From Basidiobolus meristosporus CBS 931.73 (taxonomy: Eukaryota > Fungi > Basidiobolomycota): a stretch of DNA of 64,000 nucleotides. Each line of letters opens with the position of its first letter. The stretch's first letter is position 1. Under the pieces are notes generated by a model. It worked only from the letters and a program-made list of their open reading frames with translations, was not told the DNA's origin and did not search any database. The position numbers and the translations under genes were made by a program. Shown one piece after another: positions 1 through 64,000 of the stretch. The stretch is taken from positions 2,723 through 66,722 of the forward strand of contig MCFE01000494.1 of assembly GCA_002104905.1 (NCBI GenBank), read 5' to 3'.

Positions 1-1492
1 CAGAAGAGTGCTAGTAAGGAATAAGAAGACAGAAATGAATGCACTAGTGCCGCATTTATCAAGAAGAGAACATAGGTTAAAACAATAAGTGCCCAAACAA
101 AGTAGCTGTGAGAGACCTGGCAGAGATAAAGGAAGAGGTAAAGGGAAAAAAGTCCACCCAAGCCAGAGACAGGGAAGCATTAAAAAAAGCTATAGTTCTT
201 GCAAATTAATGCCTTTAGCCCAGTACAGGCTGAATCTCATCATAGCCCAGAATCATTACCAACAAGACAAAAGCTGTTTTATCAAGAGCTGGAAGTGCAG
301 CTAGTTGAGCTACACTCCAGTGAGGTAGTTGAGCATGCAGACAAAGGCAATTTGTCTACTACTGCCTCTGCATCCTCCATTGTAGACAGAGTGGAGATCT
401 CACTGATGGACAAACCCGCAATGTCAAGAACTTGAAAGACTTTTGCAATGCCCCCTGTGAAGTACTGGGACAATTACAGACAGATCAAAATGTTGCAGCC
501 CTTCTTCAAGAGCAGTGCTCAAGAAAACACACTCAAATATTGCAATGACTGGCCGATGAGATGCTAGACCTTGCAGTGCTGGCTGAATACCAGGATTTAT
601 GGGAACCAGTGAATGAACAATGACATAAAGCTGTGGGGTTCCTGCCAAAGTCATGAAAAAAGGGTGTTTTGGCAGATAAACCTACTGAATGGTGGACTTT
701 AATGGAGTTACCTGTTGAGTGTGAGGCTGGGCTTAATGTTAGTGTTGGGTATAGGAACTTGTCTAGGTCAGTACAATATGAAATTGAATTACAACTAAAG
801 ATTGAAAGGTAATAAACCAATTTGTACACATGAAAAGTAAGAGGTAACAGCCAATCAATGTACACAAATGTAGGAGGTGGTTGAGTGTCTAGGATCAGAA
901 AGTGAGAGAATTGGCAGAGAATCAATCAACAGCCACTTATGTATTGTGATGAAAAATTTTGACCAAGTTTTTTGTGAAATCTGGGGGGCAATTTTTTGCA
1001 AATGGCCTTTGCATGGTGTTCTAACAGCATCAATACTTCTTAGTCATGGGATTTAAAATTTGTGACAGCCTTTTAACAGCATCATCACAGTTATTTTTCA
1101 TAGGGATATTGCTGGGTCTTATGCTTTGGATCTAAGGGTACCATCTTAATTTCATCAGCACTCCAAGAGTCTCTAACTTAAAAACTACCAACATCTCATG
1201 TTCTCTCAGTGAGACAGCAGAAGCTTTAGGATGAGGTCAGGTTTAGTTACATTCATGCCAAATTTGGTAATAAGCTACCTATTACTTCCACAAAGATTAT
1301 CAACTAAAATTAAGAAGGGACAACACCTGATGAATACCAGCAAACTATCATCAGAATATCAGAAGATTACTGGCAGATTGCTGGATGAGTCCCAAGTATA
1401 GGATTTTTTCATTGGAAACCTGTTTGATGTACCATTTAGGAGGATACCCATACGCTACTGTTGATGGTTCAGGCTCAGACAGATGCCATTTC

Positions 1493-1841
1493 TGTTGAAA
1501 AAATCTGTAATTCCACCTGAATATTTACCTAGCTTAGTTGCTTAGATCATTACCTTCAAATCCTAGTGAATACTGACCAAATTCCTGGTAGGGATTTACC
1601 TGGAATATTTTCACCAAAATATCAGGTACCCAGAACATGAAAATTCTTGAAGTTGACCAAACAGCCCCAAGCTTTGCACACATGCTCTTGGGACCTTCCT
1701 TAACCTATTCTACGTGTGTGTAATGCCAAGACCATGTAAAAGTATAAATACTACTTTCACATTCAATAAATCATTAAGTGAAAGCCACATAATCTACTTG
1801 TCCTCCCAATCACTTCCAATATCTCCAAGACTCTTACAACC
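1493..1841 (+). repeat. Ty1/copia 5' LTR (~349 bp)
   Basis: Starts TGTTG, ends CTTACAAC(C); roughly 85% similar by eye to copies at 3515-3863 (-), 57936-58267 and 59191-59360; followed by AGCTATGAGCCC, a variant of the copia primer-binding site GGTTATGAGCCC. Confidence 0.85.
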
Positions 1842-3514
1842 AGCTATGAGCCCCAAGCTGTCACTCTCTGCAATGTCTACTACTGCTATTATTGGATTTT
1901 TCCCTCTGCTGAAAAGTTGGATGGATCTAACTACCAAGTGTGGAAGGTGAAGATGAAGATGCTGCTACAAGAAAGAGGCCTTTTGGATACTGTCATGGGA
2001 GAAGAATGCCCTCCTCAAAATGTGGGAGAGGAAGCCTTAAAGTACCAGAAGAAAGAACAAAGTGCCTTTAACTGCATTTGCCTTGATGTTAAAGACAAAT
2101 TTCTAATTCAATGCTCAAGAGCCAAAACAGCAAAGAATGCCTGGAAGACATTAGAAGACACCTACCAGTCATGTTCAGCTGCCAAGAAAATGTATCTAAG
2201 ACAAAAATTCCTTACTACAAAGATACTGCCAGGAGCAGATATGAAAAATCTAATTAACAGGATTACCCTGCTGGTAGATGAGATGGAATCTGTGGGTGTA
2301 CCAACTACTGATGACAATGTGATAGTAACCACCCTGAATAGCCTGACCAACAGGTTTCAGGGCCTTGTATCAGCCTTAGTGCCCAGAACTGAAGATTTGA
2401 CCTTAAATTACGTATAAGGAAGGCTCCTGGATGAAGAATTAAGAAAATCAAGTGCCAATAAGAAGGAAGAAGAAAATGCTTTAATAAGCAATGATAACCA
2501 ATAAAGGAGGTACCAAAGACCCTACAAAGGCAACAGCATCCTGTTTTGCAACTACTGCAAAAGGAAAGGACACACATTAGACTGGTGCCTCAAAAAGAGA
2601 GATAATCAGCAAAAGAAGTCTGAACATGGAAATGCTGCAACAACTATTGATAGACTATTCATATCTGCACTAAATATTACCACAAACAAGGATTCTCAGA
2701 TATGGTATATTGACTCTGGAGCTTCTCAACACTTCACTCACCAAAAAGAACTTTTTACCCAATATCAAGAAATTCCAATTAAGAAGGTTTTCATGGGTGA
2801 CAACAGAACACTTGATGCAGTGGGAGAAGGAACTATTCAAGTAAAACTAAGAAGCAGTGAAGGAAGCCATACACTGACCTTTAAAGAAGTACTCTATGTC
2901 CCAGAAATAGCCAAGAACCTACTATCTGTAAGCAAGGCCATAGCAAAAGGACTCAGCTTCAGCTTTGACAATTCTGGATGCAAGATCACTGATTAAAATG
3001 GTGCCCATATTGCTTTGGGTATCAGAGATCAGAATCCATACAGGTTGACTTATATTCCATCATATTTGGAAGCCAATATAAGTAACATAAATGAGGAAAC
3101 ACCAATGCTTTGGCACAGGAGATTTGGGCACATCAATTTTGATTATTTGTGCAAAACAATCAAAGATCAGCTAATATCTGGAGTAAAAACTGATTCCCCA
3201 GCTAATTTGGAGCACTGTGAAGCCTGCATATATGGGAAACAAGCCAGACAACCATTCAAGAGCTCTGGGTTAATCAAAACTAAGAAAAATTTAGATCTGA
3301 TTTACTCAGATATGTGTGGACCTAGACAAAATTTATTCTTAGGCAGGGTGAAGTATTTAATCACTTTTATTGATGATTATGCAAGCTACATCTGGGTTTA
3401 CTTCATGGAGAGAAAGGAAGAAGCTCTGTCTAAGTTCAGGGAGCTCAAAGCCATGATGGAGAAAGAAACTGGTGGAAAAGTCAAGAAAATACACCCTGAC
3501 AATGGTGGAGAATA

Positions 3515-5403
3515 TGCAGTAAGAGTCTTGAATATATTGGAAGTGATTGGGAGGCCAAGTAGATAATGTGGTTTTCACTCAATGGTTTATTGAATTTAAA
3601 AGTAGTATATATACTTTTACATGGTCTTGGTATTACAAGCACATAGAATAGGCTAAGAAAGGTCCAAAGAACATGTGTGCAAAGCTTGGGACTGTTTGGT
3701 CAACTTTAAGAATTTTCATGTTCTGGGTACCTAGTATTTTGGTGAAAATATTCCAAGTAAATCCCAACAAGAAATTTGGTCAATATTCTCTAGGATTTGA
3801 AGGTAATGATCCAAGTGACTAAGTTAAGTGAATATTTAGGTGGAATTACAAATTTCTACAACACTCCCACTCAGCTAAATGTTAGTACTGACTAGTCCTA
3901 ATTTTGACCCAAGATATTTAAACTTGTCTCTAGCTAATGATTTGGAAATATGACTGTAATCATTTCATCTGAAGGACAATAAACTAAGCTAACCAAGTTA
4001 TTTTCTATAGCTTCACATATGAAATGATGTCTAATATCTATGTGCTTAGCTCTAGAATATAACAGTTGGATTTCTACCTAATTGTATACATCCTTAATTA
4101 TCTTGAAATGAAGTAATAGGTGGTTTTTGACATAGGCCCAAATCTGAAAAAAGCTCTCTTAACTACATTGCTTTTTTTGTAGCTTCACAGGCTGCCATAT
4201 ACTCTGTCTCTATGGTAGAAAGTGCTAAGGTTGGTTGCTTTCTTGAGTTTCATGAAATTGCTACTTTACAGTAAAGAGATATGTATCCTGTGGTGGATCT
4301 GCTGTCTTCCAAATTTTGTCCCCAATCTGCATCCAAGTATCCTACAAGATCCTGTTCTGAGTCCTTATAAATGTATCTTAAGCAGATATCAGCAGTCCCT
4401 TTTAGGTATCTAAAAATCAACTTAACTGCTGCAATATGAATAGATCCATAGTTCTGATTAGGTTGGCTGACAACTCCAACTGAATATGAGATATCTGGAC
4501 ATGTTCCAAGCATGATATACATCAGACTGCCAACCATAGATTGCTAAGGAAAGTCAGGGCTTTCAGATGGCACCAAGCTCTCTTGATTTGGTTGAGTTTT
4601 GACCAAGTCAAGGTTTGTCCCCATTGGGGTAGCTGCTGGCTACAGTCTTCCATTTGGTACTTCTTTAGTATATCTTGAATATACTTGGATTGGCTTAGGG
4701 TGATAGTCTGGGTACTTCTGTCTATGGAGAACTTGATCCCTAAGTAGTAACTGAGTTCTCCTAGATTGGACATCTTGAACTTCTTAGATAGGCTGGATTT
4801 AGTCTCTTCCAATGTTTCTAGGTTATTGGCGGCTATAATAAGGTCATCCACATATAGAGCTAATAGAACTGGATTTGCTCTGTCTGGCTTATAGTATATA
4901 CTATAGTCAGCATTACTCCTTTTGAAACTCAAAGATTCCAAATAAGAATCCATCCTGCAATTCCAGGCTCTTGGTGATTGTTTAAGACCATATAGAGACT
5001 TTTTGAGCTTGCAGACCAAATGAGGGTTATCTTGGTCAATAAACCCATCAAGTTGGTCCATATACACATCCTCATCAAGTTCTCCATTCAATTGCAGTTT
5101 TTACATCCATCTGATGCATAAAAAACTTATATTTAGCTGCAATAGCCAATATTAATCTGATAGAATTAAACTTGGCTACCGGTGCAAAGGTCTCAGTATA
5201 GTCAAGTCCTGTTGTTTGAGAGTATCCTTTGGCCACAAGTCTTGCTTTGTATCTTTCAATTGTACCATCAGCCTTGTATTTTGTCTTGAAGACCCATCTG
5301 CATCCAATTGATTTTTGGTTGATTGGTAATTTGACTAAGTCCCAAGTTTGATTTTCCATCAAGGTCTGATATTCCTCACTCATTGCAGATCTCCAAAACT
5401 TTA
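3515..5403 (-). mobile_element. Inverted 3' half of a copia element (RT, RNase H, PPT, 3' LTR) lodged inside the integrase of the + strand element
   Basis: Minus-strand ORFs 5075-5431, 4522-5091 and 4250-4537 are copia RT/RNase H; PPT-like GAGTGGGAG at 3864-3872 precedes the LTR at 3863-3515. Confidence 0.9.
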
Positions 5404-6689
5404 GACTACTGTACCATACTCCCCACAGCAAAATGAAGTAGCAGAATGTGCAAACAGATCAATAATTGATATGGCAAGATCTATGATCCATGATCAAAAA
5501 TTATCCTATGATTTTTGGGTGGAATCAGTTGCCACTGCTGTATACCTTAAAAACATGAGCAATAACAGAATACTTTGTAATTCTACTCATTTTGAAGCAT
5601 GGTATAGGTACAGACCAAGTGCAGAACATCTAAGAATATTTGGGCATACAGCATATGCCAAGAAACTGCCTGGAAATTAGTCAAAATTGGAGCCAAATAG
5701 TGTAAAATGCATATTTTTGGGTTACTGCAATGAGAGTAAAGCATACAGACTCTACAATGCCAAAGCAAAGAAGCTAATCAGGTTCAGGGATGTGTTGTTT
5801 AATGAAAATTCAAAATTTTCACAAGAAATGACATCAGAAAATGACAATAATCTGATCTCAAGTCCGCCAATTGTCAGGATTGAGTCAGAGCAAAACAATG
5901 AGAATTTTTTCACCCCAGAGGACTCTACAAACATGGTTCAGCCTGAATCAATGCCCAGGAATATCCCAGAAGTGATTATTCTATTATCAAATGCCCGGAG
6001 ATCCAATTGGACAAGAAATAGGCCAAATTACTATATCAATGAGGGTACAAACTTGGCCTATGCCTATTCAGTCCATATTGATGAACCTCAGACTGTAAAA
6101 GAGGCCCTAAATAACCCTCAGACAAAGTGTTGGAGATTTGCAATGACTGATGAATATGTGGCCCTGATGAAAAATCAAACTTGGGACTTAGTCAAATTGC
6201 CAATCAACCAAATATCAATTGAATGCAGATGGGTCTTCAAGACAAAATACAAGGCTGATGGTACAATTGAAAGATACAAAGCAAGACTTGTGGCCAAAGG
6301 ATACTCTCAAACAACAGGATTGGACTATACTGAGACTTTTGCACCGGTAGCCAAGTTTAATTCTATCAGATTAATATTGGCTATTGCAGCCAAATATAAG
6401 TTTTTTATTCATCAAATGGATGTAAAAACTGCATTTTTGAATGGAGAACTTGATGAGGATGTGTATATGAACCAGCCTGATGGGTTTATTGACCAAGATA
6501 ACCCTCATTTGGTCTGCAAGCTCAAAAAGTCTCTATATGGTCTTAAACAATCACCAAGAGCCTGGAATTGCAAGATGGATTCTTATTTGGAATCTTTGAG
6601 TTTCAAAAGGAGTATGCTGACTATAGTATATACTATAAGCCAGATAGAGCAAATCCAGTTCTATTAGCTCTATGTTTAGGAAGGTTTCA

Positions 6690-6832
6690 AGAGCTTGAAC
6701 ACAAAGCTTGGGGGCTTTTGGACAACTCTGGGAATTCCCATGTTCTGGATACTATGGTAGGAAATGGTAAAGCTCATAAGCTAGGATCTAGTTGGCCAAG
6801 TTAATGGAAATATTTAGGTGCACCTACAAAAA
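6690..6832 (-). repeat. Degenerate copia LTR fragment
   Basis: CAAAGCTTGGG..TTTGGACAACT..CATGTTCTGG and AATATTTAGGTG..TACA match the reverse complement of the LTR family. Confidence 0.6.
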
Positions 6833-6868
6833 CTTCCACTGTCAGATGTATAAACCACCAAGTGAGAG

Positions 6869-6892
6869 CCACCACCACCACCACCACCACCA
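6869..6892. repeat. (CCA)8 microsatellite
   Basis: Direct reading. Confidence 0.9.
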
Positions 6893-7122
6893 TAACATGC
6901 ACTGAGTTCCACATTCCAAAAACCCAGGGAGATTTCCTGGTTCATTCTCGGGAACCATACGTGATGCGCAAGCTCCGTGGTCAAATACAGGTATAATATT
7001 TATTAAAGAGTAGGAATTCTAAAGTGCCGTCAAAACTGGGCAAATTAATCGAAGTGAAGTGAAGTGAAGTGTCCCAGAATCTATGATTGAGAGCCCCACC
7101 AAGCTGGGTTCTTTTACGGAGA

Positions 7123-8934
7123 TTAGTAGTTGTAACGTTCCTAGGTTGAAGCGAGGTTAGATTTCAGATGGGAAGCGGGTGGTCGCTACACTCGGCCTAC
7201 CTGGAAATCCTTGATGAAGCTGCTGAGCTAGATAACGCGGTTACTGGTTAACCCCGATGCCGAAAGAGACCCATGGTCCGCGTGCACTTACCTTTTCAGC
7301 TCCTTGTTGGACTGCATCCCGAACCGCATCCATGTCGGTGTTGGACATCAATCGTTGGGCATACTCCCGAGCCTGGTACTCAAGGTCACGGAAGTCGATG
7401 TTGTCATCGTCTACGTCCTCCGCCTGCTCCTCCTGGCGACCGAAGTATTGGTTGGAGCTGATGCTCTTCGCACCCGAGAATTCCGACAAGCGTTGTTGCT
7501 GCTGGCTCAAGTGATCCGAGTCGTAGTCATTTCTTCCGAAGTACATGTCAGAGGAGATGGCCTTCTGATTGCCGAATTTCTCTCTGGCGGTGTTGGCTAA
7601 CGAAGAGTCTGGTTAGTTTCTGCCGAACAAAAAGATCTCCCCGTGTGGCCAACTTACACTCGTCATAGCTGCTACCATTGGATGGTGTTGGTTGATATTG
7701 AGCGGTCTTGGAGGGAACCGATCCGAAACCCAATCTGGGGAGTGTGTTGCCGTTGGGTTTGTTGGTGCCACCAGTACTTCCGAAGCCCATGGTGGCGACG
7801 CGCTGTCCCAGCTTACTGACATCTGGGCTGCTTTGGGATGGCGTGGGCTTTTGGGTAGCTGATCTAGAGGAGCTGAAATCGGTTTTGGCCACTCGTTCAG
7901 CCTCCTTGGCCGCGGCGGCTGCGGCTGCTAGTTCGGCCGCTTTGGCGCGCTCGTGCTCCTCCTTGGCCAATTGTTCGGCTTCCTCAAAGCTCATGCCACC
8001 CTTTTTGGCTCCCAGCTTACTGGCACCCAACTTGCTAGCGCCGAGCTTGGTTGCTCCAAGTTTCGTGGCACCCAATCCACCTTTACGGCTACCAATAGGC
8101 TTTCTGTTGGTTGTTGTCCTGGGGGTCTTCTCTGCGACGGTTTGGGTGGATTCCACGATTGGTTCGGGAGATTTCGGGATGACAGGAGAGTTACGACCCG
8201 AGGAGGAGGCGGACAAGGCGGGAGAAGCGGTGATGGGAGTCCCGTTCTGAGAGGGCTTCTTCACGTTTTCAAAGGAAGAGAAGAAATCCTCCTGGTTGTC
8301 GGGGAGAGCGGTTTCGGACTGTTCCTCCAACAGCATTCTGCCGGGGAAGCTATCGAATGGATAGATGGTTAGTTTCAAGAAGCCAGGGAAGACCAACCCC
8401 CCCCCGGGAAAGACTCACAATTTCACATCCTCGGCCACCATCTGGTTGAGCTTTTCTTTGTACAACTGCGCGGCTCTGCTGGTGTACTTGGTCTTCACGT
8501 CGTTGAATCTATCTCCGCCGTGGGAGCGGAAAAACTCGGCCGCGGCCAGGTTCCCGCCCAATTTGAAGCGTCTCAGTTGATCCCAGGTCCAGGAATCAAG
8601 AACAGTGGAACTACACATGGGGGAAAATGGATATGATCGGTCAGTGGCCTCCGCTGATCACGGCAGGGAAAAAGACACATACCGGACAAAACTGATGTGC
8701 ACACCAAGGTTGCGGTGGATCCCCGAGCAATCTAAGCACAAGTAAATGCCGAAGGGAATCGAGGACCAAGTGGGGTTTTTGGCTTTACAGTCAAAACAGG
8801 CCTACAAGAAGAAACGAGGGGTTCGGTTCAGCTGAGAAGGGGACCGGTCAGGACATGGAAGGTACCTTGTTCTCGTGCTTTGCTTTGAGCTTGCTGAAGA
8901 TTTGTTGGATTTCGGCTTTGGTGGGCTCGGACAT
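7123..8934 (-). CDS. GLO3: ArfGAP2/3 (Glo3-like) ARF GTPase-activating protein, multi-exon
   Basis: [13 protein letters not shown] start; [36 protein letters not shown] zinc finger; [20 protein letters not shown]; KLGA repeats; [12 protein letters not shown] motif; last exons [14 protein letters not shown] via GT-AG introns. Confidence 0.9.
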
Positions 8935-9495
8935 GTCTTGGAAGTAAGGTCTGGTGGTGGTGGATTGCTGAGCTTGGGAAAGACTTGTTATCAATAAGTC
9001 GGAACCTGATAATAAAAATGATTGCCGACAGTCATGAGATCCGAGGAAATCAGTTGCCCCGCTGATTGGCCACCATGAAGATTTTGAAGCAATCCACCGA
9101 TTCGAAACCATCAAACCAAGCGATGCGCACCAGTAATGTTTCAATCCTGTTTATTTCGGAGCACATTCAACACATTAGCGCCAAGACATGTTGAAATAAA
9201 TATCCACCAAGCTTAACCGCTCGATTTCCTCTCGACAAAACTGGTTGCACACAGTCAATGAAAGCAGACATTGGCTGGACAAATCATTTGTGCACACATC
9301 CCAATCACTCCGGTTTGATGAACCATTGACATAAGTTAAGCTCCGATCAACTCACACTTTCCTAATCAAGCCACTCTAGGTCCTGATGACAACAATTCCC
9401 TCAAATCCACTAAATTGAATCTAGCTGAGACACCGGTGAACTAGATGGGCATAAATCGGCATGTTATCGAATCAAGAGGTTTAAATTAAGCGGTC

Positions 9496-9753
9496 CTAAT
9501 ACATATTGGCGTTGACCCTTGCCCCTTTGTTCCTTGTCCAAGCACCACCGTCGTAGTTGTCGGAATTTCTGCCGTTGTACGCCAAGGTGCCGGTGAGTCC
9601 CGATACAAGAAGCGCTCTGCCAAGGATCAACTTTCGTTGTGGGCCTTCGATTTTGATGGGATCCCGCCTGAACTCCTCAAGGACCAGCGGCGGCACACCC
9701 GCGGCACATTGGCGGAGAGGGACCAAAGCGACAATCAGTAGAACCCCTCTCAT
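9496..9753 (-). CDS. Possible small secreted peptide precursor (85 aa)
   Basis: Signal-peptide-like start MRGVLLIVALVPLRQCAA; dibasic RR and RK sites; no recognised homolog. Confidence 0.3.
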   Translation of the reverse strand: MRGVLLIVALVPLRQCAAGVPPLVLEEFRRDPIKIEGPQRKLILGRALLVSGLTGTLAYNGRNSDNYDGGAWTRNKGARVNANMY

Positions 9754-10226
9754 GGTCGGGACGTATCTGGCCGATGGTGACAGTTATATGGGCGATGCTG
9801 TGCGGTCTAGCACATGGCATATTACATTGTTTGGTCCTCCCCAAACCGTTTGGTTTGATGAGTTGTCGGCGTAGATTATGGCATTTATCCACATATTTGG
9901 CAGCATCCAGTTCAATCAAGCTGAACCTAAAATATCAGCGAATAGAGCTGACTCATGGGGAAATTACCTCGACCAAGCTGGCCGAATGACGAGGCTATTT
10001 TTAGTGGTGTGGGTCTTCATTTAGTCCTTGCGGTTGGCAAATTTGGTAACCGGGATGGTACAGAGAGGCAGGATCCAATGGGAGTTGAAGTAGTGCCTCT
10101 ACGCGTCCATCCCTTTTGGCAGGGAAAATGGATTCAGGGTAATTAGTTTTCTGCTATTTAACTTGCAGCCGGAGACTCTGCCAGGTGTTACTACTTTAAT
10201 CTGTTCCTCCTTCCCATTAACATATC

Positions 10227-11323
10227 ATGCCGAGCAGAGCCGTTAATGAGATGTCGAGCTTTCGCCCTCCCTATGTGGATTCCGATTCCTCGCGGAGCAT
10301 CTCCACCAATTATTCCTCTAATCAGCAGCGTGGTCAGGTCAACTCCACACTATCGGTGCAAAGTTTCAGAAGCTCCGACGGAGTGGCCATGTATGATAGC
10401 TTGAACCCTATGAAAATCCCCAAGAAGCCGAAGAAGTGGACGTCCTTTAAATGGACTCTATTGTTCTCGAACACAGTGGTGAGTTTCCCCTTGTGTTTAA
10501 TGCTTCCTGTTCCCATGATTAACCTTCCTCCATCTATAGCTGATGGCTATGGGGATTGCCGGACTGGTGCTTTCTCTTCTAACCTGGTATAAATGTAAGA
10601 TTGCCTCTGTAGGAGCGTCATTCGCTATCCCCCAACTAACATTAGTTCAAAGTGTATCTCCGAGCTGAGGTGGTATTAATCGTCACACACGGCACCATAG
10701 TTCGTAAGTCAACAAATCCAGTTAGAACCAGTAACGTCGCTCTTCTGACATGCATCCTTGTAGTCTTGACCGTTGTCAGCTCGTGCGCCATTGCCATCGC
10801 AATAATGGGATACTTTGGAGTGTTCTTTAACAACCGAAAAATCTTGACCCTTTATTGCATTCTCCTGTGGCCGATGATGGGAGGAATCGCATCCATTGGA
10901 TATGTCACCTACAAATTCTCCAGGTGGCACCTTGCGAGTAAGCTCAGCTCCCATTGGGACACCTATTCCGTCGAGGATATTCGCCACTTGCAAGCGAATG
11001 TACGACTCACATTTCCATCTGAAGAGGGCACTTTCTAACCGCTTAGTCTACTTTAGATGCATTGCTGTGGATTCAATACTGTGATTGACAGACCGCAAAT
11101 CACCAACAAATGCGATCTCAGCAATACCGCGGCGAAAATGGTCGGCTGCCGCTTCAAACTTACCAATTTTGTAGCATACTACTTGAAGACCGCGTATATC
11201 ACCGCGTTCAGCCTGCTAATCCCCCACCTGTTTGTACTATTTTCCTCGCTCCTGTGCTCTAACCATATCACCGAAACATTCGGTACCGAGCCGGCACCCA
11301 AGCTAAATTATCATCAAGAGTAA
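10227..11323 (+). CDS. Fungal tetraspanin (Tsp2-like), multi-exon
   Basis: Four hydrophobic segments, CCG motif in the large extracellular loop (HCCGF), C-terminal LLCSNHIT..FG. Confidence 0.8.
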
Positions 11324-11977
11324 TCCCCCATCTCTGCCCATCTTTTTGTCTCCCCCATCATCATTAGAGCAAGTATATAATATACCTCCATCGTAATCAA
11401 ATGTAATAAATTCCTGGCCAATCTCCCCAAAAAGGAATCAATGAGCACATCCATTTCCTAAATCGGAAAGTCTTGACGAATGACTGCCAAAGATGGCAGA
11501 CAATACATCAGTCCACAAAAGGAAAATCCATTAGAAACGAAACCTTATTGTGCGACCGATGTCATTAATTACTGTATGCAAGTCGCAGTGGTTGTTGAGC
11601 ATCTTGTTAATTGATCTGATGACTGACTTATGGGGATTCTCTTTCCGATAACCTGATCATGGATGCCGGAGTTTGTGTGCTCGCCCATAGAAAACCCGAT
11701 CAGTTGGAGTCATCATGTGGGGCATGGGAGGCTCGTCGTTTCTGAGCCACTCTCACAAGATTCTAGGTCTCTCTTGTTCAAATGCTTAGCACGAGCTACT
11801 TTCACCATAACTGCGGGAATATAGGCCCGTATAGGGGCGTTAATCATGGAAGCTGGAGATTTAGCTCCGGATGTGGCCAGTCGATGCGGCCAGTCCGAAA
11901 CAATAAAAACGAGCCTCCGGGTTGTGGGACGCCATGCTATTTAGAAAAATCAGTTACTTGTCCGAAAGCACACATAG

Positions 11978-14900
11978 ATGTCCAACGAAACACACGATGA
12001 TATATCGAGCAACAACAGCGAATCTACCATAATCGATGAAGTGACCGAGAAGCCAGTCAAGGCTCAGCTGGTAGATCACAAGCACAACTGGGGCGAGGGT
12101 GAGCCGTGTATTGATGTATTTGGAGCAGCTGGAAAGTACGAGGATTTACGTCGAGAGCTTTCTCGGGTATCCACCATCCATCGCATCAGCACCAGGTTCT
12201 CGTCTGTGGAAGAGGGGTCTGGCGAGGATTTCGATTTGACCGAGTACCTACATTCGACGGTTCGAGCAGGCGAAAGAGCAGCTATCAAACCAAAGCATAT
12301 TGGAATCATCTTCAAAAATGTGACGGTCATTGGGGATAAAGTTGGTCACACGTTTATGCCTGATTGCTTTGACTCCCTTGAAAGGGCTATGCAAGATCTT
12401 CAATCCTGCTACTTGGTTGAACAAGCCTCCGAAACCCGATTCGGGTGACGAGGATGGGAAAGTGATTTTACACGACGTGGATGGATTCTGCAAGGATGGC
12501 GAGATGGTGTTTGTCCTCGGCCGCCCAGGCGCAGGCTGCTCCACTTTGCTTCGCGTACTGGCCGGTGAACATAAGCAATACAGGTCAATCGCTGGGGATG
12601 TCTCGTATGGCGGAATCTCTGCCAGCGAGTTCATCAAGAAATACGTGGGGGAGGTCGCTTACAACCCCGAGGATGATTTTCACTTCCCAACGCTGACCGT
12701 CAAGGAGACCATGGATTTCGCTCTGAAATGTAAAACCCCTGGCAATCTACTGCCCGACGAAACGAAGAAATCATTTGTTGAAAATCTCCGGGGAACGCTA
12801 TTGAAGATGTTCGGCTTATCCCACACCTTGGACACACTCGTGGGAAACGAGTATGTCTGCGGCGTGTCTGGGGGTGAGCGCAAGCGTTTATCCATTGCGG
12901 AGCAGATGGCAGCTCGAGCGGCCATCAACTTGTGGGACGGCAGCACAAAAGGTTTAGATGCATCCTCCGCTCTCAACTACATCCGCTCCCTCCGCATCGT
13001 AACCAACATCATGCACAAAGCCACAATGGTTACCGTTTATCAGGCTTCGGAGAAGATCTACAGGGAGTTTGATAAAGTGCTGGTGTTGGACGAGGGTCGC
13101 TGTGTATACTTTGGCCCTGCGCGGGATGCCCGTCAGTACTTTCGGAGTCTTGGGTTTCAAGATTCCCCTCGCCAAACCACGTCTGATTTCTTGACCGCTG
13201 TTACCGATCCACAAGAACGAAGGATTATCCCAGGAATGGAGGAGTCGGTCCCGAAGAGCGCCATCGAGTTGGAGGTGGCCTACAAACACTCGGACTTGCA
13301 TGAGAGAATGGTGCGGGAAAGAGCAGAATACGAGCAATACATCCTCGAGAACAGGCCCTCGGAGCAATTTCGGGAGAACATCTTGGAGTCCAAGCAGAAG
13401 CATGTTCCTAAAAAATCCCCTTATACCACCACCTATTTCCAACAGATACGAGCGCTGACTCTCCGTCAGTTCCAACTGACATTCGGCGATCGTGCTGCAT
13501 TGATTTCACGTTACGTCTCGGTGGTGGTGAAGGCTATCATTGTTGGATCTGTATTCCTGATGCTACCTACAGACACTAGTGGGGCATTCACGCGGGGTGG
13601 CGTCATCTTCTTTGCTCTACTATTCAATTCCCTTGTGGCTCAAGCCGAGATCCCTGCTGCGATGAGTGGTCGCTCGATCCTGTACAAGCACAAATCATTC
13701 GCACTCTACTATCCCAGTGCCTTCTACTTCGCTCAGACGATGGCGGATATCCCCTTCATGGCTGGTCAGGTCCTGTTCTTCTCGGTCATTTTATACTGGA
13801 TGGCTGGCCTGCAGGCGGATGCTGGGAAATTCTTCATGTTCATGTTCATTCTTTTGATCACCGGTTTTACGATGACGGCGTATTTCCGTATGTTTGCCGC
13901 GTTCTCTCCGGACTTCAACACCGCCACGCGCAACTCAGGACTGCTGCTGATGGCTAGTATTTTGTACAGCGGCTACCTGATCCCATATCATCAAATGCAC
14001 CCATGGTTTATCTGGATTTTCTGGATAAGCCCTCTGGCGTACGGATTCAAAGCGCTGATGGCGAACGAGTTCAAGGGGCTGAGGTTTGACTGTTCAGGCG
14101 GCGCACTGGTGCCCAGTGGTCCTACGTATAATGACATCAACTACCAGGCCTGTACACTTGCCGGGGCCCGTCCAGGAGAGAGTTTTGTGGAGGCTGGCGA
14201 GTATATGGATAAAGCCCTGGGATATGATGTGAACCAAATGTGGATTGACGTGGCGGCGGTGATCGGCTTTTGGTTGCTATTCTCTATCTTGGCAGCCATC
14301 GCCATGGAGTGGAAGGAGTTTGGTAAAGGGGGCTTTACTCTCCACATGTATAAACAAACTTCAAAGGCCGCCGGTCATCCCCTTGAAACTACCGAGGCTA
14401 GCGTGGAAGTAAAAGCGCCGGTTGAAACGGTTGAGTTGCAAGGAACCACTTTTACCTGGCGGGATATAGGCTATGTGATTCCGGCCAAAGGATTTCCTCA
14501 AGGTAAGCAGCTGCTGAGCGAGATCGACGGCTGGGTCAAGCCTGGAGAATTGGTGGCTCTTATGGGGGCCTCAGGTGCTGGTAAAACCACACTTCTCGAT
14601 GTATTGGCTCAGCGTAAATCACTGGGCAAGGTGAGCGGCCAAATCCTGGTAGATAGTCATGAAATTGGCGCGGACTTTCAACGCACGACTGGGTACTGTG
14701 AGCAGATGGATGTGCACAACCCAGCTGTCACTGTTCGAGAATCTTTACAGTTCTCTGCCTATCTTCGTCAACCTGAAGAGGTCTCGGAGGCTGAAAAGGA
14801 CGCCTACGTTGAAGAAATCATTCAGCTACTCGAGATGAACGATATCGCCGACGCGGTGGTAGGCGATGTAGAGAATGGTATTGGCATATCCGTCGAACAA

Positions 14901-16325
14901 CGCAAGCGCTTAACCATCGCGGTGGAGCTGGTGGCCAAACCGAAACTGCTCTTCCTTGATGAGCCTACGTCCGGTTTGGACGCCCAGGCTGCTTTCAATA
15001 TCATCCGGTTTATGCGTAGATTGGCTGATCAAGGACAGGCGATTATTTGCACTATCCACCAACCGAGTGCGGTGCTTTTCAGCTTCTTCGATAGACTATT
15101 GTTGCTTGCTAACGGAGGCAAGACTGTATATTTCGGGGATCTTGGGTGTGATTCGGCAACACTGCTTGATTACTTTGAAAAGAACGGGGGCCCCGAATGT
15201 GCAAAAGATGCTAATCCAGCAGAGTATATCCTTGACGTGGTGAACGATAGACATGCACTCGATTGGCCTACAATATGGAGAAACTCCCCCGAGCATCAGG
15301 CGGTTTGCGACAGATTGGATGGAGTAAGACCTATCGAGCTGGGTATTCACGAGAGGAAGAGTCAGCGAGAGTTCGCAACCTCCTTGAACACGCAGCTGAG
15401 AATTGTTGGGCGCAGGATGCTGCTTTCATGGTGGCGGAACCCAGCATACAACTTCGGCCGGAACATGTTTTGCATTATATTCGCCTTGCTTCTTGGCTTT
15501 TCGTTCTGGCAGGTGGGGAATAGCCAGATGGACCTTCAGCTTCGGGTCTTTGCACTTTTCCAGTCATTGGTAATGGGCTCGATCTTCATGAATCTGGCTC
15601 AGCCACGCTATATCGATGAGCGGAATATCTACTATCGGGAGAATTCGAGCAAAATGTACGGCTGGAAACCATTCTGGATCTCCATCATGATGGTGGAGCT
15701 GCCCTTCTTGTTGATCACCAGTACTTGCTTCTGGCTGCTCCTGTATTATATTAGTGGGTTCAACGAGGACTCCGGGCGTGCATTCTATTCATGGCTTATG
15801 AATGTGTTCTTTGGCTTCTTCTGTGTCTCCCTGGGCCAAATGATCGCCTCCTTCTCCACCTCCAAGCAGATGGCCGCGTTACTCAACCCATTCTTCTTTT
15901 CAATGCTGAACCTATTTTGTGGTGTGATGGTTCCCTATGACTCCATGCCAGGCTTTTGGAAGGCCTGGATGTACTGGATCGACCCGCTGCATTATTGGGT
16001 GGAGGGGTTGGTTGTCAACGAGCTGCATGAATTGCCAGTTCGCTGCAGCGCAAGAGAATTTGTAACATTCAATCCGCCGCCAGGCCAAACGTGCTTACAA
16101 TATGCCGGGTCTTTCCTATCCAAAGCGCCGGGCTATCTACAGAACCCGAATGCCACGGTGGCTTGTAATTACTGTTCTTATGAGAGGGGAGATAATTTCT
16201 ACGAGCCTTTGGGCTGGTCGTACTCTAATCGCTGGCGTAATTTCGGCATACTCTGTGGCTTCTGGATATTCAACGTCCTGTTTACCGGGTTCGTGATCTC
16301 TAAATTCCGGGCTGCCCGTCGTTAG
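11978..16325 (+). CDS. PDR/ABCG full-size ABC transporter, intronless, with one apparent +1 frameshift near 12368-12370
   Basis: NBD1 GRPGAGCST/VSGGERKR; NBD2 GASGAGKTT/SVEQRKR/LFLDEPTSGLD; two TMDs; N-terminal 130 aa lie in a different frame from the remaining 1331-aa ORF. Confidence 0.92.
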
Positions 16326-16345
16326 TTCGGCCAACCCCAAGTGTA

Positions 16346-16420
16346 AAATATAGTCGCATTTACCATTGTTAAATATAGTCGCATTTATTATTGTTAAATA
16401 AAGCCGCATTTATTATTGTG
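16346..16420. repeat. 3 x 25-bp tandem repeat (AAATATAGTCGCATTTAYYATTGTT) between the convergent ABC and SEC9 3' ends
   Basis: Direct reading; units at 16346, 16371 and 16396. Confidence 0.85.
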
Positions 16421-16485
16421 AGTGGTTAAATGCATGATTAGGTAATACAGGGTTTGGGTGAAAATACAATGCAGAGTTGTAACGT

Positions 16486-17335
16486 CTACTTGATTCGGTT
16501 GAGACGGAACTGGTTGGTATGAATCTTCTGGTCGACCTCGTCGGCACGCTGGTTGACACCATCCAGGACTTGATTTTGTAGGCTGATCTCATCACGCATG
16601 CTGAGTCCCATATTCTTCAGGCGTGATAATGAATCTGACATGATATCCAGATTCTCATCAATCTGCCGCTCCTGCTCCTCACCCTCTCCTTCGAAGGTGT
16701 AGCCGCTTGATGCATACGATTGACCTTGTGATTGACCGGAGCCTGAACCAGAGTAGGCGGAGCGAGCGCCCGGTCGATTTCCAGTAGCAGAGGCTACTCG
16801 TTGTTTTGCGTCGTAGTCAAACTTACGCAACTCCTCCTTTCTCTCTTGCTGAGCTTTGTGTTCAGCCTGCAGTTTGGCCAATTCCTTCTCCTTCTTTTTC
16901 TTGGATCCAAATGGATTAGAGAAATTAACTTTGAAAATGGATCCGTTGAGCTTCTTAAGTTCAGCAGTCTTTTCCGCGGCAAGGTCGGCTTGAACGTCAG
17001 CAATGTCCAACTGCCCCCGAATGCTATTGATAGATTCTACAAGGGAGAAAGCACAACAAGGTGAGCAAAAGTAGGCCAGCGACCGGAGGATACAACATGT
17101 ATATACCTGACTGCTCGCCCAGCTTGACTAGAGTGTTCTGAGCCATTTCTTCTGTTTGTTTTAAGGTGCGGATGGCGTTTTGAGTAGAGGCCAAAGATTC
17201 ATCTCTGACTTTGTTGATCTCCTGTCGTAAGACATTCACCTCAGCATCCTCATCCACCTCTCCAGAGGCGCCATACTGATTCTGAGAGTAAGCCTGGGGT
17301 TGCTGTTGCTGGCGGAAACGTCTGAAATCCTCCAT
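16486..17335 (-). CDS. SEC9: Sec9/SNAP-25-like Qbc t-SNARE (one intron)
   Basis: Two SNARE motifs: ESLASTQNAIRTLKQTEEMAQNTLVKLGEQ and IDENLDIMSDSLSRLKNMGLSMRDEISLQN. Confidence 0.88.
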
Positions 17336-17731
17336 TAGATAAGTTACAAATGGTAAAGATGGGATTGCCAGGCCGTTATTAATAGAGCTTCCACCAATTT
17401 GGGATCAAGGGTCAGGGGATACATGATAGAGTAAATGTTGTGTAACACCACTGGGCGAATAGAACGACGAGCACCTAATCGCTCCCAATCATCAGCCGTC
17501 GCTAATTTAGCTAATTTACAGCCTCTGAGGTGGATAACAATGGTATGTGGGAGTCCAGGAGTGCTCTGATAAACATATGTATCATATAAAATAGCCCTTT
17601 ATTTACAAAAAGCTCGAGTTGTATCAGCCAAGCCAATGAACTCTATTAGGGAAACCAAAGTCACAAGGATAGATTGGGCTTGCAGCACCAGAGAATGGAG
17701 TCTAGATGGGCAGTATGCTTGATCACAGCAA

Positions 17732-18645
17732 TTACTCGTCGCTATCCCAATCATCATCGTCTTGCTTCTCAGGGAATCCAAAAATAGACGTTTGTTTGCT
17801 CGAGTTGGATTCGGGTTTTTTGATGACACCTGCAATGGAAATGTTACCACCATGTTGTAGACGCTAAAGTTTAAACGTGCATACCGCATTTCACCAAGCG
17901 TGCTTCCACTAGATCAGTTTTGAAGCCGTCAGTGTTCCCAAGCTCCTCAAAGCCCACCAACCTGAGATATACAAGTTCAATAGAGATAATATATATGTAA
18001 CATGGGAGAGTATACTTACTTGTCAACAGAGATCCCGTTCACAAAGGACATAACACAGGGCAAAACCTTGATCTTTAGCTTCTCTACCAAAAATCCTGCG
18101 TTTTCAACATCGATTTTGCAGAACTTTGTCCTGAAGTGTCTGGATGCGATTTTCTAGTTGGACATTTAATCAGAGTCCCAAGTAAGGATTGAGTTGCGAG
18201 AAAGTACCTCCAAGTGTGTATCCATTATTTGGCACCGACGGAAGTCTTTGTGGAAGAAGTGGACGACGCATTGTGGGGTTGTGGTGGTTATCTTCAGGAT
18301 TTCCTTTTCAGAGTCGATCTCGGTGTATGCTCCATGATCTTTCTCTTTTAAATCTCGGACCTGATTCAACCTAAGAAATACGAATGAATCATTCTGTAAA
18401 GAATCTCTACACATTGGCTCGGGACATACTCTCTCTGTAGTTGCTCAAGACGCTCTTCGCGATAGCTTTCAAACGCATCATCGTTTTCTAACTCAGCAAA
18501 CAGTGCGTCTTCATCCTCCGATTCATTGTCGATCGTACGAGAAGCTAGATTCTCGATTTTTCTAAACGTATGTTAAGTAAATAATAATAGACATAAACAA
18601 CGGTTGAAAGCATCTTTACTCGTTAATATAAGTCTCGTCAGCCAT
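17732..18645 (-). CDS. PLP1: Phosducin-like thioredoxin-fold protein (Plp1/TXNDC9 type), multi-exon
   Basis: EDEDALFAELE..YREERLEQL; CVVHFFHKDFRRCQIMDTHL; F.KIDVENAGFLVEKLKIKVLPC; acidic C-terminus DDDDWDSDE*. Confidence 0.85.
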
Positions 18646-19243
18646 CGTGTTTAGCAAGCGGTGGACCAAACTCGCTGTTCTGATGCAAATCACAAATAGG
18701 CAGTGGCGATCTTTTTTTCAGTGATTGCAATCCAGCATGCAGGCAGGAATATGAACATTGAGGGGCTTTCCATATCAGGCTGGAGAAGGGTTGCATGTCG
18801 AATCAAATATTAACAAGTAAATACACCATTGATTTTCCTTTTTCCCGTGGACATCCGATGCTAGAAAGCCTTAATTTATCGCATTTCTTCTTTCTGATAT
18901 TTTCGACATATATCACGTTTGGTTTTTGTAACTTGCTTGAGACTTCAATTGGGGAATGCTGCTGATTGAAATACATTGCAAATCCAACAATATCACAGTT
19001 GTGAACCCTGACCAACTGATCCCCTTGTTTTTGCCAAATTGGCTTGGTATTTTTTCAGCAATTGGTATAATTTCCTGTTGTCTGGTTTCTTTAAATTGGC
19101 ACGTTGGTGCATTGTTGGTAATTAAGACGTGATTTTGAAACTTGTTGAAGTATAGACACTTACTAGGTACTGAGCGAGAAAGAGCAGGCACTCCATTCAA
19201 CACCATATAATAGATATCTACGTTAAATTGGAATATTCAAACC

Positions 19244-20442
19244 ATGGACATTGCTATATCTTCTGCAGTTTCGGGTGCATTTTACTATGCATACAGATAT
19301 TCAATGGGAAAGATTGGGGCAGTTTTGTCTGCGAAGCCTCTGGAGCTTGCTCAACCTGGCGACTACGTCAAGGTTGAGGGAAAGGTTACGTTGTTGAATA
19401 ATGCCAAACTCGAGTCACATTTCGCTTCCGGGAAAGTGTTCAGCGTGATGCACGAAGTAAGTTATTTTTGTTGTCTGCTGAGATATCCACACGAAGGTGA
19501 GGTTTTCGAAGCCTAGTAAGCCTCAGACCGCCCTTCCTCGCGGATGAACAGCACTGTGGTAACCTTCGGAACCCTCATACTAACCAGGAGTTACTTCTAG
19601 ATAACAAAAAATCACCTCATATCCAAGTGGGATAGGCTGTTTTTGCGCTGGTAAGAGTGAGTCGCGCAATGGCTTGAACAGGTCGTTAATGTTCTCACTT
19701 TAGGGTCTCAGAGACTGAAATGATGTCACGTACTTTTCGCAGCGTTCCTTTTCAACTCACCACCTCATTATTTCCAAACACCCCACTCGTAAATATCGGC
19801 GAAATACGGCCAGAGGACATCGCTAATGAGCTCTCCTTGCCAACGCTAGCCACCCATTTCTCACCCACGTCGCCGTCCCATTTCGCAGACTCGACGTATT
19901 CGCAAAACATGAAGTCTCATGGGGTTCAAATAATCGAGCGTGCGCTGCCAGTTGGAACCTCTTTAACGGTGGTGGGTGAGCTCTCCAGGCCGATGGACAA
20001 CACACTACCAGAGAACGTCTTGGAGGTTATTAAGCCTCAAAATCCTAAGCTCCCATTCGTATTAACGAGAGAAACATACGGAGTATTTGTTCATCGTCAA
20101 ACCACTGTCGCACGGGTACTCTGGTGGGTGTTTTTGGGTTCGGTATCGGTTTGCGGGTTCTGCATTCTGCGACGACTCTTCCCATTTGTATATCCTCGGT
20201 TCAAGACATGGAATGAACGTCGCCGGTTGCAAAACTATTTAATGGAGCGAAAGCGTCATGACCAACGACTCGAAAGTGTCGATATGGATACAGATCTGTG
20301 TCTGGTTTGCTTCGAAAGACAGAGAAATGTAGTTATTCTTGAGTGCGGACATAAATACACATGTGCCGAGTGCACGGATGAGCTACTCGATTGTCCACTG
20401 TGCAAAGGGCCTGTGAGTAAGGGAATCCGAGTTGAAAGTTAG
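19244..20442 (+). CDS. MUL1/MAPL-like membrane-anchored RING E3 ligase (GIDE/BAM domain, TM, C3HC4 RING)
   Basis: N-terminal TM; YVKVEGKV; SVPFQL; ERALPVGTSLTVVGEL; PFVLT; second TM; RING CLVCFERQRNVVILECGHKYTCAEC...CPLC. Confidence 0.75.
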
Positions 20443-21294
20443 AGCACCTTCGTTAATAACCACGACCTCTTGTAAAACACGTTGAAGCGAAGGCAGTAAT
20501 TGTTTGATTCCCCTAGGAACGAGGGTCCGACATTCCTTATTCCCTTACTCGTACTATGGTGTGAGTGTAGCTTGTAATTTTTCATTTTGTTGAACCTAGC
20601 TGGCAGATTCAGTATGGATCTCGAAGCGTCGCATTGTGCATTTCATTTCTTCACCCCATCTACTATTTATCCAATGCCACATTCATAAACGAAGTTGATC
20701 CATTTTTTATGACTGGGTCGGGATCATTCTATCCCCGATGGAAGTAATAAACCGATTGCAGGCTCTTCATCAAGCTTGCTGGATCCTTGAGTGATGCATC
20801 TAGAGATCAGGAGACTGCCATATACACTGGTTTGAGAAGGAATACTTGGTGGCTTCATTCCATAGTCGTCAGTTGCCACATCTACATCGCTGTGGTAGAT
20901 AGTCCCCTCTTTTTGGCGATTTCCAACCCCACTTTTTCGATTCATTAATTCGACCTTGGCTTGTTTAAGCACATATCTTTACTACCATAAGGGGTGAGTT
21001 ATTGGTAAACAAAAAACTGCAGTTGTTCTTGGTTCGTGCATCTGCTGAAGCGCACGTTCTTTCATATCGACCTTTTTGGATTCCCGGTCATCATTTGAAG
21101 TATACTTGGCTTTTTGGTTGAGTTTTGTGTAGAAGCCACCTTGATTCGAATCTTCCTAAGTTTTGTAAAAGCGAACTTTCGCGCGCATACCGAGATTACC
21201 ACCACCTGTTTCTATATCAACTCACGAATAAGCCCAATTTCCTCGCTTTTTTCTCGATACCTTCCTATACTTTCAGTTCATTTCACTCAGTCGC

Positions 21295-24200
21295 ATGAGT
21301 ATCTCAAAAGGGGATTCCTTTACAAGCTTGGACTTTTTACGTGATAAGGGGACGAATGGTACGTATTCTACAATAATTGGAATTCATTTGCTAGCTCCTA
21401 AAGTTCCTCATCCTTCTTTAGTCCGGTTGATTTCTTTAAATATCACGAATGGCGCTAACGTACTCTTACACGTCAAGCCCGACGAGATTGAGGGGGTGGC
21501 GCTTGGCACCTCGGGCTTACTCCGATTCATACAGGATCCTGAGCATCCTAGGCGCCTCATTGTGCAACTACCACCTATAAGTGGAGGAACTTCTGAATTG
21601 ACGTTTAATTTCGCATTCGCTTTCGATACTGGGAATGCACCCAATGTTTTAGCACTCATCCATTCGAACTCGGAGAATGAGGTGGAGAAACTACGCAAAC
21701 AGATCGAAACTGGCAGCGATATTGTAAGTGTCTAACCAGTCGATATTTTTTACCAATAACGGGAAGGTCTCATTGTTTCGTCGACTCTTTTTAGGTGTAT
21801 GAGCATTCACAGATTGAGATCGTGGATACGTATCCAGTCATCAACAACGAAACTACTTTCGAGTGGACATTCAACTACCATCCTAAGCAACAGATGCCCA
21901 TGGCTGACGGAGTAGGTTGGAAAGCATCATTTTCAGTAAGTCCCCTTTCCATTCAATGTTGAAACTAGGCTCCAACTAAGATCGCTCCATCAACAAGCTC
22001 ATGGATCTGAACATCGGCGCACATACCGCAAATTACGAGATCAGCTTCGACATGTGGATCGTGCCGTCTCCAATTCGTTCATTGCCGGAAAAGAAGAAGT
22101 CCCCGGGTTTGTTGGAGCATCCTATCTCTATCAATACCAACCATGACATGTTACATTCGCCACTCTCTAAGAAGAGATCAACCAGCACCCAGCACCAGTA
22201 TAGTCCCTTGAGCCCTTCCAGCATCTCATCATCAGAACACTCCGGCCGCATCCAGAATGCTCAAGCGTCCCCTTCGCGGAATACCTTGGAAGGAAGAAGC
22301 CTTGCTGAATCCTTCAACTTGGACATCGTGGACTCGCCGCTATTGCGGTACAAAATACAGCAATCCGAAAAGAGTATAGCAAGTTTGAAAACTGAGGTCA
22401 AGAGGCTGATCAAAGCAGTGAGCGAGTATGAAGAAGCGGGAAGGATGGAGATACTCGCTTGTAGAAAATTAATCCACACGGTCAAAAAATCACGTTGTCT
22501 GGACTCGGTGAACTATCTTCTAGAGAACTGGCTAAACAGCATTGTGAAATTTCGGGAAGCAGTCTACGATAGACTGGAGACTCTGGTGAAGAACCCGATG
22601 GAGAAACTGTACGAAAAGGAGATCAAATCAGCCGACGGCAAAACAAAGGACTTTCTCAAGGAGGCCGAGGAGTTCTACCAATTTGAAGCGAAGCATCTGT
22701 CCTTAAGGCTGGACAAGAATAGAAACGGCTCCCCACAGGATGTCCAGTATGAGAAACGCAAAGAAATCTTTGGACAAAAGATCCTTGATATCTATCTATT
22801 CCTGCACGAACTTACCGAAGGCCCCAAAGAAGGAGAGCTGATGATGTATTTTTTGAGCTTCATCCAAAAGTACCTTGGCTATGTTAAAGAAATCCACAAC
22901 TCGATTGAAGAGAACAAGCACGAACTCTTGTGTGTCGAGCATATAGTGTCGTCGATCTGTAAGGTTACTAATGAGCAGCGGAAGTCAATACAGGAGCGTC
23001 GAAGACAGTCGGAGAAACGAATCAACGCAAGCTCCTCAAGCATGCACGACTCCAGAAAAAGCTTGAAAAGAAGTTCCAAGTCGAATTCGCTTCTGAATAC
23101 CGGAGATCGGGTGAAATCCCAAGTGGGCGGAATACGTGACCTGGGATCGTTCGACATTGAGCTGGCATCTTCTGCCGGCAGGCACAAGGAGGGAGTTCTT
23201 TATTCTCCAGCCAAGCGAAGACCTTCCAACTTGGACAGCTCGTGGCATGGAAACTGGTGTGTGATCTCTCGTGGGCACTTTTCAGAGATTGTAAATTGGA
23301 AGAAGAAGCCGGAAGCGCACAAGGCATCGATTAGTTTGAAATTGGCCTCGGTGCGACAGTTGCCCAATGCTGACCGTCGCTTCTGCTTCGAATTGGTAAC
23401 CTTGACAGGCAAAAGGGTATATCAGGCGCTGTCCCACGAAGATATGGTTGATTGGATCAATGTGCTGAAGAATGCCATCGAATCGCAGCTCAACGGAATG
23501 AGCTCCTCCTCGGACCTGAGAGCCCTATCGATGGTGGACAAGAAGGGGAAAGCCAAGGAATCCGAAGGGAAAGAAAGCATCCGTACAGTATTGAAGCACG
23601 ACCCCAGCAATGCCCAGTGCGCAGACTGTGGCTCTAAAAACCCGGAATGGTGCTCCATCAATTTCGGGATCCTTCTCTGCATTGGTTAGTGTCTATGAAT
23701 GTTTGTGTTGATCCGAGTTGGAGCTGATTTGCGTGAACTGATTTGTAGAATGCTCGGGTATCCATCGAAGCCTAGGAACGCATGTATCTAAGATCCGCTC
23801 GCTTACCTTGGATAAATCATTCAGCCCAGATCTCATTGAGATGATTTCCCGAATCGGCAACAGAGTATTCAATGAGATCTGGGAGTCCCAGGTGGCCTCG
23901 AGCACAAATGACCCTGCACGACGGTTGAAGCCATGCAACACAGATTCGAGGGAAGCCAAGGCCGCCTATATCAAGGCTAAATACATCGATCGAGCATTTG
24001 TGCAACCACGGTCTGATCATGAGATTGACAAATCGCCCAATAGTTTGCTGCTCTGTGCCATAGAAAACAACGACCTAGTTGGTGTCATGAAGGCATTTGC
24101 ATTAGGTGCAAACTTGAATGAGCCTATCAACGAAGGTGGCATTGACCCTGACGAGAAGACTGGCGCTGGGATAACCCCGCTGCAATTCGCGCTGCTGCTG

Positions 24201-24785
24201 CATTCCGAAGCTCTCTCCAAGATCTCTCACTCCTCGACCATGGCTTCAGAGAAGAGTATCGACTTGACAAGTGGCCAGTACTCGCGGTCTAGTCCCGAGA
24301 TTGCTGGTCACATGCGAAGACGTACGATCCAAGCCTTACCCTCACACAAAACCCCGTCACTATCCTCGTCGTCAGCCTTCGATTGCTCTGAAACCGACTC
24401 CATCGTCTCGATGCCCGAAGCAGCCAGTGAGAGGATCACTTTTCCAGTGCCGGAGTTCCTGATTCAAAACGGAGCTGACGTTAACCTCCAATCGTCCATA
24501 AATGGAATGACCGCGCTAAGCTTGATGATGTCCAAGGGGAACTTAGCGGCAGTCAAATACCTGCTGGGAAAAGGAGCGGATGCTACTGGCGACGGGGCTG
24601 AGATCCATCCATCCACGGTAGTAACGAAACTCTCGATCAGCTCCAGAAGTAGCACGAATACCTCGACGCACGCTGCGAACAGAACCTTGAGAAGCAGGGC
24701 CTCCTCGCCATGCATGAATCCCAACTCCATCCGAATGCCAACCTCGAAGGTGGACAGGCTGAGCGTAGCCAGGTTGTTCAAGTAA
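21295..24785 (+). CDS. BAR-PH-ArfGAP-ankyrin protein (ACAP/centaurin-beta type), multi-exon
   Basis: BAR-like helical region; PH domain (HKEGVLY..W...RRFCFEL); CADCGSKNPEWCSINFGILLCI/ECSGIHRSLG; ankyrin repeats. Confidence 0.88.
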
Positions 24786-24910
24786 ACGCCATCCAAGGCA
24801 AGTTTTGTAAAGCTTAAATCTTTTTAATACCTTGACAGTTTCATTTATTTAATCCTTAATAATACATTCTGCATTTAATTCCCTAATAAACGGCCCATCC
24901 ATTGTCCATC

Positions 24911-25758
24911 TCATAACTTCCCGGCTTCCTTCAATTTTTGGTACAACAGCAGAGACGATAACGCCTTGACATCGGCAGTGGTCTTCCACAACTGGTCCAG
25001 CTCTACAAGCTTTAGTGTGATGTTTTCCCCCTCATCTCTCAAACCCGTTAATTTTCCCTGCATCTCCTCCAACTTTTCCGGATCAATATCCTTGATACAC
25101 AGGAACAATCGAATGAATTCATCGCAGACGCCAGGTGAGGTATAAGCCCCTTGGATCTCTTGATCGGTGTAAGCCAACTCGGTCATATCGATCAATTCTT
25201 CGTGGTTGATAACCAATCCGGTTTCCTCCTCGAGCTCTCTGGATGCTGTACCAGAGAACTCCCCAGAATCGTCCAACATGCCAGCAGGCAGTTCCGTAAA
25301 TGACAGAGATCCAACAGGTATTCTAGGTTGGACAGTTAGGACCACGTACTCCTTAGGATCGGACGAAGTCGCCTGTTTTGCTCGCAGTATCAACAGCACG
25401 CTAACCGATCCACCTCTCTAGTAAAGTCGACCAAACAGCTGAGTACACGGCACATTTTCCAAGACAGCACACCACACCACACCACACTTACCAGCAACAC
25501 TATCCCAGGCACGCTTTTGCCGGAGGCCTTGAGCTGAGCATTCACTTTCATCTTCACGAAACCGAGCTTGTCCTTGAAATAATCCACATCTTGGATGTCA
25601 ATACTCGAGACCTCAAACTCGTCTTGGTTGGTTTGTTGGTTGAGCCTCTCGCACCAATCCACGAATGGCTTGAAGCGTTGTACCTCCGATAGGTTCACCC
25701 TCGTTGAGCAGGCAGTCAACGGAACCTTCTTGGAGAGCAGATGAACGGTGTCGGGCAT
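24911..25758 (-). CDS. Nudix hydrolase (ADP-sugar diphosphatase, NUDT14-like), one intron
   Basis: ELPAGMLDDSGEFSGTASRELEEETGL Nudix box; YTSPGVCDE; GLRDEGENI. Confidence 0.88.
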
Positions 25759-26744
25759 TCTCGAATGGTAAAAACTGGTTTTCGACGGGGTAAATAACAC
25801 TTGCGCAAACTACAGGACATGCTTAGCAAAGGGAAAGGGTTACCGGGGTAATACGACTGCTAAAGGCCTCTTGCTGAAGAAAACGGAGCTAACCCTATGG
25901 GACATGTTTCCTTCTGGTCGATAAGTACATATGAAACCATTGGAATATTCCAAACGTAATCACTCATGTCAACTATTGCATAATGAACGATTACCTTGTT
26001 ATGGATAGCAATGACCCCTAGTCGGGGGAAATGATTAAACCCTGATCATCCATGATTTATCTATAGGGAGCCCGATAGTCCAAGTTATGCTTTGCGAGAG
26101 GGAATTAATCCATATCGAAGTATGCATTGTGAAGAGAATCTGATCCACATCGAAGTTATGCACCATGAGGGGAATTTGGTCAAATAACCCAGCAAGTTAC
26201 GCAACATTTAAACAGCCCTTATGGAAGCATGAACCGATGCCCCATATTAGAGGCGATTGAGTGGTGCTTGTACCTTGCAACTTTAGAAGAATCCTTGTCC
26301 CACGCGACACAAACTCAAAATTACCAAGATCCTTCCAAGTTTCTTTTGGAGGATTAATTGGGTGGCTACTTCTGTGGCTATTTCAGTGAATAGAACCGCA
26401 TCACCTACGTTCATGCCTAATGTAGCTTAAATTGACGCTCCAATTCAGCAATTTGGATTAGCAAATGATGGCCGAAATAGGCCGGGTGCCACTTTAATTG
26501 TGGTCAAGTGCGCCCGCAAATCAGCTATTTCTCTCTGACTGGTTCTGGACAGAAATCATTCACTTGGAAAAATTTCTTGGATCATCAAGGATGTGTGGAT
26601 CATACGAAGCCCGATCCAACCCCCCAGGCCCAATCAGCGTGCGTGGAGTCGCTCGAAAGCTGAATTGACCTTCTCTGCATACATAATAGCGTACTCTCGT
26701 TAAGCTTCTGGTTTCCAGTTATCTTTTTCTGACCACCTTCCCCG

Positions 26745-28839
26745 ATGGCTGACGTTTTTCCTACCAGTATTGTTGCAAACCCCTACCTCGAAGAGCTTAC
26801 TGCTAGTATCCGAGGAAAGGCCATCCCGTGGGAGGTAAGGCTTGACCGAGATGCCTCTCTGTTGTTCTTTCCCTGACGTAACCCCATTTCTTGCTTACCA
26901 GGGCTACCACAAGGCTTCCCTGATCACCGAGGACGAGTTGCGCATGCTCAAGCTCTACGAGAGCAGAACCCAGCAAGGCTCCTCACAATTCCTTGCCCAG
27001 GTGCGTATTCGGGAGGCCTTCTATCGGACAGCCACCCTGGTTGGAATCTCGACCACTTACTAACCTCCGGTTGAGCAGGATGGCAACCTTTTCGCCAAGC
27101 TTTTCATCACCCTGTTGGATAAACTGGTTCGCGTGGATACTCTTCAGTACCTCCTTGTTGTCGTTGACGACATACTCGAAGGTAAGAGACAACCTAGTTT
27201 CATGCGCGAGAACCTCTCGTAATAATCCTCCTAACTTTCCCGTTGTCAATTCTGCACAGAAAACAGAGAGCATGCTGCACTTTTCCATCAAACCAGCGCC
27301 GAGAACCCCAAGTTCCCATATGAGCCCTTCGTCAAGTAAGAGTTCAGTCCATCTGAGCCGTATCTTCGTGGCATGACTAATCGGGATGTATCAGGTGTTT
27401 GTCGAAAGACGACGAGTTCCTCTCCTTGAAGGCCAGCAAAATCCTTTCCTCTTTGATCTGGTAATTCGCCATTATTTGTAGTCATGTAAGATGGTATCCG
27501 GTATTAATGTCAAGGTCCACTGGCAGTACCGACAAGAGCCGTCATCAAGGAGTCGATCTCAGCCAATTCATCAACTGGATCGTCACTCAGCTCAGGAGCC
27601 AGAACTCCAGCGCTGTTGATATTGCGGTGCAGAACTTGGAGTCGTTGCTCACCGTCTCCGAATGCAGACAGGCTTTCTATCAGACCAACGGAGTCTCCAT
27701 GTATGTGTTTTCCTTCAGTGCATCGATAGTCTGTCGTGGCATCGCGCTAACATGTCGTCGGTAGCTTGATTTCTTTACTGAAGAACAGCAATGGTAATCC
27801 CCAGGCTCAGTACCAATTGATTTTCTGCTTCTGGCTGCTCTCTTTCGAGAAGAACATTGCAGCGGAGATCAACAGGTGAGTACGTTCACGCAAACAATGG
27901 CACTTAATCACCCAACTCAATGCTCGCTAGCAAATACGATATCATCCCCATCTTCATGGACGTCGCCAAAACTACAGTCAAGGAGAAGGTTATCCGGGCA
28001 GTCATCAGCACATTCAGGGTAATGCCAATCTCGTCCGATGCAGGCTCGTTCTGGCCATGGCCGATTAATCCATCCCAACTTGTAGAATCTCATCGAGAAA
28101 GCGCCCGAGCAAAATATGGCCGCCATGTTGGTTCACAAGCTGTTGAACTTCGTCGAGAATCTTGCCAGCCGTAAATGGTCCGATGCCGACGTCCCCGAGG
28201 ATCTCGAGTTCGTCAAGGTCCAATTGGAGGAGAACTTCCATAGCCTAACGTGAGTGAGAGCCTTTCATCCGTGCCGCATTCATTTGACTTACTTCGTTTC
28301 ATGGTAGCACCTTCGACGAATACGTCAGCGAGCTGGAATCCGGAAAGCTCTCCTGGACCCCGCCCCATCAATCTGAGCAATTCTGGCAGCAGAACTTCTC
28401 TCGCCTGAATGAGAACGATTATTCCCTGTTAAGGTAGTGACCATTTTTGGTTCATCTGAGTTTCGAGAGCGTGCTCCTAATATATCCCCAATCAGAATGT
28501 TGTCCAGATTGCTCAGCACTTCCTCGGATCCTCTTGTTCTTGCTGTCGGCACTCATGATATCGGGCAATATGTCAAGCACTACCCGAATGGCAAGAAGTA
28601 CGTAGAGTTCGGTGGACTTTTGTTACTACTTCTCTACTAACCCACCCCAAGGATTGTCCAAGAAATCGGTGTCAAGCAGCGTATCATGGAGCTCATGACC
28701 CATGAAAATCCCGATGTGAGATACCAGGCGTTGTTGGCGGTGCAGAAGTTGATGGTCAACGCATGGTAAGTCTATCCACTCACTAGCCACCACCCAGCCA
28801 GACTCACCTTACACACGCAATTTCACTAGGGATGCTTAA
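26745..28839 (+). CDS. VMA13: V-type ATPase subunit H, many introns
   Basis: [11 protein letters not shown]; [13 protein letters not shown]; VKEKVIR; [20 protein letters not shown]; [18 protein letters not shown]; [13 protein letters not shown]. Confidence 0.93.
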
Positions 28840-29109
28840 TTGATACCAGACATAGAGTTCAGCTCTTCCCAGCATTTTGATGTCATCCAGCACTCTTGAT
28901 CACAGGAATCTCTGATGGTCCTTTCTTTTATACATCGTATCTACATCCACATTCATACTCCCTTGCTCTCTAATCATATCTCAACCTATCTCGCCTGGGT
29001 GGTTGCTCATCGTCCGACCCGGTTTCCCCCCTCCCCTCCCCAACATCTAATAAACAACTTTCTTTGATCCATGGACATGAGGGAGATAAGGATATATGTG
29101 TATTTCAAG

Positions 29110-30662
29110 TCAGATGCCAAAATAATAACACAACATTGGGCTACCTAGCGTGGCCCACCAGCCTATCCCGGTGTACACCACCAGTTTCGTGAGGGTCTCC
29201 AGGTCGTAGCGAGGCAAGATGGAGTAGACTTCGTTCCGGAAGTCCACCAGCTCCCTTTCGAACTGGCAGACATGGTCCTCCCGAGTTCTGGGGGCCTGTT
29301 CCTGGTTCAGGCCAAGCGCGCCTCGTTTGACCTTGAGCTTGGGGTCGGTGCCAGTATCAAGGTTGATCACAGATGGGATCATCGAGATCGGGGTGTGATT
29401 CAATGTCTGGTACTTCTTGGATGGCTTGTGAAGCCTCTTCGCCGGTAAGCCGAGCAGCTTGTATACCCTGGGCAGCGTCAGGTGACACAGCCTTTTGGAC
29501 ATCAACCTCCAAACGATGATCATCACGAAGCTGACCAACACTCTCATCACGCTGCGAGTCAACCCCACCCGGGCAAAGCTATACTGGAGTGTTGCTTGGA
29601 TCGGCTCGGTCCAGAAACTGGATCCGTTGGTCCCTTGCCATGAGCCGAGATACGCGCCGATGATCGCACCCAGGGAGGCGACACTGTCCTCGAAGCACGG
29701 ACATGCGTTCAAGGGATCCGGCTGGACATGAATGATGAGGACCAAGGCAGAGATGAGCCCGATCAATGCGAACACGCTCGGGTACAGGATGGTCGCCTCC
29801 ACCACGGGCTGTCCGACATGGAAAATGGCCCAAAGAAGTATTCCGAAAAACGCGCCTCCGAGGACGTCGGTGATGCTGTGCATGCCGCAGTAGATCCTAC
29901 CGAACGAAACGGAGAACATGTAGAAAAACGATGCCAAGCCAAGGAATAGCTTTGTGTGGGTTCCAAGGGCTTCAGATTTGTAGATGTAGGACAGACAGCT
30001 AAGCCCAACCCCTACACAGCAACTGGTGTGTGTGGATGGAAATCCGTACTCGAGGTGGTGACTCTTGTTGATTGACAGGCGGTGTACGGGTGGAGAGGGT
30101 GGCCGTGGTAAACACAGATAGTCCTGCAACAGAAACTCGGTCAGTTATGGCGATACAAGAGCATGCCATACCGTAGACGGCCCTACCTTGGCAATACATG
30201 TTACCACGACTCCGTACAACAGCAGGTTGACCATTCTGTTCGGAAAAGGGTGGTTTAGTTTGGTAAGAAGCGGGAACTCTATTGGTCCAGAGACACACAT
30301 ACTCTCGAGCTAGAACAGGAATCCCGAACATGAAGAGGTGCGGTAGGATAAGGAGGAACGTCACATGATTGCCCAACACTGCAGAGGAAATAAAATACTG
30401 ATCAAGGAAGGGGTGCCTCAGGAAAGTCTGGTTGTATTCAACGCGAACGGGTTAGTCCTGTTTTGGCAATACGGCGGCAAGTTGGGTTTACCTGGATCCG
30501 GGCAAGGAGGAGGCTTTCCGAATGAACGAACTCCAGAAATCTCTTCCGCACCCTTGATCTTCTGGGAGACAGCAGGTTTTCGTAGAGATGCTCGGGGAAA
30601 ACGATCCTCGACACGTCAAAATCAGCCTCCCCTATATCAAATTTATCTTTCTTGGAAACCAT
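29110..30662 (-). CDS. LCB3: Sphingoid-base-1-phosphate phosphatase (PAP2 family, Lcb3/Ysr3-like)
   Basis: DYLCLPRPPSPP, EYGFPSTH and SFGRIYCGMH..DV motifs; PDPLNACPCFEDSV. Confidence 0.88.
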
Positions 30663-31080
30663 GGAGCAACTTGGAGAACAACGTCAACACGCTTGGAAAG
30701 GCTGGTGGTCAAGTCTAGCTCCGAGGTCTAGCTATCCAGCGTATTGGCAGTATAAATACCTGCTTTTGCCATATCTATACAAATCATGGATACGGCCTTG
30801 TTTATCGGTATTGATGGTCAATTCGTTGACCGCTTATCACCGATACTATCTGAGGCTAGCTTGTAAATAAACATCCCATTGGACCATTCTGAAATCTGGA
30901 CTTGGGCCGGTTACCATCAAATCCCCAGCTTGAAAAATCACATAGCCAGAACAACCGCAGAACAATCGCAGTGCAAACCTCGACTTGAAAAATTACAGAA
31001 CCAGAACGGGGTTTATTGATATTCATATACTCAAGAAATGATAAGTAGTTAAAAAAGCTGGCTTGATCTGCGGTCCGGGT

Positions 31081-32914
31081 TTATCGGGATCTTCCACGTT
31101 GTGACGTGTATCCTTCGTGGCCATCATCCTGAGCACGACGTTTGGTGCCCGCCGAGCCATTGGAGCTCTCGTCATTCATACCGCCACCGTACCCGCCTTG
31201 CTCGAAGAACGCAGGGTTGATGTGGGGCGCCGGGAATCCTAGAAATGGGAAAACATGGGCTTTAGCCTGGCTGTCCCGAAGCGTCAAGCTCTACGGTGCT
31301 ATCCTACCATAGCCTGCACCCCCCGACATACCATAGTTCTCGTCCATCATTGGATAACCTCCATGCATCGGTCCTCCACGACCGGCTCCCATAAAGCCGC
31401 CTCGCATCATGTTTCCGCGTCCGCGCATCATACCTCCCCTTTGAGACATCCCCCATGGGTCGAAGCCATCGCCATATCCGCCACCCATACCGTAGCCTCG
31501 ATTGCCGCCGGGAAAGCCGCCCATCTGAGCCATGGGGTTGGGGAAGAAGTCTCTGTTAGGTGGTGCAGAAGGTCTGAACCCTCCGGCACCGAAGTTTGCC
31601 CTGTTGGGTTGTCCTCGACCTGGACCATGCATAGCGTTCCCTCGAGTAGGGCCAGCACCGCGTCCAGCACGTGGCGGGGGCTCTGTTGCCGTGAGTTAGA
31701 GCGAGTTAGGAATGCTGGAGAAATCCGAGAAACTACGCACCTTTGGGAAGGATCTTGAAGGGGTTTCCGGTCCCGGGGTTCGCGAAATTCACAGTACATC
31801 TTTTCCCATCTATATCACTGAGAAGCAACACGAGTCGAGTTAGTTCGTGGCGCATCTAGGGAGAACAAAGGGGCGGGGAGTACGTTGTTTCAAAACACTC
31901 TTTCGCAGCCTTGGCGACGTCGACGTCCGAGAATTCCAAGTATATTACGCTGGTGGGAGTCCAGGTTAGGCCCGTGGTTGGAGGATACTCGTTCACTGCA
32001 GATGTCTTACCCCTTGGACTTTCCATTGACCTTGTGCTCTTGGAAGGTGATCTCCTTGAGTTGGGAATGCTCGATGGACTTGCCAAGGACACTTCTAATA
32101 TCTTCCTCGCCGACCCACTGCCGAAAGTTAGCTCAAGTGGTCACCCAAGACAAGCGCAGCGAACTTACCCAGTTTAGCTCACCAATGATCAAGGCACTGC
32201 TGGCATTGGACCTGGCGGAATGGAAGTTGTGGTGGTCCTCCTTGTTCCTTGGCATGCTGTGCCTGTCGGAGTGATCGTGTCCTAAATGTCAAGTCAGCAT
32301 CCACAGTGATCCAAGTGCAGAAAAGAAATATACCTGAGCGTTCATGGCTGTCATGCTCGTAATGGCTGTGTACTTCGTGATTGTCCCCTGATTGCTTATC
32401 CTGATATTCCACATGCCACCAAATATCAAGCGAATACGATGATTAGGGTCGATCTTTTTTATTTTCAAGCCCTGAAAAATAAGGTACAGTCGTCTGTCTC
32501 TTTAATTTCTTATGGTACAGTTGGGCACAGGCTTGAAGATTAAGACAACAATGATTCTATTGTACACAGGATGACACGCATGTTTCGTTGCTGATGTAAG
32601 AGTACCTTATTTTTCAAGGGATATCACGAAATAAACCACAAACCTTATCATGGGGGGTCGAGTCTTGTTCAGGCTCCTTTTTCACGTCGGGGTTGCTTGA
32701 CGTTGGCTCTTTCTTGGGCTTCATCGTATGACTGTCCTCGCCCAAGATCTCGCTGTATAGATCTTCGTGCTAGTGGGGAAGAGGGAAGCGGTCAGTCCTC
32801 TGGAAGGGTTTGTGAAGCTTTCAACCAAGGCCAAACTATACTTACGCCCGGATCGTCAAACTCGTTCTGGCCGAAATCATCGCCATAGATATCGAAGGTT
32901 TCTTCGTCGGCCAT
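31081..32914 (-). CDS. CPSF6: CPSF6/CFIm68-like RRM protein with Gly/Arg-rich C-terminus, multi-exon
   Basis: [13 protein letters not shown] start; LIIGELNWW; [15 protein letters not shown]; NPFKILPK; RGG-rich tail. Confidence 0.8.
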
Positions 32915-33618
32915 GTTTTATATGAATAGGAAGGGTGGTGGGAACTCTCGGGACTTGAAAGAATTCGGGTGGAGGGAGAACAGTCCTACACAATCAGGAG
33001 AAGGGGTTTAACGACGCTGTCAGGAAGGGAGAAAAGGCAGCCACTGGTGTAGCAAGGTTGATCCAACTGGTTCGGTTTATATCCACAACAATTCCCCTTG
33101 CTGCTAGATTTATTTCCAACTCGCTGTTCAGGCCCAACACTGATGTACAAAAAAGCGAAAGGGCTTGCTCCAAACAAACACCGTGTTGCAGCTCACTCTC
33201 AGATACAGGGTGCAAGAAAAGGAAAAATACCTAAGCGCTTCTGATGTGGTCACCTCAGACTCTGGAAGGGTGTGGGTTACAATTGAGTTAGACAAACAAC
33301 AAACTACAAAGTGCTTTTGGTGCTTGGAAGGGAGAATACAAGAATTCTTTGGAACTGGAGAAAGTAGAGAATAGATATGGCTCGTGGACCACACCAACAA
33401 CTTTATGGTCAGAATTTTCCACCAACTGTCAGTCACATGATCGGATCGAAATCATACTTGCCAAGTGATGTAGCATTGAATGTGATTCATCCATCCCGCT
33501 GATGGCTCATATCATCACGCAACTTTTGACTTCAGTCGGAAGGACCTCGCACACTTAACACGCACACTTAACACAAGTCTAGTCTCCAGTGAGTGGTTCA
33601 GTTTCGTTTGGTGAGAGA

Positions 33619-36600
33619 ATGAAATTAACAACCTATGTAGTGTGGAGACATGGGTTACCTCGAGTACAACGGCGGACCGCTAGTGTCATATTTCTAGCAG
33701 CACGTCATTTCCATGAGTCTCCTAGAGCCCAATTCTTATTTGGGGTCAAGAAGTTCTTCAATCGGTAGGTCCCTGTTCAGTCCTTCTCTTCTGCCCACTT
33801 GATGGCTCCGCGAACCCCCCTAAACCGGGCCTTCCTCGCATAGCAACTGTCAGATACCTACCACCAAAAAGGTCGAGAACACCGCGGTTTACTTTGGCAG
33901 GGTCCGGAAGGATGAATACAAATGGATGGAGGATGGAGAGATAACTGTAGATATTTCCGATTCTTATCTTTAATGGCGAGAGTCTGCGTATTAACTGCTT
34001 GTGTCGCTACTGCGCATAGAATATAATAGAGTATCTGAATGCCGAGCGTCAGTAAGTGGTCAACATCGCCTTTACTTCGGTCGGCAGGACGTTAAAGTGG
34101 TTGTTGATGTGTAGATATACGAACTGCTATATGAAGGACACTAAGGGCTTACAACGGTCACTTGTCAATGTGAGTATTCCCTCACTGGGTGCTCTTGGAG
34201 ATACCAGATTCTCAAACTTCAACCGATAGGAAATGCGCCGCAAGTGCGTGGTGAATCAAGTGCTGCCTTCGCTAACGACCCGAATCCAAGAATACGAATA
34301 TTACACCGAGGCCACAGCCAGCGGGCCGATGTATTATAGGAGGCAATTAGGACAGGTAGAGTTTACATGGCCAGGGTCATATCCGGTTTGACAGTGAGTA
34401 ATGGATCATTGTTGATGCCAGGGCAAAGCACAGCTTTTGCTGGATTCTGGTGAGCTTGCCAAAGATGGGATGTCGGTTAGGAAGGTGGGCCCGTCTCCAG
34501 AGCACAAACGGTTCGCGTATTTGGTGGAGCAGAATGGGATGGAGTATGGGACTCTATACATCAGCGACTTGGGACGTGACCCCTCACCCGCGGTAAGTTG
34601 ATTCTGACTCGTGTGGCATGAAACCGCGCCTAACGTTGGAATATTTCTAGGACGTCATCGAAAACGTGTTTAATTTTGCATGGTCTGGAGATGAGCGGAC
34701 CGTATACTACACCAAACCGGATGACCAGCTCCGCCCGTTCCAGGTAACAAGATTAGGCTCTTCGATGCAGCTGGTCACTGCTGACGCCCATTTTAGGTCT
34801 TTGCGCACCAAATAGGCAGAGCGCAGGAAGACGACCTTCTGGTCTACCAAGAGGACGACAGTAACTATTTCCTCGATGTGTCAGTGACCAAGGATCATGT
34901 AAGTGGTGGAGTGTGGCGGTGTTTGTTATTCTTTCTCACACCATTGTAGCAATATGTCACCATCAATGCAAACTCTTTAGGTGGAATATCCGAAGTAATG
35001 TTGGTAGACGCATTCCACGATTTCGAACGTTTCCCTAAGCCGAAGCTTCAGATCGTGGAGCCTCGTTCCACCGGAATCGAGTACTACGTAGATCACCATG
35101 AGGTGGGAGATGAGCAGCTCTAGGTGGATTGTCTGTGTTCACTGACGCCAATCTTTCTACAGAATCAATTCTTCATAGTAACCAACGCAGACGATGCCGT
35201 CAATTTCAAGGTGGTTCGAGCTCCGAATGATCGTCCGAACAAGAAATATTGGCGTGACCTGATCAGCATCCAGCCAGATGAGAAGATTGACGATGTGGAT
35301 ATCTTCAAGGTAGAGGCGATTGCCACATCCCGTATCATCCACACCCCGTATCACCCGCGATCTAACGTGACCTTAGAACTTCATCGTCATTTATGGAAAA
35401 CGCCAAGGGCTTTCATTCATCAAGTCTCATGATCTGAGCACCAACACCTTTCACGAAATACCGTTGCCTGAAGAAATATGTGTAGCTAGTCCAGGGTCCA
35501 ATGTGGTGAGTATTCAGAGCGCTTCGCTGCCAACTCGCTGCTCATCTGTTGCATCCAAAGGAATACGAAACGAACGTGGTTCAGGTTTACGTGCTACTCC
35601 CCATTTTCCCACGAAGCCACCTACGATTACGACATGAAGACGCACAAATTCACCTATAGTAGAATTGAAGACATATACAGTACGTGCACGTTGTTTTCTG
35701 TCGAGCCGATGCCAAGCCCTCTAACATGACTCTTTCTGAAGATTTCAACCGAAACCATTTTACATGCACTCGGACCCATGCCACCTCTGCTGATGGGAAA
35801 AAAATCCCCATCACTCTGATTTCCAAGAAGGGGCTCAAAAGGGATGGCAGGTAATGCTTCTTGGTACATGTGCCTCGAGCAAAGGCTTTCTTACAAAATG
35901 TTCTATGGTAGGAACCCGGTACAGTTACACGTTTATGGCGCTTATGGGGCCAATTTAGAGCCAGTGTTTAGGATCGAAACATTCCCATTGTTGGATCGCG
36001 GCTGGATCATTGGACTAGCCCACGTTCGGTGAGTTCAGTGTCTGTGGTTTGTGTTCAAGCAACTGGTGGTTGACCGGCATGTGTAAAAATAGCGGTGGAG
36101 GCGAGCTAGGACGCAACTGGTATGAAGATGGCAAGTTGATGCGAAAGCACAACTCCTTCAACGACTTCGTAGCTGCTACCGAACATCTGATCCATGAGGG
36201 CTACACGTCGCCAAAATTAATGACTGCAATTGCTGCCAGTGCCGGTGGCTTAGTATTAGGTTGGTGTTCCCAGACATCCCTTCACTGTATTCAACGTTAA
36301 CATTGCATACTGCGCTTGTGTAGGGACCGTACTAAATAGACGGCCAGGTAAGCGCGACCCATCCTTCAGATCCGAATTGCACTCCCACTTACTGAGCATC
36401 TTCCCTTTCAACAGATCTTTTCAGAGCCATGATTCTCCGCGTGCCCTTCGTAGACCCACTTTCTTGTATGCTGAACCCCAACCTCCCTCTTACCCAGGTT
36501 GAGTATACTGAGTGGGGAAATCCGCTAGAGACCGCGAGAGTGTATCAATACTTGTCCGATTATGCTCCCTACGATAACATCCCTGTAGAATCGCCACAGC

Positions 36601-36854
36601 TCTCCGACATGCCAGCCATCTTAGTTACTACTGGACTACGAGACCAAAGGGTGCCCCCATGGCAGCCTTTGAAGTGGACAGCACGGCTGAGATCCAGGAT
36701 ACCCAAGTTCTACGATAATCCAGAGGCTCGATCAAGCCTGTTATTAAAGGCTGAGGATGGCGGACACTTTGGTGCGTCAAATGATCAACAGAGTAGAATT
36801 GAAGAACTCGCATTTGAACTCGCCTTTTTGTTGAAGCATACAAAAAATAAATGA
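33619..36854 (+). CDS. S9A oligopeptidase B/prolyl-oligopeptidase-like serine peptidase, many introns, Arg-rich presequence-like N-terminus
   Basis: KDEYKWME; HVYGAYG; AHVRGGGELG..WY; KHNSFNDF; AASAGG nucleophile; RDQRV (Asp); GGHFG (His); start codon inferred by splicing. Confidence 0.85.
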
Positions 36855-36860
36855 GATATA

Positions 36861-36880
36861 CCCTAACCCTAACCCTAACC
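36861..36880. repeat. Interstitial telomeric repeat (CCCTAA)3CC abutting a TATA box
   Basis: CCCTAACCCTAACCCTAACC followed directly by TATATAAAA (36881), ~70 bp upstream of the PTS ATG. Confidence 0.9.
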
Positions 36881-36953
36881 TATATAAAATGAGCTAGAGT
36901 TGTGACTTTGATTTGAGCCAGAGACTGTATTCCCCCCCCCTTTAATACGAACA

Positions 36954-37621
36954 ATGGTTACAGCATACGTTTGCCGAACAGTATCCTTTTCTGCCGCCCA
37001 TAGGCTTCACTCTCGCCACTTTACCGCAGAAGAGAATCAGGTGATTTATGGGAAATGCAATAACCCCAACGGGCACGGCCACAATTATAAAGGTAACACG
37101 CCACCACCCATACGTACCTTCCAAAGCCTAGTTACTCACTCACCTTGCTGGAGTTGATAGTGAAGGTCACAGTCAAAGGCGAGGTAGGCTGTCTAGTCTC
37201 TCCCAACCGAAGCCACTTTTGCTCACTTACCCTTCCAGATAGACCCGACTACTGGCATGGTAATAAACCTCACGGACCTGAAAAAAGCCATGAACCTTGT
37301 CATAATAGACGCACTGGATCACCGAAATTTGGTAGGAGTGACCGGGTGCTCATATATCGCCACTGCTTCTGACGGGCAATTATCTCCTGCAGGATATGGA
37401 CGTGCACTACTTTAAGGACAAGCCAAGGTAAGTCGAAACAAGAGTTACGCTTGACAAACGCCACACTGACCATTGCCCCCCCCCCGATAAGCACCACGGA
37501 AAACCTGGCGGTTTTGATTTGGAAGAGTATGCAAGAGCAGCTCCAGAGCGGTCAGCTGTACGAGGTGCACATCCAAGAAACGGAAAATAACACCATCGTG
37601 TTTAGGGGGGAAGGCCTATAG
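36954..37621 (+). CDS. PTS: 6-pyruvoyl-tetrahydropterin synthase (BH4 biosynthesis), multi-exon
   Basis: FSAAHRLHS; [14 protein letters not shown]; [13 protein letters not shown]; LDHRNLD; STTENLA; ETENN. Confidence 0.93.
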
Positions 37622-37761
37622 ACTCGGATTATCTAGCCATTTCCTCGCCAACAGCTTGTTAGGAATAAGAATCGTATAAAAACCACCAAAGTAGTGTGTA
37701 ATTGGATTTTATTTGTATGGATTAACAATGAGATGATTGTATAATGTATATGTTAGATAAA

Positions 37762-40700
37762 TTATTGGGTAGCGGCAGCCACGGCTACAGCATAGCTACC
37801 AGAGTGAGAGATGGAAAGCTTGATTTCCTTGAGTCCGGTGCTGTTGACTACCTCCTGGGCTTTGCCAGAGAAGGCGGCCTTAGGGGCACCACTGTCAGCA
37901 GCGGTGATTTCGACCTCCGAAATGTCAATCTTCTCTCCACCAAGGCTGATAATGGCCTTGATGACGGATTCCTTGGCGGCAAGCTTACCGGCCAAGGAGG
38001 CGTTAGGATCGGGCTTGGCGAAGCAGTATTCCAACTCAGCCTTGGAAAGTTTCTTCTCAACTTCTTCCAACTTGAGGCTGTTGATCAGGACAACGTCTAC
38101 ACCAACCCCTTTTTGGTTACCAGTAAGGGCGACGAGCTGCTTGGTAAGAGCAGGATCGCTGTCGACCTGAGCAGAGGTGAGGTCGGATTTGGCGAAAGTA
38201 TAGGTCTTCTTCTTCTCGTCATAGGCAGCGCGGGCCTTGGGGTTCAAGTAGACCTGGGATTCTTGTTCAGGGGTGTAGGGTGGTTCGTTCTTGACTTGAA
38301 CCAAACCGGCAACCCCGGCATATGAATCATGCAAGTAGCGGTAAGCCTTGGCCTGACGGTCATGAGTCTTCTGCTTGTAAGCGTTGTACTCGGACTCGGT
38401 CAAGGCAGCAAGAACGTAGTCGGGATGAATCACCAAAACCTCACCACCGACTTGTCCGAAACCGAAGGATTTCAAGAGACCAGCCTTGACACCGTCAGTG
38501 TAGATGGTGCTGCTGGGGTACAAGAGGTACTCATAGTCCGCAAGCTTCTCATCAACGTTATCGGCGTTACGGTTACCTGGAATGATACCAGTGCTAAGGA
38601 CTTGGATGACTCCGTTCAACATCCATGCAGCGGCAGCACCCTTAGGATGGCCAGTAAGGTACTTCTGGAAAATACCAGGGCAGCAGTTACCAGGAGTACG
38701 GCCCAAGTGGGCGAATTGCTTGTTGACGACTTCGGATTCGTTCTTGTCGTTAGCCTTGGTGGAGGTACCGTGGAACGAGGCAACGCCAATATCGTCCACA
38801 GTGAGGCCGAAGCTGGCAAGGGCACCACGGATAGGAGCAATGCGGGCGTCTTGCTTCCAGAAGTCGTTACCCCAGAGAGTAAGGGCTTCCTTCTCTTGGC
38901 GATAAGCTTCACGTTGGATATGCTCAGTACGCTCACTGACGAAATCTTCCTCGGAGACTTCGAGCTCGCCAGAAGCCTTCTTGGACTCCAGTTCCTCCTG
39001 AAGGTACTCAAGTTCTTCCTCGACCCAGAGTTTGATCTGCTTGCGGCGGTTCTTCAATTGTCTAGCACGGTACTTGATGTCCAAGAGAGGGGATTCGGTC
39101 TTGCCACGAAGCTCACGAGCGGTGGTCAAAACACCCTGTCCAGGGGCAGGAACTGAACGGCCCTCCTTATCAGTAGCAGTGTTGGTGAGAGCGATGATAC
39201 CATAGATAGGCACACCCATCTGAACGGCAAGCTTGGCGGACATAAGGATTTGAACACCAGCACCGTGGGACTCCATGAATCCGGAACGAGTAGTGGTAGT
39301 AGGACGAGACATCTCTCCAGGCTCACGACCACGGGCGAATTCGTCATTGGCATTGCTGGTGGCCTTCATGTTGGCGAATTCGTAAGATCCTTCTTCTTGG
39401 AAGTCATCATAACCACCAACGATCACGATCTTGGCCTTGCCGCTCATGATGGTCTCAACACCAATTTCCACAGACTGGACAGCAGTAGCACAAGCGCCGA
39501 CTGGAGACTTGATGGGACCAGAGGAGGAGAGCAAAAGCATGTTGATCCAGGCAGGCATGGTGTTGATGAATGTTTCTTGGAGAATATCCATTTGCACTGG
39601 TTTGTCGAGCATACGGTCCTTGTACATCTTCTGAAGGGAGAGGGAACCGCCCATACCGGAGCCGGAGCAGTTACCAACTTCGCTGATGTGCACATACTTG
39701 TAGAACTCATAAGGATCGGTGATACCAGAGCTGACCAAGGCCTCTACGGTTGACACGAGAACGTAGAGAGTGATGACATCAACCTGGTCAATGATCTCCT
39801 TGGGGACGCCGTAGCGAGCAGCGTCCCAGCCAGTTGGAATCTGGCCGGCAACCAAGCGATCAAATCGGAGTGCCTTGGGAACATAAATGGCGGCACCCTT
39901 CTTGAAGCTAACGAGCCACTGTCCGGTTTCCTTGACTTCGAAGGCATCCACCTTGTCACCATGCTTTCTCTTGAAGTGAGCGGCTTCTTCGGGACTGGCC
40001 TCAATTGGCTCAAGGTCTTGGTCGATAATGATTTCTTGGAAGAAGGTCTTGTTCTCGGGATCGTAACCGTTGAAGATCTCAGACTCAATGAGACGGATAC
40101 CACTGTGCTTGAGGATATCCTTCTCGTACTTGGTCTTGACATCACGGTCATCGACTGGCTCACCAGTCTTCATATCAACCCAGCCAGTGTATGGTTTTCC
40201 GCTCTTGAGTGGGCCATTATGATGCTTGATGTATCCCATAATCCAGGCCATCTCAATACAACCCTCGAGAGAGAACTCTCCGAAGGCTTCCATCTCCCAT
40301 CTAGTTCTAGAGTTACCCCAAGGTCCGACTTCGGCGAATCCGGTGGCAACGATCACCTTCTCCAAATCCAGCATACCTTGGAGGTGGCTGAGGGACTTGA
40401 GTTCAGTGTAGTTCTTGAGCTCGGGGAAATCGATCTTCAAGTTGGCACGAGGCTTGGCAATGTGCGACTTGTAGAACAACTCGGCAGATGGACCATGGAC
40501 GATCTTATGGTCAATCGCATTGTCGGCAACAATGGCCTTGCGAATCTCGGAGGTGTTTCTGATCTCGGTACGGAGGGATGCGGAGATCTTGTTGAGGTCC
40601 AACACGTACTGGAAACCACCGTTAAGATCGGCCCAGACTGGCCCATTCTCGCTCATCTCGGCGATGGTTGGGTGCATCAAGCCAAGAATGTTGAAGGCCA

Positions 40701-43700
40701 TTTCTTGGGTGGAGAAAGTGCGGACTCCATGCTTCTCAATACCCTCAGCAATCATGTTGTTAGCACTCATGAGACCAGTACCACGGGTCCAGCCAATAAT
40801 GGCTCCGGTGATGGTCAAGTAGCTTCCCCAGCTTTCGGAATACCATCTGTTGAAGAGAGTCTCGAGGGCAATCTTGGATTCGCTGTACAAACCATCGTTA
40901 CCGAAGGTACCGTGGTTGGGTGAGAGTGGAAGAATGACTTGAGCGGGACGGGTGCTGATTCCGAATTCTTGCTTCTTGGTCTTGATGTAGCCAAGCATGC
41001 GGAGAAGGTTGGTCATCATGATACGATGAGCAAGTTCGGATTTGGAGTCGATGTCGCTGATCTCACGTCCGTTCTCGGGAATAGCAGCGAATGGAACAAT
41101 GTAATCAACATCCCAGTTCAATCCCTTGCGCTCATCTCTGTCGTAGATGTAGTCAATAAGAGCTTGGACATCTTGCTTCGAGCCTTGGTTGAAAGGAACA
41201 ACAACCAAGCAGGAGTTCTTGGAACCATGACGGCGATAGATGGATTGGTAGTATTCAGTCACACCACGGCTGAATCTGGAGGTGGTGACGACAACCTTGG
41301 CTCCTCCCGAGAGAAGTCCCTTAAGGATCTCAGCACCAATCGAATCCTTACCGCAACCGGTCATCAAGACGGTCTTGTGCTCGAATGACACTCCTTCCTT
41401 GGCAACGTTGAGAAGGACATCGAGGTACAGGTTGGTTAGTCTTTGGTCGAATTCCCAGCCTTGAGCAGTTTGCTTCTTAAGGTGAAGGAATGGAACGACC
41501 TCCTTCTTTCCGGTGTTGGGTCTAGCAGGCTTGCGGTTCTTGTGCTCCTTGTCACTAAGGATCTTGGGGTTCATGCTCATGGATCTGATGACATCCTTAT
41601 AGAGAGACTTCAACACAAGTTTATCCGACTTCTTGACCTTGTTCTGGTGCTTGATGATCTTGTAAACGCGGAGAAGATCGTGCTGCACCTTCTCGCGGTT
41701 AGAGTACTCGGTGATCTTGCTGCCATTGGTCATCTCCTTGACGTAGTCTGCAAACTTGCGGACATTTGCACGAGGAACCTCGTCATAGAGGATGTCACCT
41801 CTTTCGTTGACCTTGGTTTGGGGAGCGGTAGGGATGGTAACATCCTTGTAAACTGGAGAAGCGTCAAGAACAGCTTCGCAGTTCTCCAAGAGGGTAGTGG
41901 CCAACTCCTTGGCGAGCTTGTAGGTCTCTCCCTTCTCGGTATCCAAGTTGTCAATATAATATCTCATGAATTTGATCAATCCAGGAGTGGCGCGGTTCAT
42001 GACGTGCAAGCATTGGGCAGTGACATCACGATCGACGGCGGTAAGTCTACCGAAGATGATATCGAAGTAGAGATTCAAGGCGTCTTGACGAACCCAGTTC
42101 CAGTAGGAATCATAGCGACGAGCCTTCAAAGCGCTGAAGACAGGAAGGATACCTTGGGCGTAGACTTCACCGTGCTCTGCAACCCATTGATCAAGCTCCT
42201 GTTGAAGCTGATCAGTGGCAACCTTTTGATTCTCGTAGGCCTTGTCACCAGCACGGAGATCGTGGCCAAGGTATTTGGCAAATGCCTCAAGCTGCTTTCT
42301 GATCAAAGCATTTTGCTTGGCTTGAAGAGCATCAAACTCAGCACTGTTCATCACAGCGCCAACAGCAACGGGGCCAGCAGCAGCTCCGCCACTAGAACCA
42401 AGTGAGATACCAGTTCTCTTGGCGTACAGTTGGGCTACACTATCCAACCATGCGTTGGCTTCGGCCTCTGAGCCAAGTCGAGAAGCAGGTTCCATAGTCA
42501 AACCGTAAAGCAAAACAGCCTCAGTACGACCACTGCCAAGACCATAGTTGGTAGACAAATAGGAACGGGCATTGGTCAAGGTAAATCCTCCAGGCATCTT
42601 GCTGGAGATCATCTTGGAAACGAGAGCAGAGGTATGTTTACCGAGAGTACCAGAGAATCCATTGCCCAAGTTCTTGCCGAGCTCCTCGAGAGTGGTCTCC
42701 TCAGACTTCTCAGGAACGGTTCCGAACTCCTTCTGCATGTCACCCAAAATCTCGTTTTGGAGAGTGGACTTGCCACCGACCAGATCCTTGACAGCCTTAG
42801 AAAGTGGCACCTCATCAAGGCTCTTCTTCAATTTTTGAGCAATGATAACGTGAAGGACTTCAGTGGCAGAAACGTTGGCATCAGGGACAGCAGCGGCAGG
42901 TCCGGCAGCAGTTGGGGCAGCAAATGCAACGGCAGCGGGGCCTGCAGCAGGTGCAGCAGCTCCCAAGGCAATTCCGTTCTTCTTGGCATAACCTTGAGCA
43001 ACGGTATCCAACCAGCTCTTAGCATCAGCCTCAGATCCAAGGCGAGAAGCGGGCTCGATAGTCAAACCGAACAAAAGAGCACCATCAGTACGGCCGCTAC
43101 CCAAACCGTGAGCAGAGCTCAAGTAAGTCTTAGCATTGGTGAGGGTGAAACCTCCGGGCATCTTGCTGGACATCATTTTGGAAATAAGAGTAGAGGTATG
43201 TTTGCCAAGAGCACCGGAGAATCCATTGCCCAAGTTCTTGCCGAGCTCCTCGAGAGTGGTCTCCTCAGACTTCTCGGGAACGGTTCCGAACTCCTTTTGC
43301 AAGTCACCCAAAATCTCGTTTTGGAGAGTAGATTTACCACCGACCAGATCCTTCACAGCCTTAGAAAGTGGCACCTCATCAAGGGTCTTCTTGAGCTTTT
43401 GAGCAATGATAACATGAAGGACCTCGGTTGCTGTGATAGGAGCATCGGCAACGGCAGAGGCAGGTCCGCTTGCAACTGGGGCAGGCGCGGCAGCAGCAAC
43501 CGGAGCAGGAGCAGCAACAGCGGCGGCGGCTGGCTTAGGAGCCTCAGCAGGGGCAGCTGGAGCTTCATCCTCAAAGGAATAGTAGATCTCCTTCTCATGC
43601 TTAATATAGCACAAGTTGGTACGACGGTGAGTAAGAGCGTCATCGTAAGCTTGATACTTCGATTTCAAAGTTCTCTCAGCCATGCCAACCAACACAGGGC

Positions 43701-46700
43701 CAGGACCGACTTCGATCAGACGCTCAACTCCAAAGTCCTTGAAGATCTTGTCTTGGGTCTCAATCCAACGCACAGGGGAAGCGAATTGGTAGGCCAACAA
43801 CTCAAGCATGAGGGTGTAACCAAGCTTCTGTTGTTGGGCTGGTGAAGCAACGCTCTCTTCAGTCCAGTTCTTGAGGACCTTGTTGATTCTGGGACTGTTG
43901 GTGATAGCAAGGACATTTTCGAAGTACTCCTTGGTAACTTCGAATGGCTCAGCAGTCAAGTTAGGAATGTACTTGTGAGTAAGGACGTTAACGTCGACAT
44001 CACTTTGACTGATCTTCTTGGCAATGTAGGCACGGAAAGGAGTGACACCGCCAAGCAAGAATGATGAATGGAAAGGCACATCAATACCCTTCAAAGGAAT
44101 GGTAGCATAACCTCTCTCAAGGTTGATAAAGCCATCCTTAGCGAGCTTAGCGGCAGCCTTGTCCAGAGCCTTGGCAATAATTGAAGAGAGTTGCTCCTTA
44201 ACTGCCTCCATAGGCATGGTCTTCAACAAGTTTTGGAGATCAATGTTTTGAATCTTCAAGAAGTTCAAGACGTTGGCGAGGGCATCAAGGTTGCTAAGCT
44301 CACCAGATACAACGTATTGTTGATTCTCAACGTTGAAGTTGACAATCTCCAAGAGACCGTTGCTTTGATGAGCAATGGCGTCAACAACATATCTCAAGGC
44401 GATGTCATCGAAGGTCTTGCCAATACGGCTAGGGTTGACGGCGCACATACCATAGTTGGAACGGCCATGGGCATCACGTTCTACGGCGACTTGCATAGTC
44501 ATACCACGGTAGAACACAACATCAACCAAACTCTCAATAGCCAACACGTTACCAATGGAGGCAAGGGCAGCATACTCACCAAGAGAGTGACCAGCGAATA
44601 CGCAGTCGTTCTGAACAAGTCCCTTGGAGACCATATCCTCAAAGGCAGCCTTCTCCATTAAGGTGAGTGCTGGCTGAGTGAACTGAGTAGCAGACAACAA
44701 ACCAGTAGGAGAGGTGAAGGTATAAGAAGCGGTCTTCTCGGTAATACCAGGGAAGAGAGGAAGAGCCTTGGTATTTCCATCTTGATCAATGGTATCGTAG
44801 GTCATGCTCATGTAGTTTTTACGGATGACCTTACCCTTCTCACCACCGAAGTAGATGGTCTTCTCCTTGGGGTTGTTGCGGACAATGTCGATGATAGAGA
44901 ATCCGTAGTTGATCAAGAAGTGCTGGTCAGCAGAGTCCCAGATTCTCTTGGCAACAGGTGAACTGGCGTACAAGGCCATACCCATACCTTGCTCTTGAGA
45001 ACCTTGACCAGTGAAGACGTACGCAGTGACTGGTTGATCAATCTCGGCGGTACCCTCAATGACCTTGACGTTGTTCTGGTTAACAGTCTCGACCTTGATG
45101 ATCTTCTTTCCGTTCTTCATTCCGATATGGGAAAGCTTGGTCTCAAGACGATCGTTAGGAAGAACCATTGATTGGAAGTTCACATCGTAAGCAGTGACAC
45201 GTTGTGGAGAGTTGTCAGCAGCAAAGATCTCCACGAACTTCTTGGTAGAAGCACTGGTCCACATCCCATGGGTAATGGTTCCGGGAAGTTCAGCGAAATC
45301 GGCGAAGTATGGGTTGACGTGGATGGGATTGTAGTCACCAGAAACAACGGCATAAGCCTCGTTGGAGGCAGGGGAGTTGAAAACGGACGAGAACTCGTCA
45401 CCTTGTGGCATTACAGAGTATCCACCGTTGGCGAAGTTGATAGCCTGCTCAATAGGCTGTCCAACACGCTTGAGATACTCGGTAACTGGGTTGCCATGAG
45501 ATTCGCCGCTTTCGTAGTCGACAGTGGCGATTTGAACAACCTCCTTGGTGGAGATCTTCATGGTGACGGTACCAGTGGTGGTGACCGAGGAGTACAAAGT
45601 CTGGTTCTTGAACTTCAACAAGCTGTTCAGGCGGAAGATGATCTCGGCACCAGGAGTGAGCTCGGGAGCGTTTTCCTCCCAGTTCATCCATTCCTTGGAT
45701 TTCAAGACTGCGATATCCTTCTCGGTCTGGACGGCTACGCGTACAGGGGTCTCAACAATCTTCTGGAAGGTATTTTCGTAATCGGTGAATTTACCGCGGT
45801 ACAAAAACTTGCTGGTAACTTCCATGATAGGCTTGTTATCACGAATGACAACCCCCTTGGCCTCAACCATCTTTCCGGATTCGGTATTTACGATGGCCTC
45901 GATCTCGGAAACAGTGTCAACAATGTCACCACGCTGCAACAGAGAAGCTCCGTCGATCAACCTGAATCCGTTGGAAAGGTGAACCAATCTGAGAAGGTCA
46001 CCGTCGACAATCTTAGGGAAGATAGTCTTAATGATAGACTTCCAACCAACAACGATGGCGAAATCCACAGGGGCGCAAAGGACCTTTTGGCCACGGTCAA
46101 CATAGAGCTCGGCTTGATTACCTACGGTTTGGCAGAATTTGGTGATTTCGTGTCCAAGGACCTGTTCGTCTTTGGCAACGAACTTCTGGTTGGGGTCATT
46201 GGAAAGATCAAGGTGAGAGCCTTGACCGAACCACAAGGCCCAGTAGAACTCCTTGATGCGGTCATTGCGGCCCTCCATGACTTCATGGATGGTGGAATAA
46301 CCTTGGTTGGGGTTGTAAACAAACTTGGACAAGAATGGAATAGCAACGCCATCCTTCTGCTCATAGATAATGACGTCGATAACGTCGCCATTGATCTTGG
46401 CTTCGATGGAAACGGATGAAGCAGTCTCAAGATGAGATGATTGACTCCAAGAGCGTTTATCCGATACAGTGATGCTCTCGACCACCTCGTTGGCGCCAAA
46501 TCGGACTTCGACCTTCTGTTCTAGACGAGGGCGGAACACTTTCTTCATCAAGTTGTCCACGAACATCTTATCTTGGATGATGTAGTTCGAGGTCAACAAA
46601 GCTCTAGCCCAACCATACTTGGGACCAGCAATGAGTTCGAGCCACTCCTCGACTGGTGGGAGGGCACCATTGTCTGAGGTTTCGAAGATTCTGACGTTAT

Positions 46701-49700
46701 CCTTGAGGGTAATCTTGACATCCTTAAGGGCAGAAGGAGTACGAATTGGGCTTCCTCCGAGGTATTCAACTTCAGGAATCAGGGAATCATCGTTACCATA
46801 ATAACGTTCCTTCAAGGCGTTGATGTGACCCTCATGGATGCTATCCAACATGTCCTTGATAGGCTCGTTAACCTTGGTAGAGTAACGAACAGCAACTGGA
46901 CCTTGCAAGATACAAGTACGTTGGACATCTTCATCCAAGACGGCACTCAAATCTTCAGTCTGCCAGAGGGAATCCTTCTTGAACCAGAACTCGATGTTGT
47001 TGTCAAAGACAGGGATGAATGGTACAGGCTTCTGTCCAAGACGAAGGCAAAGGCTGATGAAGTATTGGGCATCTTCGGTAGTCAATTGTTGGTCGAATGC
47101 CTTGGGGTAGTGGGCAAGGAACTTCTCGACGGTCTCCAATGGACTCTCGAGCTCCTTGAAGGATTGCAACTTGGAAGGTTGCTCCTTGGCGATGAATCTC
47201 TCTTCGAGACGACGAATGAAATCACCGACGAGAGCAATCAAGCTGACATCAACCCATCTAGACTCCTTCTTGACGTAAAGCAGCTCGACCAAACGGTTGA
47301 CAACCTCGGAGTAGGTCATCTCCTCCAGGTCACAGGTAGAACCATCGGCCTTCTTACCGAACCAAGGCTTCTGGAAGTCAGCATTGAGGCGACGGATGTA
47401 ATAATCCTTCTTGGCAAGGAGGGCAGGTCCTCGCTTCTCCTTGGCAAGACTGAAGATCTTGTCGTCCATTTCCTTCCAGAAACGAACGGCACGGGTTGCA
47501 ACCTTGTGGATAGGCTCACCCAATTCGGAACGAACGGTCATAATACCACCAGCTTCGCCCTTGTAGGTCTCCTCCCATTGATGATCTTCGACACCTGGAG
47601 CGTCAACAATAGCTTGCTTAACGTCAACTGCGGCTTGACCTTCAGCGGCAACCATCACTCTGGAGCCAAGAAGAACACCATCGAACGGCATAGGAGGATA
47701 ACCGAACTCGGTACTCCATTCTCCGGTAATGTATGGCAAGGTGTCATCGGCACCACCGAAACCGGAACCAGCAATCAGGATGATGTTTGGTTGCTGACGA
47801 ACCGCGGAGTAGGTTTCCAACATAGGCTGATGAGCATCTTCGAAACTGTGATGACCACCAGCACGGCCACCAGTCCATTGCATCAAGATGGGCATATCAG
47901 GGTTGGCGGCAGCGATGGCAAGCACCTGTCTGATAGCAGCAGTGGCTCCTGGCTTGAATGAGATGTGACGAAGTCCCGCTTCTCTAAGATTAGCAATGAT
48001 TTCATTGGCGTTATCCAAAGAGGGAACTCCGGCAGCACAACAAATTCCCTCAATAGGTAATCCCTCTCGGCGCATCGCCTGAACGGTAGGGTATTGGAAT
48101 CCCCACTGGAATGGATTCAAGAAAAGCATGTTGATACTGATGCCCTCACCAGGCTTGGTCATGTCCATAATGCTCTTGACCTTTCCGCGGAGATGTTCGG
48201 GGCTGAAGTGACCACCACCAGCTAACTCGATATGGTAACCAGCATTGATGGTGGCACCAACAAACTTCTCGCTGACGGTGGAAGGTGTCATACCAGGAAC
48301 CATGATAGGGGGCTTACCAAGGAATCTGCTCATTCTAGTATCTACATATACACGTCCGTTGGAAGAAGTCCGGACCAAACGAGGTTGGAAATCCTTGGCC
48401 CAGTTTTGAGCATAGCGGACGGCCGATTTTTCGGAGTCAAACAAATCACCCTTGTAAGAGAGTTCGGGGTTACCACCCTCGAGAGTGCCAGCCAAAATGA
48501 TTCTTACACCAGTGCCTTCCTTGTTTCTGTGTGTAAGACCACCGATACCGGAAGTGGCACCGGGTCCGAAATCAAGAATGTGAGTAACCGAGGCGTTGGT
48601 AGCGGCTTCCCATTGGACGGGAAGAGAGCAGATTTGATCAATCAAATCCAATGTAAGTCTTTCACTCTCACGAAGATCCTTTCCAGAATCGGTAGAGTAG
48701 ACAGGTACAGTAAGAGACTTGGCATCAAACTCCAGATCGTACTTCTGAACATCCTGAGCCAAGATTTCGGAAGCGCCTTGGAGGTAGCTGCTGTGGAACG
48801 GAGCGGTAATGGGTAGGAAACGAGAGGAGAACTTCACCTTACGTTGAGAGTGAGGTACACGTCCCTGGTCCAAACCAGCAGGAGCCTTGATCTTGCGAAG
48901 GGCCAAATTCAAGCCATACAAACTTTGGGGGTGTCCGGTACATACAAAGTTTCTAGGTCCGTTGGTTAGTGTCAACTTGATCTGGCGCTCTTCGGGCAAG
49001 TGAGAGTTGGTGGCGTCAACGTATTTAAGAACCTCCTCCTTGCGCAATCCAGTGACGGACAACATAGGAGTGGGATTGCCCTCGTTGTTAGAAAGGGAAT
49101 CTTGCAAGATGGTGGGGTTCAGAGTAGTGGGAGGATACACTTGGTGGGCACGAGTACCAATCCAGAAGAGCAAGCCAAGTGCCTTCTTGCTGTTGAGGAT
49201 AAACTCCTCATCAGTGGCGGAGGCGGATATGGCAACAGCAGAAATAATACCCTGGCTGTGACCAGTGGCCCCAGAAATAAGGCTTCTGACTTGGCCAGGC
49301 GCCAGGTCAAGCACCTTGGCCATGATATGGTAGTGAAGCAACTGTGTCAATCCAATAAGAGGAAGACTGACAGGAGCAGAAATCAAGTAAGCTTGATCGG
49401 GCTTGGATTCGGGGTTTTCTAACCAGCGAAGAACGTCCAAACCCTTGGTATGAATAATACGAGCCTCGTCATCGTTGGCGAGGTTACGAAGGACACCAGC
49501 CACTTGTTGAACATATGGTCTGGCAAAGCCCTCGTAAGTAACAAAAATGTCATAAAGCTCATCGAAGTACTCTTCGATATTGCCTTGACCACCAAAGATG
49601 GCGAAAAGAGAAGCATGCTTGTCTTCAACGGCAGACACTAAAGCAGATTTGGGGGCAATGCTGCCCTCGAGAAGACCTTGCTCCTTCAGCAGAACATAGG

Positions 49701-50061
49701 CTTCGAAGTAAGCCTTAATAACAGCAATTCTAGCTTCATTGACAAGGCTTCTGGTGACGGCGTGGACATCGTTGGACTTCAAATACTGCTCTCTGAAGTG
49801 AGAGAAGAGGATTTGAATGACTGGGAGGAGTTGCAAGTTTTCATCCTTCTTGTTGTTTTCGATAGCGTAGCTTAGAAACTTGGCAGCTAGCTCTATCTTC
49901 GTAAGCTCTTCGGAAGCAGGATCGGCTGGCTTGTAGGAGGATTGAAAATCCTCACGAATTTGTTCAGCTGACACCCAGATATCGTTGGGAATAAGGATGG
50001 TGATCTCAGTTTTGCCGAACTTGACAGCCAAAGGACGAAGAGAAGCGTTGGAAGCGACCAT
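37762..50061 (-). CDS. FAS: Single-chain fungal type I fatty acid synthase (AT-ER-DH-MPT-ACP-ACP-KR-KS-PPT), ~4099 aa, intronless
   Basis: GATGHSQG (AT); [12 protein letters not shown] (ER); SGDYNPIH (DH); FAGHSLGEY (MPT); two GGKSTLQNE ACPs; KR; PVGACATA (KS); C-terminal AcpS-type PPT; first ATG at 50061. Confidence 0.97.
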
Positions 50062-52833
50062 ATTTACTATAATATTTTTTAACACAAATGCAGGGAGTAT
50101 GAATGTTCACTAAGGTGAAGATTAATGCAAAAAGATGAGGAGGTGATGATTAATGGAACAAGAAGTAAGAAACAATATAACACGGAATTCAGGGGAATAT
50201 TGCAAACAGAAGTGGAATACGATTCCTTGTCGATGAAGCTTTGCCGAAAGGCTTGTGTAGAGAAAAAGAGGGGAGAATTGCTCGCTTATAAAGAAATCCT
50301 TATCCTAGCCCCGAGAAAATTTCCAACTTTGTCGAAGTAGCATTGATCTGGTTGGTTAAGTATTGGTAGAGGTTGTTGAATCATGGCATGATGCCCAAAT
50401 GGAATTATGTACGTGGAATACAAATCAATGATAACGGGGAGGCGATTCTTACCCCGTCTGTTACCGCATCCATCCGAAAATCACCCAAAAATACCGAGTC
50501 CCTGTGCTACCATGGCGAAGTTACCAAGTGACCTAAACATATTCCGCGCAGGTTGACACCCCGTTGACAATTAGCATGGGGTGTTTTAATTGGGCACAGA
50601 GTTCCGCTAAGCGATGCTTGATAGGAAGAATATTGGGGTGGGGGGCGTGAGTGTTGCTTGGCGAATCACAGCGCTCGGCTCTGAATTATCGATCTCTCAT
50701 TGGTGGCTTCTTGCTCAAGTTCATTAGAGATACGAAAACAAGTTACCAACGAAGCCCAAATATGGTGCAGTCAATTCACCATTTCGGACCCCATTGCCGT
50801 AACATTTGGTGTCCCCAGCCTTCATCTACTCAACAGCCTGAACATCTATATTCTACTGCATAATTTCCCACATTAGTTAGATGGGTAGCAGCTATATCTA
50901 TATTGGTACGATACTTTGAGCTGTGTAGAGCTCAATAATGCTTCCACCGATACACGGTGTATGAATGAAAGTGTGTCCCTCACTGTTTCTTTCATGATTT
51001 CTCCCACCACAGAAGAAAAATATCTCAGCTACTAGTGAAGGCGAAGGACGCTTGTGCTGTGTTGTGTCGCTATGCTTGGCATGTGTTTTGTTGAGTGACC
51101 GACTTCTGGTGGCTTGTAAAGCTTCACCATGACTACTCATAATCTGCGCCACAGTCCACACAAAATGGGGCCTTCATAATGCTAAAAAACTGGTTTATGA
51201 GTTTCCCCGATCTTCTGTGTTCGTACGGAACAAGAGATGTCTTTGATTAGGAATTTAGCCACTCATCACACGTACTGTTGGCAATCCGTACGGTGCCTCT
51301 TGACAGATCCACATTGGCTCCATATTACCAAGCATGAGTATTGGAACATTTTCTATCACATAGCGCAATCAGTACCTCCTTTATCGCTGAGGATAGTCAT
51401 CAAGCGACCCGAACAATGACATACCTCGGTTAAATGTTTCGGAGTGAATACCGGTTAACATCCCACAAACCCACAAGAGATCGGGACGATTTGGATGCTT
51501 GGGAGGTTATTAGATTAAAGTACAGGTGTTGGTGTTGTTTCGCCAACACCACTCCATGGTCGGCTATCAGAACTCCACAAAACCTACAGTATTGCTACGG
51601 TATTACTATGGGGTAAAGTGAATCTAGTTTCTGTGCTTGTGTCCTATATTTTGTGGAGAGTATACCCCAGAGAGCCTTACAAACCAATAACTGACGCTTC
51701 ATGGTATCTTCGGGATTTGCTATCCAGTTGCCTTGAGCCAGGACTCTGGGTTAACTGTAAGCTTTCAACATATTTGCATGTCACTGATTTTTAACTGATA
51801 CTAAATTTCCTAAAGAGTTACCAAAATCTGGAATACGGTGATTGGCCTGCTGCACCCAACGTGATGTTGAACAAGAATCATTGTTGGCCATTTCAACCAT
51901 CGGGTAGCCCCAAAGACTACCTGGTACCTATCGACAATCCTGGGCGATCCGCAATATTTCACATATCGATATTGCAGAGTCGTTAATTACTCGCAATTGT
52001 GGTCAGCGTAGGTATTGTTGTGTATCCCGAAGGGTAAAATAACTATATAAGGGTCAGAATGGCTGGTATGTAACAGTTCTTCTCATTGGCTCAATATCCC
52101 GAACGTGACCTTGGTGAGTCGCTTGAATGGATAAAGAGCGAGCATTGATTGGATAGATAGCAGATCTCTGATCAGCATTCATTGGCCCAGAATGACACTG
52201 AGCAATAGAAGGCGATAGATGGATGGGGAACATGCGAACTCACGTAATGAATTTTTGTAACGTGGAAGGCCGAGAGCAATCGCTACCAACTATTCTCAAT
52301 CATACGTCAATGAACCAATCGCCGTAAAATACCGATTTCCTATTGGAAATATGGGTATATTTAGAGAAGTCTGTAGAATTATTTCTGAAACGTGGTCGAG
52401 TCGTAATTTTCCACTTGTTTAAATAGTACTTTGATGGATATTGCTGCATATATAATATAAATTACATGAATTTAGTCATGGGCACAGAATCCCACCACTC
52501 CATGGCTATTTCAGCCGCCAGATGGATCTCTAACCCAAAAGCGGCTTGATATTGGCCCTGGTTAACATTGCTGTGAGTCCTACAGCTGCAAGTTATGATT
52601 CGTTGCATTTCGCCGCAATCTTAGACCAAGTTATTTACGTTTCTGCACCCCTTAAATAGTATCTGTCCACTTAACCTTATTCCTGCCCGGAGTCTTGCGA
52701 TAAGCTTCCGATGGTCATTAAGCAGCCATCTAGCATACCAACATCCATTCTACCACGGAGTCACTCCATCTAATTACATGCAACGGAGTGGGTGAAACGT
52801 TTATTTACAATCTGGTACATATCGGGTCTATGA

Positions 52834-55120
52834 CTATCTTCGGCCGGGCTCTACGCGTATAGACACATCCGGCGATGAGACGACAGCGGGGCTTGGAGGG
52901 TCGGATTGTTCCAAGCGGTCAATCCTATCAAGCACCTCTGTAATCTGTTGACAAAAGTGCTCAGGCCCGAGCAAACCGTAAAGCCCAGAGCTTTGAAAGA
53001 TTTTGAAGTGTTGCGGCCTTAGGTTGATGAAGTAAACATCGATCCCTCGATCGAGGTATTCGCCAACTATCTCTAGCAGGATCTGAATAGCACTATCATT
53101 TGCCAATGAATGTTTGTTACAAGCATATTTGTGGTGGATTCAGCGCAACCGAGCCTTACCTAGCATCAATCTCGGTCATGTTTTCGACCTCGAAGATTAC
53201 GTTCCGTATGGGGTATAGGTATGGCTTTGCAGAGGGATGTACTCTAAAGTCGCCGTATTGCTCGCTGCGACGTAGTCGATCCTTGAGTGAGCCCGAGTTG
53301 GCAAAATGGAGTGGTTCGTTGATTTTCAGAATCAACAAACCCACCGTTTGGACCGCTTCCGGAAAGTCACGAATCGGCTTGAATTTGTCATTGCTACCAG
53401 GAATCCGGCCCTACAGATCGGAAAGTCAGCACATTTTGCTATAGTCCCGAACAAATGCCCGGATCTTACCAAAATAGTAATGGAGGGCTTGGTACTTCTC
53501 TTGACCAAGGTGAGCAGCGCTAAGCTCAAGGAGATGAAGGTCCCAACTTCGATTCCAACCACAATGGTCAACGTGAAGTTTAACGTCATCAAGGTCAAGT
53601 CGGAATTGGCCCCGATCTTCCACAGAAAAGCGATGTCACTAGGTGCATCGAGCACCATCCCAGTGCCAGCCACAAAAATCAGCGAGGAGAGAACAGCCTT
53701 TGGGAGGCATTCGAAGAATGGCAGCAAGTACAAAATCGCCACAAGAACTAGTATGGAGCTTATGAGGCCGGCCATCTGCGTTCTAGCTCCGGCTGAGTTA
53801 GCTAACCGACTTCTCGGCATGGAGCCAAATGCCGGCATTGTCTGAAACAAAGACCCAACAACATTGGACATTCCAAGGGCAACCAGCTCTCTGTTGGGCG
53901 ACACCGAATAGTTGTGGAGTGTGGCGAAGCTCTTGGTGATCGCTGCGGATGATACGAAGCCGAGCAAAGCGATCAAGACTGCGGGTACTGCCAATTCTCT
54001 GATGCGATTGTGATCGAAGATCGGTGGCAGCTGGGGAAAAGGTATCGAGCCCTTATCAAGCTTGCCTACAATCAACACTCCCTCATCTTTCCACTCACGG
54101 ATGCAACAGAGAAGCGTTGAGATGATGACGACAACGAGGAATTCTGGCACATGCTGGATCCTGCTATGCGGGAACCGCCGCTTGAGGCCATGCACCACGA
54201 AGAGGAATCCGACGCTGGTAAGAGAAATGAAAGCGGTCAACGAATGGGTAGAGCTCAAGTTGCGGAGGACGAAGATAAGCTTTTGCAACGTTGTGTGTTC
54301 GCGAGGTGTAACCAAGTTGTCAAGGCCCAGGAGTGTGATCGATTGTCCCACGAGAATGATCGCACCGATTGCTGTGATGAAGCCACGAAGTAAGGCTCTC
54401 GATAGAAGCGAATCCAAGAAACCAACTCTAAGAAGCCCTAATAGCAAGGTAAACATGCCCACAAGAAAGCTTATTACTGAGGCGGTGGCTACCGCTTCAG
54501 CCATGATCATTTGCGGATCACTGATGTTTGCTACTCGCGAAGCAACAGAAAACCCAACGAGAATGGCTCCGATGGATTCGGGCCCGACGCTTATCTGTCT
54601 GTTTAACGAAGTTAGTATGCTTGTCCGCCGAGAATAGTGTTCTATGTTGATGTTTACCTAGACATACCAAAAAATGAGTATACGATACCGGGTATACATG
54701 CGGTATACAATCCATAAACCGGCGGAAGCCTGGCCAAAGCGGAAGCATATGATAAGCTTTGAGGTATGCTTAGGCAGACAACGGTTAGCGCACTAAAAAC
54801 ATCCCCACTCAATAGCTGCAGTGAATATTCTGGGATCCATTTTAGTGCGGGTATGTAGTATTTGAAACGGGTGCCAAGTTCTGTTGTGCTCCAATTTGTT
54901 CTATTTGAGCGGATTTCTTCACTGCTGGAGAAGGTTTCTTGAGTGGTGTCTATTGCAAATTGTGAGTATGGATTTTACCCAAGTCATAGAAGTAGCTCAG
55001 GAAGAAAGTCACACCTGAATGCACGGAGCTGTAGCTGCCGCGTCTCTTCTGATAACAGTTTTCGGCCTGAATTTCAAGTAAGGCCTCGGTTTCCTCGGAA
55101 TCAGGGGGAAGGCTTTGCAT
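52834..55120 (-). CDS. SulP/SLC26 sulfate-type anion transporter with STAS domain, multi-exon
   Basis: RFKYYIPALKWIP; IPQSLSYA..LARLPPVYGLY; VSPNRELVALG; FGSMPRSR; STAS region LILKINEPLHFAN. Confidence 0.9.
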
Positions 55121-55940
55121 TTTTGGCAGGTAAACCTAGTGCAGAGGAGCGATGGACGGCAAAGGTAGTTCTTTGCTAATATCATACTTGCCTGCTTGGA
55201 GTAAAGTGAGTGCACGGGAATAAGATAACCCAGAGATGGATGTTACTGGCTGAATTTGAGGGGAATATTTTTGTAAACTAATCCAGTCTATTTGGAAACC
55301 GACATCTGGAAACCGACTTTTGGAAACTTCATCGAAGAGTTTATGATGATGTGATGGTCTATCTAATCAGTCTAATCATGTATCCGAAATTGGGTGTCCA
55401 CTGTACAAGCAATTCACGGCATAGTCACTCTGCAAACAATTCTGTGAACGCTCACGTTGCTCAGACTAGATGCAGTGCAAGTAGCAAGGAGCTTTAAAGA
55501 GAAGATGAAATTTTTTCCTTAATATTAGTATTGGATTTCACTATGGTGTAGTTCTAGAATGTTAACCTGGAAGTCATTTGAAGCTTTGACTTGTTGGGAA
55601 AGGTTTGTAAAAGTATTGGTGTAAGTGTTTAGAGGAAGGTCCTAGGGTATGCAAAGCCTTGAATGTGCCAGAAATACTTGGTTACTGCCATATTTCACCA
55701 GAATTACTGTATATCATACAAAGTCAATAACCTCAATCCAACATATTCAAGCACGTGAGTATTTAGGCGCTAAGCTAATTATTTACTACTCTTCCAAATG
55801 CGGTAGATTACATCTCGTATCACGGATCTCAGATACCGGCAGCAACAAGGATATTTCATGTAGTCAACAATTAGTATGCTGGATATTTCATGTAATCATC
55901 AATTTTATAAGGGTACGCAAGGAGGGGCACATTTTGTCGC

Positions 55941-56684
55941 CTAAATCTCGGGATTTAGCAACTTGGACCTGACGGCCAATTCAGTGTAAGTTGCAAGGAT
56001 CTTTAGAGAGGAGAGGAAATCCTTTCTGACAAAATTCTTTGGCAGCCGCTCGTGAACAAAGATATCCTTGACCGCTTGCTTATCAATCTTTTTACCCTTT
56101 CCGAAGGCGGCCAGCAAAAGTGAAATCTCAAATTGAGTGATTAATTTTGTCCTTGGGGTGTAGGATACGTTGGGATTATTCTCTAGGCTGTGCTTGATGC
56201 GCTTGTTACTAAGTCTAGCAAAATCCTCGATGGTGTATGTTTCGCCATCACTTGAAGCGTCTTCGAGTTGCTGCAGTAATTCTGGATCGGCGTTAACTGG
56301 ATCCCCTAGATAGGTATCTTGACGTGAAAGGGAAAAGTCGTGCTCCAACCAGTTGTGTCTTTTCAAATCACGAAGGCTTGGTAAAACAAGCCCCGAGGGG
56401 CCAAACCGCCCATACAACGTATACACTAACCCTAAGAATGCTTCGCGCAGTAGGGGATTGAAGTGAACAACATCATCAATTCCCTTTCGCAGTTGTGAGA
56501 CGGTTATGTTTGCTCCAGAGCGGGGCAAGTATCCATGATTTGCTAGCACGTTTAGTACGGGACAGGGGCCACGAATTGCCCCCTTGGGTCGCTCCCAATA
56601 ATGAAGGTTTGGTGTGCCACTAACTGATGCATGCAACAATCCAATTAATAAAATTCCGAATACTACACGGATCTCCCTCATCAT
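55941..56684 (-). CDS. Secreted heme-thiolate peroxidase / short-type unspecific peroxygenase, intronless
   Basis: Signal peptide; RGPCPVLNVLANHGYLP (proximal Cys); EHDFSLSRQD. Confidence 0.92.
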   Translation of the reverse strand: MMREIRVVFGILLIGLLHASVSGTPNLHYWERPKGAIRGPCPVLNVLANHGYLPRSGANITVSQLRKGIDDVVHFNPLLREAFLGLVYTLYGRFGPSGLVLPSLRDLKRHNWLEHDFSLSRQDTYLGDPVNADPELLQQLEDASSDGETYTIEDFARLSNKRIKHSLENNPNVSYTPRTKLITQFEISLLLAAFGKGKKIDKQAVKDIFVHERLPKNFVRKDFLSSLKILATYTELAVRSKLLNPEI

Positions 56685-57312
56685 ATGTGCTTCTTACTTG
56701 GAGCGAGTAGCGCTAGTCAGTTGGTCAGTATATAAATAGCACTAAAGTTTCATTTATTGCTTGCTATGGTCAAAGGCATTTGGAACTGTTTGATAACTAC
56801 AAACATACTCGCCACTGTTCTCGATGTTTCACTGTAGTTTTTACTTCATGCAAGAACATGATTATATAAATATTGTTCTTATATATCAAAGTTAACCTAT
56901 AGGAAGTGAAGTTGGTATATGAATATGTAGCCTTACCTTCACTATGGTAATCTGCGTAGTAAATTTGCTTTGAATACTGAGTATGAATTTTTCTTTATTG
57001 CTTTGATTTTACTGAGTACCTCTATTGCCAGTTAATCAACAAATAATGTTCTAAAATACAAACTAACCTTTTATTGGTATATGTAAGTGATTACCATTTG
57101 TGCCATACTAGCATGGGATTTTATATGCATTCACATATATTTCAGTTTGGGTGTTTTGGACTAGAGACTTAACATATGTTGCAGCATTTGCATCAAGCCA
57201 GATTATGTATAACTTTTAGCATTCTGCATAACCTCCAAAGGTCCTGTTATTGCTTTCTGTGGGCATTGAGTATATGTTCTTCTATATGGGAGAATAGTCT
57301 AATTAGTCTCAT

Positions 57313-57756
57313 GAATTTTGTAAGTACACCTAAATATTCATAAAACTTAGTCACTTGGATCATGTTCTATAAATCTTAGAGAACTGTGCTTAAATACCTT
57401 GTTGAGATTAACTTGGAATAACTTCATCAAGACGTCAGGTACACAGAACAAGGAAAATTATTAAGTTGTCCAAATAACCCCAAACTTGGCTCATGTGCTC
57501 TCAGGACCCTCCTAAATATGTTCTACGTTTTGTAAATTTTGTAATTGCACCTAAATACTCATGTAGCTTGATCACCTAAGTTATTATCTGCTAATCTTGG
57601 AGAATTCCGGCCAGGTTCCTTGATGGGGCTCACTTGGAATATTTTCACCAAAATATCAGTAACCAAGAATATCAGAAATTTCAAAGCAGCTCAAAAGCCC
57701 CACTCTTTGCACACTTATTCTGGGGACTTTCCCAAGCATACTTTACAGGTTACTTT
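57313..57756 (+). repeat. Two degenerate partial copia LTRs
   Basis: TTTTGTAA..CACCTAAATA starts at ~57317 and ~57537 resemble the LTR 5' end. Confidence 0.6.
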
Positions 57757-58870
57757 TGTCTTAGGAGTCTTGGAGAAATGGAAGTGATTGGGAGAGCAAG
57801 CAGATTTTGTGGTTTGACTAAATGATTATTGAATGTAATAGTGGTATTAATACTTTTGCATGTTCTGGGGTAACAAGCACTGAGGATACATTTAAAAGGA
57901 CCCAAGAACATGTGTGTAAGGATTGGGGCTGTTTGTGTTGTAAAAATTTGTATTTCCACCTAAATATTCACCTAACTTAGTCACTTAGATCATTACCTTC
58001 ATATCTTATAGAATACTGACTAAATTCCTTGTTGGGATTTACTTAGAATATTTGCCCAGAACATGAAAATTAGATAAGTTGTCCAAACAGCCCCAAACTT
58101 TGCACACATGTTCTTGGGATCTTCCGTAACCTATTCTACATGTTTGTTATGCCAAGACCATGTAAAAGTATAAATACTACTTTTACATTCAATAAATCAT
58201 TAAGTGAAAGCCACATAATCTATCTGTCCTCCCAATCAATTCCAATATCACCAAGACTCTTACAACAGTTTGGCCCACTTATCAAATTTTCATGTTGTGG
58301 GTATCTGATGTTTCTGGTGAAAATATTCTTAGTAAATCCCACAAGGAGTTTGGCCTGTATTCTCTATGATTTGTAGGTTAAGAGATAAGTAACCAAGTTA
58401 GGTGACTACTTAGGAGGAATTACAAGCTTTTACAACACTCCCACTAAACTAAATGCTCACAAAGACTAGTCCCAATTTTGACCTAAGATATTCTAACTTG
58501 TCCCTGGCTAGCAGCTTGGTAAATATGTCTGCAATCATTTCATCTGTAGGACAGAAAACTAAGTTAGCTAAGTTATTCTCTATTGCTTCATGAGTACAGT
58601 GATGTCTAATATCTATGTGCTCAGTTATAGCATGAAAAGTTGGATTTCTACCAAACTGTATATATTCACTGTTATCTTGAAATAAAGTAATATGGGTTTT
58701 TTGACAGAAGCCCAAATCTTTAAAAAGCTTTCTTAACCACATTACTTCTTTTGTAGCATCACAGACTGCCATATTCTCTGCCTCTGTGGTGAAAAGTGCC
58801 ATAGTTGTTGGCTCAGACAACAGTCAGACAATCATCAAATTTCTGGTGTGACACTGTACAATTAGTGCCA
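57757..58870 (-). mobile_element. Copia 3' remnant (RNase H, PPT, 3' LTR at 58437-57757) interrupted by a solo LTR
   Basis: ORF 58449-58820: TTEAENMA, HIDIRHH, MIADIFTK; GTGGGAG/TGTTG junction at 58437. Confidence 0.85.
57936..58267 (+). mobile_element. Solo copia LTR with 5-bp target-site duplication GTTTG
   Basis: TGTTG...CAACA termini; GTTTG at 57931-57935 and 58268-58272; flanks rejoin into one minus-strand LTR. Confidence 0.88.
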
Positions 58871-59190
58871 ATTTAGGCTGATAAGTATCAGTGACCAGCA
58901 TAATTTACTGGTCAAGCACTTGTTCGATTGGAATCCAACAAGTTCTAAGGCTAAGGAATGGTCTCACATACCTTCAAGGTAGCCATTACTTCATAGTTAT
59001 TTAAAGTGTTTGCCATCAATTATATTAGATATGTTTGCATTGGAATGATACTGATTGCAGTGCTTCATAACTTCTCAATATTTGTCAGACTGCATGAGCT
59101 TCTTCAGATGAGGTATTACTGGAATATATCTGAAGTGTAAGCAAAATTCTCCTCCTGTGGTGGTGGATTCCTGACAAGTTGGGTTAGGGG

Positions 59191-59438
59191 TGTTGTGAAA
59201 ATTTGTATTTCCACCTAAATATTCACCTAACTTAGTCACTTAGATCATTACCTTCATATCCTAGAGAATACTGACCATACTCCTTATTGGGATTTACTTA
59301 GAATATTTTCACCAGAAACATCAGATACCCACAACATGAAAATTTGATAAGTGGGCCAAACTGTTGTAAGAGTCTTGGTAATATTGGAAGTGATTGGGAG
59401 GACAGGTAGATTATGTGGCTTTCACTTAATGATTTATT
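59191..59438. repeat. Composite LTR fragment (5' half on +, joined to the end of an opposite LTR)
   Basis: TGTTGTGAAAATTTG start; junction GGGCCAAAC/TGTTGTAAGAG is the reverse complement of the junction at 58263-58280. Confidence 0.8.
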
Positions 59439-59745
59439 GGGTTAGGGGGAGACAGTCACCAACAGGCAAAATCTTTATTTCAGTTGAAACAAAGAAGCCA
59501 GCACTACTGTTGTAGCTTTGATACAAGAGTGTGTAGCTGAGGGGAATTTGTAGGTAAGTTAATAAGAAGTGATGATAGTTCTTCAGTGCCCAAGACACTG
59601 TTCAGTGGGAAGGGGGATAGCAAGAGAGGTAAGAATGACTTGTGAACAACATTAATAAGGGGAATATGATAAGAATTGATATTCATCATAAAGGGAGTGT
59701 GCTGCTGCAGATATTGCTGCCAAAGGTCTGTCAAGTATTTCAGGT
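59439..59745 (-). mobile_element. 5'-truncated copy of telomeric LINE family A (unit 1)
   Basis: Near-identical to 60963-61268; encodes the last ~80 aa of the long ORF plus the same 3' tail. Confidence 0.9.
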
Positions 59746-59933
59746 AGGGGGGATGATCATCACCAAAGGGTGAAATCATTATTTAAATAATAAATAAAGA
59801 AGCCAAGTTTGAATATGAATATCTGAGATGCAGGGGTTAGGGGGGGAGGAAAGTCACCAAGTGGTGAAATCTTTATTTACTTATGACAAGTATCTAAAGA
59901 AGCCAAGTTTGAATATGAATATCTGAGATGCAG
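59744..59933 (-). repeat. Two short 3'-tail units (unit 2, variant tail; unit 3, 100-bp period)
   Basis: Each begins with (T)AGGGGGG and carries TCACC-N4-GGTGAAATC.TTATTT and AAAGAAGCCAAG; both end in TTTGAATATGAATATCTGAGATGCAG. Confidence 0.85.
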
Positions 59934-60388
59934 GGGTTAGGGGGGGAGGAAAGTCACCAAGTGGTGAAATCTTTATTTACTTATGACAAGTATCTAAAGA
60001 AGCCAAGTTAATCTGAAGTAGTTCCTAGTTAGCTAGGTCTGAGAGAGGTTTCCTGGAAAGCCAGGCCTGAGAAGTGAGAATCTGAATATATCTGAGCTAA
60101 GTTATACTGGTTTGCGGTAGCTGAATTGTGGCCGGAATGGCCAGTAGACTGGGGGAACTGAGATGAATTTCTGGGCGATCACTGGCCAAATTTGCTAGGC
60201 AAATCTGACCAATTAGCATTTCAAGGATTTCAGCCAATCAGAGCCTTTACTTTGCCCGATGGTTGATCAAGCCATCTCCCAATGAGCACACATCAATTTA
60301 TTGATCAAATTTTGCTGGATCCAGGAATTGAACCCACAACCATGGGAATGGAAGGGTTAGGGATAACCACAAGGCCAAGTGTCCTTGG
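59934..60388 (-). mobile_element. tRNA-headed SINE-like element, full-length copy 1 (unit 4, ~455 bp)
   Basis: Minus-strand A-box TGGCCTTGTGG (60377-60367) and B-box GGTTCAATTCC (60334-60324); shared 3' tail; homologous to 63256-63785. Confidence 0.75.
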
Positions 60389-60888
60389 TTAGGGGAGGGA
60401 AAGTCACCAAGTTGGTGAAATCTTTATTTGAGTTAAGAACTAATCTAGGTACAAATAAAGAAGCCAATTAAGAGGTCTAGAACCTCTCTAATAAGTAATC
60501 TAATTTATGTTTTGTCTCATCTCTAATGTTTGTTTCAATAAAGTAAAGCACATCAGGGGTAAATATAAAATTCAGGGGTTTTGGGGGAAGTACAAATTGT
60601 AGATGTTTCTGATCAATATAATCCAAGACTGGAACCCAGCCTGGGATTAGGTGTAGTAGGAAAGGTGTGTGGACTTGTAAGTAGCTCTGCCACATAGATC
60701 TTAGATGGTCCTGAGCCAGTAGTCTTGGTTTCTCAGCTTTGTGAAGTTTTGAAGCAAGCTCTGTTACTACAGCAGAGCCAACCAGTGTGTGCCAGCAAGA
60801 AGATTTCAGGGAGGAGTTAGATTGAAGCCATTGTTTGATGGAGGGGTTATGTGATTTCTGAAGTTTGACTAGGAAGGAAGCACAGAGT
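60387..60888 (-). mobile_element. 5'-truncated copy of a second, diverged telomeric LINE family B (unit 5)
   Basis: Open frame 60888-60477 aligns without gaps to the family A C-terminus (NP.IK.W, SCW.T..G, EKP.L, WQ.YLQ.HTPF); same tail motif. Confidence 0.82.
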
Positions 60889-60972
60889 TAGGGGGGGAGG
60901 AAAGTCACCAAGTGGTGAAATCTTTATTTACTTATGACAAGTTTCTAAAGGGTTAGGGTTAGGTTAGGGGGG
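60887..60972. repeat. Very short SINE-type tail (unit 6) capped by an internal telomeric tract GGGTTAGGGTTAGGTTAGGGGGG (60950-60972)
   Basis: Direct reading. Confidence 0.9.
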
Positions 60973-63255
60973 AGACAGTCACCAACAGGTGAAATCTTTA
61001 TTTCAGTTGAAACAAAGAAGCCAGCGCTACTGTTGTAGCTTTGATACAAGACTGTGTAGCTGAGGGGAATTTGTAGGTAAGTTAATAAGAAGTGATGATA
61101 GCTCTTCAGTGCTCAAGACACTGTTCAGTGGGAAGGGGGGTAGCAAGAGAGGTAAGAATGACTTGTGAACAACATTAATGAGGGGAATGTGATAAGGATT
61201 GATATTCATCATAAATGGAGTGTGCTGCTGCAGATATTGCTGCCAAAGGTCTGTCAAGTACTTCAGGTAGGCCAGCTTGGGTTTTTCTGACTGCAGAATA
61301 AAGTGAGCAAACTTCTTGACTTCAGGATCTCCAAGTATAGTTCTCCAGCAGGAGCCAGGTGTTGTGTGGTGTGTTCTCTTCCAGGCCTTAATCAGTGGGT
61401 TGTTGCAGTTGTGAAGTCTGAGGTATAATCTGGTTCTAAGGTAGAGAAGTCTGATCTTATAGGGCATAAACCCAAAAGCACCAAGAATAGCATGTCTGTA
61501 GGGGCATTCAGGCAAATGAGGCACCAAGGAGGTAATGCACCATACTGCAAACTTGTCAAGCTTAGTGCAGTCTCTAGAAGTAAGAGAGAGAAGTGGTAAG
61601 CCAAATTCCAGGACAGGGAAGACAAACTGCTTGAGTAGAAGGAGGCAGCTGGGAGCTGAAGTTGTAGGAGGAGTAACAGCCAGTAGCTTGTGGAGTGCCT
61701 GTCTTGCTAGGATAATTCTCTTCTTCAGGTGTGCTCCAGAGTCTAGTCCAGTAGGAAGGAAAGGAAAGCCAAGATATGTAGCAGAAACCTGAGCAGGTAG
61801 AGTGGAGTTCTCCAAGTTGATGGGAGAGCCCAAAGGTACTGTCTTTGCAATGGAAAGCTGGAGATTATTCTTCTGCAGATACTGGTGGATGGTCTGGGAG
61901 TCTTGTTGCACATTGGAGGAGGATATTCTGATGTCATCAGCAAAGAGAGTAACCAGGCAGTCAGCTGAGAGTCTTGGGAAGTCATTCAGGAAGATGGCAA
62001 ACAGTATAGGACCAAGCACAGAGCCTTGAACCACTCCATTAGGAACTGAGAACACAGCTGATTGCTCACTTGGGTGCAGAATTCTTGCTTGTGGATCCAG
62101 AAACAGAGACCTGACAAGGAGGGTGAGAGAAGTGCTGGAGAAGCATTGCAACTTGGACCAAAGCAGATTTCTGTCAACTGAATCAAAGGCCTTAGTAATA
62201 TCAAACAGAACAAAGGGATACTTGCACTGGAGAGTGTGATCTTGGCTAAGTATGACTGCATATTCCAAGGAGAGGCCAGGAACAAAGCCAAACTGTGCAG
62301 GATGAAACTTGAGGGAGTCAGAGTAGAGCTCCTGAGCAAGCAGAAGCTCAAACACCTTTCTGCAGGTGGGCAGCAGAGATATTGGCCTGTAGGAGCTAGG
62401 ATCCAGGTGCTTTCCTTTACCCTTGTACAGTGGCAGAACATTTGCAAAGGACCATTCCTCAGGAGTAGAAAGCTGGGCTGAGCATTGCTGAAACAGTGGA
62501 AGCAGAAGTGCAGACATGGCCTTGGTACTAGCCTTCAGAAGCTCATAAGAGATTGTGTCCACACCTGGAGCAGTAGAGTTGGGAAGCCTCTTGAGCACAT
62601 TATGGATTCTCCTTTGATCAAGTGCAAGTGGGATGGGCAGAGTCTTGAAGTCAGGATGAAAGCCAGGAGTTGAGTACTGCTTTGTAGAGAAGAAGATGTT
62701 AGCCAGCTGTTCTGTTGAAGGTAACTTCCTGGAACAGGGCCTCATTGCTCTGTAGAGTCTTGATACTGTTCTTGTTATAGAGTTGGAAGATTGCAGAGGC
62801 AAAGAACTCATAATATGATCCCAGAGCTGAGTATGCAGAGTGTGGTGAATTGCCTTGGAGTGGTGTATTGCTGTCAGGAGGAGTTTCTCTGTTTTTGGGT
62901 TAGGGAAACTCAGGTAGCTTTGTTGCAGGGCTGAAACAATGGATTCCCATTTTCTTGAGGTAACAGCAGTAGTCTTGCATGGCAGTGAGAGGGAGGCAGA
63001 CACCAGAATCAGATGCTTCACAAAGAGCCAGGCATAGTTGAGATCATCTGGCAGAGAAAGTAGCAAACTGGCAAGCTTCAAGTAGTTCCCAAAGTCTTTC
63101 TTCTGATTCTTGGTAGCTTTGTGTGTGAGCACAGTAAGTTTTGGCAGCTTCTTCTTCACAACTGGTTGCATAGAAAGGGACCAGGCTGGGTGGTCAGATG
63201 CTCTCAAGGATCCTAGCTCAGCTCCAGAGAATTGCTTGACTTCATTCACAAAGTA
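60963..63255 (-). mobile_element. Telomeric non-LTR retrotransposon family A, long copy (unit 7), 5'-truncated
   Basis: Bounded by GGTTAGGGGGG on the left and GGGTTAGGGGGG on the right; contains the 740-codon RT ORF and a ~54-nt 3' UTR. Confidence 0.92.
61027..63249 (-). CDS. LINE-type reverse transcriptase ORF (740 codons, no in-frame ATG at its 5' edge; residual APE SDH motif)
   Basis: APGVD, YRPISLL..RKVFE, QFGF, DITKAFDSV, GVVQGSVLGPILF, FADD, YLG motifs; no CCHC, RNase H or PD-(D/E)xK motif seen downstream. Confidence 0.93.
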   Translation of the reverse strand: MNEVKQFSGAELGSLRASDHPAWSLSMQPVVKKKLPKLTVLTHKATKNQKKDFGNYLKLASLLLSLPDDLNYAWLFVKHLILVSASLSLPCKTTAVTSRKWESIVSALQQSYLSFPNPKTEKLLLTAIHHSKAIHHTLHTQLWDHIMSSLPLQSSNSITRTVSRLYRAMRPCSRKLPSTEQLANIFFSTKQYSTPGFHPDFKTLPIPLALDQRRIHNVLKRLPNSTAPGVDTISYELLKASTKAMSALLLPLFQQCSAQLSTPEEWSFANVLPLYKGKGKHLDPSSYRPISLLPTCRKVFELLLAQELYSDSLKFHPAQFGFVPGLSLEYAVILSQDHTLQCKYPFVLFDITKAFDSVDRNLLWSKLQCFSSTSLTLLVRSLFLDPQARILHPSEQSAVFSVPNGVVQGSVLGPILFAIFLNDFPRLSADCLVTLFADDIRISSSNVQQDSQTIHQYLQKNNLQLSIAKTVPLGSPINLENSTLPAQVSATYLGFPFLPTGLDSGAHLKKRIILARQALHKLLAVTPPTTSAPSCLLLLKQFVFPVLEFGLPLLSLTSRDCTKLDKFAVWCITSLVPHLPECPYRHAILGAFGFMPYKIRLLYLRTRLYLRLHNCNNPLIKAWKRTHHTTPGSCWRTILGDPEVKKFAHFILQSEKPKLAYLKYLTDLWQQYLQQHTPFMMNINPYHIPLINVVHKSFLPLLLPPFPLNSVLSTEELSSLLINLPTNSPQLHSLVSKLQQ

Positions 63256-63785
63256 GGGTTAGGGGGGAGGAATGTCACCAAGTGGTGAAATCTTTATTTA
63301 CTTATGACAAGTATCTAAAGAAGCCAAGTTAATCTGAAGTTATTCCTAGAAAGCTAGGTCTGAGAGATATCTTCCTGGTAAGCCAGGTCTGAGAGTTGAG
63401 AAGCTGGGTGGTACTATATTTCCTAGTTAGCTAGGTCTGAGAGTGGTTTCCTGGAAAGCCAGGTCTGAGAGGTAAGAATTTGAGTATTTCTGAGGTGAGT
63501 TGTACTGATTTGCGGTAGCTGATTTGTGGCCAGAATGGCCAGTAGACTGGGGGAACTGAGCGGTATTTCTGGGTGATCACTGGTCAAATTTACTAGGCAA
63601 ATATGACCAATTGCATTTCAAGGATTTCAGCCAATCAGAGCCTTTACTTTGCCCGATGGTTGATCAAGCCATCTCCCAATGAGCACACATCAATTTATTG
63701 ATCAAATTTTGTTGGATCCAGGATTTGAACCCACAACCATGGGTATGGAAGGGTTAGGGATAACCACAAGGCTAAGTGTTCTTGG
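63256..63785 (-). mobile_element. tRNA-headed SINE-like element, full-length copy 2 (unit 8, ~530 bp, ~75-bp internal duplication)
   Basis: A-box TAGCCTTGTGG (63774-63764), B-box GGTTCAAATCC (63731-63721); ends at the same 5' position as copy 1. Confidence 0.75.
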
Positions 63786-63786
63786 T

Positions 63787-64000
63787 TTAGGGTTAGGGTT
63801 AGGGTTAGGGTTAGGGTTAGGGTTAGGGTTAGGGTTAGGGTTAGGGTTAGGGTTAGGGTTAGGGTTAGGGTTAGGGTTAGGGTTAGGGTTAGGGTTAGGG
63901 TTAGGGTTAGGGTTAGGGTTAGGGTTAGGGTTAGGGTTAGGGTTAGGGTTAGGGTTAGGGTTAGGGTTAGGGTTAGGGTTAGGGTTAGGGTTAGGGTTAG
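63787..64000 (+). repeat. Terminal telomere, (TTAGGG)n, ~35 repeats
   Basis: Perfect TTAGGG array to the end of the window, G-rich strand 5'->3' outward. Confidence 0.99.

Follow-up and report, generated by a model that had tools for sequence, protein, structure and literature searches.

A one-way stack of APE-type LINEs and a SINE-like partner beneath the telomere of a Basidiobolus meristosporus chromosome end

Introduction

Drosophila has no telomerase, and its HeT-A, TART and TAHRE elements join to chromosome ends through poly(A); in TART and TAHRE the APE domain has persisted despite their addition to ends. The TRAS and SART elements of Bombyx, Tribolium and aphids are telomere-specific LINEs of the R1 clade, and the eel elements UnaL2 and UnaSINE1 form a LINE–SINE pair with a common 3′ tail and stringent-type recognition. 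TRAS and SART have a poly(A) end and use a sequence-specific endonuclease to enter duplex (TTAGG)n, SART1 requiring at least three repeats (PMC7265360). In fungi, the non-LTR elements MoTeR (Pyricularia), FoTeR (Fusarium) and Cnl1 (Cryptococcus) lie with the 5′ end toward the terminus and have only one ORF, which encodes at its C terminus a restriction-enzyme-like (REL) endonuclease of the CRE/SLACS group (PMC12857005). Athena of rotifers and Coprina of fungi and others are endonuclease-deficient Penelope-like elements that are restricted to termini; the 3′ end of their RNA carries short telomeric repeats in reverse complement, which help them attach to exposed G-rich overhangs (PMC8557442).

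Here we analyze the window, a 64,000-nucleotide stretch of contig C806 (66,722 bp) of Basidiobolus meristosporus CBS 931.73 that ends where the contig ends. The final 4.6 kb before the telomere are a one-way stack that combines two LINE lineages with a SINE and a short family, and the window is best explained as the subterminal part of a chromosome end produced by successive outward additions of non-LTR elements. The strategy resembles that of Athena and Coprina, but the enzyme is that of an APE-LINE with a SINE partner; attachment to ends by a telomere-complementary tail has so far been described only for the endonuclease-less class of retroelements. An earlier note, made from the sequence alone, had taken this combination to be undescribed in fungi, and our literature search agrees with it: we found no paper describing an APE-LINE and SINE telomere system and none on a telomere-specialized SINE, and the published fungal telomeric elements are of the REL type (PMC12857005).

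Results

Between positions 59439 and 63786 we identified eight units in a single orientation that carry a common 41-nt tail and adjoin a perfect (TTAGGG)35.7 cap (63787–64000, 100% matches by TRF; 63786–64000 on the plus strand when the TTTAGGG at its start is included). The tail copies found by the repeat search (family D3) are all on the plus strand, at 59441, 59745, 59839, 59939, 60390, 60890, 60964 and 63260, and a regular expression applied to the 64 kb recovered the same eight copies and none at other positions. The motif GGTTAGGGG occurs seven times in the window, always on the plus strand, against an expectation of 0.35, and seven occurrences were reached in 0 of 100 shuffles. On reading the window sequence, we saw neither poly(A) nor target-site duplications at its units. 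The co-oriented units, the normal cap and the lack of poly(A) and duplications described in the earlier note were thus all recovered. Its common start, (G)[sequence](GG), fits most units, unit 2 starting instead with TAGGGGGG and unit 6 with (AG)TTAGGGGGGG; the elements that it saw as forming the chromosome end do form a subterminal stack, but the very tip is a telomerase-type tract.

The proximal limit of telomere-marked DNA is an isolated plus-strand seed, GGGTTAGGGG at 59181–59190 (with a GGTTAGGGG match at 59182), which is a ninth telomere seed beyond the eight units; in the reads, the sequence before 59190/59191 is variable. Next comes a piece of an unrelated high-copy repeat without the common tail (59191–59438), which has BLAST matches of 85–92% on both strands in L014, L016 and L023, is found in both orientations at other ends, has very high contig depth and in other copies continues past 59439. 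The eight units that follow all lie on the minus strand. Unit 1 (59439–59743, 305 bp) is the 3′ end of an older copy of LINE family A, 96% identical to 60968–61267 (D1), and its median identity to 28 other copies is 97.0%, compared with 99.0% for unit 7. Unit 2 (59744–59833, 90 bp) belongs to the short family, has tail type D and is 97.7% identical to L011:349–435; the joint between units 1 and 2 reads TAGG, which the parent sequence CAGGTAGGCC also has. Unit 3 (59834–59933, 100 bp) joins a SINE-type tail to a type D body and is one copy of a tandem duplication at 59795–60009 (TRF period 100, 2.2 copies, 100% matches) that also includes the first 76 nt of unit 4. This 100-bp duplication is perfect, and units 3 and 4 do not necessarily reflect two separate events.

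Unit 4 (59934–60386, 453 bp) is a SINE with a complete head and its RNA 5′ end at 60386, 89–96% identical to 63256–63786 (D2/D4/D5) and 94–97% identical to the SINEs of L005, L008, L016 and L020. Unit 5 (60387–60886, 500 bp) is the 3′ end of LINE family B, with the ORF2 C terminus at 60477–60695 and 98% copies in L005 and L012; its 72-aa ORF is 58% identical to residues 816–887, the C terminus, of an 890-aa APE and RT protein (P0005, E = 2e-30), in keeping with the two autonomous-type families proposed before. The SINE tail fragment of unit 6 (60888–60950, about 63 bp), recognized by the repeat search and BLAST copies, is separated from unit 7 by a short plus-strand telomere seed (GGTTAGGGTTA..., 60951–60961) visible in the sequence and in the junction table. 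Unit 7 (60962–63255, 2.29 kb) is a 5′-truncated LINE of family A with an intact 740-aa RT ORF (61027–63249, minus strand; RVT_1 E = 3.4e-26) and a median identity of 99.1% to 20 genomic copies; the truncation falls within the last part of the endonuclease domain. Unit 8 (63256–63785, about 530 bp) is a full-length SINE with copies of 93–96% identity elsewhere.

All families, that is, LINEs A and B, which are related APE and RT lineages, the SINE and at least one short noncoding family, carry one common 3′ tag. In the DNA copies it consists of two hairpins, a C-run and up to ~9 nt of telomere complement (...CCCCCC-UAACCCUAA-3′), and its consensus structure of 15 pairs, 3 with compensatory changes, extends across five tail types and the relatives. 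GGTTA precedes the G-run even where the preceding sequence is nontelomeric, and from these contexts GGTTA appears to belong to the tail of the element itself. Unit 8 contains a B-box-like GGTTCAAATCC (minus strand of 63721–63731) and an A-box-like TTAGCCTTGTGG (minus strand of 63764–63775), each judged by eye to agree at 10 of 11 positions and plausibly spaced, as well as an internal CCCTAACCC; neither ARAGORN nor Rfam called a tRNA in the SINE sequence. The suggestion of a SINE-like partner was borne out, as the two-hairpin tag and tail are common to SINE and LINE. As in the UnaL2/UnaSINE1 pair, a noncoding element, here with candidate Pol III-type boxes, has the 3′ stem-loop tag of its LINE partner, whereas in Basidiobolus the partnership is found at chromosome ends and the tag ends in telomere complement.

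The RT copy of the window is cut within the endonuclease domain, and the APE nature of the LINEs could therefore be checked only on full-length copies elsewhere, where it was upheld by an AF2 model and Foldseek. A full-length copy (L003) consists of ORF1, an in-frame TGA and ORF2 with APE and RT; its ORF2 matches RVT_1 (E = 2.6e-25), with the catalytic FADD at 613–616 and L1 ORF2p as the best solved match (5.9e-13). The closest proteins in the database share ~30% of residues with it, and this only along the RT. For the endonuclease domain, Pfam gave a subthreshold match only (Exo_endo_phos_2, E = 3.5e-4). The AF2 model (pLDDT 85.6) had 158 Foldseek matches at E ≤ 1e-3, all to APE1, ExoIII, L1-EN or TRAS1-EN, the best E for the AP-endonuclease fold being ~1e-8, and the N-terminal domain of ORF2 is predicted by this model to have an AP-endonuclease fold. 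The N, GDxN, D and SDH motifs can be aligned, and lineages of 48–63% identity all have D121, N123, D166 and S195-D196-H197. The dN/dS is 0.14 for the endonuclease domain and 0.06 for the RT domain, values that point to purifying selection on the endonuclease. Variable 5′ truncation and a constant 3′ end, typical of LINEs, are seen across copies, but in place of target-site duplications and a poly(A) or simple-repeat tail the elements have a C-run and telomere complement. The sense strand contains 14–17.5% G.

Two described groups can be set apart by these features. MoTeR, FoTeR and Cnl1 are likewise non-LTR elements of fungal telomeres whose 5′ end faces the terminus; the CCHC...RHD/N...E...R/KPD motifs of the REL endonuclease are absent from the Basidiobolus ORF2, Pfam is empty C-terminal of the RT, and an N-terminal APE is present instead. 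Full-length copies have no features of Penelope-like elements, and an Rfam search of 59100–63800 at E ≤ 1 found neither a hammerhead ribozyme nor any other family; with an APE, an ORF1, an L1 ORF2p-like RT and no hammerhead, the elements are not members of the Athena/Coprina group.

Genome-wide, a 16-mer of the tail occurs 1,739 times, 1,589 forward and 150 reverse, and (TTAGGG)6 occurs 6,728 times forward and 68 times reverse. Among the matches listed, which cover 26 contigs, ten of them of 170–345 kb, all 100 tails fall in the 25 kb next to the contig end predicted by their orientation. For RT copies on contigs of known size, 45 of 46 are no more than 10.2 kb away from the predicted end. The exception (C781:57002–59221, plus strand) sits on a 69.6-kb contig, 10.3 kb from the end opposite to the predicted one. 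In 23 of 23 stretches examined, the tails are confined to one strand. The copies listed thus agree with the earlier expectation that the motif is confined to ends and with the claim that the units face one way, their 3′ ends pointing to the centromere. Relatives from other samples (63–80% protein identity) end in CCCCCTAACCC(TAA), and there the tail is followed by another tailed unit, head-to-tail. The genome also contains a TERT-like gene with a Telomerase_RBD match above the cut-off. Head-to-tail arrays of 5′-truncated units, the 3′ end toward the centromere and a telomere-matching strand bias recall HeT-A, TART and TAHRE; Basidiobolus differs in its TTAGGG cap, TERT-like gene and telomere-pairing tail. 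With the cap and the telomerase RBD present and poly(A) absent, it is not a system in which telomerase is replaced and elements join through poly(A).

The junctions between units are short. The telomere phase before the G-run is 1–9 nt in 50 of 55 junctions and 13, 13, 13, 19 and 27 nt in the remainder, compared with at least 35 repeats in the terminal tract. What precedes the tail is mostly a neighbor that is 5′-truncated, at differing points, and short-read contigs similarly show many truncation points joined to identical tail starts. Junction microhomology is 0–4 nt, with at least 2 nt in 9 of 24 clean cases, where ~1.5 are expected. Like TRAS and SART, these are APE and RT LINEs in a fixed orientation among telomerase repeats, and since their endonuclease is conserved and under purifying selection, nick-dependent insertion, with the APE nicking the G-rich strand of duplex telomere at TTA^GGG, the nick priming and the element integrating into the tract, remains a candidate. 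The G-run is most often preceded by TTA (13 of 55 junctions), five junctions hold 2–4.5 true repeats and the structural matches include the TRAS1 endonuclease (TM ~0.62). If nicks fell at random in a tract that is 35 or more repeats long, however, 0–35 proximal repeats would be expected, while the 50 short junctions have 1.5 or fewer; instead of repeats flanking both sides, a truncated element usually lies upstream, many junctions adjoining it directly, and certain junctions lack any TTAG (e.g., L013 and L004:4818). So short a site would recur across the genome, yet the copies are confined to ends. The Basidiobolus tail is telomere-complementary and lacks the poly(A) that SART1 needs for accurate initiation (PMC7265360), and the canonical metal-binding Glu is an Asp in five of five lineages. 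We consider such an insertion rather unlikely.

The arrays could also arise in single events, the RT jumping from RNA to RNA tail so that the cDNAs are chained and only the first junction marks a true target. Very short units of 61, 90 and 100 nt, the microhomology, 1–3 nt of filler at some junctions, near-identical neighbors (e.g., in L004, L014 and L017) and complete SINE heads joined straight to the following tail all fit template switching of this kind. Nevertheless, some junctions contain real repeats, truncation points are mostly internal rather than at RNA 5′ ends, and divergence is unequal across junctions with a phase of at most 9 nt (92.6% vs. 99.8% in L007 and 97.0% vs. 99.0% in the window). 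When family A units of the same array were compared in seven pairs, in no pair was the proximal member closer to the young cluster (proximal vs. distal 97.0 vs. 99.0, 92.6 vs. 99.8 and 98.7 vs. 99.8% identity), an age order that is measured as similarity to copies picked as young and that subfamilies can mimic. Chaining in one event appears improbable. Spread and growth of the arrays mainly at the DNA level between ends, through unequal exchange, break-induced replication or tandem duplication rather than continuing retrotransposition, would fit the perfect duplication at 59795–60009 and the frequent exchange of subtelomeres in fungi, but it seems very improbable given that nearly all junctions differ in truncation point, G-run length (4–12) and telomere phase and that intact ORF2 copies of ~99% identity are present at dozens of ends in differing contexts.

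Discussion

Since the predicted RNA ends are telomere-complementary instead of poly(A), the elements were probably copied directly onto worn ends. We find it somewhat probable that eroded G-strand ends, paired with the telomere-complementary RNA tail, prime the cDNA and that telomerase then recaps the end. A chromosome end would first lose most or all of its TTAGGG tract, and the 3′ end of the G-rich strand would pair with the RNA tail over 0–9 nt. The ORF2 RT, recognizing the common hairpin tag, would extend that end outward along the RNA, usually stopping early and so leaving a 5′ truncation. The complementary strand would then be filled in, the new end recapped by telomerase, and subsequent erosion would permit the next addition. 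We infer priming on a free G-strand end from the junction anatomy; the role of the endonuclease and the formation of the RNA 3′ end are also inferences. The polarity, the terminal restriction, the short junctions on truncated neighbors, the common tag, the tails of the relatives and TERT, all observed, argue for end-priming, as does the age order within arrays; against it, an endonuclease domain is kept that such an element would not obviously need, and the units of 61–100 nt and near-identical neighbors suit template switching in one event.

End-priming would bring these LINEs close to Athena and Coprina, with which they have in common the reverse-complement telomeric 3′ end, the terminal location and the coexistence of telomerase repeats with elements. 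Tentatively, the APE-LINE/SINE guild may provide a second, telomerase-independent means of end healing, its altered endonuclease perhaps repurposed, for example, for trimming of the primer end. If that is true, the RT of the elements would serve as a kind of telomerase whose template is very long, at hundreds of ends, and a LINE would have independently invented the strategy known from endonuclease-less Penelope-like elements.

Structure of the Terminal Stack

The + strand of the window terminates in a perfect telomere tract, (TTAGGG)35.7 with 100% matches at 63787-64000, and this end coincides with that of the 66722-bp contig. Directly inside the cap, a repeat search found a 41-nt motif (repeat family D3) in eight copies, all on the + strand, and a regular expression for the tail, the 3' RNA end shared by the elements, matched the same eight sites and none besides in the whole 64 kb. 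The sequence GGTTAGGGG occurs seven times, every time on the + strand, compared with 0.35 occurrences expected by chance. Read on the minus strand, the end of each unit has the form ...UCACC-loop-GGUGA-N7-8-CCCC(C..)-UAACC, and neither poly(A) nor a target-site duplication was seen at the eight units. The earlier note, made from the sequence alone, had described same-strand units with a common tail, the absence of poly(A) and target-site duplications, and normal TTAGGG repeats at the end, and all of these are borne out. Its count of eight stands for the tails; the number of separate additions may be lower, as unit 3 and the beginning of unit 4 belong to a perfect tandem duplication of 100 bp.

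From the centromere side outward, the stack begins with a 305-bp 3' end of the LINE family A (unit 1, 59439-59743), a 90-bp unit of the short family (unit 2, 59744-59833), a 100-bp unit (unit 3, 59834-59933) and a 453-bp SINE (unit 4, 59934-60386). These are followed by a 500-bp 3' end of the LINE family B (unit 5, 60387-60886), a SINE tail fragment of about 63 bp (unit 6, 60888-60950), a family A copy of 2.29 kb (unit 7, 60962-63255) in which the 740-aa RT ORF is intact (RVT_1, E=3.4e-26) and nearly the whole endonuclease domain has been lost by 5' truncation, and a 530-bp SINE whose head adjoins the telomere tract (unit 8, 63256-63785). An additional telomere seed, GGGTTAGGGG, lies at 59181-59190; distal to it is a fragment of an unrelated repeat that is found in both orientations elsewhere.

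In the terminal 4 kb (60001-64000) GC skew reaches +0.27 to +0.30, and it does not exceed 0.12 in other parts of the window. The elements have sense strands poor in G (14-17.5%, against 26-29% C), so that the G-rich strand of the chromosome stays G-rich across the stack. A G-rich strand bias kept through the elements has been reported for other telomeric retroelements. The SINE heads carry GGGTTAGGG (CCCTAACCC in RNA) about 25-30 nt from the 5' end (60356-60364 and 63753-63761), and a full-length addition would thus place a telomere-repeat unit almost at the new chromosome tip.

Genome-Wide Distribution of Tails

The 16-mer GGTGAAATCTTTATTT of the tail occurs 1739 times in the genome, 1589 times forward and 150 times reverse; for (TTAGGG)6 the corresponding counts are 6728 and 68. 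This imbalance looks like a property of the assembly. Confinement of the tail to chromosome ends had been set beforehand as a test, and the first 100 tails, located on 26 contigs that include ten of 170-345 kb, all lie within 25 kb of the contig end predicted from their orientation. Similarly, 45 of the 46 RT copies on contigs of known size are at most 10.2 kb from the predicted end. The sole exception (contig C781, 57002-59221, + strand) lies 10.3 kb from the wrong, right-hand end of a 69.6-kb contig and could represent an inverted array, an internal copy or a misjoin. None of the stretches examined carries tails on both strands, in agreement with the proposal that the units face one way at other ends as well. 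Both tests of distribution named in the earlier note are thereby passed.

In nearly all telomere-bearing contigs the telomere stands at the right-hand end of the sequence as given in the assembly, and reverse-oriented arrays, such as that of contig C27, mostly end short of a CCCTAA tract.

The Autonomous Element

Among 1622 first-look candidates, at least 60 genomic copies are 98-99% identical to the RT ORF of the window, and most of these contain an open frame of 922 codons. A full copy (L003) encodes a 299-aa ORF1, one in-frame TGA and a 917-aa ORF2, joined at L003:4252-4269 on the minus strand with both ORFs in one frame, and the same arrangement is found in the related sequences L085, L086, L087 and L092. 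All 16 family A copies compared have GCC TGA CTA around the stop, and in four diverged relatives the TGA is followed by CTA, CTC or CTT. The retention of the TGA-CTN context and of the common frame in copies and relatives suggests programmed stop-codon readthrough giving an ORF1-ORF2 fusion.

No Pfam family matched ORF1. In ORF2, Pfam identified RVT_1 (E=2.6e-25) and Exo_endo_phos_2 at a subthreshold level only, and a PDB sequence search with a profile of five APE sequences gave a single marginal match (ExoA, E=2). Alignment of the ORF2 N terminus with 21 APE+RT proteins showed the N, Y, GDxN, D and SDH motifs. An early AlphaFold2 model built on five aligned sequences had low confidence (pLDDT 53.6) and was superseded by one of the N-terminal domain from a 22-sequence alignment (pLDDT 85.6). 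The structural search with the latter hit 158 solved chains (E<=1e-3), all of the APE1/ExoIII type, the L1 and TRAS1 endonucleases among them. Motif and Pfam checks of ORF2 found neither REL-endonuclease motifs nor RNase H. The fold match, the aligned motifs and RVT_1 on full-length copies support the proposed APE-LINE type of the RT.

The canonical metal-binding residue of APE-type endonucleases is Glu. In all five related lineages Asp takes its place (LIDV; at about residue 31 of ORF2, L003:4158-4160 on the minus strand), with the remaining catalytic residues retained, so the predicted active site is altered in a manner conserved across the five lineages. Comparison of family A with a relative at 80% identity gave dN/dS values of 0.14 in the endonuclease, 0.06 in the RT and 0.13 in the C-terminal part (dS about 1.1-1.6); the first of these indicates that the endonuclease is maintained by selection.

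The ORF of unit 5 aligns to the extreme C terminus of an 890-aa APE+RT protein (P0005; 58% identity, E=2e-30) that is 48% identical to family A. This match argues that family B is a real second lineage of autonomous type, as had been claimed. Outside the Basidiobolus-like group, the database neighbors of the RT are about 30% identical in the RT only and bear names of little information, a few of them "jockey"; the Atlas yielded generic APE+RT clusters only.

A Shared RNA Tag

Five tail types (A, B, SINE, the short family and a further family at other ends) have UGGCUUCUUUAUUU...AAAUAAAGAUUUCACC...GGUGA in common. For 11 tails, including those of relatives, RNAalifold predicted two hairpins, of 10 bp and 5 bp, whose loops vary, and three of the pairs show compensatory changes. 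The shared two-hairpin tag is likely the signal that lets one reverse transcriptase mobilize all the families, and the suspected SINE-like partner of the LINEs is recognizable by its possession of the same tail and hairpins. ARAGORN called no tRNA across the window, and Rfam (E<=1) gave no match in 59100-63800 to a tRNA, a hammerhead, an HDV-like ribozyme or any further RNA family, leaving a tRNA origin of the SINE head and a ribozyme-made 3' end unsupported.

Relatives of family A, at 63% and 80% identity in the ORF2 protein, are present in contigs of other public samples. They terminate in ...CCCCCTAACCC(TAA) followed head-to-tail by another tailed unit, and the downstream sequence differs between samples. 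The same tail and layout in other samples indicate that tail and stacking are conserved features of the lineage and not an accident of one assembly. Two relatives, L085 and L086, stop short of the tail, the latter because the public Logan contig ends in an Illumina adapter (AGATCGGAAGAGCGTCGTGTAGGGA, L086:3830-3852).

Junctions and Probable Order of Addition

We collected 55 junctions between a tail start and the preceding DNA from the window and 22 other stretches. The G-run at the junctions measures 4-12 nt. In 50 of the 55 junctions, 1-9 nt in telomere phase stand before it, the remaining five having 13, 13, 13, 19 and 27 nt; the steep fall beyond 9 nt suggests that the RNA tail holds about 1.5 repeat complements. 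GGTTA is present also where the preceding DNA is nontelomeric, which argues that it is templated by the element RNA. The DNA before a tail is usually another unit, with a cut point differing every time. Where the parent sequence was identifiable, microhomology at the junction is 0-4 nt (in the window, CAGG-TAGG at 59744 and AAGTAG at 63256), and it reaches at least 2 nt in 9 of the 24 clean cases, about 1.5 such cases being expected by chance.

Few or no repeats separate the units, which fits additions landing on chromosome ends that would have lost their TTAGGG tract. Priming on such eroded ends through the telomere-complementary tail is the reading to which we lean, by a modest preference. 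Insertion dependent on the endonuclease is the less likely reading: with random cuts in a tract 35 or more repeats long, the number of repeats between units should vary widely, whereas repeats are nearly absent. Chains of units formed by template switching in single events are improbable as the main source, and amplification at the DNA level is very improbable.

The short-read contigs of the strain contain many more joints, converging on the tail starts 60961-8, 60387-92 and 59841; these contigs reveal joints, not the ends of molecules, and the terminal TTAGGG tract was left out of the read searches. An assembly artefact is ruled out by thousands of independent short-read contigs with like joints and by the same layout in relatives from other samples.

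Among pairs of family A units within arrays, the proximal unit is never closer to the young cluster than the distal one, the proximal and distal similarities being 97.0 and 99.0 in the window, 92.6 and 99.8 in L007, and 98.7 and 99.8 in L006, in a comparison set chosen for youth and in which old source copies could mimic age. This order fits outward growth over time. The genome has a Telomerase_RBD match above the curated cut-off, and the cap is presumably made by telomerase. The interpretation of the earlier note thus appears largely correct, with the priming mechanism inferred from the anatomy of the junctions.

Other Features of the Window

A fused type I fatty-acid synthase is encoded on the minus strand (37762-50085) by a single uninterrupted 4107-aa ORF that joins the fungal FAS beta and alpha subunits and a phosphopantetheinyl transferase; it is only about 9-22 kb away from the stack. 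Among the other ordinary fungal genes is one for a PDR-type ABC transporter at 12330-16325, with 100% identity to K493DRAFT_235423 of Basidiobolus meristosporus CBS 931.73; an ArfGAP, a sulfate permease and a family-2 peroxidase are also encoded. A copia-type LTR-retrotransposon remnant with an RVT_2 ORF lies at 5687-6667, and a second one, recognized by its by-eye likeness to the C-terminal (RNase H) end of the polyprotein and without a Pfam match, is located just proximal to the stack (58449-58820). About 0.9 kb past the 3' end of the synthase ORF, a noncoding interstitial (CCCTAA)3 (36861-36878), opposite in orientation to the terminal tract and with no retroelement tail alongside, may be a candidate site for a telomere-repeat-binding factor.

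Discussion

To our knowledge, pairing of a tail with the G-strand end was previously known solely for endonuclease-less Penelope-like elements. Such elements, Athena and Coprina, attach to G-rich overhangs by reverse-complement telomeric repeats (PMC8557442). The Basidiobolus elements use a matching tail strategy, but their enzyme is of the APE-LINE type and no hammerhead ribozyme was found in 59100-63800. TRAS and SART share with them the APE+RT make-up and the coexistence with telomerase, but have poly(A) and enter duplex repeats, SART1 requiring at least three (PMC7265360). The polarity, truncation and strand bias of the stack resemble those of Drosophila HeT-A/TART, whereas the latter have poly(A) junctions and act in a genome without telomerase. 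The published fungal telomeric elements, MoTeR, FoTeR and Cnl1, all carry a REL endonuclease (PMC12857005), unlike the Basidiobolus ORF2 with its APE domain, and MoTeR is the sole fungal entry in a recent survey (PMC10088271). Searches of the open-access literature brought up no paper describing telomeric retroelements in Basidiobolus or a telomere-specialized SINE, consistent with the assessment that the combination is undescribed in fungi. What appears new is the telomere-complementary tail strategy in an ordinary APE-type LINE with an endonuclease under selection; new also is that this LINE works alongside a SINE and other passengers via a common RNA tag.

Telomere-associated retroelements are central to the debate on the relationship between telomerase and retrotransposons and on the loss of telomerase in Drosophila. 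Here, at least 1739 tails, apparently at hundreds of contig ends, are found in a culturable fungus that has retained telomerase, which opens the questions of whether natural chromosome ends serve as primers for LINE reverse transcriptases, what role an endonuclease has there, and whether the elements are competitors or a backup of telomerase. Since some housekeeping genes, the fused fatty-acid synthase among them, lie just 9-22 kb away from the array, the stack may shield them from end erosion.
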